A DNA stretch of 63,574 nt, the filler included, from Collodictyon triciliatum (taxonomy: Eukaryota), in NCBI GenBank assembly GCA_043381765.1. It is 9 parts of 9 records of this genome, joined end to end, with 100 filler letters (N's around TTAATTAATTAA, not from the genome) between each part and the next. Parts side by side here need not be neighbours in the genome. Positions count along the whole stretch, not along the records: positions 8,834 to 15,029 come from JBHJMP010003305.1; 8 more parts are not named here. One strand, given 5' to 3'. Positions within the stretch are counted from its first letter, which is position 1. Each line of letters starts with the position of its first letter. The notes under the pieces were generated by a model, which saw nothing but the letters and a program-made list of their open reading frames with translations, was not told the DNA's origin and searched no databases. Below are positions 1-63,574 of the stretch, one piece after another. The translations under genes and the position numbers were made by a program.

Positions 1-34
<34 letters not shown>

Positions 35-99
35 AGGAAGATTTTGATAAGTTTCTGATAAATTTTTGTTACATTCAAACTATATCAGTTTTTTCGAAA

Positions 100-3000
100 C
101 AAAAATACTTTCTGTTTGTATGAAGACATCTTTAGCAAGTTCTCGAAACTCTCGGCTTTCTTGTTCGTCCTGATAATATGAATTGAACTTGTAAGGGATT
201 AAATACGCCATGGAGTAAATACGGGATGATAACAAGATAATTTTTGCTTCCAATTCAATTCAATACAGTAATAATATATACTATTACCTCATGGTTTACT
301 TTGGGCATAATTTCTCTGTGAAGAAACTGAATAGCTGCCAACCCATCTCCCGTGACGCACGCTTCTCGGTATCTAAAACGAAAGGTGTTTGCAGGTCGTT
401 ACACAAGACAGAAAGAAATAAAGTTACTTTTGGATGACATTACTTGTGTTTCAGAATCATGAATTTGATTTTCTTGGTTATCTCCTCTGGCGATGCTCTA
501 CACAATCAATATTTACGAATTTTGATCATCACAAGCAATACTCTTATCTTTAATAGTTTTATTGAACATAAGCCCTAAAGTTCGCATGAACCCTGCACAT
601 ATATATGCTGATAAAATAAAAACCTGATTATTTCCATAGCCCAAAGGTCATCAAGTCTTTCAGGAAGACTGTCGCCTTCTCCAGGATTTCCAGCGTAAAG
701 ATAATGCGTCTTTTCAAAGGTGTAACAAAAGAAATTAATAGTTTAACCTTTTTTTTTAAAAAAAAAAAACGTTATAAAATCTATACAGTCCATAATAGTA
801 TTTTCCAATCGCAAAGACAAAATACTCACATCATGGATATTGTCATGGACAAACTGATGAGCGAAGCGAGGTAGTGGTTCATCAACCTGGGTGATATCAA
901 TTTAAATTATTTTTGAAGTTAATTGTGTGACATGGAAATCGTAAATGATTGTGATACTAAATTCATTACGCCGTTGGATGCTATGCTGTGATACAATCTC
1001 GTCCAACTGAAGTTGCTCAAATCAAGAGCCCACAACGCTAATATCGCATTTTGAAAATAACTCATTAAAATTCAGACTTGATAAATAAATTTTTTGGAAC
1101 ACGCTTATTTTTTTATTCATCTCTATGAATGTGATAAAAGTTACAATTCTTTGGAGGTTCCGTGTTGCTTCTTTCGCGCATGAGTCCAGAGAGAACGTAA
1201 ATCATAGAACGCGATGGTTCGTAACTACACCGTTGTGTGTACCCAACTTCAGGACCACCTATCATGTTTGGACGGTTTCTCAAAAAGATTTTCATACATT
1301 TTATCGACCCTCAAAAAAGAGAAAAAACGAGAAACAAGAAACGAGAAACAAGAAACAAGAAACGAGAAACGAGAAACGAGAAACGAGAAAGGTAAATGGA
1401 AAGGAAAAATTCACATATACTAAGTATACGAATATGAATTCTTTGTACCAAGACCTACCCTGGCGGCTGGATTCACGAGTTACTTCCTCGACAATATCTC
1501 GTTTCAAGTCATAAATAAGAAAATCGCTTGATAGAAATGTAGTGGTTAGATTGCAGTGTATTGTAGGCATTCCATTCCTTCTTTTTTTTTTTTTGGAAAG
1601 AAAAACAACAGTAGCGGTAAAATATTATAGTAAGTCAGCACGCATAATTTCTCAGCCATTTACCCGAGACTTTCTTTGGAGCGTTGACCGGCGTAGATGT
1701 AAAGCAGCTTTTTCTCGGTATTTATCATCATGGAATGCGATATGCGAGAGCGCAGTGGGACATAAGATTGCGGTTGATTTGAATCTCTACCAAATGAGGA
1801 TAGATAATGAACAAGAAAGAGCGCATATGATGCTTGAAAGGTTCAATTTAGATATATATATATATATATAAAGGCAAGTGCAAATCAAAATTTTATATAT
1901 CTTTCTAGTGCTGTCTTGAAAATCAACCTCATCAGACGCCATTTATTAAGAGGTATGTCGTATTCGTAGAGCCCTGAATACACATCATTCTGACCTACAA
2001 CTGTGAGACGGCCTCCGAACACTTAAAAAGTTTTAGTATTGGTGTTACTATCACTAATTTTTGTCTGAATTCGAACTATATCTTACAAATGATCAACAAA
2101 GAGATATACTAAAAAAAAAAAAAAGAAAGTTTAGATCACAACGGAAAAAGGCATTTATAATAGATAAATCATATTTTTAAAAAAGCAAACCATATATCTT
2201 TTGCTCTTCGCTGTCAATACATAATTGGTGGTCGTAGATAAGGTCAGGGCCTTGTTGAGCCTGGGCCAAACTCAGCAATTACCATATGTATCGTATAGAA
2301 GAAAAGTATTCCAAACACAGACCCAAAACTTACAAGTGTATTCTGAGTTATCAACGTCCATTGATTGAGATTGATATCAAAGCTATAAAAATCCCTAAGC
2401 GTCGACATGTCAACATCCGGGCCGTCCATGTCAATATATCGCCCCAACATATATATCTTTCTATTAATGTGGTCATAGCACATCTTATGACAAGACCGCG
2501 GGGAAGGTCCACCCTCCCTTTTAGAAATGCAATTAGGTTTCACAACATCAGAAATACGCAGAAGGATTCAAAAGAAGAAATTATGAAAACATTAAACGAG
2601 AAAAGAACTTGGATGCTTTTTCACTGATGCATATCCATCGCTCTTCCTTGATATTAAAGCTCCAAAAGTCTCCAAGGTCATCATGTCCGTCCCAGCCACC
2701 AAATAAGTATATCATGCCCAGCTATTCACATGTGTGGTTATTATTCACCATTGATATTATTACTGTCCTTACTATGCTATAGAGAATAAAGTGACCTATG
2801 TTCCACATTCTTCGGTCAAAGACAAATATTTATGTTGCTGTTTTAAACAAAATTCTCATACGTCGGAATCTATGCACATTTGGTGGCCCCCACGCATTTT
2901 TGGAACGACAGGGTTTCCTATAATGTGCATTTAATGAGAATATGTTGGAGAATTATATTTTTACTTCCATTGCTGGTTCGTTTTGAGGTATTATTTTTGT

Positions 3001-4560
3001 CATAATGCTCAAATATACCCTCTTCATCAAGTTTAGGATGAATTCGTCTCCATTTAATCGAACATGGCAGTGATTTACATGCATCGTCCAAAAGGCCTTT
3101 TGATTGCGACTCCTCAATGATTTTGGTGGCTCTCTCAAAGTTTCCTTCCATGACCTGTTACGTTATCCGTTCACAGATACCAGAGAAAAATATGTGAAAT
3201 GAAAAAAAAATTAGAGTCTAGTATTTTCTATACAATGCCTCATCAAAAAGATTGAAACAAACTTGTCTCATGTAATGATCGATATAATTTATATGAGATA
3301 AAGTCCGCACTAATGTATCGTAAAGGCTAGATAGAATAGGGTCCTCGAGCAATACAGTGGAGCTTTTCTGTAGAATTTGAAGAGCGTCGTATTGCCTTTG
3401 TTGCCGGAGATATTTCATGCACAGGCGTGAAGACAAATCCTGTTGGTACTACAAAACCACAACTTTGTTTATCATAATACTCATCTGATTAAAGTTGTTG
3501 AACAATAGGACATGTAAATTATTCACTACTTGGTTGTATCTTTCCAGCGAATTTTTTACAACCGAGGGCTCGATATGCCCGAACAGCTTCACAGACCAAA
3601 TAGTAAACGTTCCATTATTGCTATAATTGCTGATGCATTGAATCCTGACATATCGACATGGTGTAATCGTATTATAGTCGGTCTTAAACTTTATGTTAAA
3701 TGTCTCGACTTCGTCGTCATTACGCAGATCTAATTAAAAAAAACATGTATTATGGTCTGGCTTTTAACAAGGATTATATGCCATAAAATGAAAATAGAAA
3801 TAGCTCCAATCTCTTTGATCCAACAAAACAAAACAAAACAAAACAAAACAAAACAAAACAAAACAAAACAAAACAAAACAAAACAAAACAAAACAAAACA
3901 AAACAGGGTTATTTCATTCATTTGATTACTTGTATGAAGAATTTCTCTCATTCTGTTCAGCTCCATCCCAGCCAGTAATTTAAACTCTTTCAAACCTGAC
4001 GGATTTCCTATTCAATGATGTTTGATAAAGTTAGAGTCATTAGAATATATAGCCAGAAAATAACAAGAACCATCTATGCATGGATTTGTAATAAATAAAA
4101 ATATATTAGAAAAATTTGATAAATTATTTTTCAATGGTGACGAATAAGTGGGATACCTTTTACGACCTTTCCAAAGGATATGTATCCTAGTATCATTTGA
4201 ACAGCAGGTTGTAACCAACAAAATAAACATATTACATGGACATTCCTTTTATTTGAAACAGAGCAGATAGGCACATAAATACATAAGAATAAGTGAACTC
4301 AAGAGGACGCGAGGAAGATTAAAATAAATAAAAATAAATAAAAACACCGTACGAAGCACCGAAACGGAGTCCAATCTCAGGATTAGAAACTCGTTCGAAC
4401 CGTTTGGGGTGGAAGTCCAGCGACTTTGAAGATCCCCTGGTTTATTCACCATAATGTTTTCAGGCACGAAGCGCTCTGAATAGCTGCTGCAGGCCTGGAC
4501 CTGAAACTTCACCGGGAGAATCGAGCTTTCTTCACAAAGTTGGCACGACAAGTCCGACAT
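100..4560 (-). CDS. MKLN1: Muskelin (discoidin-LisH-CTLH-kelch), CTLH E3 ligase subunit; multi-exon, 3' end apparently cut off at window start
   Basis: Exon translations: SSYSERFVPENIMVNKPGDLQSRWTS (muskelin N domain), RLCMKYLRQ (LisH), kelch motifs PKMRGGHQMCIDS, GPSPRSCHKMCYD, PLPRFAHQFVHD, MHYLYAGNPG...RLDDLW. Lower boundary approximate. Confidence 0.88.
3824..3904. repeat. (CAAAA)n microsatellite, intronic
   Basis: Direct reading. Confidence 0.9.
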
Positions 4561-5080
4561 CGTCTCCTGATCTTCTATTTCTTGGCCTTGTGAGTGAAAT
4601 GGTGTAAAGTGTTGACTCTTTGTTTTGCTTTGTTTTGTTTTTTCTACCTCCTCTCAGTCAATCGTTGTGTGCCGATTCAGCCTCTCTGCGATCAAAAGCG
4701 CCTTGCAGATTCCTTAATTAGAATTAAAAAAAAAAAAGCAGAGGATCAAATCTGTGTGTTCCATTTATTCCACATCAAGCAATCTAAAAACAAGTTTAGA
4801 AATAGATTTGATTGCGTCGATCAAATCAGCCACAAGATTTGTTAACCTGCTCTTTGAGTTCTATGCTTTTGCCCAGCGTTGGGTCGAAGAAGCCAAGCGG
4901 ATGCTGCTAACACTAACGATTAGAGCACACGTACCCGAGTGTTAAGTAGCCAAGCCTGAGGGGATTCAAGCCTCACTTGACAAAATTGAAAGCTTTACTT
5001 CAGCCCCTGTGCGGGTTTTCCTGCACTAATTGTTTGCTCTTTGTTCGCTTGTAAACAGACAGGCTGCGATCAGAGGCTTC
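4561..5080. promoter_or_regulatory. Probable bidirectional promoter between divergent MKLN1 and DCAF13
   Basis: Head-to-head start codons at 4560 (-) and 5081 (+), ~520 bp apart; positional inference only. Confidence 0.4.
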
Positions 5081-8000
5081 ATGTCGAAGAAGATTGTGGG
5101 TATTTTTCTTGAAGTTTAAGCTGATTCCCTCTTCAATATATATCCGTATTTGCGATGTTTGAAGTTTTTTTTTTTATTGTACCTTCTTTCCCAAATACAC
5201 TATTTTCCCCCCATGGCTTTACTGCTCTTCATCTGAGCATATTTGTATCCCGTGCTTGAAAAACATCAGTCGGTCAAAGTGATCTCCAGAGATCCCCGTG
5301 AGTTCAGTCGCGAGAGAAAAAGCGACATTCAGCGTGTGGAAAGGAATCCCGACCCTGCTTTGCATCCTTTCGAGCGTGCCCGAGAATATATACGCACCTT
5401 GAATGCCGTCAAGTTAGACAAGATATTTTCGAAGCCTTTCCTCGGTTTGCTTTTATTTACTATCTTCTGAAACCACATTTTTTTTCTCCCTCGTCTCTTG
5501 AATATCATTTTTTCTTTCTGTAAACTTATACAACCACTTCATATTTGCTGAGACCATATCATATCTACAGCTTCATTGGAGGGCCACACAGACGGCATAT
5601 TCTGCATGGCACGCAACCCGAGACAACTCACAGGAATGCTTTCAGGCACCGTGAATGGAGGTTTGCTTCTTTTTTTTTTTTTTGTCTCCTTTGGCTCTAT
5701 TTGGGTCTTCATGAAGTATTAAAACAGTTATGATATGTACGTTGGTTGTTTCAAGATATTTAATCTTATGCTATAAAACATCTGTACACAGAAATTCGAT
5801 ACTGGGACGTGACTCTAAAGTAAACACTCTAGTTCGTCCTTTCTTAAAATGATGTTTTCTGGCGGATGCGTGAAAATGCTGTGATACCATTTTTACTATT
5901 TCTCTCCATATAGGCGCTGCACTCTATCCATTAGCAAAGGTCATGAGGGATATGTAAGGGGGATTGCAGCTCTGCCCACTGGTCGTCGATTCCTCACATG
6001 CGGGTTTGACAAGACCGTGAAATTGTGGAACTTGAAAAATAATACCAAATATGAAGACTTGGGGGACTATGGCGATGATAATCATGAAGAAGATACAATG
6101 GTTTGTTATGATTAAGATAAGAAGAAAAAAGAAAGAAGACATAGCCAATTATTATTTTTAAAATATTCTATAAAGTATATTCTTACTGACGCCAACATCG
6201 CCAAAATATGTCTCATCTGAAAAATTCAACCAAAGCTTCGTGGCACATACTTTGGCTCAGACCCGTTCTAGTGAGTATTCAATTAAAGATTCTGATGTGC
6301 CCTTTTGAAACTGAAATAAATCCTTTGGTATTTTTTTAACTTTTCTTTGTAAATAAAGTGGAGTCGATGTCCACCGAACAGATTCAATTTTTTGCACATC
6401 AAGTAATAAGATTGACATGTGGGACATTGGAAGGTTTGTGTTAAAACAAAGGAAGAAGGAGAAAAGGCACTAATAATTTTCCTTTTGTACTCACACGATT
6501 ACATATGAAACATGTAGATCCGAACCTACTCAAAGCTTTACGTGGGGTGCCGACTCTATCATATCAACAAAGTTTAACCAAGTAAGAATTTATTCAACCA
6601 AACTTCATTTTGTCCATCCTATTTCACCAGCAAACCATTCATTAGTTCCGTATGAACATTTTCTTTTCTTTTTAGTATGATAATGAATTTTTTTTTTTGG
6701 AAAAAAAGGTTGAACCAAATATCCTGAGCAGCTGCGGTTCTGACCGTTCAATCGTATTGTATGATATCCGTCTGAGCACGCCAATCCGCAAACTCATCAA
6801 TAATGTAAGTCATTTGGCCAAAATATCAATCACAAGCTATGGTTTAGCTACCAGCAACTTAGGTCTGAAAATTTCCTCTACATTTTACCAATCATTTAGA
6901 TGAGATCGAATGCAATCAGCTGGAATCCAATGGAGGCGTACAATTTTGTGGCTGTAAGCCTATCTCCGATGATATAACCTCACCATAATTTGCTCGTTTG
7001 ATGATGATTTTATCATTATTTATTTTATTAGCGGACCCATCTAAAAAATTTTTGGGATTAAATCTTGTAGTGGCAAGTTAAGCAATGCTATTAATTTGTA
7101 GGCAAATGAAGACCACAATATTTATGCATATGACATGCGATCCTTGAAAAAGGCACTTATGGTGTACACCGATCACGTCTCTGCTGTGTATGTCAATCTC
7201 TTTCGTGTATTCTTTGCAGGCTTCACATTATGGACAATGGAGCGCCTCGCCCTTTTTCACGAGCTCATTAATTTCATATTGATTATTTATTGATGTAAAT
7301 TAGACTGGATGTGGACTTTTCACCAACCGGACTAGAGTTTGCATCTGGCTCTTACGACCGTACCATTCGTGTCTATGATAAAAATGAACCCAGAAGCAAA
7401 GAAGTATACCATACGCAGCGCATGCAGCGGTATATATTCACCGCCACTAATATATGCAATATTAATTAATTTATGTTATTGTGAAATATATATATATATA
7501 TATTACATGTAAGAAATTTCAGAACATTTTTTATGTTGATTCTAATGGTCATCATGTTACAAACAGAATATTCTCGATCAAGTACAGCTCTGATGCAGAA
7601 TTTGTTCTCTCAGTATGAATTTTTTTCCATAATAGAACGAGAAAAGAAAAGAAAAAGGAAGTGTGTGCTCTACAGGCAAAGTTGGGCTTATGCACCCCTT
7701 TTTTCTTTTTTCTTTTTATCTTTTTTCTTTTTATCTTTTTACTTTTTACTTTTTACTTTTTACTTTTTACTTTTTACTTTTTACTTTTATTTACTCACCC
7801 ATTTTAGGGAAGCGATGACACAAACATTCGCATCTGGAAGTCTCACGCCTCCGCACCGCTAAAACCAGTAAGGAACATGTAGAAGAGTATTACATGAGTA
7901 TAAAATCCAAACTTGTGAATCTAAGCTAAAATAATCCCTATAAAAGTATATAATGCCCACCTAATGACCTGAATATATCTCCAAACTCACTTCATTTAGC

Positions 8001-8470
8001 TTCTGCGGAGAGAAAAGAAAAGTCTGAACTATTCCGAGAAATTAAAGGAGCGTTACGGCCACTTGCCTGACATTTATCGCATCAAGAAGTATGAGAACTT
8101 ATTCACAATCAAACTTCAAAGGATAAAACGTTTTGGCAAAGCATCCATATCAACTATTTAATACCTGCAACCATTCATGAATGCTCTATCTGCCAATCAA
8201 CAGACATCGCCATCTTCCCAAAGTCATTCTCAAGGCCTCAGAGAAAAAGAAGATTATGAAGGACTCGCAAAAGCGCAAGCTGGACAATCTCATCAAGCAC
8301 AGGTTCCTTCATCTCAAAAATATTCTTGCCATGTTGCGTCAGCATGTTTACCTAAATATTCTCATAAACCCGTTCAAACTGTCTATATCACACCTGTTGC
8401 TTGCAGCAAACCCGGCGCTGTCAAAGTTCCATCCAAAGCCAAGGCCGCAATTGTCCAGGAAATCGAATAA
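5081..8470 (+). CDS. DCAF13: DDB1- and CUL4-associated factor 13 / Sof1 (WD40, SSU processome); multi-exon, complete
   Basis: MSKKI|SVKVISRDPREFSRERKSDIQRVERNPDPALHPFERAREYIRTLNAVKLDKIFSKPF, SCGSDRSIVLYDIR, SNAISWNPMEAYNF, EVYHTQRMQR, GSDDTNIRIWK, HRHLPKVI; stop TAA 8468-8470. Confidence 0.95.
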
Positions 8471-8733
8471 AGCAAGAAAGATCGCAGTCGAGGTTTTACA
8501 ATTAATATGCAAGTTGTGTAGAACAGGGAAAGATTACATAGCTTGCACTCATAATTTTGTCTTTCTGTTTGTTGTTTTGATTCTCTATTCCTCCTTTTAA
8601 TTTGCGCAAGTTGGCGGGGATTACGGCTTTGTTTTTTGTTTTTTGTTTTTTGTTTTTTGTTTTTTGTTTTTTGTTTTTTGTTTTTTGTTTTTTGTTTTTT
8701 GTTTTTTTGTTTTTTGTTTTTTGTTTTTTTTTT

Positions 8734-8833
8734 NNNNNNNNNNNNNNNNNNNNNNNNNNNNNNNNNNNNNNNNNNNNTTAATTAATTAANNNNNNNNNNN
8801 NNNNNNNNNNNNNNNNNNNNNNNNNNNNNNNNN
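8734..8833. other. Artificial scaffold-joining linker
   Basis: N44-TTAATTAATTAA-N44 (stops in all six frames). Confidence 0.97.
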
Positions 8834-8916
<83 letters not shown>

Positions 8917-9661
8917 TAATAAAAGGGAAGAAAAAAAGGCTTCGGGCTCAAGCCATCAACTCACGGGCAGCAAGATAGGTATGAATATAGTGCTCTGTAT
9001 TAGTGTCTCTGATTCATTTATCCGTTTTTTCTTTTCCTTTTCCCATTTTCTTTTTTCTCTTTTCTTTTTCTTTTTTCTTTTATCTATTCTTTTTCTTTTT
9101 TCTTTTTTTTTTCATCGGTCTCATTCGGCCTGTAAATGGATAAACTTCATTACAAAGGTTGTGACGAACTTGGTTTTATCCCTTTCAAGGAACAACACTT
9201 TATTTGCAACGAAAGTGCACCCATATATATAGATAGCAATTTATTGCACAAACAACCATCGAATTAAATCTGGATTGACGAAAGCAGGAGTATTGATGAA
9301 TCAAGAAAGAACTTGAATAATATAATAGTATAATTAGTATACATAGTAAGGTTAAATATACTTAAAAATCTCATTCTATTCCTGTAATTAATTTATATTT
9401 TATTTTCCATTATCGTATTAAAATCCAAAATTACAAACAAGCCGTTGCATTGGCCCAGACAGAAATCAGCCCTATAAACCTGCCACCAAGCATGCATATC
9501 AAAAAAGCATACTACCCACACTTGTGGCGGTAATCATATTGTTTGGGGCCGATATGTTGACTTTAAGTCGCCATGGCTATACGGCCGTCCTTTCGAACTC
9601 GCCGAATCGGCTCTCAGCGTTTTGTCTCAAATCACTCGAATAAAAAAAAAAACCTTGTGTA

Positions 9662-11843
9662 TCTGTTTACCACAATGCGTACATTTTGAGAGTTTTGGTA
9701 GATGCTTAGTTTTACATAAATTGATTTTATGCAGTTTTTTTTAAATTGACTGTTTTACTAAAGTTTTATCAAAATTGAAAACTCGGTACTTTTCTCAAGA
9801 AAAAAGTAAAACAAAGACTTTCAGATGAAGAAAATAAAACATCTTGAGTCTGGGAATATAAAGTCTGTAAAACCACACTATCGAAATGTGAAGCCATCTC
9901 TAAAGTCGATTGTAAAGAATGCGGATGACTATGACAAAATCAACGATACAGTTTTATTGTGTCATAATTTGGTTGGGGACACTTATCTGTTTGTAAGATG
10001 TTGCATATTGAAATCAAAACCACCAACAATCGATGAAATGTGTTTTTTTTTTCTTTATTCACTTTAAAGACAGTCGGAAAAGTTTCACAAGATAGACCCG
10101 CACGTTTAAAACATCCAGAAATGAGATGATATGATGATTTTTATCTCTATGATTTTCGATTCCTTTCGTCCCGAGAAGAACGCTTTCCGTTGGTTAAACT
10201 GTCTCATGCATTACCGTACTTAAGGAAGCAAATGTTAGCAGCTTATCAGAACACCACTAAGGAACATTTTGTAAAGAGGTTACTGCGCTTTATAAATCAA
10301 AAAGTTCCTAAATATGAGAATATAACGGATACTGTTAAAAAGGCAGAGTTACGAAAGTTAAAAAAAAAGCCATCTTCAAGAAATTCGAAATACCGGAACA
10401 ATATCAAGGATGGACTAAAATGCATCTGCATCATATAATTCCCAGCGATATTGTAAAAGGTATCGAATATGACGCCAAAGTCAATCCAAAGAAGTACATC
10501 CCATGTTTGATTCACATGAATCGCATTTTTGAGGACATTGTATCCAAAAGCTTCGACCAATCTCTATAGGAACTAACAATAAACCATGTCATATTACTCT
10601 AGATACTGCATGTTTGATATATCTATTAGTCTTATCTGGAAAGTCATTATTAATGAAGAACATATCAGGATACAAAGAGACACTATGGGAAAAGTTCTTT
10701 GAAATGGAGAAGAGGGTCTTCCATCAAACAGACTACAATTTTAAATACATGATACAAACAGACGGCTTGGCGGTGTCATGATTGTTTGAAAAGAAAGGTA
10801 TTTCAAATTCAAATTCCAAATACAATCAAAAAGAAACCAAGAATATGTCTACAAAGATGAACTTTCCGAAGAGCAGTTATCTTTATTAGCGAATTTTTTT
10901 TTTAGTTGGAGTGGACGCAGGCAAGTTTAATTTGGTTTACATGGTAGACGAGACAGGTAAGAAATTACGTTACACGACACACCAAACAAGACATGATAAC
11001 AAATCTCTTTAAAATCACAGAATACTCTTGTGCGAGAAAGAAAAGAAAAGTACAAGGCTTCAGGGATATGCATGGCAGCAGGTTTACAAAGAGCTTTTTC
11101 TTTTAGTCACCTGACTTTTGAAGAGAATCAGCAGGTTGAGACATCAAGAGCATCTTTAATCGATTTAGAGACATAACTGAATAAACATAATTCATGCACG
11201 GTCGATTATGAAAAAATTCGGAAATATGTATCTATGAAATTAAGATACCCGATAGAATTATCCAGATTTTATGAACACGTAACTTTTCGAAAGATGAGAT
11301 GGAGACAGTATGTTAATACAAAAAGTAGTGAAAGTTGTTTATGGACCGAATTGAAAAGACATTTGGCAAGGATGTTATACTGGCGTATGGAGACTGGAGC
11401 AGAAAATCTCCGATGAAACATTTTACGCCAACAATCGGAAGAGTATTACGAAAAAAATACTATCCAAACGTTTTGATACCAGTTATTGTAAATGGATTAA
11501 AACCCTCCAAGATGTGCTGTAGCTGCGAAAAAGAACTGGGATATATGACACTGAAAGGAAATACAAAAAAAAGTGTATAGTTGTCTCATGTGTAAAGAAT
11601 GCATTCGCTCAGGAAGCAAACAGAGTCTATTCTTGACAAGGGACTTTGACAGCGCTAAAAATATACTCAAGAAAGTTCTTTTACTCCTTCAAAATATGCT
11701 TACACCTTTCTTTTTTAAAAAATCGGCTGTCGGGTCTCTCCTGGCGGCCTTCACCACTACACAGTCTTTGAGAAAAAAGTGGTGAGACGTTGGGTACTAG
11801 CGGACTATATTTACCAATCGAAAGATTGGAGAACACGTCCTAG
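9662..11843 (+). mobile_element. Putative non-autonomous Helitron-like element carrying Fanzor1
   Basis: Right end: 16-nt hairpin (11814-29), 10-nt spacer, CTAG (11840-43) followed by T. Left end is a guess at A|TC 9661/9662; no Rep/helicase gene seen. Confidence 0.45.
9825..11785 (+). pseudogene. Fanzor1 (eukaryotic TnpB/Cas12-like RuvC endonuclease), intronless, multiply frameshifted
   Basis: Frame-hopping translation gives colinear Fanzor1-type blocks: YRNVKPSLKSIVK..INDTVLLCHNLVGDTYLFVR; LSHALPYL..YQNTTKEHFVKRLLRFIN; HIIPSDIVKGIEYDAKVNP; KPCHITLDTA; YMIQTDGLAVS*LF (10746-10787); RuvC-I VGVDAGK (D 10914-16) + KLRYT; FRKMRWRQY; LAYGDWS; RuvC-II VIVNG (expected E is G, 11494-96); zinc finger CCSC/CKEC; RuvC-III RDFDSAKNI (D 11642-44). 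At least 4 in-frame stops and several frameshifts. Confidence 0.9.
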
Positions 11844-11860
11844 TAAAACGAAAAGAAAAT
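11720..11860 (+). ncRNA. Candidate Fanzor omegaRNA scaffold plus 3' flanking guide segment
   Basis: Stems seen directly: TCACCACT(11751-58)/AGTGGTGA(11778-85); TACTA..GGAC(11795-805)/GTCC-TAGTA(11837-45) enclosing CCAATC-GAAA-GATTGG (11814-29). Position overlapping and following the ORF 3' end fits TnpB/Fanzor guide RNAs. Limits approximate. Confidence 0.55.
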
Positions 11861-12198
11861 CGAAGGTGCCACCAATGCCAGATGGAAACGCAATCTCCAA
11901 CCTTTTCCACATTTGATGAATCATCTTGGTAAAATGTCATTCCAGCCAATCCAGAATTCTGCACTTCCTATTCCAGGACAAGAAAGCGAGTTTCCACATT
12001 AGCTGGAAAGATAACTCATCACAACCAGCACAGCAAACATCTCTTCAAACCCCAAAATTCTCACAGAGCCCCAAATTCCCTCTCCCAGCCGCAAGGGAAC
12101 AAGTTAATAGAAACCACCCGGCTCCCGATATCAAACATCGGATGGATAAATACCCTAGCCACTCCATATATGTGCGACAGTTCTTTCAAGGCACCTCA

Positions 12199-12316
12199 CA
12201 AAAACAAAAACAAAAACAAAAACAAAAACAAAAACAAAAACAAAAACAAAAACAAAAACAAAAACAAAAACAAAAACAAAAACAAAAACAAAAACAAATA
12301 CAAATACAAAAAAAAC
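12199..12316. repeat. (CAAAAA)n microsatellite between Fanzor element and Ctr gene
   Basis: Direct reading. Confidence 0.9.
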
Positions 12317-12486
12317 AAAAAACCAGAAACCCAAGGACAACAGACATTTATGGGCTGTTAGTGTGGTCGTGTGTATTTATTGGAAGGAGAGAAACCCTCT
12401 TTTCCTCACGACAACTAACCAGACTCGATCGCCACCCCAAAGAACCGCCCCCTACAAAAACATAAGGAGACTCTCGCAAACGCACT

Positions 12487-13291
12487 ATGACTAACGCCAT
12501 CGATCTGGTCAGAACCGCAGCCATGAGCGCCGCACCCGCCCTGCTTCTCTGCCTCATCGCAGCCACTGTGCTCATCGCCGCCCGCGCCCATCCGCATCCG
12601 CACGCTGCCCAGTACGACCACAACCACAACCACAACCACTTCTATGGCCACAACCACAACCACAACCACAACCACAACCACAACCACAACAACCAACAAG
12701 CAGCTGCTCTCTCCAAACTCAATCCCGCCGAAACTATGCGCCTTGTCCAACGGGCCTTCCGTGTTGCCCACAGCATGGACTCCAACAAAGCGGCCTCATT
12801 GAACCCTGAGCAGGTTCCGTACTGTCATCACTAACACCATCATCATTATCATTATCATTATTATCACTATCATTATCATTATTATCATCGTCATCGTCAT
12901 CGTCATCATTATCCCTATCACTATCATCATCTCCCGCAACACTCACGCATCACAGATGTTTGAGCTCTTGCAAGAGTCTGCCTGCCAGCCCCACTGCCCA
13001 GTCTGCGGAATGACTGTGACCTCTGCAAAGAACCGCCTCCTCATCAAGAACAACCAGTACCTGTACTTCTGCTCAGGCGGCTGTCGCGATACTGCTCTCC
13101 AGACCCCGGATGCCTATGTGCTGGCAAACAACACTCTGCCCATCCCCGAGTGCTTCCTTGCCCAGGAGCATCACTGCCCAGTCTGCAACATGGACACGAC
13201 TGTCTCCCCCTCGACCAAGCACATCCAATGGGCTCACGGTTCGACTCCCACTCATATTACACTTTGTATCACCACCACCATCATCACCACC

Positions 13292-13322
<31 letters not shown>

Positions 13323-14702
13323 CCGTCATCATCACCACCATCATCACCATCATCACCACCTCAACCCAGGTCAGCGCTCCTTCGTCTGCGACATGTCGGT
13401 CGACCACAGCGAAAGCATGCGGCAGGAGCTTTCCCGCTACGTCAGCGCCCTCCCCAGCGAGTGCCAGTCCGTGCAGTGCCCCGTGTGCAAAATGTCCATC
13501 ACGCCGGGCCCGTCCTCGCCGACCGTCGAGTTTGCCAACGGCCAGGTCCTCAGCACGTGCTCCAGCGGGTGCCAGACAAAGCTGCTGCAGACGCCGGAGC
13601 GCTACCTGGACCCTGCCGCAGACGCCCAGCGCATCCCACCCTGTGACGACGGCAAGAACATCGCGTGCCCGGCGTGCAGCGACCGCTTCCTGGCCCGCCC
13701 CACCACCCCGGCCCTGGCGTTCCTGGGCGGCCAGCGCATCTACACGTGCTCCCAGGCGGACGGCTCCTCCGACCTGCCGCTCATCCAGGCCGACATCCAG
13801 CGCTTCATCACCACAGACATCCCACCCATCGACGATGACGACGATGACGGTGGCGACATCGACCCGCCCACAGGCTCGCGCTGCCCGGTCTGCGGCATGG
13901 ACCTGCCCTCCGACCCCGTCTACCAGGGCCTCAACTACGGCCAAGCCGTCTACTTCTGCTCCACAGGCTGCAAGGACAGCTTTGTGGCCGACCCCACCCG
14001 CTACTTTGGAACCAGCGGCGGCGGCGGAGCGGGCGGCCACAGCATGGCCATGTACTTTATCAGCTCCACAAGCGCGACCATTCTCTTCAAGGAGTGGGAA
14101 GTCTCCTCCGCCAGTGGCTATGCCGCCTCCGTCGTTGCCGTCTTTGCCATGTGTCTTGCCCACGAGCTCATCGCCGCCCTGCGCCATGTCCTCTACCTCA
14201 GGGTGAAGGAGAACAGGCCCCAGAAGATTGTCTATGCATCGACGGGTGCTCTTGGGTAAGCCTGATTTATGCTACGTGATATTTATTTTTCTATTCTTCT
14301 GTATCAAGTTGTGCGTTTCCAAACAGGCATGATTTCTTCTTCTTCTTTTTCTCTCCCAGCACCCAATCTTCCCTCCTTGACCTCCCTGGGAGGGCACAGC
14401 TGCACATTGGCACACCCGCATTCATTGGCTTCAATCTCTCGTTTATCTAACCCATCCATTCTGACATGTGTAGCACCCTGTCCTCGTTCATCGTGCACAA
14501 CGGCCGTGTCGTGCTCGCCATTCTCTACACAATCTCGTCCATCACGTCGTTGTGCCTAATGTTGATTGCCATGACTTTCAACACAGGACTCTTTCTTACC
14601 ATTGCCGCAGGCATGGGAACTGGCTGGTACCTCTTTGGCTTCAACCGAGGCCCGGCTTCCTCAGACACTTGCTGTGCTGATTACAACGAAGTCATTGGCT
14701 AA
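12487..14702 (+). CDS. Ctr/SLC31 copper transporter with signal peptide, His/Asn tract and five tandem YHS/TRASH-like domains (~574 aa)
   Basis: Exons 12487-12813, 12956-13238, 13370-14255, 14474-14702 (GT-AG, 1725 nt, open frame; alternative ATG 12523). Ctr hallmarks: HSMAMYF..ILFKEW before TM1, MLIAMTFN (MxxxM) in TM2, GMGTG (GxxxG) in TM3. Five CPxC repeats, e.g. CPVCGM..YFCSTGCKDSFVADPTRYF. Confidence 0.88.
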
Positions 14703-14942
14703 GCATCGCCGCTCTGCGCTCCAGTACCTTTCATAACTTTCTTTCATGCGGAGCCAAACCTGCCCTCTCGAGTGCTTGTGCACCTCACGCTTGCGAAATT
14801 GTCCTCTGCCTTCCAAGCAATCAACAACACATGCAATAAAACAAAACAAAACAAAACGAAACAAAACAAAATCAAATTACCAGAATCAAAGAGAACTTAA
14901 TGATCGGCACATAACCCAAGTGCAATAAGTGGTCTGTCGTGA

Positions 14943-14980
<38 letters not shown>

Positions 14981-15029
14981 CAGGGACAAAACGCCGGGGA
15001 CAAGCAGCAGCCACCCCCCCCCCCCCCCC

Positions 15030-15129
15030 NNNNNNNNNNNNNNNNNNNNNNNNNNNNNNNNNNNNNNNNNNNNTTAATTAATTAANNNNNNNNNNNNNNN
15101 NNNNNNNNNNNNNNNNNNNNNNNNNNNNN
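15030..15129. other. Artificial scaffold-joining linker
   Basis: N44-TTAATTAATTAA-N44. Confidence 0.97.
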
Positions 15130-15162
15130 TAATTTAATAAATAAGTGAATCCTTTGATGCAG

Positions 15163-17546
15163 GTTTACGAAACCGAGTATGACCTGCTGCTGAATCCAGA
15201 TATCAACTCAAAAGCTCACACACAGTGGTTCTTTTTTTCTATATCAAACATGAGGAAAAACGTAGAATACAAGTTTAATATCATAAACCTTGAAAAGCCC
15301 AATAGCCAGTTTAATTTTGGGATGATGCCAGTCATGTACTCCACGCAAAATGCAATTGAATTAGATACGAGTTGGGTTAGGACAGGGTTTGACATATGCT
15401 ACTTTCCAAACCGATATTTGAAGGAGCGAAAGGGCAAATTCCAATCTTGGTATACGTTCTCATTCAAAGTTGTGTTCCCGCACGACAATGATTTAGTCTA
15501 TATGGCCTACCACTATCCATATTCATACTCTGATCTCCAGCGCCATCTCAGTGAAATTGAGGTTTCTTGATTTGAGTTTCCGTCATGTTTCATATCCTTT
15601 AGCACCTTTACAATATAATATCGATGACCACAAACCACGTTTTCTAAGTTTCTTTTCTTTTTGACCCCTCAGATAACTCCATATATTTCAAACATTTACC
15701 GAAGACAAACATTATGTCACACAATCGGAGGAAACGCATGCGATTTAATTACAATCACAAATTTAGACGGTACAGAATTGGTATGACCATCGTTTTCATA
15801 TACATATTACCTTGGCCTCAACTTGTTTTATTCTATTGGGATTGTACCTGGAGTGAAAGAAATAAAAACAAAAACAAAAACAAAAACAAAAACAAAAACA
15901 AAAACAAAAACAAAAACAAAAACAAAAACAAAAACAAAAACAAAAACAAAAACAAAAACAAAACCGAACCAAAGAAAACATCAATTCATTTTTTCTGGTT
16001 GACCTAACAACAATATATTCAGAACTCTTTTTTTTTTTTTTTTTAAGATTAGTCACCTGGTTTTCTACGAAATAGGAAATAATGAGTCGGAAAGTAATAA
16101 TCGTAACTGCTAGAGTTCACCCTGGAGAAACGAACAGCAGCTGGATAATGCAAGGCATTCTGAACTTTTTGGTATCTGATACTGATTACGCAAGGTAATG
16201 TCCTCAAAATTATAATTTCATGAGAGATTCTATTCTCGTTATTCATTGAGGTTGTTTCTCTCAAGTATGTAAGTGTAAAGTTAACACGAAGTGAATGTCG
16301 GAGGCAACCTCAATCTATAAACATTACTATTGCAAACACTCCCAGAGAGCTGCGAGAAAGATTTGTATTCAAAATAGTTCCTATGTTGAATCCCGACGGT
16401 GTCATCAATGGGAATCATCGCTGCTCCTTATCTGGATTGGATTTGAATAGACAATGGAGCAATCCCTCTAAATACATTACACCAACAATTTATTACACAA
16501 AGTAACCTTCTTAAGCTCACAACAACGTTATCTTTTACTTAATGAGAATCATAGATCTTATGAATCCTGTATGTAAATTTGATTCATTCACATAGGTTGT
16601 TAATGAAAAGGCTCAGAATGGAAAAGAGAGAGATATACATGTACTTCGACTTGCATGGTCACAGTCGAAAAAAATACGTTTTCATGTTTGGTTGTCACAA
16701 TGACCGAAATGATAGACTTCGAAATATGGAGAAGATATTCCCGTGGCTGCTCTCTAAAAGAACACCCATGTTTTCCATGAGAGAGTGTGATTTTGTCTTG
16801 CAAGAATCCAAGGCATCAACGGGTAGAATAGCTTTGTGGAGAGAGTTTTGCATTACCTGCTGCTACACGATGGAATCAACGTACTGCGGAACCACTACCA
16901 CACACTTTAACACTCGCCATTTGGAGGAAATGGGTCATAATTTGGTTCAAAACATATTAGATTATGATAACTTGACTGAGGTATGTCGAACATATGGCCT
17001 TTTTTCCTTCTTTTTTTTTTTCTATCACGGCAGAACAGAAAAATTAATGCCTCAAGCACTCAATTAGCATCATGATTCGAATATTGTGTGACTTTTTTTT
17101 TTAACCAGTTTGCCCCTTCCGATTTTTTCTGACAAAACAACAACACTAAACAATTATGCAGTCTGGTTTCCAGACAAATCTCGGAGAGATACGCATGTGG
17201 ATGAGCACTCACAAAGCCGAGTTAGGCAATACGTTCGTTGGCACCCCAGCAAATGCACAGCCTATGTTAAACCCTTCCCACACCCAACACGCAAACGGTG
17301 GACATAGTTTCCATTTTTATGGAGTTTCAGGGGAGGCACAATCAGATGAAGATGACGCAGCAGATGATGATAAAGGGTGCGTACAAATATTATTTTAAGT
17401 ATGTTGAGTAATTAGTCTGTGTAAACGTTTTTAAATGCAGGATGGGTTTTCGATTGGTTGACCTGCCTACTCATGAACGAGATAAACGTAGCAGAAGAAA
17501 GAAAGCTAAAAGAAAACAGAAACTAAAGCCTTATGGCAAGAAGTAG
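15163..17546 (+). CDS. AGTPBP1: Cytosolic carboxypeptidase (M14D, CCP1/Nna1-like tubulin deglutamylase); 5'-truncated, multi-exon
   Basis: [67 protein letters not shown]; stop TAG 17544-46. The specific paralog assignment is less certain than the family. Confidence 0.85.
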
Positions 17547-18249
17547 TTATTCTTTACCAAAAACCTATTATTCAAGGAGGCGTCCATTTTCTTCCAGAGG
17601 CAATAATTCAAATACAGTCTATATCTAATACATCTAATTTATATTATCAGGCTACAAACAATTACACCATGTCTATTTTCCACTAAACTGCTTTTGATAT
17701 GTTGGTCATGTTCCGCTCTCTTTTTTGAGTTGCATGTTTTATATTACTACGATTTTCAATCATACAGACACAAAGCAAGCAATAAATAACTCTCCAACTA
17801 ACAAAGAACGAATGTATTGAAGAATAATTTTTCCAGACAAGAAAGTTTTGTTATTTGATAATGACAAAAAATAATAATTGAAATTAAGAATTGACACTAA
17901 TATACGCTACATTCCGAGCGACACGCGTTCTTCGCTGCTTGTATATTTTTCTTTCTTCCAATCGACAGTTAAATTATATATTTTCTATTTTATCAATATA
18001 TATATATATTTCTTTCTCAACATTGCAAATAATTGAACTGTTATTTTTACTTGAAATGTAAGAACGCCGTTTTTGTTTTTATTTTGTTTCATATCCACGA
18101 GACATTCACTTTCGTCAGGTCGTTCGTGCATGGGGCGTCGGATTTCTTGGTGCTCCTGTTATGTAAATGGTTTAGATAAAAAAAATCATTACTTTCATTG
18201 CATAGACCGAAGAACTCGAGATGTAAGAAATAGATATGATTGTTGGTGA

Positions 18250-18462
18250 TTAGCCTTTACACGAGATGTAAGTCAGGGTGACATGCAATCCTTGAATAAC
18301 TTGATCCGTTATAATCAGTAATCTCGGTTGCTGCTGCTGCTGTTGCTGCTCTCTTTCTTTCCTTCTCTGCTTTTTAGTCTTCTTGACTATGATTTGTTGT
18401 TGCTGTTGTTGCTGCTGCTCTCTTTCTTTCCTTCTCTGCTTTTTAGTCTTCTTGACTATGAT

Positions 18463-18521
<59 letters not shown>

Positions 18522-18559
18522 GCTGTTGTTGTTGTTGTTGTTGTTGTTGCTGTTGTTGC

Positions 18560-18620
<61 letters not shown>

Positions 18621-20856
18621 GCTGTTGTTGTTGCTGTTGCTGTTGTTGTTGTTGTTTTTGCTGTTGTTGTTTTTGTTGTTGTTTTTGTTGTTGTTGTTTT
18701 TGTTGTTGTTGTTTTTGTTGTTGTTTTTGTTGTTGTTTTTGTTGCTGTTGCTGTTGTGTTTTGTTATCAGAACGAGAGCGAGGTTTGGTGGGAGGGCCTT
18801 GTGGTGGGGGGATATGTGGTGGAGGGCCTTGTGGAGGAGGGCCTTGTGGAGGAGGGTCTTGTGGAGGGGGGATATGTGGTGGAGGGCCTTGTGGAGGAGG
18901 GTCTTGTGGTGGGGGTGGCGGATTTGTCATGACAACATCGGATAATTCGAACACTCGACCTCTTCTACGTGCGTCCTGGATAAGGTCTTTGAGAGCGTCA
19001 CTTCCTTCTGAGAGAGTTTCGATGCATCCAACCATGATGAATGAAAATTGGGCCCTAGTGAGAGAAACATTGAGTCTACGCGAATCTCTCAGAAATCCAA
19101 CTTTCCGTTTTACATTCGCTCTCGTAAAAGAAAGAATAACAGTGTGGAACTCTTTTCCTTGCGAACTGTCAACGGTTTGAGCTAATTTTGGCAAGGATTT
19201 TTCGTGTAAGGCTTCATTAATTTTGACAACTTGATATCTGTAATAGCATAGTACCTTAACTTTGTCTTCAAGTTTACCAGTATACAAATCAAGTCGAGAG
19301 AGAATGCCAATAATTTTTACGATTGCCTTCACTTCCGATTTGTTGAATATCTTTTCTTGATGTAATTTTTCTATTCCATTGACATTAATGAAGGAGTATG
19401 GTGCCATCCATATTTCATGCAGCGCTCTAGTTGGGTTTTCTCTGGATTCAACGTATTCACTATCGAAAAGTTGTCCATCGTAAATGTATTCTCTTACCCA
19501 TTGACTTATTTCGGGGTCCATACGGTATTGCTCGTTTAAGGTCGAGTGAGGCTGGTTTAGATTTTCGATCAAGCGACTCATCAAAGACCTTTGATAGTTT
19601 TTACTTATGCACAAATCAGAATGGGCCAGAGGCGGTAATTGTTTTGTATCCCCCACAAACATCACTTTTGGGGGACACCTTTCAAGTGGAACAAGACTCT
19701 CAGCCTCACATACACGCCCAGCCTCATCTACGATAATAGCATCAACATGCCTGTTCCGCAGCATCCCAGAGCCCGAAGTACAAACTGTGCAGAAAACAAT
19801 ATCTGCATTATCTAATTTCTCGATTAATCGGTCAGTCTCTTTCTTGCTTCGAATATCATAAGTTGCAATAAAAATGGATCTGAGATTGGACTTTTCTGGC
19901 TTATGTTCAATGGAAGCCAAAATGTATATTTTGTGATTGGTCTCCAACTCCAAGTATTTTTCAGCCAGCAATCTCACGCCTTCATTGTGATGAACACATA
20001 TAATGAGCTGGGCATTTCTCGTTGAAACTAATGCACTTGCGACGTTAACAATCATAGTCGACTTTCCGGTTCCAGGGGGACCTTCGACAAGATGGATTCC
20101 CTGTCCCATCCTATAAAATGTGGCAGCGGCTCTTTGTTGAGAGTCATTTAAGCGACAGAAAAGAGCCACTTCTTCCTGGGTTAGTGGTTCGAATTCTCTC
20201 TGGCTTGTACCGGCCAATAATTCTGCCAGCCACCTTAGAGGAATGCCGTTTGTGCAAGTGGAATATGCTCTTTCAGCCATTACATAGCTAGAAACAGTAA
20301 AGGCATAAAAAATTTTTTCATTATCGCATATGAGAATTCTTTCGGCCATTTCGGCGTTTTTGAATGAGATAGTAACTCGGTTCTTTTCATTTTTTCTCGA
20401 TCGAACGACACCCAAAAGAAGAGAGTAGTTGTTCCTCTTATCGTGTTTCACCCTGGCATTTTCTGTCATGACAACGACGAAACTATATGGTTTGATGCTT
20501 TTTGGATCGTCGAATTTTAAAGAGGTCTCAAAATTAAATAAGGCCAAATTTCCAAATCTCTTTCCGGCGTTTACTTCTTTGACATAAAATAGGCTCTCGA
20601 ATGGGGTTTCTTCGTCGAGAACATCCAGAGTAGCGATACCTTGTTGCAGTTGCCGGCGGGTTTCTTCGATAATACAGTTCAAAAACGAATTGAAATAAGA
20701 CACAGGTTCTGTATAAACATCAGAAATGGCCTGTGTTTCACGAATCGGTTCGTAGGGCCGTCTAATAAAATCGATATCCCAATACGTAACAAAAGCGTCC
20801 AGGTTTCTGGGATACCAATCCTGAAGATCGGAATATATTGTCTCTTGGTCACTCAT
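18250..20856 (-). CDS. Upf1/Sen1-like superfamily 1 helicase (AAA_11/AAA_12) with Pro-rich and polyQ C-terminal tail
   Basis: 868-aa ORF: LNDSQQRA, GPPGTGKS, IIVDEAG, VGDTKQLPP, EQYRMDPEIS, TVDSSQGKE, RRLNVSLTRA. A short terminal exon near 17990-18156 is possible. Confidence 0.9.
18463..18756 (-). repeat. Coding (CAA/CAG)n polyglutamine tract
   Basis: (TTG)n on + strand within the helicase ORF. Confidence 0.9.
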
Positions 20857-21923
20857 TCAATTCCTTTCTGCAGCTGGTCTCGCTGGCCAAGACGTGTCTT
20901 TCAAAGGCTGCATGATGGCGAAATATTTAGTAAAACTATTGCGAGTTTCCTTATTTTCCCCCAATCCTGCTGCACATTTTGAATTTTTTTGAATTGATTT
21001 GGTTGATTTGGTGGCGATAAGAGCTACAGGAAATTCTTTCATTCATATTAATTTGCTGCTCATTCTGTGTTTAATTCTTTTTTTATTCGATCATCACATT
21101 CACACATCGAATATATATGTCCACAGTATGACCGAAAGACTTGTTCAGCCCCACACTGATATATTACAACTGTGCCGAGCACTCGTCCTGCTCAAAGGTA
21201 TGTGACTTCCTGGTTATTATTATTATTATTTGCTGATGAAACTGATTTCGAGCATCGAAATCGGATTAAGAGAAAAATAATTCGATTGTGAGCACATTCG
21301 CAGATGAGACTTTCAATCCGATCACAAGTCCGACTAAGACATTGGATGACTTATATGTGCCATCTGCTAATGAGAGCGAACGTGCTTTTTTTCTTTTAAT
21401 CTTTTCCAATTCATCGCCAATGGGGCGGATGTCCAGGCATTTGGATGTGTGATTTGTGATGCTGTCCCTCGAACGATTTATGAGGCTGAGGTGCAGCGCT
21501 CCTTATGACGGACGTTCGCTGGGTGTCAAAACTGGACAGACCACAATTCCAGATTTGATAATATTCGGTAGATGAGGGTGATGAGGAGTAGGCTTTTTGT
21601 GGAACTGAAGTTGATAAATAGGCTGAATCCAATTGTATTTGGGTTTGGGAAAAAGACGGTTTATGGTTGTGATGGTGCCCTCAGTCTTGAAGGGAATTCG
21701 AAATGTTTGATGGAGAATCATCCTGTGCAATTGTTTGTTATTTGTTTTTTTAAAAAAATTTTTTAAAAAGTGTATATTTGGTATTGTTAAATAATAACCA
21801 CAAGCATCCACTAACCTCATCCGATACATGCCTGCTGTCCATGTCAATGGGCACTGTAACGTGTGATGTGAGTGTGAGCAATCAATGGTTGTAAATTTGG
21901 TTGGTGAAAGTGGCTCAAAATCA

Positions 21924-22023
21924 NNNNNNNNNNNNNNNNNNNNNNNNNNNNNNNNNNNNNNNNNNNNTTAATTAATTAANNNNNNNNNNNNNNNNNNNNN
22001 NNNNNNNNNNNNNNNNNNNNNNN
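21924..22023. other. Artificial scaffold-joining linker
   Basis: N44-TTAATTAATTAA-N44. Confidence 0.97.
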
Positions 22024-22683
22024 ACAAAAACAAAAACAAAAACAAAAACAAAAACAAAAACAAAAACAAAAACAAAAACAAAAACAAAAACAAAAACAAA
22101 AACAAAAACAAAAACAAAAACAAGATGTAATCGTGGCGAATTTTTCGTTCAGCATTTAAATTCATTGAAAAAAGCCCGCCAAAACCTCGAAGAGAGGACA
22201 CATATATTCACTTTTGTACACTTTTTTAAAATGTCATATTCTATTCTTCGAGACCACCTACTCCTGGTCTCATAGAAGAGGACTCTTTCTGAATAGACTT
22301 TGAAATGGAGCAAACTCTAATTTTCTGAAAGCTGATTGTCGGGCTGTCAAGAAGCAGTTTTAACCAGTCTTCAGCCTGGTGCCTCATCATCTCTTCCGCA
22401 AACAGAATCTTGAACAACCAGTGTCTCGGTTGTAAGACCCATACAAATTCATAGAGCCAACAAGAATCATGAGTCATGGTTCCATGGCTTTATCTCTAGA
22501 ATACCCGTAGGAATGCACTCGTCTCTACGAGTTACTACACGACCTACTCCTTTATCAACATCCTATGATTAGCTGAAATCGAGACACAATTAAGGCTTCG
22601 CTATAAATTAAACTTTTTTTCTTCCCCACCATACTATGTCCACTAGATTTTGAAGGAGCTTTGTTAAGATTATCGGCTTAAGA

Positions 22684-25600
22684 ATGGTTGTCTCTTCAGT
22701 TACTGAAAAAACTGATGGAGAAGGCTCGACAGTCTACAACAGGGAGCCCAGCAGCAAAAAAGAGGGGCGAGACCTAATGCGCATGTCCCTGTCAAGCTCC
22801 ATCACGGGCGGGCTGGACGTGGCAGACCTTTCGTCTGTGTGGAACAGAAATGCCGGAGGAGACAACGACGCGCTCATTACCGAAGAGATAAAGGAAAAGT
22901 ATCGCATGGACAAGTGGCTCTGCTTCCTGGTTCTCCTCTTACTTTTTTTCTACAATTTGATTCAAGAACATCTGTTCTATACGTTTTGTTCCAGATTTCG
23001 TCCTCCTTATCTCTCCTTTTTTCCCCCTCTACCATCACTCTTCTCTCTTGTTCAGTCTCTTTCCTCCCCACAGTCTTTGGCTTACATAGAAACATGTCAA
23101 AAAAAACGGACGTACTGCGATTTAAAATATAAAAAATCAATACTATCTATGTATAGGACCAAGGCGTGGAAGAGGATTTTTTCGAGAAGTACTTTTACAA
23201 CTCAATCAAGACACACCGCGCATTCTGCTTGATTGCCCCGGGAATCTACGCTTTGTTTATTCTCCTCTCAATCTTCGGATACAATTTTCCTGTCCTGATT
23301 ATGCATTTCATTCTGGGAGGGGCCACTCTGGGAGTGTACTTTTACCTTAAAACAAAGTGAGGAAATTCTTTCATACTCGAATCTTTTCTGTAGTACTCCT
23401 TTCATTCTCTATCATGTTTTTTTATTTATCTTCCTTTTCTTTTTCTTTCCTTTTCTTTTCCTTTCCTTAATCTTTTTCATTTTCATTTTCATTTTCATTT
23501 TTATTTTCATTTTCATTTCTTTTTTCCTTTGAAACCATATTTGCATTATCAACTCAACGTGAAATCACCCAGGAATGCAAGGGATTACCAGCTACACCTC
23601 ATTTGTGGTATTGTTTTTTACCATGCCATCGGAGTTGGTATCGAAAGGCCTTTTGGAAGTAATGATATAGAACCTAGCTATTTGCAGATCAACAACGGAA
23701 GATCATTTGCAGTCTTTTACATATTCGTTCTGTACAGTGGAATCATGTCGCTTCGAATCACTGTTAAGGTGAGACCATTTGCTAAACCATTATTTTTTTT
23801 ATTATATTTCACAATGTGCACTTTCAAAGCAAACATCGCACTACTTTGAATCGAATAAAGGAAAAAAATAAAAAAGTGACTTTGAGTATATCTTGACTTT
23901 CTGATTAGATTATAGCGAAGATGTGGATTGGGATAATGATAAATTTCTTTGTCATCATCTCACTTCTTCGCTTAACTGAGCCGGAAGAGTATGCCGACTG
24001 TACTTTCTTCCTTGGGATTGTAACTATTTCCCTAGGCACCGCAGCTTATTCCACGGAGCTCGGAAACAGAAACCAAGAGGTTTGCGAGAATCACTTTCCA
24101 CGCTGTTCACCATGTTTATCTCCCTCAAAATCCATTTTAGACCTTAATACACTGTGCTTTTTTTAAAAAAAAATCCGGGTAACTATTGCCATATCCTCGT
24201 TCAAATTCTCTGTTCTATTTTTAACATGGGTTTTAGATGAGACGAGCAGCAGTCCTCCGCCACACTGAAGAGGTTGCTAAAGAGAAGATGATTACGGTGA
24301 GAAGCTCCTGGATAACTCATAGATTCTGATACTTGAATATTACCTCACAAATATAAAAAAAATTCTTCAACGTTCCAGGAGGTGGGTCTAAAAGTATACA
24401 TATATAGGAGAAACTTCTTCTGAACATTCTTCCAACCAAGATTGCCCGTCGACTAATGGACGGAGAGGAGGTTTTATGAAACACTTTTTCCTTCTATACT
24501 GCCTAGTGGTTGCCAAATCAACGCTCACGCACTATCCTCTCGCCCCTATAATTATTTTTTTTCCCTGACGTATGAGATACGCGATGAAACCCTATAAATA
24601 GTAACACATTCTCTTATTATAAGGTAATTGCAGACCAATATGAAAACGTCACAGTGTTGTTTGCAGACTTAGTGGGATGGACGGATATTGCGCGTTCGAT
24701 GAGCCCAGTTGAAAGCATCGAGCTTTTGAACGAGATAGTTTCCAATATCGACCGCCTTACATTGATGTACAAGATGGAAAAAATCAAGACTATCGGGGAC
24801 GGTAAGCTCCACCTTGTAACCCAGTTCATCATAATTTGGTCATTCGAAAACCCTCTTAAAGAAAAAAAGAAAAAGAAAAGAAAAGTCACACATTCATGGT
24901 CGGGTTTTAGGCTATCTTGTTGCCTGTGGCCTCCCAGAGCCTATGGAAGCGGCTTCCAGCTGTAAAGTAGTCGCCAACTTCGCGTTAGATGTAATCGACA
25001 TTGTGAGTAGAGTCATCAGATTGGTGCAGACTCACTTTCATTCAAAACACATCAATCCACTAATATTTAAAAACGATGTAAAAAGCTCCACACACTCTCC
25101 AAAAGCAAGAAAAGGACATTCCAGATGACCATTGGAATGCATACGGGTTCGGTCGTAGCTGGTGTTATAGGTTTGTTGAAACTTTTTTTTTGTTCTAACA
25201 TACATTCCCTAGATAAAAAAAGGGGAAGATTTTATCCCAATTACGAATAGAGGCCAATCAATTATACATTTTGCATGGTTTATCCATTTTCAAATCTCTT
25301 TGGCTCGGATTCCTCTCTTCATTTACTTTTCCTTTTTTAATATCATGTATCAACCGTGTCACAGGGAAAACAAAATTCCTGTACGACCTATGGGGTGATT
25401 CCGTTAACACAGGTAATTCACAGCATTGATATGCTTAATTTTTAAGAAAGCCATCGTGCAACAAATTCCATTCAGAAAAATATTAATCAAGTGTATCCTT
25501 CAGCAACTAAGACGCAGTGTATTTTACATTACATTAGCAAGTCGCATGCAGTCACATGGAGACACAAACCGAGTCCATGTGACGTCTCGTGTATATGAGC

Positions 25601-28600
25601 TGCTGAACGGTGAATACGAATTCGAGAAGCGACCTATCATGGAGATTAAAGGAAAAGGCGAGATGCAAACATACTTTCTACTAAAACGGTGAGCAGACAC
25701 TTATTAGATATATAGTCTTATTGTTAACAATCGTCGTTGCCTGAAACATTAATTATTTTTTAATAAAAATAAACAACACCATTGCAAATAGTTTTTGAAA
25801 AACGATTCAAATATTAACAACTCTAAAAATCTCATACAGCAACAAACCCAATAATGAGGGCCAGATCCAAAGCGGGCTGGTTGATGTTAGACTCACACAA
25901 AACCACGAAGGTTTTCCCTTTTGCTAATCTACTAAAGCTTCCACATTAGTGACATCAATAATATATTCTCTATCAACGATGTATTCAATGGGAATCATCA
26001 AATTTACTTCTTCTACACATATATTTCCGTATGATACCCTCTACTCACTCCACATGTGGTTTGCATATTAAGCTTACCAAGCAACACACATATATTGTCA
26101 CCAAAATCCAGAACCCACTGAAAAGATGCCGCAAAGAATTGAGGTCAAAGATGAGAAGGCGGATAGTAAGATCTCTCGCAAGGACAAGAAGGCTCGCGAA
26201 GCGATTCAAAAAAAGAACCAGGAACTTGACGAACAACTAGACTCTCAGATAAAGTCGAGTTGGAGCATTTTAAGTTTTGTGGACAAAACTTTGGAGGAGA
26301 AGTTTCGTAGCACGCAAGACTTGATTGTGCAGGACAGAATGTTGATTTTCACACTATTTCTTGTGTTTATTGAGTTGATTGCAGGATTGGATATCTATGC
26401 GTTCGATGGAGACCGCATACATGTCTACTATATGGTTTTTGGACCATGCGCCTGTGTGCAGGTAAAGAATTCAGTGTTTCAATTAAAGATGATGTAGTCA
26501 ATTATATACCATGGTTTCTAATGGACTTTTTATTTTTATTTTTATAATTGCTGATGATGATGCAGTATAGAGTTAATATAATGTATGTACTTTTTCTTAA
26601 AAATTATAAAAAAAATGTGTCTAGGTTGTGAATGCAATCGTGGCGTACTATGCCCCAACCAGTTCTATGGGGCTCAGTACATTCAACCTTATCATCAATC
26701 GACTCTCGATTATAGTATTGTATGGGTACTATCGGTAATAATATGATCAATTCTTTGAACAGATACGTCTTAGTTACAAATTAACCATCAAAATAAGTTA
26801 AAATGATAAACACTTACTCCCCGACACTCCGATACCATAGACAGAGAGGGGCACGAAATATCCTTTCTATGAATCTCATGGTCTTTTAGTAGCATTTTAA
26901 ACTGACAATATTTTTAGACAAATACTAATATCTTCTGCTATTTTTTTGTAGCCAATCAGAATCTACTGCCATGAGATTCATATATTTTCTCAATGCCATG
27001 ACCATGGTTGTTACATACAATTCATCTCAAGTTCCATATCGTATTGTACGCCGTATAGAGTGGACAACATGGTTCCTCTACGTTGTAAGTCGAATTAATC
27101 ACTTTCTTGGATTGATTTTACAACAAGATGGCTTAAATAACCGTTTCATAAGATAAATCCACATGAATTCAATTTCTCTCAAGTTGCATTCACATGTGCA
27201 AGATTTTCTTATAATAAAAGTTTTCATTTTTACTACACATCGAATACTTTCACGTATCTTTTTTTTTTATCACATTCCAATATCGAAAATTAATATTCAC
27301 TCATATCAGCTGGTGATGTTGGGCGTAAATGGAAGTATCGGACTCGATAACGCTTCTACAATCATGTACCTGGGTCAATGTTTTTATGGACAAGAAACTT
27401 GCAAACATGTTGAGAAACAATCAAGGTTTGTAAAATAATATTGCTGATTTCTTTTCTTTTAAAAAGCAAGGCAAATATCTTGAAGATGAATTTCTCTTGC
27501 AGAAGATGATTAATTCATTAATTAATTCATGTTTCATTCATTCATTTTAAATTTAGGCGCGAGTTTCTTCTTTCAGAGGCAGCTGAAGCGGAAAGGATAA
27601 AGGTTATCAAACAGAGAGAAGAGTCTGAGCGGTTGTTGCGTAAGCTAAAAATATTTGTATAGCCTCGCATAGTTTTGAAATATTTACACTTTCACTATGA
27701 TTGTGAGGATTTTCCCCATATTGATGTTACATGTTAACCAAATAGATAATATCCTTCCGGAATCACTTATAAACAGACTTCGAGACGGCAGTGTGAAGTT
27801 GATAGATACATACGAGACTGCCAGTGTAATGTTTGCAGATATTTGCGGGTATGTAATCTTGTTGAAAAGCTTATCTGAGCTTCAAAGTGATTAACGGCGA
27901 CAATTAATTAAAATAATTTCCTTGATTTTTTCTTTTAGTTCTCAATATAATTTTAATCTATTTCGCTAGATTTACAGTGCTTTCATCTAAACTGGATGCC
28001 TCATCAATTGTTAAGATGCTGAATGGAATGTTCTCTCAAGTGAGCGAATAAAAAAAATCTACTGTGCAAATATAATCCTCTTTCATGGATGGATGGCTTT
28101 TTATTTCATTCGGTCAATATTTTGCCTTATAGTACCGAATAAATTCCATAAAATTTGAGGTATAACCGCACCAAAATAATAGGTTGATGAAGCAGCTGAG
28201 CGATTAGGGATGGAAAAAATCAAAACAATCGGTCTGTGATGTAACTTATCTTCTCATTTGTTCATTCTCACACTTGATACCCATGTGTGGTTTCACACAA
28301 AAAACGCAAAACTCTAAATGTTATTTTTTGAAAAATTATTTCGGTTCGCTTTGAGTGCCTTCCGCTTCACTTTTCTTCTGGCTTTCGAGGTGCTTATATA
28401 TTTAAATTTTATCCAGGTGATGCGTATATGGTTGTTGCAGGGCTCCCATATCCCCGTCCAGACCATGCAAAGGTTACATAATATTGTTGTTATTTCTAAT
28501 CGGATGTAATCTGACCACCAAAGTTACAACAATTGAAATATTCTCAGTACTGCGATGAGAAAATACCTTTTCATTTTGTTCGTCATTTATTTTTTTTTTT

Positions 28601-28801
28601 ATAAGTTCTTTGCTTGGAAACTATGGTCTTAATAAGTTTTTGGATAATAGGTTGCAGTAATGATGGCACTGGAAATGGTCCGAATTGTGCAAAGTCTGCC
28701 TGATGTTCAAGGATTGAAAGTCAATGTGCGCATTGGAGTACACAGCGGACCAGTCGTAGGCGGGATGATTGGCGCAAGCAAGATGGTATGAATCTGAGGG
28801 A

Positions 28802-28875
<74 letters not shown>

Positions 28876-29182
28876 ATAATCCGATCTACTTACCCCTCAT
28901 GAATCCTTTAAATGATTGTAGTGCCTTCTGACTAATGTGGGCCTTTTTTAAAAGGTTTTTGACATCTGGGGTGCCAATGTGAATGTAGCATCCAAGATGG
29001 AGTCGAGCGGGTCACCTGGATGTGTGAATGTCTCTCATGTCACGAAAAACTTGATTGGAGATTGCGCCGAAATTGAATTTGAGAAGCGTGACAAGACCTA
29101 CAAGTATGGAGACCAAAGCTACGAGCTTTATTTTGCTCGGCCAGCCAATAGTCAAGTGAAAGGGAGTGCCGGAGATTGGTAG
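22684..29182 (+). CDS. Class III membrane adenylyl cyclase, TM-C1-TM-C2 architecture; multi-exon
   Basis: Two hydrophobic exon clusters each followed by LLxNILP and a cyclase domain. C1: LFADLVGWT, EKIKTIGDGY, IGMHTG, YDLWGDSVNTASRM. C2: MFADICGFT, EKIKTIGDAY, IGVHSG, FDIWGANVNVASKM. Phase-compatible linker exon 25840-25910 joins the halves. Confidence 0.88.
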
Positions 29183-30753
29183 GCAGCCACGATGCGAAGG
29201 AAGAATCCAAAGTCTGCAGCAACTTTATGATTTAGTGTCAATGCTCTATGAAATTGCCTCCTTTTCCCATGCGACAGGAATATTTGCAGCTCACTTTGAA
29301 ATGGGACTCCTTGAACAAATAGCTACCCTTCAGGCTCCTGCCTTTCTTCTGGCTGCTTTATAATATTCCTGGTGTGCCCACCAACGCCTACTTCCTCTTC
29401 TTACTGCACACATACCTTTTTCTTCCTATTTCGCCAGCATATCTTTCAAGATTCCGCAGCCAGTGCAGGAAAATTATAAATCTTAAATCACCCAGGGGCA
29501 ACACACTATTGAGTTAAAATAAAATAAAAAGTTAAAAAAACCTCTGTGGAGCGGGTCGGGCACCTGGTTTAAATATTCTCAATACATGCGCACCAATTAT
29601 GCGACCTTGCTTCGTGCAAACGACCCAGTGCCCCTCAGGTTGGCTGCAACATTCTCATTCAGCCAAGTTATAGAGTAAATGAATCGAGCCCATAATGTTC
29701 CGTGTGATTCAACGAACTGGATGACTTCAACTGTGTCTTATCGCTCTCTGTATCTGTCTCTCAAACCGCGGGCTCTGTGCACTCGTTCCAACCAGGAAGC
29801 ACTCTCAGATATCAAACATACCATCACGTTCATACCGATATACTAAATACACATTAGACAAGCCATGATATGGGTCCAATACGAACATTCGCTTGATTTT
29901 CACAATGAAATGATTATACGCATCGTAATTAAAGATTCACAGGCGGGCATTTCCAACCCTTGTGCTGGAATGGAAAAGCGCCTGGGATTTCCGTAGACAC
30001 ATGAAGTTATGGTTATATTGACATTCCCACAAAAATTACACCATAAGCGGAAAACACAAGATGCTCGAAGTAACGCACCGATTTCCCCGCGATTTTCCCC
30101 ACACGAAGCCGTCACAAGACCGAGCACCTCCAGGTACATAAGTCCTATGGCACAAATCCCCTCGTCAAACAAAGACAGCTTCCTTGCGTTTCCTTCAACG
30201 CCAACTGCAATTGCAAACCCAAATGGCACATGCCACTGCCATGACCATCGGACAAACAGAGATCGCGAGTGAAAGGCAACGCCAAAAGATGTTGCACAAG
30301 ATGCAGCCAGATAAACCGCCCGGCCCGGCTGGACTTAACGCAGGCAGGTTGGTGAGGGTTGTCCCTGCCCTGCTTTCTGCAGTCTGGCCACATAAGAAAA
30401 AAGTAATTCGTACAAAACCTTAATCCAGTTCTTTGATCCATCCGGATAAACTTTCATACCTGCTTGGCAATTGTCTTACAAACAAACAAACAAACAAACA
30501 AGACCGATTTCCCTATCTATCAAGCGCTAAGCAACCTACAATATCTGCTTCACTTTCTTAATTCCCACCAGCCAAGAGCTGACATCATTAGGCACACGAC
30601 CTCAAACTATAACTACCCGATCATCTGACAAAAGAAAAGAATTACATAATTACACCTATACACACAACCAGCATCCACCCGAAAGCAGTGAGCGACTCAC
30701 GAAGGCGACCAAAACAGCGTCAGCCGCAAGTGACCATGAGCGCCACACCATCG

Positions 30754-30853
30754 NNNNNNNNNNNNNNNNNNNNNNNNNNNNNNNNNNNNNNNNNNNNTTA
30801 ATTAATTAANNNNNNNNNNNNNNNNNNNNNNNNNNNNNNNNNNNNNNNNNNNN
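30754..30853. other. Artificial scaffold-joining linker
   Basis: N44-TTAATTAATTAA-N44. Confidence 0.97.
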
Positions 30854-31068
<215 letters not shown>

Positions 31069-31619
31069 CACTTCTCCGATTTCGAGCAATTCTTTGTTTC
31101 TCAATCCAAATTCATATTTATCTTCATCTTTGCATCGTCACGGAATAGAAACACGGAATCAAGTATCAGTTTTATTGGTTATGAGCCAACAACAACAGCC
31201 AGGATAGTCAGAAAAGAGGTTGGTTTAATTGGAGACGAGCCAATATGGTGATATATCTTACTCTTTTGCTCATCATTGAAAGAATAATAAACACCATCAC
31301 AACGTGTTCTAAGTAAGTGGAATTACAAATGATTCGTCATAGTCTGTGCAAGGGTCATCCGGCCGGCAGAGTCATGGTCTTCCAGTTGTTCCTCCTTACT
31401 CAACAGATTCCTCAATTTTTACCACAGTATCGGATCCAACTCGAGAGGGAAAAGTGCGCGTGCAATATTTACAATTTTATTTTATCTGCTTCACGCTTTT
31501 TTTTTAAATTTTTTTGATACTATTGCACGCCGTTGCTTCTGATATCGTTTTCCCCCACTCAATACGCAATACGAGACATCATATAGATAAAATACATTGA
31601 CTTTCCTTTTGCGGCTTAG

Positions 31620-32729
<1,110 letters not shown>

Positions 32730-33644
32730 GTTGGTTTTTCTTCTGAACGTTCTGTGTTTTTTTNNNNNNNNNNNNNNNNNNNNNNNNNNNNNNNNNNNNN
32801 NNNNNNNNNNNNNNNNNNNNNNNNNNNNNNNNNNNNNNNNNNNNNNNNNNNNNNNNNNNNNNNNNNNNNNNNNNNNNNNNNNNNNNNNNNNNNNNNNNNN
32901 NNNNNNNNNNNNNNNNNNNNNNNNNNNNNNNNNNNNNNNNNNNNNNNNNNNNNNNNNNNNNNNNNNNNNNNNNNNNNNNNNNNNNNNNNNNNNNNNNNNN
33001 NNNNNNNNNNNNNNNNNNNNNNNNNNNNNNNNNNNNNNNNNNNNNNNNNNNNNNNNNNNNNNNNNNNNNNNNNNNNNNNNNNNNNNNNNNNNNNNNNNNN
33101 NNNNNNNNNNNNNNNNNNNNNNNNNNNNNNNNNNNNNNNNNNNNNNNNNNNNNNNNNNNNNNNNNNNNNNNNNNNNNNNNNNNNNNNNNNNNNNNNNNNN
33201 NNNNNNNNNNNNNNNNNNNNNNNNNNNNNNNNNNNNNNNNNNNNNNNNNNNNNNNNNNNNNNNNNNNNNNNNNNNNNNNNNNNNNNNNNNNNNNNNNNNN
33301 NNNNNNNNNNNNNNNNNNNNNNNNNNNNNNNNNNNNNNNNNNNNNNNNNNNNNNNNNNNNNNNNNNNNNNNNNNNNNNNNNNNNNNNNNNNNNNNNNNNN
33401 NNNNNAAAAAAATAATGGTCCTGTGGAGAATGGGGATGCACGTTCTTTTTTTTCTCCCTCTTGCCAAATCACATATAATAAAAAGTTGATTACTCATCAT
33501 CATTTGGCAGCTGCCCAAGTTCGTTCATAGAGGAGTCTGACAAGTCCAATGTCACGAAAAAAAAAGAACACTTCCCTTTTATTACATCACACTGCTTTCT
33601 TTAGCCTCCAACCATACGTAGCGTGGCAGTTTAAGAATTATTAT

Positions 33645-36600
33645 TTATTCGTTATCGTCGCTCTCTTCCTCCTCTCCGTCCTCTTCTTCGTCTTCACCTT
33701 CTTCATTTTCATTCATGCCATCGTCTTCGTCGTCTTCATCATCTCCTTCACCTGCGTTTTCCTCTTCTTCGTCTTCATCATTTCCATCATTTTCGCCTTC
33801 GTTTTCATCTTTGTCTTCATCATTTCCATCATTTTCACCTGCGTTTTCCTCTTCTTCGTCTTCATTGTCATCTTCATTTTCGCCTTCATTTTCCTCTTCT
33901 TCGTCTTCATCATTTCCATCATTTTCACCTGCGTTTTCATCTTCGTCTTCATCATTTCCATCATTTTCACCTGCGTTTTCCTCTTCTTCGTCTTCATTTT
34001 CGCCTTCATTTTCCTCTTCTTCGTCTTCATCATCTTCAATGTTTCCATCCTCGTCATCATCTTCGTCATCAACATCAACTTCTGTTTGACTTTCATTCAT
34101 ACCATCGTCATCATCATCATCATCATCATCATTTTTCTCTTCGTAATCATTTCCATCATCATCATCGTCATCATCATCATCACCATCAAGAACTTCTATT
34201 TGACTTCCATTCATACCATCGTATTCAGTTACATCTTCACCTTCGCTGTCTTCATCATTTCCTCCATTTTCACCGCCATTTGCTTGTGCATCCTCTGCTT
34301 CGCTGACCTCCCCACCCGATTCCTCAACTTGTTCTTCGTCGCTACCATTCTTCACTTCATCTGTCCCTGCTTTTGTGGAATTAATTAAACAATACGGTTG
34401 TTAGTTCAACACATATATGAAGTGAAGTCATCACTTTCTTTTGTGTCTTCACGATTAGGTCTACCTTCATCGGCAGCTATCTCCAGTGAGATTTGCTTTT
34501 TTGCCTTCTCAACATTTCTCAGAGCAATCTAATATATGTAAGTACAACATGTGTCACAGGGTTGGGAGAGAAAGCAAAAGCAAAAGCAAAAGCAAAAGCA
34601 AAAAAACACGTGCAGGAAGAAAGCTTATCGACTGCATGCCTGATTCAGGGCAAGTATGATTCGCCCTTGCAGACGCATCACTTTCTTTGATGTCTTCACA
34701 CGATAGCGAAGCATTTCGGTGATTTCCTGTGTCGCTTTTTCAACTAGGTCATGGTGTGGTGTACTGGATGATAGGAACGACAGAAAAACAATGTAAGGAT
34801 GTGTCACAACGTATTGGTGAGTACAGACNNNNNNNNNNNNNNNNNNNNNNNNNNNNNNNNNNNNNNNNNNNNNNNNNNNNNNNNNNNNNNNNNNNNNNNN
34901 NNNNNNNNNNNNNNNNNNNNNNNNNNNNNNNNNNNNNNNNNNNNNNNNNNNNNNNNNNNNNNNNNNNNNNNNNNNNNNNNNNNNNNNNNNNNNNNNNNNN
35001 NNNNNNNNNNNNNNNNNNNNNNNNNNNNNNNNNNNNNNNNNNNNNNNNNNNNNNNNNNNNNNNNNNNNNNNNNNNNNNNNNNNNNNNNNNNNNNNNNNNN
35101 NNNNNNNNNNNNNNNNNNNNNNNNNNNNNNNNNNNNNNNNNNNNNNNNNNNNNNNNNNNNNNNNNNNNNNNNNNNNNNNNNNNNNNNNNNNNNNNNNNNN
35201 NNNNNNNNNNNNNNNNNNNNNNNNNNNNNNNNNNNNNNNNNNNNNNNNNNNNNNNNNNNNNNNNNNNNNNNNNNNNNNNNNNNNNNNNNNNNNNNNNNNN
35301 NNNNNNNNNNNNNNNNNNNNNNNNNNNNNNNNNNNNNNNNNNNNNNNNNNNNNNNNNNNNNNNNNNNNNNNNNNNNNNNNNNNNNNNNNNNNNNNNNNNN
35401 NNNNNNNNNNNNNNNNNNNNNNNNNNNNNNNNNNNNNNNNNNNNNNTAAACAATATTGTGCATAATTACATGAAAATTGTCCTGCTCTGAAAATTTCATG
35501 CAATACGGGATGAGATCTTCTGGAGACTCCTTGGCCAGGGAAAGAGTTTTCTTTTTTGGCGCCGTTGAAATGCGTGAAACAATCTTTTTGAGCTACAACA
35601 ACAATAACAACAGTTAATGAAATAAGCCATTTGGCAGCGTTATACGATGTAATTCTGCATTTCTGTTTTCTTCGTATTCTAATTCTTTTTTCTTCCAAAA
35701 GGCCAGAGAACTCACTTTCTCTGTCGTAGAGGCGATAGATGCCGCTTCCTTCTTTTCGATCGGCAAATTTTCGATTTTGCGCTTATTCTGTGTGGCTGTC
35801 TCTTTCGCTGTTGGAGTGCTCGTTTCAGTTGTTTTCATAGTCCCTGTCGTATCAGACTCTGCGTTTTTCGCTAGCTGTGTCAATAACTCGGGCTCACTTG
35901 ATTCGGGCTCCGCTATTAGTTTCAATGGAAATAAATGTGTAATATTGCGAGCAAAAAAATAAAATACAATATGAATCGGATATGATTACTCCCTCTCCCC
36001 TCGTCAGTGGTAGGCTTATAAAATAAAAAGGAGCAAAGATACATGAAAATCTTTCTTTCATTCATTGGAGAAATGAAGGAAACACACATACGTTTCTTTT
36101 CGGATTTAGCTTCGGATGCTGGCGTGAGTATCTATGTTACGGACAGGTCACCAACAAACAGGAACGCATTTTAACCAAATTTTACACTCAAACGAATCAT
36201 AATGTTTTGTCTATGGTATACCAGTTACTATCTTTCATCGATGATATTACTTTATTTTACGAATCTTATTTACATTTTGACTGCTCAAAATCAGCGGGAG
36301 TATTACAGGGTTCCCTTTGGAAATAATAGGTACCGTTTGGATCAACAGGTCAGTTTTCTAGAGTAATATAATTTCGAAAAAAATACCTTAACTAAAAAAA
36401 AAAAAACAACAACGATAGATATAAAGGATAGGATATCTGATATAATTCTCAATTAGCATGGGAAAAATAACAGTGAGTATAAAATGAGATAAATTAGAGA
36501 TACACACAATGATTTCCAGAGTTGGATCATTGCTTGTCATGAAGATAATGCTCTCATCGGTGGCATGGGAGCAAAGAATCATGGGTGCTTTGATAGTAGT

Positions 36601-38488
36601 TTCTTCCCTTTTTTTAAAGTGAGTATTGGTTGTGATAACTCCGTCCGAGGGAGAAATACGTACTCCCACACAAAAGGCCTGACTTCCCTCAAGTGCTCCG
36701 AAGAAGAATTGAGAGTCTCCCTACAGCAGTTAATATCCTACGTTCGCTCGAGGGGACGGCATTGAGATCCTTACATTATTTGACAGGATACGCATGGAAA
36801 TACAACAGACCATTTTGACGCCGATCGGAACCAAACTGGATAACTCAAAAGGAAGGATGATGGCTTTTTATAAAAGATGAAGAGTTGTTGCAGTTAGTAT
36901 ACGCAGTCTTAGATTTAAAATAAGCAAAAATCTGTCATGATAAGAGTCGCATTATTAAAATTTCAATGACAATAACTAATATATTGGGTGAGTGTCCCGA
37001 GATAGTGTTTCATAATTAGGAATGAAAATTTTAAATATATCATCACACTAAATGCCTACAAAATGTGTGAATTTTAATATCTTCAGTGTGTAAATTGCTG
37101 CACATGTGAAGCTGAGTTCCGACACCAAATATAATTAAATCTTTCGCTGGAGATCTTGTATAATGAGATATTGATTCTTGGCTTTGATATATGGGAATGG
37201 CCTATGTTAATCACGTATATCAATGATTGGAAAGTAATGATTGAATGTTATCCTTATGAAGCCCTTTTATTTTGGATAACACTATAATATTATAACCTTC
37301 TTCCAGCCGAATTGATAAAGATGTATTCCCTTTCCTATGCAAACAATGCGGTCCGTTCCCTCCAGTGAAATGATTGACTGTACGTCATTTACCAGGAGGA
37401 GACCCTGTCTATTGTTGCAGGGTGCACCGATTCATATTAGGTCCTTGCATCACAAACTAAAATCCGTATCTTCTCGTAGTCGATAATTGCACAAACTTTC
37501 TTAGACTCCCAGACTTTGAACACAGACTGATGACAAATCCCTCGGGATAGAGCAAGTTGACCGATTGGTTGCTGTCTGATACACTAACGGACAACGGCTG
37601 CGCACTAATGAAAAAGGAGCACAAGTCCACAGGGGGAAAAAACGACCAAAAATTAGAAATAATAAGCCCAGGTTCATAGTAAATCATTATGTATATAACC
37701 GGAAGGTGGAATGTTAATATTAAAAAAAAAAGCTTCACTTTTCACGATTTCTTCTTCTCGTTAGCTTATACTTCCAAATTGCCTTTCTGCGAGCAACATC
37801 AAACGCAACAAACAACCCGCCCTGGAATGCTACAAACAGCGGAGGGAACGGGCAGGGTTTGAATTTGTCCACCTATGAAGGCACATGTGTCAATGATCAC
37901 CGGCACCGAAAAAACAACACAAGCGCAAAGAACAAGTTGGTGTTTAAGATGTCCTTCACAACCTCATTTGCAAGAGAAAGCAAAGTAACAGCAAACAAAC
38001 AAACAAACAAACAAACAAACAAACAAACAAACAAACAAACAAACAAACAAACAAACAAACAAAACAATACATGCACTTAATACCAACAACAATTTTGTCC
38101 TTTATTCGAATCAAAGATAATACCAATAAGAACAATTATATTTATAACGATAACAACGAAAAAAAAACTACTTTTGTCTGTGACGTTCCCCAGGCAATAA
38201 CAACCGCTGGCATCCTTGAGAGCGGCCAGAGCTTCCTTGCGGGAGTCTGATCATTCTCGAGGGTGCTGTGCACAACAACGAATCCATTCAGGATGCTTGC
38301 GAGGTGGTTTCCATCTGGAGTGAAGCAGGCTTCTGGATACATTCTATTGATCTGTTTCAGCATATTAATCCCACAATACTCATGCTTTGCAACCATTCAT
38401 TCGCCGCTCTTTCCCGCTTGGCCTTGGGCGCTCTCAATGCAGCCACGGCGAGTGAGGCGACGTTCTTGTGTTGGCGAGATTTGCCCAT
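33645..38488 (-). CDS. WDR43/Utp5-like WD40 protein with Utp12-like domain and long acidic tail; spans an N gap
   Basis: N-terminal WD-like EACFTPDGNHLASILNGFVVVHS..VVIAWG; Utp12-like EMLRYRVKTSKKVMRLQGRIILALNQ (~34636-34720); ~240-aa D/E-rich C-terminus (33645-34355). Confidence 0.55.
33715..34060 (-). repeat. Coding minisatellite (DEDEEEEN[A/E]GENDGN-type units) in acidic tail
   Basis: Recurrent ttcctcttcttcgtcttcatcatttccatcattttc[a/g]cct units on the + strand. Confidence 0.75.
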
Positions 38489-38772
38489 TCCCTCACACAG
38501 ATTATTCGCAGCCCACAAAAGCAGATTCTTGGGCAAACTATATTCCACAATAGCTTATACTTACCGTATGTACTGTGTGTGAGTGCAGAACAAAGTCGAA
38601 ATAGGGGTTATTCTCTGAATCTAGTTCCCAAATGCATCGCAATCTGTTTCCTCTTTCACACAACCAAAGAAGGCATGGATGAACTGCATGCGACACAAAG
38701 AAACAGGGAACAAGTTTTCCGAATGTCCTCCCAAGCCCGAGGGTTTATTCCTCCAAACCGCACCGCCACAGT

Positions 38773-56900: not shown

Positions 56901-57021
56901 AGACGAAATGACTGCGAGATGTATTAATTATACTCTCAAAAGACGCCGAGTCTCTTGATGAATCGTCTTGCTGCTATGGATGACTTGGGAGACCTCGACA
57001 GTATTTTGAATGAATTAGAAG
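48712..57021 (+). CDS. Unconventional myosin heavy chain, class VII-like motor + IQ motifs + charged (SAH-like) helix; likely 3'-truncated
   Basis: [94 protein letters not shown]-rich exon 56229-56849; last visible exon ends at donor GAAG|GTGATC. Confidence 0.93.
51719..51845. repeat. (TTTGTCTA)n intronic tandem repeat
   Basis: Direct reading. Confidence 0.9.
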
Positions 57022-57136
57022 GTGATCTGACCACCTGGATATTAATGAAAATTTGGCTATTTATCAACTTTTATGAAGATTTAACGTATTTTTTCCTTTC
57101 TCCCTTTTCCTAACCATTTCCTTTTGTATTCTTTTT

Positions 57137-57233
<97 letters not shown>

Positions 57234-57333
57234 NNNNNNNNNNNNNNNNNNNNNNNNNNNNNNNNNNNNNNNNNNNNTTAATTAATTAANNNNNNNNNNN
57301 NNNNNNNNNNNNNNNNNNNNNNNNNNNNNNNNN
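57234..57333. other. Artificial scaffold-joining linker
   Basis: N44-TTAATTAATTAA-N44. Confidence 0.97.
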
Positions 57334-57455
57334 ATTGGTGATATATATTATGTTGTTTTAGAAACGAATGTAAGGAGGAGGAGGAGGAGGAATAAACGCT
57401 TCATCATGAGTTTATGCTGTGTATTATACAATATCTGGGCTAATTAAGAGACCAC

Positions 57456-60361
57456 CTCATCAAAATCAAGCAAATCGAGGCTTCGTAGCTCAGATTTCAA
57501 TCTCTCTTCGAACGGGATGGTTGGGACTAAAATTCCTATGGTATGGAAAATAGAATAAATGAATAAAGAAAAAAGAAAGAAGAAATAAACTAATCATGGG
57601 CTATTGGGCGCGCACACTCTAATGGCGATAGGACCTTTTGCAATTTTGGGGTCGATAATAGGAAATTGTTCCAAGAGATATCAAGGTAGGGATAGTCACA
57701 CAAACACTCATAAACACCAATGAATAGACACAATAATATGGCGCAAATTAAACCCATGTCAGAACCTCTCAAATCAGGAGACCGATCGTCATCATCGGAA
57801 CTACCCTCTCCGACATCTCCGCCTCTGGGAGAAGGGATACCTTCATCGACCAATGCAGCTAAGATACGCTGGCTTATGGAATGGCGGTATAAACTTTCTT
57901 CACCACCAAATGTGTCGTGCTTTACAGGTGTATCCGTTGGTCCACCGGGTGGTTGCATCAAAATCTAATCCCAAATAAATATATATATATAAATAAATAA
58001 ACAAGTAATAAATAAACAAAATGTTTTGAAATAAGATTTTTTCTGGATAGTTTGTGCAGAAGAGACCGTGATTAACTATATTTTGTAACCTCTGTGATTT
58101 TAGAGGCCCCTTTTGCTTTCCCAGTGTGCGCGTTAGTAGAAGCATGTTTTTGTTCATTAGAAGGTTCGTGCTTTTGATTTCCGAGCATTGGAAATGCGAA
58201 AGAAGGGTCATTGGAAGGGTCACTCTAAAGCGAATTTTGGTTATACACTCATAGAGTTATATGTGGTATCATAAAAGAAATATGATTCGATCCTTTTAGA
58301 AAATATTTACATCAGTATGTATTTGAACTTACCTGAGATGTTAGAAGATTACAGTCTTCATCACGAAGGGGAATAAAATATGGCTCTATTTTGGTCCAAA
58401 ATGGATTTGTTGTCGCTGTTATATGTATCGGAGCGGGAGTTTCGCTTTCAGATTCATCTTCATCTTTGAATTCAGTGGCTGACGACCGCCCAGGGTTACT
58501 ATGAAGAGGATTCATCATATATAATAATCGGAGTGATTTTAATCAACTCATTAAATGTTCACGTATACATACATGTATTGTGCTTGAATAAGCTAATAAA
58601 ATACCAAAATAAGAAAGTTGCTTACTTTAGTTTTCTGTCTTTGTTAATCTGTGGTTTATTTCGTTCGGGTGTAGGGAAACCATTCTTGTCTTTATTCTGA
58701 CCCTTCTACAAAATTTGGTAATTTCTTCAAGTAAATAAACAAGATATGTCTACAGTTAAGATGGCTATTAACCTGTTTCATAATCCAACTCATGTTAGTA
58801 AATGAGGAGCCATCTCCTCCTTTAAATCCTTGAAGCGACCCTCTCGATATTTGCATCATACTGATAATTTTATTGATACAAATACACATATTTAAGAGGA
58901 AGAAAGTAATCAATAACTTAGCAGAACTCGATAGATGAATAAATTACTTTTACTATTATTATCATTAATTTTTTTTTTAAAAAAAAGGTATTTTTTGATA
59001 AGTCACCAACCTTTCGTCTGAAGTATTGATTTGATTCCCAGAGTTTGATCTTTGGTGTAGGTCAAAATCAGATCTTGATGATATTTTTTTCAGTAAGCGT
59101 CCAGTTCCTTCTTGAGAATTTCCTGATGCTGCACCCTATTAGTGAAGCATATTAAATATGTATAATTTTCATCTGTGTTTAATTTCCTTTTTAGATGAAT
59201 TACAAGCAATTTGAGAAAAGAAAACAAGAAAAGACATATACTAGGACAAAAAAAAATCCTTTTTTTTTTATAAATGCCCAAATCAAATGTCAGTCCGTAC
59301 GTGAAAGAATTTTTCCATATCATCATCATCATTAAGGCTAAATTCATCTGTGGCTGTAGGAACTGATTTATCCATCGCATTAAAATCTGAGCGAGACGCA
59401 TTCAAACCAGATTCCTATGTTTTTCAAAAACTTTTCACCATCTAATTTTCTACAAAAATTGATTTGCACATCAAAGTATCTACCTTTTTTATTCTCTTTT
59501 TGTTTTCAGGGGGTTCTGAAATATACATTTATGATTATTTTTTTTCGTTAGTTCGATATGGCGACATATATACGAACAATATATTATAATCGATTTGATG
59601 GGAGGGACATATCACATACTGGAATCTGAAGTTTGTTTCGCCTTTTTCAGTTTTAAAAACTTTGATGTTCTAAAAATATAAAAGTAAAATTTCAATTCCT
59701 CCACTAACACTTTCAGAAAATCAAAAATTGTATAGAATATTATTGGATTCAAAAAAAATACTTTGAAGAAGGATGCAGCTTATCTTTACGTGATTATATA
59801 GGAAATAAGTGATTAGGGCATTTTTGTGATTAAACTATCAGTTGAAGTATTTATAGCTTTTTCTTTCCCACCATTTTATAATATGATTCAAGTGAGACAA
59901 TATAATAGTTTTCCAGAAAAAAAATAGCGAATGTGATGAACATGCAAAGTGATGCAGAAAATCTAACCACGGACTCCTCTTTCCATCCAAGTTCCATCCT
60001 TGAGAATCCGAGCGTCCGGCTCCCCTGACCGAAATGCTTCCAGATGTTGAGACACCAGTGCATCGCTGACCTTTACAAGATGCAATATCTGGTTGATTCT
60101 GTACCGAAGCGAATCCGGGCCTATCTGACATATCTGAGCCGGGGACGCCTTTGCGAGTGCAGAAAGTGTGGGCGCATATGCCTGTGACTCTGCACTTGAC
60201 TCTGCATTGAAGGCATTCAACACAACACGGAGACTTGCCGAGGCAGCTTTTGCAGCCTCTGTTCGGGACTGAAGCCTTTCGCTGCTAGTACTGAAGGCTG
60301 GGTCCATAGACTCTGAGTCGTTGGAGCTGGAGACTGTCTCTGATCCATCGTCTTCAGACAT
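57456..60361 (-). CDS. TADA3: ADA3/NGG1-like SAGA/ATAC HAT-module subunit; multi-exon, 3'-truncated
   Basis: NPFWTKIEPYFIPLRDEDCNLL, SISQRILAALVDE, PFEERLKSELRSLDLLD occur in the order of the conserved Ada3 blocks. Confidence 0.65.
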
Positions 60362-61676
60362 GTCTTGATTCCTACAGGCAGAGGCCGTTGTCTTGTCTTG
60401 CTTTACTTTCTTTTCCTCTTCTTCTTCGTCTTCTTTTTTCTGGCTTTCTGGCTTTCTGGCTTTCTTCTCTTTTCTTTTTTGGAGGCCTGTCAGGAAACGA
60501 TTATAGTAAGTGAATACGAAGAGAAAGGAAGAAAGCAGAAAAGTAAAAGAAGTGGTGTGGGGAAAATGCTTTGGTTTGCTCGTCTTCTTAGGCTTGCGAT
60601 AGGAAGGCCAACGAAGCAACAAAGGCACGAGATTGATGTCTTGTTCTTGTACTTTGCTTGCTTTGATCTCGATCGAGCGTTTGCTCTTCGTTTGGATCGG
60701 GTGACAAAGACCTTGAATAAACTTTGAGCGGGACGCAGTTGATTATTTTTACAACCCAACGTCGTGGGAAGCAAAGAATTACGAACGGGGTAATTGTTTG
60801 TTTTTTTAAGTCTTTTCTTTTTTCGTTATTGATGTTTATGCCGTTATTTTTTTTAATTATTATTATATCATTTTTTTTTTATTCTTCCTTTCAATTTTGT
60901 GCAGGATGGTGAAATTATTATTATATCATAAATGAGGAAAGTCATTACGATGCTCCTGAGATTATTGTGGGAGCAGCCAAGCAAGCCACCTGGAATATGC
61001 AGCTTTCTCCTAGGTTTATGTATATGCAATGCTTTTATTTCTCATAATGCCCGCAGCAAAACAGTGTTGTGGGATGATTGTGAGGTGATGTGCGAAAGAC
61101 TCTGCGACGTGCAGTCCAACACATAGATTGTCATGATTTGCCATTGGTTGGCACTTTGATTTCGTGACGATAAAACTGTGCATGAGAGTTCCAGCACTTT
61201 TGGCTTAAAAGAACAATTGGTCGTGTTCATAATGTGCGTTCACATGTGATTATCTGCAGTCATGCATATGAAACTGGGTATCTTTGTCTTTGTCTGTCTG
61301 TTTGACATCACAACAGCGTCTTGGCAGTTGCGACTGTGAAATCGGTGATTGAACTAATTTGAGGTACGGCGGATAATTGGATTTATATCAAGATAATACT
61401 TTGGCGGATGCAAAGAATCATCATGAAATGGAATTGATTTCTTCAGGAGTCAATAAAATGGTTGTCGTGTATGAGTTGTGTATTGGGAATTGTAGAAAAC
61501 TGAGCAATTGCAATGAGGCAAATAAGGCATTAAATATTGTCCATTAGGTTTCAGATAGATGTTAGAAGGGGCATAAAAAGAAAAAGAAGAGCAAAGATTC
61601 AGATAATGTGTGTAAATGAGAGATGAGCGTTTTTCTCTCTTTTTTTTTCCTCTCTTGTTTTTCTTGAAGTGATAAA

Positions 61677-61847
61677 CTAGCGAGAGTGTAGTATAATTCC
61701 GTCAAATGTCTCCTCAATATCTCGGCTCATACTTTTTTCCACAAAGTCTAGGGAGCGCTGCTTGATGAAATCATACAAATCAGGATTTTCTGCCATTATC
61801 ATTTCGAAGTCAGAGCCGACGATTTCATGTGACTGCAGACGCAGCAT
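61677..61847 (-). CDS. Probable terminal exon of an unidentified gene
   Basis: tag|MLRLQSHEIVGSDFEMIMAENPDLYDFIKQRSLDFVEKSMSRDIEETFDGIILHSR*; upstream part lost at scaffold end. Confidence 0.35.
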   Translation of the reverse strand: MLRLQSHEIVGSDFEMIMAENPDLYDFIKQRSLDFVEKSMSRDIEETFDGIILHSR

Positions 61848-61907
61848 CTACGTACCAAAGTTCATCCGATATAAAAAAAAATTGTGATACGATAGGGAAG
61901 TAAAACG

Positions 61908-62006
61908 GTCAAAGTCAAAGTCAAAGTCAAAGTCAAAGTCAAAGTCAAAGTCAAAGTCAAAGTCAAAGTCAAAGTCAAAGTCAAAGTCAAAGTCAAAGTC
62001 AAAGTC
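61908..62006. repeat. (GTCAAA)n repeat at scaffold end
   Basis: Direct reading. Confidence 0.9.
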
Positions 62007-62106
62007 NNNNNNNNNNNNNNNNNNNNNNNNNNNNNNNNNNNNNNNNNNNNTTAATTAATTAANNNNNNNNNNNNNNNNNNNNNNNNNNNNNNNNNNNNNN
62101 NNNNNN
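62007..62106. other. Artificial scaffold-joining linker
   Basis: N44-TTAATTAATTAA-N44. Confidence 0.97.
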
Positions 62107-63545
62107 AAGACTGGAATAAATACGTTGTTCACACTCGTAGGGACCGAGTAGATACCAGGCGACTCTTTGATATAACTGTGGTATTAAAAAGAGTCGTTTT
62201 GAAGAGGGGGTATTGTTAAAAAAAAAAAAAATTATTTGAAGGAGTGTATTGAAGTAAATTACGATTCGATGTATATTACCCCAATGGGTGAGGTCTTCCA
62301 GGCGGAAACAGGACCGATTTAAATACTTGAATGTCAAAATTTCCCATTTGAATATTCGCTTGTGACAGAATAGAGCTATCATCAGACGCTTCAAGAATAA
62401 AAGAATTATTATTAGAATGGTAAATGGTAAGTATATATTATAGACGTTAAAAGCAAAATTTAGTTATTCAATCCCTTTTTTTTTTTTTTTAACATCAATT
62501 CTACTTGGTGACGAAGATAACACAGCATTCCTTGAATCGAAGTTAGAATCGTCGTCGGGAATGTTCAAGTGACGGAATCGGATATTCTTCGGGGTTGTTA
62601 TTAAAATTGTCTCTGGTAGCTTCATGATTTCTGGTATTATCAGACTTAGTGACTCGAATCTTTTGATCTCCTTTGCTGGCTACAGGAATTTATTGGTTCA
62701 CATATATGATAGACAACATGCACCAAATAGTTGAATATGAGACTCCTAATTTGTAAATAAAAGGAATGAAGGCTCAAAAATGAAGAATTATATGGAATAT
62801 TTACCGTGGGATAATCCGGGCTCGATGGATCTACACATGGTGTGATGAAAACGTTATCTGCTGATACCAGTATTGGATTTCTTGTTTCTGAATTCCCATC
62901 CTTCTTGAATTTGGCCCATAACTCAAGCAGTCGAGATTCCCATTTTTCAGCCATTTCAATGATATTTCTAAAATTCAACAAAAATAAATAAATTAAAATC
63001 CGGTTGTTTTTTACATGTTTTTCTTTCACTAATGTTTATTACATTTTCACATCTTCACATCAAAGTTTGTGAGAATAAATTCTTCGTATTAAGTATTTTT
63101 GAATTTACCGCTTGACATTGTTAAGTCCAAATAGATTTCTATCTTTCTTGTACCCAGCTATTGAATTGTGATGTGATTGAATCTCTGCTTCCAGTAGCAT
63201 AGAGAAATCCTGCAGTATATGAGAATAGGAACCCTCAGTGTTACATAGAATCGCGTCGGTGAAACGCTTTTTATGCTTATGGTGTAAATGGTATAGTGTG
63301 AGTACAAAGATATGGCATCATTTGTTAGTATTCCTACTTGAATCGCCTGCTTCTCCTCCAATTGAGGAAATTTGGACTCTAGAATGGACATCTTGGATGT
63401 CAACTCAATTGATATATCATTCAGATTCTTAGCAATTTGTTCTTCCTCCGTATTCCAGGCTATCGAGCTCCTCTCAATTTGGAGAAATCCCGATGGTGTT
63501 TTAATATCGGACAGAACAATTTCTTCGGACTGGAATACTGTAATC
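62107..63545 (-). CDS. Internal exons of an unidentified gene (partial)
   Basis: Several splice-bounded open segments, e.g. IIEMAEKWESRLLELWAKFKKDG.. and LTSKMSILESKFPQLEEKQAIQ; no family recognised. Confidence 0.4.
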
Positions 63546-63574
63546 TAAGGCGATTCAATTATTGGTATTTTTTT

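Follow-up and report, generated by a model that had tools for sequence, protein, structure and literature searches.

Lodged between two host genes of Collodictyon triciliatum is what is very probably a dead, decayed mobile-element copy that formerly bore a Fanzor1 gene and comes from a many-copy family whose nearest full-length kin found are viral. Fanzor1 proteins are TnpB-derived eukaryotic RNA-guided RuvC nucleases that possess a C-terminal zinc finger and are borne on mobile elements; the stretch described here adds another member to this already known kind. The features on which this reading is built are listed below by their positions in the window (the whole stretch of DNA analysed, 63,574 nt), with residue numbers given as positions in P0008, the closest full-length relative found, and with X1 and X4 denoting two sequencing runs of named organisms.

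~5900..8300, + strand: left neighbour, a multi-exon host gene of WD40/Sof1 type (six-frame Pfam scan of 5500-9827)
9300..11820, + strand: repeated unit, minimum extent, from X1/X4 depth
9825..11785, + strand: Fanzor1 pseudogene, ATG 9825-9827 to TGA 11783-11785, ~638 codons after frame switching
10127-10129 (TGA), 10779-10781 (TGA), 11010-11012 (TAA) and 11174-11176 (TAA), + strand: four in-frame stops
near 10060, 10362, 10547, 10819, 10895, 11110, 11337, 11453, 11481 and 11563, + strand: ten frame changes
10755..10766, + strand: QTDG, with the TDG motif of the WED domain intact (T318, D319 and G320 kept)
10905..10925, + strand: RuvC-I, VGVDAGK (D372 kept, P373 lost, G374 kept)
11386..11400, + strand: family-conserved YGDWS strand (G496 kept), aligned with 'LGNWS' of Parasitella Fanzor1
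11494..11496, + strand: site of the repositioned RuvC-II catalytic Glu, which precedes the first CxxC by six residues, reading GGA (Gly; E530 lost)
11515-11526 and 11591-11602, + strand: zinc finger, CCSC and CLMC (C537, C540, C564 and C567 kept)
11639..11665, + strand: RuvC-III, RDFDSAKNI (R580 and D581 kept, N583 lost, N587 kept)
11724-11750, 11751-11790 and 11791-11853, + strand: three predicted hairpins covering the ORF's 3' terminus and the sequence directly after it
12964..14259, + strand: host gene on the right, bearing YHS and Ctr copper-transporter domains (Pfam E 1e-10 and 7e-9)

Open reading frames on the + strand of 9810-11785 span 30-102 aa, none longer, and a frameshift-aware reading passes through the whole of 9825-11785 with no intron-sized gap. 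In frameshift-aware alignment, residues 1-608 of the 634 of P0008 were placed colinearly on 9825-11725, with 254 of 589 codons identical (43%) and a score of 911, against 60-104 for shuffled versions of P0008 (n = 5); by BLASTP, the read-through was 37% identical to P0008-type viral relatives over 643 columns. Further agreement came from tblastn with P0008 as query (grouped E 1e-41), from the 12 best-scoring of 40 long relatives tested, which yielded colinear tblastn pieces, and from a profile of 28 relatives, of which positions 5-603 of 615 were covered in colinear order with significant E-values in + frames only. An exhaustive protein search recovered 118 relatives, and a word-index protein search for longer relatives returned none at E ≤ 0.01. 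Searched against the PDB, P0008 matched the Fanzor1 proteins of Spizellomyces (8gkh, E 9e-37, residues 14-607), Parasitella (9cf0, E 7e-34) and Guillardia (9cer, E 7e-16), and Fanzor2, TnpB and Cas12 were absent from its matches at E ≤ 0.01. A direct match to Parasitella Fanzor1 9cf0 was also obtained from the window fragment 11332-11580 (E 6.8e-4), a different fragment had Guillardia and Spizellomyces Fanzor1 as its top two PDB matches, both weak (E 1.2-1.5), and Pfam on nine separate window fragments gave nothing TnpB-related at E ≤ 1. Judged by this homology, 9825-11785 is the relic of a Fanzor1 gene, colinear over the whole gene. The original prediction, which had proposed a hidden Fanzor1 split into short ORFs, is upheld by the colinear P0008 homology running from ATG to stop: the repaired read-through proved colinear with Fanzor1 relatives in both the frameshift-aware alignment and the profile search, and the PDB matches of P0008 offered no better-fitting family.

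The motifs that the prediction had named (QTDG, VGVDAGK, YGDWS, CCxC/CxxC and RDxxSAxNI) were each found within the interval it had given and in that order, and its statements that the RuvC-I and RuvC-III Asp are intact (D372 and D581) and that the RuvC-II Glu reads GGA held equally. The TDG motif in the WED domain is given as characteristic of Fanzor1 in a passage of PMC10711439. Conservation was judged across 15 relatives, which share 27 invariant and 16 near-invariant positions; the window keeps 20 of the former and 11 of the latter, with seven of the 27 lost. Within RuvC-I the catalytic Asp (GAC at 10914) is retained and the DPG motif, invariant in the 15 relatives, is broken in the window, where it reads DAG, its Pro replaced by Ala (GCA at 10917). 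RuvC-III likewise retains its catalytic Asp, and the invariant Asn two residues on has become Asp. The YGDWS strand occupies the site at which ordinary TnpBs have Glu. The zinc finger is interrupted by the frame change near 11563; a zinc ribbon of the Cas12f1-like TNB kind is common to the whole superfamily. In Fanzors, according to part of the account in PMC10711439, the catalytic Glu is repositioned to six residues before the CxxC, and it is this position that reads GGA at 11494-11496. The repositioned Glu is invariant in the 15 relatives and replaced by Gly in the window copy, and it is present in other copies, with P0141 and P0079 reading VSVDE and a loose-end consensus reading N-E-F-R. 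It is evidently a feature of the family by descent, lost in the window copy.

The extent of that family was surveyed by aligning contig pieces from X1 and X4 to the window. Matching pieces numbered 384 in X1 and 389 in X4, with a likeness of 80-99+%, and were spread across classes of at least 99% (19 in X1 and 24 in X4), 95-99% (89 and 80), 90-95% (140 and 146) and below 90% (136 and 139). Not all of the window's frame changes occur in many of these pieces, the Glu is retained in some, and an intact full-length copy was not found among the X1 and X4 contig pieces and other matching sequences. Short ORFs sourced from NCBI were 60-85% identical to parts of the stretch, the close copies being P0141 (85%) and P0018 (77-79%), together with P0040 and P0079. 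Because indels at 10548, 11332, 11451, 11477 and 11573 set part of the copies apart from the window, the frame changes near those five sites are not family-wide. Together, the pieces and short ORFs support a family of many copies in this organism or close relatives of it, as had been anticipated from the single copy, and no second copy was found within the window. Depth in X1 and X4 was 37-505 in every bin of 9300-11821, ~1 in 11822-11918 and 0 beyond; continuous cover up to that point is the sole ground for taking the drop past 11822 as the right edge of the repeat, which lies within ~40 nt past the stop codon. The left edge lies beyond 9300, since loose ends extend 219-255 nt further left, and the repeated unit measures ~2.5-2.8 kb. 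A search of sequencing runs returned no run containing at least half of the stretch's sampled words, and none listed as RNA.

The relic itself sits in the spacer between the two host genes. On two + frames of the left gene, Pfam matched WD40 (E 1e-10) and Sof1 (E 3e-8 and 8e-7); G+C rises from about 0.31-0.36 in the bins of 8001-12000 to 0.546 in 12001-14000. For the host lineage, an Atlas look-up based on the neighbouring helicase was uninformative, returning a mixture of eukaryotic, archaeal and bacterial clusters. When the read-through was used as BLASTP query, the five closest full-length proteins were P0008, L009, L011, L013 and L021, of which four came from giant-virus or IMG/VR contigs; the fifth, P0008, is a metagenome protein, and P0008-like genes with 80-88% identity occur on giant-virus contigs of 57-254 kb. 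These giant-virus contigs have in common a block comprising a DDE_3 transposase, the Fanzor1 gene, inverted ends of 27-32 nt and a flanking TA, by which the P0008-like viral genes evidently sit inside a Tc1/mariner-type element. A quick tree placed the window copy, on a long branch, as sister to the P0008-type viral clade with modest support (SH-aLRT 83). Relatives of P0063 adjoin RNA polymerase Rpb2, collagen repeats and DUF5764 on contigs of 18-27% G+C.

Around the window gene, searches for inverted ends and direct repeats returned low-complexity or 9-11 nt chance matches only, and no target duplication was found. Right-end matches numbered 11, all in T-rich tracts, and shuffled right ends gave a number of similar order (mean 1.2, maximum 12). 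One candidate pair, an inverted match of 16/17 between 11844-11860 and 6658-6674, was rejected as chance, since its second arm falls within the Sof1-type host gene. Queried with a pair of viral DDE_3 transposases, the window gave a best tblastn E of 1.1, and the six-frame Pfam scan of 5500-9827 contained no transposase family. The window copy would appear to have lost, or never to have had, a transposase and inverted ends.

With kin of this sort, the relic might instead be the remnant of an integrated giant-virus genome, not of a cellular transposon family, and the placement of the nearest full-length relatives on giant-virus and IMG/VR contigs (or, for P0008, of its kin there) speaks for such an origin, as do the genes next to the P0063 relatives. 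We nevertheless consider it very unlikely. Host genes lie on both sides of the relic, the left one multi-exon; none of the window's 42 ORFs of at least 150 aa is a viral hallmark gene; and a unit of ~2.5-2.8 kb present as hundreds of pieces of graded divergence is the pattern of repeat amplification within a genome. Since the protein library draws heavily on metagenomes, sampling alone may also favour viral over cellular kin.

The mobile-element reading takes the lesions as real decay. The frame-change pairs 10819/10895 and 11453/11481 each restore the frame mutually, four of the ten frame changes (near 10362, 10895, 11453 and 11563) fall in homopolymer runs of 7-10 bases, and another, near 10060, lies within ~10 nt of a T10 run; these four or five might in principle be assembly artefacts. 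Were all the breaks artefacts of sequencing or assembly, with miscounted homopolymers as the main cause, the gene would be intact in the organism, and the assembly does contain numerous N gaps in addition to the runs just described. The four stops, however, arose by substitution, five or six of the frame changes lie outside long runs, and the seven invariant residues replaced include the catalytic Glu. Moreover, a 208-nt contig from a lake-water metagenome, a different sample type, is identical to window 10849-11056 with 0 differences, an identity that spans both the stop at 11010 and the T-run frame change near 10895, and the sets of lesions vary among other copies, as in decaying repeats. 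We therefore regard an error origin as extremely improbable. The original prediction of stops at 10779, 11010 and 11174 and of frameshifts partly at homopolymers was accurate, with a fourth stop now added at 10127, and so was its view that the copy is dead: by its sequence, the window copy has no open reading frame capable of yielding the protein, and it cannot act as a nuclease, given 14 breaks in the frame and substitutions at the catalytic Glu and at further invariant residues.

To descent from another TnpB-type lineage (Fanzor2, an IS607 or IS605 TnpB, or Cas12) we give next to no credence: the Pfam family Cas12f1-like TNB was matched weakly, by six of eight relatives at E ≤ 0.01 and by one above the curated cut-off, but the three PDB matches of P0008 at E ≤ 0.01 are all Fanzor1, the TDG motif is present, the length of ~640 residues exceeds the about 480-500 that parts of PMC10530073 and PMC10711439 give for TnpB and Fanzor2, and the viral kin accompany a DDE_3 transposase, with no IS607 serine recombinase.

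If the relic is thus read as a decayed Fanzor1 element, its 3' end is of interest. The predicted RNA fold of 11620-11860 had a weak z of -3.3, with 0 of 200 shuffles folding as well; the last of the three hairpins (11791-11853) extends past the right edge of the repeat, and an Rfam scan of 9000-12600 gave no match. The interval 11724-11853 is where a putative guide-RNA scaffold would lie, although the fold is not taken as evidence for an RNA. An intact element would be expected to produce a nuclease of ~640 residues and, from its 3' end, a guide RNA, and together these would cleave DNA beside a short motif. RNA-guided cutting is established for Fanzor1 generally in the portions of PMC10711439 and PMC10530073 that bear on it, and we infer by analogy that the same mechanism may have operated in the window family.

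One dead copy alone adds little, and its value is as a pointer to a many-copy family with Glu-retaining members. The many copies, the pieces at least 99% like the window and the Glu intact elsewhere make it conceivable, if doubtful, that this is a young and possibly active many-copy Fanzor1 family, sister to the giant-virus Tc1/mariner Fanzor1 and travelling without a recognisable transposase. Such a family would imply that giant viruses and a freshwater eukaryote have exchanged an RNA-guided nuclease element, and could supply naturally intact nucleases from a poorly sampled branch of Fanzor1. The practical appeal of Fanzor1 nucleases is that they cut DNA under RNA guidance, are compact and are native to eukaryotes. 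With giant viruses as the carriers of the nearest full-length kin found, the family offers a small, testable case of virus-host element traffic. Fanzors have been catalogued in their hundreds of unique forms, often multi-copy within a genome and reaching 122 copies, in the part of PMC10530073 that reports these counts, and the survey tables of PMC10530073, PMC10711439 and the 2023 Nature paper on Fanzors may already include this organism's family.

Compared with the solved Fanzor1 proteins (8gkh, 9cf0 and 9cer), the window family has the same domain order, TDG, DPG and a GDWS-type strand, and it shares with them the Glu six residues before the CxxC, the two CxxC pairs and the RD. These proteins are distant, just one of the window's own fragments being significant (9cf0, E 6.8e-4), and unlike them the window copy is broken 14 times, with Gly in place of the catalytic Glu and Ala in place of the DPG Pro. 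Both in the viral elements and in the window repeat family, the gene reaches almost to the unit's right end, which lies 47 nt past the stop in L009 and within ~40 nt of it in the window family. The viral element additionally carries a divergent DDE_3 transposase of 343-346 aa, perfect inverted ends of 27-32 nt and a flanking TA, none of which is detectable in the window. A further difference from the viral kin is an additional segment that the window family has after RuvC-I, ahead of the following conserved block, and that is also seen in the fragment P0003. TnpB of IS200/IS605 and IS607 and Fanzor2 belong to the same superfamily and share the split RuvC, the zinc ribbon and the right-end RNA guide, as described in part of PMC10711439. 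In most TnpBs, as far as the relevant passages of PMC10711439 and PMC10530073 extend, the Glu lies ~50 residues before the zinc finger and TDG is lacking; the same passages place Fanzor2 in IS607-type elements, whereas the viral Fanzor1 kin of the window family are found with DDE_3 instead.

All open reading frames across 9810-11785 (+) are short (30-102 aa in all three frames). The 82-aa fragment at 11332-11580 (+), which carries YGDWS and the first CxxC, was searched exhaustively with phmmer against 1.84 billion representatives. At E<=1e-3 it matched 118 proteins, of which 12 reached E<=1e-10 and none reached E<=1e-30; a large part of the 118 were 590-700 aa long and matched near their own C-terminus. 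When the 40 of these relatives with at least 450 aa were searched against the window by tblastn, each of the 12 best queries gave four to six colinear pieces on the + strand within 9825-11782, with a grouped E of 1e-41 for P0008, the closest full-length relative (634 aa). A 615-position profile built from 28 of the 118 (560-760 aa) matched six + frame segments in order over positions 5-603 (E 1.7e-47 to 3.3e-12); its remaining six domain rows (E 0.11-6.0) fell on the minus strand (n = 3) or in a microsatellite at 12214-12307 (n = 3). Frameshift-aware alignment placed residues 1-608 of P0008 on 9825-11725, with identity at 254 of 589 matched codons; it scored 911, as against 60-104 for five shuffled proteins. 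BLASTP of the window read-through (X at each break) against P0008 gave 37% identity over 643 columns. The full-length Fanzor-type reading that the original prediction had recovered by switching frames is thus borne out by tblastn, profile and frameshift-aware alignment, all of them colinear.

Against the PDB, P0008 matched three solved proteins at E<=0.01, all three Fanzor1: Spizellomyces (E 9e-37, residues 14-607), Parasitella (E 7e-34) and Guillardia (E 7e-16). Of the window's own fragments, 11332-11580 matched Parasitella parasitica Fanzor1 (E 6.8e-4) and 11000-11416 had Fanzor1 as its two top matches, weakly (E 1.2-1.5); searched singly, 10533-10781, 10890-11012 and 11555-11785 gave no Fanzor match. 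In the available excerpts of PMC10711439, Fanzors are marked by DPG at RuvC-I and by a Glu relocated to the sixth residue ahead of the zinc finger, and Fanzor1 also by TDG within its WED domain. TDG, DPG, this Glu, the cysteines and RD were invariant in our alignment of 15 relatives, and the window carries the following:

10755-10766, +, QTDG
10905-10925, +, VGVDAGK
11386-11400, +, YGDWS
11494-11496, +, GGA at the Glu position
11515-11526, +, CCSC
11591-11602, +, CLMC
11639-11665, +, RDFDSAKNI

Because the Glu six residues before the zinc finger is invariant in the 15 relatives and the window has GGA there, the reading of Gly at the catalytic position was correct, the Glu meant being the repositioned one of Fanzor type.

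The P0008 alignment contained ten frame changes (near 10060, 10362, 10547, 10819, 10895, 11110, 11337, 11453, 11481 and 11563) and four in-frame stops; those predicted at 10779, 11010 and 11174 were present, as were several homopolymer frameshifts, and a fourth stop lay at 10127. Four of the ten frame changes sat within homopolymers of 7-10 bases and a fifth close to a T10 run, unlike the remainder. The window kept 20 of 27 invariant columns and 11 of 16 near-invariant ones, the seven invariant losses being P373A, R396T, E399D, G514V, E530G, T533P and N583D. A 208-nt lake-water metagenome contig equals the window over 10849-11056, which includes the 11010 stop and the frame change in the T run; provided that the metagenome run is independent of the window's source, at least these two lesions are not peculiar to the assembly. 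Given these frame changes, stops and residue losses, we conclude that the window copy is a pseudogene, dead as predicted.

No second copy of the gene was found within the window. Four sequencing runs, each containing a small share of the stretch, were compared with it at a likeness of at least 80%, and 384 and 389 contig pieces matched in X1 and X4, runs of two named organisms, given here under codes, from one study.

Contig pieces by likeness to the window
At least 99%: X1 19, X4 24
95-99%: X1 89, X4 80
90-95%: X1 140, X4 146
Below 90%: X1 136, X4 139

Cover was unbroken from 9300 to about 11820, about one piece deep in 11822-11918 and nil past that, and the loose ends of pieces extended the repeat 219-255 nt left of 9300. 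Some pieces had indels relative to the window at 10548, 11332, 11451, 11477 and 11573, all at or adjoining one of five window frame changes. At 11503 all other pieces had A where the window has C, restoring the invariant Thr, and the adjoining loose-end consensus read N-E-F-R, in which the Glu is intact. Further close copies were short ORFs on NCBI-sourced contigs of 513-582 nt (P0141, P0018, P0040, P0079), with 85% identity to the 82-aa fragment for P0141 and 77-79% identity for P0018; P0141 and P0079 contained VSVDE, and P0018, P0040 and P0079 each had frame breaks of their own. Full-length proteins among the 118 matches reached at most 47% identity to the 82-aa query, whereas the matches with at least 60% identity (P0018, P0040, P0054, P0109) were 59-121 aa in length. 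A close copy both intact and full-length was thus not found among the 118 matches and run pieces, though with contigs this short one may still exist. The predicted family with other copies is therefore upheld by the X1/X4 pieces and NCBI-sourced ORFs, and the window copy is a member of it, not an orphan.

To the left lies a multi-exon WD40/Sof1-type host gene and to the right, at 12500-14260 (+), a G+C-rich gene (0.55, amid surroundings of ~0.31-0.36) that has repeats rich in His and in Thr/Ile and that joins a YHS domain to the beginning of a Ctr copper-transporter domain, a seemingly unusual pairing. Neither a transposase relic in the window (tblastn with viral transposases; six-frame Pfam of 5500-9827) nor inverted ends around the copy were found. 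Its 3' end has three predicted hairpins (z -3.3), compatible with a putative guide-RNA scaffold, and no Rfam match was found for the region. Elsewhere, 18250-20856 (-) holds an uninterrupted 868-aa ORF for an SF1 helicase (AAA_11 and AAA_12, Upf1/MOV10-like) that ends in a long tail rich in PPPQG repeats and poly-Gln and whose Atlas neighbours mix bacterial, archaeal and eukaryotic clusters. An open stretch of 167 aa at 16564-17067 (+), containing FDLHGHS, had no Pfam match at E<=1e-3 and presumably resembles a cytosolic carboxypeptidase (M14) exon. Contigs of 151-208 nt from the freshwater and lake-water runs X2 and X3 were identical or nearly so to 9389-9690 and 10849-11056, indicating that such waters harbour the organism or one very closely related to it. 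The window has N runs of 642, 618 and 200, plus eight pairs of 44-N runs at record joins, with exactly 12 bases within each pair, which look like a masking or scaffolding convention, not ordinary gaps:

8734-8833, 44-N pair
15030-15129, 44-N pair
21924-22023, 44-N pair
30754-30853, 44-N pair
39580-39679, 44-N pair
48407-48506, 44-N pair
57234-57333, 44-N pair
62007-62106, 44-N pair

Giant-virus contigs from IMG/VR, 57-254 kb long, carried genes 80-88% identical to P0008. Common to two such loci, L009 and L011, is a 3.35-kb block (74% nucleotide identity) containing a divergent 343-346 aa DDE_3/HTH transposase and a Fanzor1 gene; 47 nt beyond the Fanzor1 stop codon is the outer end of a perfect, TA-flanked inverted repeat of 27-32 nt. 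The block is a Tc1/mariner-type element, complete-looking at L009:8637-11952 and L011:8636-11946, in which the transposase and an open 634-aa Fanzor1 gene lie on opposite strands. The viral 3' end gave a fold z of -5.2, its last predicted hairpin including the right inverted end. Among other relatives, those of P0063 neighboured Rpb2, collagen repeats and DUF5764 on contigs with 18-27% G+C. Used as queries, P0062 and P0045 had relatives on giant-virus contigs (42-52% identity), and P0056 gave a partial match only (30%). A quick tree of 40 rows (window read-through, 28 representatives, 11 locus proteins) joined the window, its end branch being long (1.41), to the P0008/L009/L011 clade as sister (SH-aLRT 83). 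On the virus-like contig L002, a 151-aa ORF at 13310-13765 (-) with IDEYKTSKIC, ~1.3 kb from a full Fanzor1 gene, appears to be another TnpB/Fanzor-type gene, the second there and truncated; it had no Pfam match at E<=1e-4.

A 2023 Nature paper is reportedly among the sources for RNA-guided cutting by Fanzor1. Such cutting, beside a short motif, is established for intact Fanzor1 in the excerpts available of PMC10711439 and PMC10530073. From sequence homology we infer that the window copy's family would share it, the window copy itself being inert. It is an additional member of Fanzor1, which the excerpted PMC10530073 describes as widespread, multi-copy (up to 122 per genome) and associated with Mariner/Tc1 among other transposons, and its family may already be included in the supplementary catalogues of Fanzor surveys.

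Follow-up and report, generated by a model that had tools for sequence, protein, structure and literature searches.

A Fanzor1 pseudogene in a repeated element

The window, by which we mean the whole stretch of DNA that was analysed (63,574 nucleotides, filler included, from Collodictyon triciliatum assembly GCA_043381765.1), contains a broken gene followed by a folded region (11720-11865) that the original prediction had proposed as the guide RNA (omegaRNA) scaffold of a Fanzor nuclease. The features at this locus are the following.

8834-11843, plus strand: one decayed member of a family of ~3.5-kb Fanzor1-bearing elements, non-autonomous and of Helitron type by our reading (83.7% match to full copy L123)
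8934-9040, plus strand: segment that lies directly 3′ of a RepHel-derived piece in long copies (adjacency on one strand in L345, L353, L380, and L390)
9825-11773, plus strand: Fanzor1 pseudogene with several frameshifts and stops (tblastn of P0001)
11725-11749, plus strand: G.U-containing 10-bp hairpin within the last codons, likely the first omegaRNA stem-loop (fold and copy comparison)
11751-11785, plus strand: 8-bp stem with an inner hairpin (11760-11772) and an A-rich internal loop (fold and copy comparison)
11795-11845, plus strand: closing stem TACTAG/CTAGTA, which includes the first two flanking bases (family-majority fold)
11802-11840, plus strand: 4-bp GGAC/GTCC stem, peculiar to this copy (none of 44 others has it intact)
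11812-11831, plus strand: terminal palindrome with GAAA loop, Helitron-type terminator and probable last omegaRNA stem (family alignment and fold)
11840-11844, plus strand: CTAG terminus, then the target T (comparison of copy ends)
11844-11860, plus strand: flank that would supply the guide, with a putative start at 11844, 11845, or 11846

When the window was searched by tblastn with P0001, an intact 648-aa metagenomic protein, residues 1-643 were covered in three frames with stops, and the identity of P0001 to a family frame was 59%. The PDB matches of the family frame were only Fanzor1 structures (PpFz1 at 7e-10, SpuFz1 at 1e-7, and GtFz1 at 8e-4). The motif D-X(125,275)-TS-XX-C4 zinc finger-X(5,50)-RD was found in family frames and in P0001; in the window copy, this Fanzor1 motif is split over frames and the region of the RuvC glutamate is disrupted. 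The frame at 10533-10778 contains QTDG, and a TDG motif is named for Fanzor1 in PMC10711439. Pfam gave no match above cut-off, either for window fragments or for P0001, and a search of viral contigs with P0001 confirmed no relative. Judging from these alignments and motifs, the gene is a Fanzor1 that has become a pseudogene, which bears out the Fanzor identity proposed originally. The stop codon of the family is located at 11771-11773, inside the structured region, so that ~16 codons overlap with this region.

The genome itself is a 75-Mb eukaryotic assembly of 14,576 contigs. Three queries taken from the window gave 331, 271, and 120 candidates in it; the 331 came from positions 11600-11900, and 40 of these, besides the window itself, scored at 82-87%. 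The comparison with full copy L123 listed above covered positions 8845-11845. Contigs built from a small share of one sequencing run contained other copies only. Full copies are mostly 3.4-3.8 kb long; the first ~600 bases of the element at our locus fall in the assembly gap before 8834, and this upstream part was seen in other copies. By similarity, the locus is one among several hundred decayed copies of a Fanzor1 element. Two protein searches of the same genome, covering the best 150 of 435 and the best 150 of 582 candidates, yielded no intact Fanzor frame (~600-700 aa), the longest open frames being 318 and 427 aa.

As the original prediction had expected for the end of the scaffold, similarity among copies stops sharply, at CTAG-T (11843/44), beyond which the flanks are unrelated. 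Ninety-eight distinct ends were gathered, of which 10 were dropped and 88 with a clear terminus were scored. CTAG was found in 59 of the 88 and CTRR in 65, counts that lean high because the motif used to locate the ends contained CTAG, and the next base was T in 82.

Structure of the 3′ end

The 146-nt region has a predicted folding energy of -48.5 kcal/mol (z -4.39), a stability equalled in 0 of 200 shuffles, indicating that it is structured, as had been held. For 11720-11845, the plus strand gave a z of -3.6 compared to -2.2 for the minus strand, and this copy ranked second in stability among 45 copies folded. The helices described previously are all present at the positions given for them: the 8-bp stem in which TCACCACT (11751-11758) pairs with AGTGGTGA (11778-11785), the nested stem of TACTA (11795-11799) with TAGTA (11841-11845) and GGAC (11802-11805) with GTCC (11837-11840), and the CCAATC-GAAA-GATTGG tetraloop hairpin at 11814-11829. 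The strongest helix of the region, 10 bp between 11725-11734 and 11740-11749 with G.U pairs included, was absent from that description. The terminal palindrome at 11812-11831 comprises 8 bp in the family, of which 6 bp are left in this copy, and ends 12 nt before 11843. An Rfam search of window positions 9300-12200, with E up to 5, gave 0 hits.

Folded as the plus strand, the family-majority sequence has a z of -6.1 (minus strand, -3.6) and forms the 10-bp hairpin, the 8-bp stem with its inner hairpin, and the closing TACTAG/CTAGTA stem over the GAAA hairpin. Of 45 copy ends, 24 had a z below -2, compared to 3 of the 45 gene segments that served as controls. This difference, together with the strong family-majority fold, points to a structure that would have been selected in the active ancestor.

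Decay of the structure among copies

To describe the state of the helices elsewhere, 44 other copies were used, i.e., 50 copies collected without bias as to their ends, minus 6 that were misaligned or near-duplicate. The 10-bp hairpin was paired in 93% of cells and fully intact in 23 of the 44, the 8-bp stem in 91% (20 intact), and the closing TACTAG/CTAGTA stem in 83% (18 intact). None of the 44 had GGAC/GTCC intact, and 41.7% of its cells were paired in the comparison with shuffled copies described next, thus the nested stem exists in the window copy as predicted, but its GGAC/GTCC part is no family feature. Covariation, suggested earlier as a check, gave no signal among the copies: the proposed structure was paired at 78.3% compared to 78.4% after shuffling (29 copies), and each helix paired at independent expectation in the 44 copies.

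Within the family, the gene has diverged by 7.3% and the segment 11724-11812 by 8.7%, whereas the last 31 nt reach 15.6% (p 3e-7 compared to the gene). Of the 124 positions compared in 11722-11845, the window copy itself departs from the family majority at 18 (14.5%), and in the gene at 48 of 557 and 38 of 510 (8.6% and 7.5%), which contradicts the claim that the pairings remained intact despite the decay of the reading frame. In the copies, the structure decays neutrally, and the scaffold is no better kept than the dead gene. In 5 duplicated pairs, the ends did not differ significantly from their flanks (48/620 versus 23/406 differences, p 0.21), and the comparison of ends with the upstream 275 nt gave a p of 0.006. 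With 3 pairs, the contrast had looked stronger than with these 5.

Loop inversion and linkage between sites

Exact matches to the GAAA hairpin were found 11 times in the genome, and exact matches to the hairpin with an inverted loop 14 times, one of the latter being the opposite strand of a perfect GAAA copy. Among 50 copies chosen irrespective of their loop, the GAAA loop was inverted in 10, and L116 and L318 have the same flank with opposite loop orientations. According to PMC8794818, template switching is known to cause loop inversion and makes hairpins mutation hot spots, and in rRNA loops GAAA outnumbers UUUC 99-fold. Since the loop flips freely, nothing has kept the tetraloop in place since insertion. 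The idea that the TTTC-loop copies form one subfamily was rejected, as 17 changes were counted compared to 18.0 +/- 1.3 after shuffling and no linked site was found; the tree of 85 copies is star-like, and the rejection is only as strong as such a tree permits.

Linkage was analysed in 73 of the 85 aligned copies, 12 having been dropped. A second allele occurred in at least 20 copies at 35 of 1194 sites, many of the changes being transversions, and r2 among these 35 sites was at the permutation level beyond 5 nt. This result has no control family, since the repeat picked as control is itself a piece of this element. The loss of linkage could come from frequent gene conversion between copies or from hot spots at particular sites. 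We also observed that duplicated loci differ in patches.

A Helitron-like vehicle

A Helitron gene is present in the genome at locus L144, where the STPR, Helitron_like_N (Rep), and PIF1 domains share a single open frame; this frame spans at least 1194 codons, part of them given as N. At a fixed place, the long Fanzor copies contain a ~750-bp segment that matches the 5′ coding DNA of L144 at 70-79% (E down to 4e-43), and a reversed-protein control gave 0 hits. Among the 11 loci examined, 7 distinct contigs have this RepHel piece immediately 5′ of window-like sequence, and in L353 a single contig runs from the piece through to window position 11829. BLASTP gave no match between the window's own letters and RepHel, and the element ends had no direct match in the Rep and PIF1 loci. 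The RepHel element looks intact, but its 3′ end is absent from the assembly.

Short sister elements that lack Fanzor have the 5′ part in common with the Fanzor elements, and end in another hairpin followed by CTAG-T at similar spacing. The sister hairpin end has 16 exact matches, with CTAG in 11 and T next in 14, and several of these are joined to the common 5′ part without Fanzor. Fanzor sequence comes right after the sister end in L410, L416, and L418, an arrangement that read-through capture would leave. The sister hairpin contains GCGAAGC, which we take to be an unusually stable DNA mini-hairpin.

In L360 and L134, the element can be seen to start with 5′-TC, and L420 and L423 contain head-to-tail CTAG-TC joints. 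The base before TC is T rather than A in the clear cases, and the 5′ junctions are mostly degenerate, with TCTA in 1 of 20; the Helitron target dinucleotides named in PMC10288648 are AT or TT. Neither the 14-16 full copies nor the 15 truncated ones showed significant target duplication: own junction pairs compared to permuted pairs gave p values of 0.64, 0.08, and 0.44, the smallest over 32 window settings being 0.055. Nevertheless, 3-5 of the 14-16 full copies match at 9-10 of 12 bases at both junctions, which is duplication-like. By eye, no terminal inverted repeats were found, nor were asymmetric terminal inverted repeats or a 5′ hairpin of the Helitron2 type seen in the junction lists, and the DNA searched contained no empty site. 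From the RepHel match of the long copies and the Fanzor-less sisters, the vehicle of Fanzor1 looks like a non-autonomous Helitron1. Because the hairpin with CTAG-T is a Helitron-like end, the terminal hairpin is probably both an omegaRNA stem and a rolling-circle terminator. Its probable role, with CTAG-T, as a DNA end signal of the vehicle was missed in the original prediction.

Flanking DNA and the position of the guide

If insertion occurs before a host T, the first variable base is 11845. The closing stem pairs 11844-11845, the first two bases of the guide as originally proposed, and the scaffolds of Fanzor and IS607 RNAs are described as including flank bases that are fixed (PMC10711439). 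Given this tendency, the start of the guide is uncertain by 1-2 bases. Hence, the proposed scaffold end agrees with the element end at 11843, and the guide may start at 11844, 11845, or 11846, the proposed start being the earliest of these.

The first 12 flank bases are weakly A/T-biased, with ATAA within 16 nt in 51 of 88 copies compared to 8-12 in control windows. ATAA was also found in the flank of 9 of 16 Fanzor-less sisters, thus the bias belongs to the vehicle rather than to Fanzor targeting. The first 12 nt of the window flank had no second match in the DNA searched. We also considered daughter copies that inherit the 12-15-nt flank of their parent, as in RNA-guided insertion, and rejected them: with at least 12 of 14 matches, and after removal of pairs sharing 60 nt, 3 pairs were found compared to 2.1 expected. 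The flank bias resembles the element's own 5′ terminus, and a degenerate 12-nt motif is present at both junctions.

Distant relatives

In metagenome and viral collections, 160 loci encode relatives at 36-47% identity. Their 3′ ends covary strongly, as 23 representative ends contained 37 compensated cells, a result reached in 0 of 500 shuffles. A covariance model built from these 23 distant Fanzor1 ends missed our end in the window and in 30 loci. A sequence profile of the distant ends had its best match at the expected place in 9 of the 80 copies with a match, and these 9 include 4 of the 5 top scores, a weak hint. With the model missing the end and the profile giving no more than this hint, RNA homology to the distant relatives is unestablished. 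Although some of its residues differ, the P0001 tail is compatible with a coding sequence that forms all 10 bp of the first hairpin, as are 6% of 400 random tails; this compatibility lends the first stem modest support. Some short motifs are common, by eye, to the distant ends and this end.

Origin of the folded end

We consider it probable that a non-autonomous element of Helitron1 type captured Fanzor1 and that the stretch represents the right end of one of its dead copies, with one hairpin probably serving twice, and the folded stretch is probably a relic guide-RNA template. By analogy with known Fanzor1 systems, the active ancestor would have produced a ~120-nt transcript starting at ~11724 and running through the element end into ~15 nt of flank, which would form three stem-loops and bind Fanzor1. 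The nuclease would then be guided to the element-free site, and its cut repaired off the filled copy. As suggested by Helitron work, the last hairpin would, as single-stranded DNA, signal RepHel, acting in trans, to stop at CTAG. Today the copy is a relic, with a broken gene, decaying stems, and no partner protein seen. Counted against this explanation were the lack of covariation in the family, the misses of the covariance model and the profile, the missing 3′ end of the RepHel element, the T before TC, the degenerate 5′ junctions, and the few copies with duplication-like junctions. A further-reaching version, which we regard as unlikely, is that Fanzor1 spread to several hundred copies on a canonical Helitron1 with a dual-use hairpin, and that RNA-guided breaks drove repair between the dispersed copies. 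If true, this would account for the linkage equilibrium of the 35 high-frequency variants along the element, and explain why both loop orientations occur without a clade, and why the termini are very unstable.

The structure could instead be a DNA end signal only, combined with chance pairing in the last codons, the omegaRNA being lost or located elsewhere. The sisters, which end in a different hairpin at the same spacing before CTAG-T, fit with this, as do the freely flipping loop, the missing covariation, and the failure of the relatives' model at this end. However, an end signal does not account for the upstream 10-bp hairpin, which requires G.U pairs and is best on the sense strand, or for two further stems between gene and terminator. 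In addition, the P0001 tail is compatible with the first stem (6% by chance), and an RNA has been reported here in every tested Fanzor1 (PMC10432273, PMC10530073), which makes this explanation quite unlikely. Another reading retains the RNA but places the end of the scaffold where the GAAA hairpin closes (~11831), and the guide would then consist mostly of the element's last 12 nt. Self-cutting close to the element end would make the terminus unstable, including the 15.6% divergence of the last 31 nt compared to 7.3% in the gene (p 3e-7), and TTTAC, which opens the relatives' closing stem at the element end, opens the GAAA hairpin here. Yet homology to the TTTAC-bearing relatives is unestablished, the family majority has a longer closing stem that reaches 11845, hairpins mutate by template switching anyway (PMC8794818), and no precedent for a fixed guide was found; we judge this reading very unlikely.

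Regarding the vehicle, a cut-and-paste or unclassified element with 9-12-bp duplications, comparable to MCi-2, would make the Helitron letters coincidental or nested. The 3′ flank bias extends over exactly 12 nt (ATAA in 51/88 versus 8-12 in controls), L122, L127, L130, and L360 have near-matching junctions, and distant relatives possess inverted-repeat-like ends with TA. Against this, junction similarity was no better than in permuted pairs (p 0.64, 0.08, 0.44), no inverted ends were found by inspection, the RepHel piece occupies one fixed place in one orientation, and Fanzor-less sisters have the same end and flank bias (ATAA in 9/16), so that such a vehicle is quite improbable. Finally, the original prediction suggested that the RNA might still load onto a Fanzor supplied in trans. 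Such a live "ghost" guide locus would agree with the stability of this copy, the second highest of 45, and with the functional ghost omegaRNAs described for SpuFz1 (PMC10432273), and an intact gene could be missing from an assembly that is fragmented into 14,576 contigs. Since the best 150 of 435 and best 150 of 582 candidates included no intact Fanzor, loading in trans is unlikely, and the scaffold has decayed at least as much as the gene, both in the family and in this copy; we consider a live locus extremely improbable.

Comparison with known systems

A structured RNA region is expected at the right end of a Fanzor1 element and this one is dead, thus the stems flagged originally are unsurprising. 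As in the GtFz1, SpuFz1, and PpFz1 omegaRNAs described in PMC10432273 and PMC11423790, the right end appears as a structured template with several stem-loops and a flank guide, and the overlap with the last codons is alike (17 aa for GtFz1, ~16 here). Unlike at these loci, the gene is dead in every copy seen and inverted repeats were not seen by eye, and, unlike in these RNAs, the last stem would double as a Helitron-type terminator, with 0 hits in Rfam.

CRe-1, -2, and -3 of Chlamydomonas are described as Fanzor1 in non-autonomous Helitron2 (PMC3627910); the supplement table of this paper names Helitron three times, the rows shown being CRe-1 and CRe-2. As in these elements, Fanzor1 is here the sole gene of a high-copy Helitron-type element, with 3′ ends that are intact and over-represented (PMC3627910) and a 3′ RNA region (PMC10530073). 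In contrast to CRe, the ends here are Helitron1-like (TC where legible, a single 3′ hairpin, and CTAG-T), there are no asymmetric inverted repeats by eye and no consistent target duplication, and the gene is intronless. In Helraiser, a 19-bp palindrome located 11 nt before CTAG is a terminator that can be bypassed (PMC4778049). Similarly, a ~20-nt palindrome is found here 12 nt before the CTAG end, followed by the host T, and L410, L416, and L418 resemble its read-through past the hairpin to a new end. Unlike Helraiser as presented in that paper, our element has only a short RepHel remnant, carries Fanzor1, has T before the 5′ TC in clear cases, and shows the degenerate 12-nt motif at both junctions. 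MCi-2 and CMe-1A, two unclassified Fanzor1 elements in PMC3627910, are similar in having a fuzzy 5′ end and many old copies, and they have no inverted ends, none having been seen here by eye. The same source gives clear 11-12-bp duplications for MCi-2, which are not significant here, and ~150 copies at ~80% to consensus for CMe-1A, which retains some intact genes whereas none was seen here.

The vehicle is more useful than the stems, since the Helitron cases that we found described in detail are Helitron2 (PMC3627910). Surveys list Fanzor-Helitron associations without subtype (PMC10530073, PMC13565253), and why a copy-and-paste Helitron keeps an RNA-guided nuclease is an open question (PMC13565253). 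The literature searched described neither a Fanzor carrier with TC...CTAG ends nor a hairpin that is common to terminator and guide RNA; such a description may exist in Repbase or subscription papers. With a putative Helitron1-type carrier in hundreds of copies, its sisters, a candidate RepHel partner, and an intact relative at 59% identity, a dual-use hairpin becomes testable. Helitrons with a 5′ tetranucleotide microsatellite are described in PMC4344730, and such a microsatellite occurs here too.

Variation among copies of the Fanzor element

The copies of the decayed Fanzor1 carrier (hereafter the Fanzor element) look like fine mosaics. In the family alignment covering window 10640-11843, a second allele was present in at least 20 of the 73 copies at 35 of the 1194 sites, and within these 73 copies, which represent a single repeat family, linkage between variant sites was absent beyond 5 nt. 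The loop of the last hairpin, at window 11820-11823 and the corresponding positions in the copies, occurred as GAAA and in the inverted form at a ratio of about 4:1, and the copies with an inverted loop do not form a clade.

The A/T bias in the 3' flanks of the window element (11844-11855) and its copies spans exactly 12 nt, and the pattern is similar to the 5' terminus of the Fanzor element itself. The same 12-nt A/T-biased flank was found in the Fanzor-less sisters, the short elements that carry the 5' part of the Fanzor element and a different hairpin before CTAG|T. Shortened copies were also seen. Three loci of approximately 1.7 kb each (L337, L352, and L360) have kept both ends and carry an internal deletion, and in three others (L313, L315, and L317) just the last 39-80 nt of the element are left, with a precise 3' end.

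Related Helitrons and a candidate autonomous partner

A locus in the same genome, L144, contains a Helitron Rep-helicase (RepHel) frame that is open for at least 1194 codons (L144:627-4208, G000:C6377) and extends off the contig, and we consider this locus a candidate for the autonomous partner of the Fanzor element. A deleted relative, L425 (C1887), shows 97% amino-acid identity over a short helicase piece. Short non-autonomous Helitron families (L409-L424, L137, L342, L343, L392, and L396) have a 3' end composed of a GCGAAGC hairpin and CTAG|T; some of these carry the 5' part of the Fanzor element, and some are arranged head to tail.

Fanzor1 relatives outside this genome

The metagenomic protein P0001 is an intact Fanzor1 of 648 aa with 59% identity to the Fanzor family of the window, and the two have in common an insertion of ~36 aa that is missing from four other relatives. 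Among 160 loci from metagenomes and giant viruses (L147-L306), in which the Fanzor1 genes are mostly full-length, their own 3' RNA fold showed strong covariation. In supplement file 8 of PMC3627910, the record directly preceding MDe-7 likewise terminates in CTAGTA, and this may be an end of a similar kind.

Neighboring host genes

The host gene adjoining the Fanzor element (window 12466-14702) contains repeated Cys-rich motifs and His-rich tracts, and its C-terminal part is, we presume, reminiscent of a copper transporter. Another host gene (window 7102-8600), upstream of the assembly gap before 8834, is split by introns, and its pieces presumably resemble a WD40 ribosome-biogenesis factor.

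Follow-up and report, generated by a model that had tools for sequence, protein, structure and literature searches.

Results

The window analysed here is a stretch of 63,574 nucleotides from Collodictyon triciliatum, an AT-rich protist. On its plus strand, positions 12487-14702 hold a gene of four exons and three introns, each intron with GT..AG ends (Table 1). The reading frame opens with an ATG at 12487 and closes with a TAA stop at 14700-14702. The joined coding sequence of 1725 nt yields a 574-aa protein with a single terminal stop, and the coordinates proposed in a first-pass annotation of this DNA were correct. Unspliced, intron 1 leads to an in-frame stop at 12832-12834, and intron 2 interrupts a Gly codon inside the second module. 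The three predicted splice junctions draw their support from collinearity with P0005, a 560-aa relative derived from a transcript assembly, with which the window protein aligned at 53% identity over 559 positions. The junction at intron 3 is the least certain of the three, P0005 being 5 aa shorter in the variable loop at this point.

Read from its N-terminus, the protein starts with a signal peptide and a (His-Asn)n stretch; five modules of ~45 aa come next, followed by a Gly hinge, an MxM motif and finally the Ctr module. The hydrophobic signal-peptide-like segment, recognized by hydropathy, spans aa 12-30 and is followed by the small residues A-R-A at 31-33. An Asp-rich linker separates the fourth module from the fifth, and the MxM motif lies beside the first membrane helix. 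Exon 3 (P0003) is one open frame of 294 aa that takes in modules 3-5 together with Ctr helix 1.

Table 1 Features of the gene and of its product, with positions along the window
Feature	Position (nt)	Strand	Contents and remarks
Exon 1	12487..12813	+	start codon, signal-peptide-like segment, (His-Asn)n stretch, linker; based on translation, hydropathy and motif count; same layout in P0005
(His-Asn)n stretch	12586-12690	+	aa 34-68; 11 HxH motifs in the His-rich N-terminal stretch, residues 35-67
Intron 1	12814..12955	+	142 nt, GT..AG, mostly ATC/ATT microsatellite; junction collinear with P0005, no indel
Exon 2	12956..13238	+	module 1 and, from nt 13175, the first half of module 2
Module 1	12995-13120	+	aa 123-164; C-x2-C-x21-C-x3-C
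Module 2	13175 to 13443	+	split by intron 2; second half with CDMSVDH motif
Intron 2	13239..13369	+	131 nt, GT..AG, (CAC/CAT)n microsatellite; junction collinear with P0005, no indel
Exon 3	13370..14255	+	rest of module 2, modules 3-5, Gly hinge, HSMAM, Ctr helix 1
Module 3	13477-13608	+	four Cys
Module 4	13666-13809	+	three Cys, without fourth ligand
Module 5	13882-14007	+	four Cys; Pfam YHS above cut-off
HSMAM	from 14038	+	contains the MxM motif
Ctr helix 1	~14101-14181	+	in exon 3
Intron 3	14256..14473	+	218 nt, GT..AG; in loop that joins Ctr helix 1 to helix 2
Exon 4	14474..14702	+	Ctr helices 2 and 3, MxxxM, GxxxG, C-terminal CC, TAA stop
MxxxM	14559-14573	+	in exon 4
GxxxG	14610-14624	+	in exon 4
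C-terminal CC	14670-14675	+	in exon 4

The Ctr module was recognized by the Pfam Ctr profile (PF04145, cut-off 25.3 bits) on both sides of intron 3, with 38.2 bits over profile positions 1-56 on exon 3 and 34.4 bits over positions 108-151 of 151 on exon 4; P0005 scored 62.1 bits over positions 1-151. The motif MxxxM (MLIAM) at residues 528-532 is followed after 12 residues by GxxxG (GMGTG) at 545-549, an arrangement (MxxxM-x12-GxxxG) given as the Ctr signature of helices 2 and 3 in a published account (PMC9502191). Besides the signal-peptide-like start, hydropathy maxima were located at residues 456-474, 512-530 and 525-543. In the AF2 model of P0005, three long helices were predicted with a pLDDT of 85-94, and the pLDDT was below 50 over the first 209 residues. 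The top Foldseek matches of this model were the Ctr1 structures 6m97 and 6m98 with a probability of 1.00 and E-values of 0.018 and 0.021, every Foldseek E-value being above 0.001. Ctr1 trimers have solved structures, and a prediction with three copies of P0005 residues 360-560 scored 0.71 against 0.00 for the best control, a result that may reflect likeness to or memory of these trimers. The runs shared at least 62% of contacts, with a partner pLDDT of at least 67; among proteins of solved structure, the score mark applied was attained by 21 of 30 same-chain pairs and by none of 23 single chains.

A CP[VA]C motif opens each of the five modules (residues 123, 183, 240, 303 and 375). The second Cys pair (C-x3-C) is retained in modules 1, 3 and 5, where it follows the first pair at a spacing of 21, 23 and 21 residues, and is absent from modules 2 and 4, in agreement with the first-pass annotation. 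The TRASH motif is C-x2-C-x19-22-C-x3-C. A refinement concerns module 2, in which a His stands five residues past the third Cys and gives a set of three Cys and one His. In the relatives, a His was likewise found three to five residues past the third Cys. Across 24 modules in nine proteins, the fourth-ligand position was occupied by Cys in 8, by His in 13 and by neither in 3; with its His at this position, module 2 cannot be read as a mere loss of the site. Because a disulfide partner is not replaceable by His, this exchange of Cys and His is easier to reconcile with a metal site than with a disulfide.

Module 5 exceeded the cut-off of the Pfam YHS profile (PF04945, 30.3 bits) with 35.7 bits when scanned alone and 44.0 bits in the context of exon 3. 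Modules 1 and 3 matched nearly the full profile with 18.9 (E 0.0015 for module 1) and 16.9 bits, below the cut-off, and a Pfam YHS match was absent for module 4 and for module 2, the latter scanned as its P0005 copy. When compared by hhalign with 80 bacterial YHS segments, modules 1 to 5 reached 99.2, 92.0, 99.1, 11.7 and 99.4%, and against module 5 values of 98.3% and 96.2% were obtained for modules 2 and 4, respectively. In each of four column-shuffle controls the observed score was reached by none of 40 shuffles, and the similarity of the repeats therefore exceeds chance. The repeats can be described as YHS/TRASH-like, modules 2 and 4 being diverged copies that are detectable only by profile comparison. 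Scores against the Pfam profile TRASH_HVO_1752_C were 16.3 and 14.2 bits at a cut-off of 27. In the Foldseek search, Ctr1 was followed by L24e, which has the TRASH fold, and by phenol and toluene hydroxylases carrying YHS; the L24e alignments covered ~40 columns with an rmsd of 1.5-2.9, a probability of 0.98-1.00 and E-values of at least 0.16. L24e was also the sole match in a PDB sequence search (E 0.33). Modules 3-4 of P0005 were predicted by AF2 as a confident unit with a pLDDT of ~90.

Eight of the best 150 database representatives fuse one to five such modules to Ctr, and a few other protists share this design. Both the YHS and the Ctr match lie in the uninterrupted frame of exon 3, and the fusion is conserved in the relatives; the annotated order of five modules ahead of Ctr in one gene is upheld, and separate genes for YHS and Ctr are unlikely. 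The membrane-proximal module is present in all eight Ctr-bearing relatives, possesses a complete ligand set in eight of nine proteins and is the best conserved, with 75% identity to P0005 compared to 50-56% for the others. Modules share 50-75% identity with their positional counterparts in P0005 and 21-39% with their own neighbours. Since each module is nearest to its own positional counterpart, a recent tandem duplication was rejected; repeats at the DNA level within the gene were confined to intron microsatellites and short motif matches. The matches also included stand-alone, eukaryote-looking module proteins with signal-peptide-like starts (e.g. P0019 and P0036) and, among the bacterial ones, Cu-ATPases with YHS. 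A word-based search with exon 3 residues 150-294 gave no match at 'near' lengths, a search of the ESM Atlas with exon 3 gave no usable match, and our literature search found no paper joining Ctr with YHS or TRASH. Searching the ESM Atlas with P0006 returned an oomycete Ctr+HMA cluster at 0.80, under the level that counts.

Discussion

The protein resembles the Ctr/COPT/SLC31 transporters (Ctr1, 6m97, 6m98) in its three predicted membrane helices, the MxxxM-x12-GxxxG spacing, the Met motif before helix 1, the His-rich N-terminus and the Cys motif in the C-terminal tail. It differs from them in an outward part of ~395 aa past the signal peptide with five folded Cys-rich modules, whereas characterised members are described as having a short, mostly unstructured Met/His-rich tail (PMC9502191). 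The contrast to Met/His ectodomains drawn in the first-pass annotation needs correction: the Cys modules have not taken the place of Met/His motifs, the HxH motifs and MxM being retained.

The architecture is also less novel than presented in the first-pass annotation: Cys-rich structured domains at the Ctr N-terminus are already known as CTRA-CTR from Chlamydomonas CTR1 and CTR2 and from Dictyostelium P80, and more N-terminal fusions are listed for protist Ctr proteins in the same preprint (bioRxiv 10.1101/2023.10.19.563170). It further reports that protist Ctr proteins can carry another N-terminal domain, so far unannotated, with Albugo candida as an example and Cre05.g236039 as a stand-alone form, and that this domain is unrelated to CTRA (bioRxiv 10.1101/2023.10.19.563170). 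Like the present protein, CTRA-CTR proteins bear folded, conserved Cys-rich domains, single or repeated, N-terminal to Ctr; a role in copper acquisition is proposed for them, and soluble stand-alone versions such as CTR3 exist (bioRxiv 10.1101/2023.10.19.563170). Modules of the present kind likewise occur in stand-alone proteins, for example P0019 and P0036. Judged by the description of CTRA, the two appear to differ in that the present module is YHS/TRASH-like by profile and fold. A Plant Cell paper of 2009 on Chlamydomonas CTR proteins reportedly names a Cys-Met motif in its title.

With YHS (PF04945) and TRASH domains, as they occur in bacterial and archaeal Cu-ATPases, adenylyl cyclases, hydroxylases and L24e, the modules share a length of ~45 aa, the pattern [D/C]-x2-C ... 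C-x3-C in modules 1, 3 and 5, the core G-[QK]-x-[YF]-[YF]-F-C-S, the frequent tandem copies and an adjoining copper transporter. The YHS ligand set is given as one Asp or Cys together with three Cys, and bacterial YHS domains are described as cytosolic and mostly Asp-first (D-P-V-C-G-M) (PMC4626032). Here, in contrast, Cys stands first, His frequently serves as fourth ligand, an extracytosolic position is predicted for the modules, and they are joined to a channel instead of a pump.

This analysis shows how the gene is built, which domains its product holds, that the Ctr signature is present and that relatives conserve the fusion; the product is most likely a Ctr-family copper(I) importer, probably trimeric. 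We infer an N-out topology and a trimer, as well as the bound metal, the direction of transfer and the kind of membrane, cell surface or internal. An outward copper-capturing relay, composed of a Ctr trimer, YHS/TRASH-like modules and a His tail with hand-over to the pore, is the function that we consider rather probable. The signal peptide would send the long N-terminal part across the membrane to the outside or into a lumen. This part would consist, in order, of the His-rich tail, the five modules with Cys3-Cys or Cys3-His sites (module 4 being degenerate), the Gly hinge and the MxM at the pore mouth. Modules and His tail might bind copper from the environment and keep it near the pore; the membrane-adjacent module would pass it to the MxM motif and from there to the MxxxM filter, and the C-terminal Cys-Cys would hand it on inside the cell. 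Module 5 is situated ~11 residues from the pore-mouth MxM. Cu2+ was reported to activate a YHS-bearing adenylyl cyclase, and YHS also occurs in Cu-ATPases (PMC4626032). This relay role of the outward modules, which we infer, is plausible. The antenna of 15 modules envisaged in the first-pass annotation builds on the known topology and trimer of Ctr proteins and on the trimer predicted for the relative, none of which demonstrates that copper is bound or uptake altered.

Several observations speak against a relay. Only module 5 passes the curated YHS threshold, and a fourth ligand is missing from module 4. Structural zinc is what Cys4 and Cys3His sites of an L24e-like fold typically hold. In L24e the metal observed was Cd2+, the YHS of toluene-4-hydroxylase was metal-free in the crystal, and YHS is described as a cytosolic domain (PMC4626032). 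The modules of the present protein would lie in an oxidising compartment, in which free thiols would be at risk. Moreover, loss of CTR3, a soluble CTRA protein of Chlamydomonas, is reported to cause no phenotype (bioRxiv 10.1101/2023.10.19.563170), and cells may therefore do without accessory domains of this Cys-rich kind.

These points lead to an alternative that we regard as unlikely, namely that the modules serve as structural knots, held by zinc (or disulfides), which form a rigid stalk or docking surface and do not themselves bind the transported copper. Docking partners might be a cupric reductase, a secreted copper carrier or some component of the wall, and capture of copper would fall to the His-rich tail and MxM as in ordinary Ctr proteins. 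The zinc-ribbon type of ligand set and fold, the retention of these classical motifs, the confident unit predicted for modules 3-4 of the relative and the metal-free hydroxylase domain are in line with such knots. However, YHS recurs specifically beside copper transporters both in bacteria, in Cu-ATPases, and in the present family, and a full ligand set so consistently kept in the membrane-proximal module, close to MxM, would be needless for a pure spacer.

Even less probable, in our estimation, is a Ctr protein that resides in an internal membrane, for instance that of a food vacuole, lysosome or contractile vacuole, with lumen-facing modules that would recover copper from digested matter, or buffer or sense the copper of the lumen and gate the channel. 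A signal peptide and N-out topology would suit either a lumen or the cell surface, and P80 is endosomal. Ctr proteins also function in vacuolar membranes (PMC9502191), and P80 is named as an amoebozoan CTRA-CTR protein in the preprint (bioRxiv 10.1101/2023.10.19.563170). On the other side, the sequence gives no pointer to an internal membrane, and Chlamydomonas Ctr proteins with Cys-rich domains are placed at the plasma membrane in the same preprint (bioRxiv 10.1101/2023.10.19.563170).

A more far-reaching version of the copper-capturing relay can be put forward only tentatively: a distinct copper-uptake device of protists, in which prokaryote-type YHS/TRASH sites (Cys3-Cys or Cys3-His) would be arrayed on the outward face of Ctr, up to five per chain and 15 per trimer. 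Thiolate capture and relay might wrest copper from organic complexes that bind it strongly, or keep a stock of it at the pore, and the alternation of full (1, 3, 5) and altered (2, 4) modules would then be functional and not a result of decay. Ctr proteins are the main entry route of copper into eukaryotic cells. To our knowledge, copper collection by outward Ctr ends at very low free copper is understood for short Met/His tails alone and partly for algal CTRA. If the relay is real, an ordered array of folded thiolate sites on Ctr would represent a second, independent solution to copper capture. The YHS/TRASH domains would also gain a clear transport partner for measuring metal specificity; the copper dependence of the YHS domain so far rests on one cyclase study (PMC4626032). 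Should the modules prove structural, the finding would amount to a note on domain architecture.

A fusion artefact, be it a mis-joined or contaminant contig or two adjacent genes wrongly spliced, is very improbable given that the YHS and Ctr matches share one unbroken exon, that the full architecture is the same in transcript-derived P0005 and that seven further relatives join modules to Ctr. The window does consist of short contigs joined by N44-TTAATTAATTAA-N44 linkers, the unplaced 6.2-kb contig of the gene spans 8834-15029, and homopolymer runs (A34, C16) occur at the contig end. The GC3 of the gene is 0.80, compared to 0.36-0.52 in seven of eight other ORFs tested. However, another ORF of the window (38977-39426) has a GC3 of 0.83, and composition as an indication of transfer or contamination was therefore unsupported. 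Furthermore, the flanks carry (AAAAC)n-type microsatellites as do other contigs of the window. A search of prokaryotic genome contigs for relatives of exon 3 gave 319 pattern matches, none of them confirmed, which makes a prokaryotic contaminant unlikely. Upstream of the gene, broken ORFs at 9810-11785 had appeared transposase-like by eye, a reading that was dropped as six of the seven were without a Pfam match; the seventh showed one weak, sub-threshold match to a telomerase RNA-binding domain.

Results

Every sequence feature examined places the gene in the Ctr family. The Pfam Ctr profile (PF04145, cut-off 25.3 bits) was passed twice, with 38.2 bits in exon 3 (profile positions 1-56) and 34.4 bits in exon 4 (positions 108-151). 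The MxxxM-x12-GxxxG signature that a review on copper uptake in algae gives for Ctr proteins (PMC9502191) is present in exact form at residues 528-532 and 545-549 of the encoded protein, together with a CC pair in the C-terminal tail (565-566). An MxM motif directly precedes helix 1 (429-431), and the N-terminus consists of a hydrophobic segment (12-30), A-R-A and then eleven HxH motifs within residues 35-67. Given the His-rich stretch and the MxM, the classical His/Met motifs are retained, with the modules inserted between them. Part of exon 1 is a (CACAAC)n microsatellite (12620-12690) which encodes a (His-Asn)n stretch.

The coding sequence starts at 12487 with the first ATG following an upstream stop, and the joined exons (1725 nt) encode 574 aa with a single terminal stop. 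All three introns begin with GT and end with AG. Removal of introns 1 and 2 is obligatory, because the former contains an in-frame stop and the length of the latter is not a multiple of three; an alternative acceptor was not found in intron 2, which has no AG ahead of its end. A search of all 1.84 billion representatives retrieved P0005 (E 3e-119), a complete ORF of 560 aa from a EukProt transcript assembly. Its end-to-end alignment with the spliced protein comprises 298 identities over 559 aligned positions (53%), is free of indels at junctions 1 and 2 and shows a 5-aa difference near junction 3, within the variable loop that connects Ctr helix 1 to helix 2. The collinearity with this transcript-derived relative supports the predicted splicing. 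The first-pass annotation of five modules ahead of Ctr is borne out. Introns 1 and 2 carry ATC/ATT (12835-12945) and CAC/CAT (13256-13365) microsatellites, and the 3' part of intron 2, if translated in the exon 3 frame, would give a long run of His.

Coordinates of features in the window
Feature	Position	Strand	Details
Exon 1	12487-12813	+	part of joined CDS
Exon 2	12956-13238	+	part of joined CDS
Exon 3	13370-14255	+	part of joined CDS
Exon 4	14474-14702	+	part of joined CDS
Introns 1, 2, 3		+	142, 131, 218 nt
Superfamily-1 helicase	18250-20856	-	intron-less 868-aa ORF; AAA_11 E 5e-35, AAA_12 E 3e-44
Cytosolic carboxypeptidase N-terminal domain	15145-15570		exon-sized ORF, Pfam match
Adenylate/guanylate cyclase catalytic domain	24588-24965		exon-sized ORF, Pfam match
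Muskelin N-terminus	4249-4653		exon-sized ORF, Pfam match
TPR repeats	38977-39426		exon-sized ORF, Pfam match
N44-TTAATTAATTAA-N44 linkers	8734-8833, 15030-15129, 21924-22023, 30754-30853, 39580-39679, 48407-48506, 57234-57333, 62007-62106		
Larger N gaps	32764-33405, 34829-35446, 45755-45954		

The modules start with CP[VA]C at residues 123, 183, 240, 303 and 375. Modules 1, 3 and 5 follow the pattern C-x2-C-x21/23-C-x3-C; module 2 has the third Cys and then a His at +6 (CDMSVDH), and module 4 has three Cys without a fourth ligand, in agreement with the original observation that only 1, 3 and 5 keep the second C-x3-C. Module 5 exceeded the Pfam YHS cut-off (PF04945, 30.3 bits), with 44.0 bits in exon context and 35.7 bits alone. 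With this match and the first Ctr match both in exon 3, the proposed union of YHS-like modules and Ctr in one gene holds. Modules 1 and 3 stayed below the cut-off (18.9 and 16.9 bits) while covering nearly the full profile, and modules 2 and 4 gave no match to Pfam YHS, module 2 being scanned as its P0005 copy because intron 2 splits the copy in the window. When compared by hhalign with 80 bacterial YHS segments, sampled from 140 cut from non-Ctr matches, modules 1-5 yielded 99.2, 92.0, 99.1, 11.7 and 99.4%. Among the modules themselves, the values were 98.3% for 2 versus 5, 96.2% for 4 versus 5, 94.7% for 4 versus 3 and 95.5% over 48 columns for 2 versus 4; in a column-shuffle control on four of these comparisons, the 40 shuffles of each all stayed below the observed value. 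Membership in the YHS/TRASH group is firm for module 5; for modules 1-3 it is indicated by comparison of profiles, and for module 4 it is suggested through its sister modules only. Identity is 50-75% to the same-position module of P0005 and 21-39% to neighbouring modules, and DNA-level repeat comparison revealed no recent duplication within the gene; on these grounds, the array is judged to be old.

An AF2 model of P0005 was built from a 12-row alignment which included the window's exons. Its mean pLDDT was 62; modules 3-4 reached about 90, module 5 69-91 and the three membrane helices 85-94, and residues 1-209 stayed below 50. In a Foldseek search against the PDB, the top matches were the Ctr1 entries 6m97 (E 0.018) and 6m98 (E 0.021), both at probability 1.00; the TRASH fold of L24e came next (about 40 columns, rmsd 1.5-2.9), and the TRASH domain of ZMYM5 and a phenol hydroxylase were listed as well. 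No match had E <= 0.001. In the model of the window's exon 3 (mean pLDDT 64; modules 3, 4 and 5 at 66-87), modules 3-5 are all predicted with the same beta-beta-helix pattern, and the best Foldseek matches were again L24e and toluene/phenol hydroxylases, all at E > 0.09. Three copies of P0005 residues 360-560 were predicted as a trimer with an interface score of 0.71 versus 0.00 for the best control, which indicates likeness rather than proof, because Ctr1 trimers are already solved. Among proteins solved as same-chain pairs, 21 of 30 reached this mark, compared with 0 of 23 single-chain ones. Contact agreement was at least 62% and pLDDT at least 67, and the contacts predicted with confidence fall within the helices and the segment just before them, outside module 5.

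Relatives were examined among the best 150 of 643 representatives with E <= 0.001. A phmmer search of all 150, with the Ctr part of the window protein as query, revealed a Ctr module in eight, and Pfam confirmed the Ctr-bearing relatives within the 50 scanned. In these eight, between one and five modules precede Ctr; three derive from EukProt transcript assemblies, and one is listed by JGI as 'YHS domain-containing protein'. For P0005 and for P0006, another matched representative, the stored Pfam labels already combine YHS and Ctr. All eight keep the membrane-proximal module, which has a complete four-ligand set in eight of nine proteins, the window protein included. Across 24 modules the fourth ligand is His in 13, Cys in eight and absent in three, and this exchange of Cys and His argues for a metal site rather than a disulfide. 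The remaining matches among the best 150 were mostly bacterial multi-YHS proteins and Cu-ATPase fragments. Ten eukaryote-looking, stand-alone proteins without Ctr also consist of similar modules (P0016, P0019, P0036, P0050, P0053, P0095, P0110, P0113, P0119 and P0149). Their two to four modules share the core [ST]-P-x-[LV]-x-F-x-x-G-Q-x-[LI]-[YF]-F, and some of the proteins begin with a signal-peptide-like segment. Cys-poor modules alternate with Cys-rich ones in P0019 and P0036, resembling modules 1-4 of the window protein.

Discussion

Folded Cys-rich domains on the Ctr N-terminus have already been published for CTRA-CTR proteins, and that study describes five further annotated types of N-terminal extension as well as a domain of protist Ctr proteins that lacks annotation and also occurs stand-alone (bioRxiv 10.1101/2023.10.19.563170). 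Its main text does not mention YHS or TRASH; the ten stand-alone proteins may be those of this preprint. A full-text literature search found no paper joining Ctr with YHS or TRASH. The concept has a published cousin in CTRA-CTR.

The capture role proposed initially is reasonable as a hypothesis, and an outward-facing capture-and-relay array is the most likely reading, one we consider fairly probable. The signal peptide and the Ctr topology would put the modules outside the cytosol, and the module nearest the pore, the most conserved one, is joined by an 11-residue Gly hinge to the pore-mouth MxM. A single YHS domain is described as conferring copper activation on an enzyme (PMC4626032). YHS domains also accompany copper transporters in bacteria. 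Cys4 and Cys3His sites in this fold are typical structural zinc sites, which counts against a relay and speaks for the modules as a structural or docking stalk, an explanation we regard as unlikely. Extracellular thiols, moreover, oxidise easily. Also against a relay, the metal reported in the L24e site is Cd2+ and a hydroxylase YHS is described without metal (PMC4626032). A luminal role in an internal compartment appears improbable. That the fusion is an assembly artefact is hardly credible, since its recurrence among the relatives marks it as real and conserved.

The 63.6-kb window consists of short contigs and not of a continuous stretch of chromosome, and the Ctr gene lies on the piece 8834-15029; genes on either side of a linker have no true adjacency, because the linkers join separate contigs. 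The exon-sized ORFs are on contigs other than that of the Ctr gene. The window DNA is AT-rich (about 35% G+C) with abundant microsatellites; the Ctr gene has 61% G+C, and its GC3 is 0.80. Eight other ORFs of the window were tested: in seven, the helicase and carboxypeptidase ORFs included, GC3 ranges between 0.36 and 0.52, and the TPR protein has 0.83, so GC3-rich genes exist in the assembly and codon usage looks bimodal. (AAAAC)n-type repeats flank the Ctr gene and recur on other contigs. No prokaryotic relative of exon 3 was found in the prokaryotic genome contigs searched. We regard the gene as native while allowing a small chance of an assembly error.

Directly upstream, a run of short, broken AT-rich ORFs occupies 9810-11785 (+). 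Of seven ORFs scanned there, six had no Pfam family at E <= 0.01, and the seventh matched a telomerase RNA-binding domain once, weakly and below threshold. A D-W-S-R ... C-x2-C pattern in one ORF of the run is reminiscent of transposon nucleases. The helicase ORF ends in a long C-terminal tail with Pro-rich and poly-Gln repeats. The contig end (14946-15029) has an A34 run, which lies about 245 nt past the stop codon and is preceded by AATAAA, and then a C16 run. This may be a true homopolymer of the genome or an artefact of assembly or of cDNA origin.
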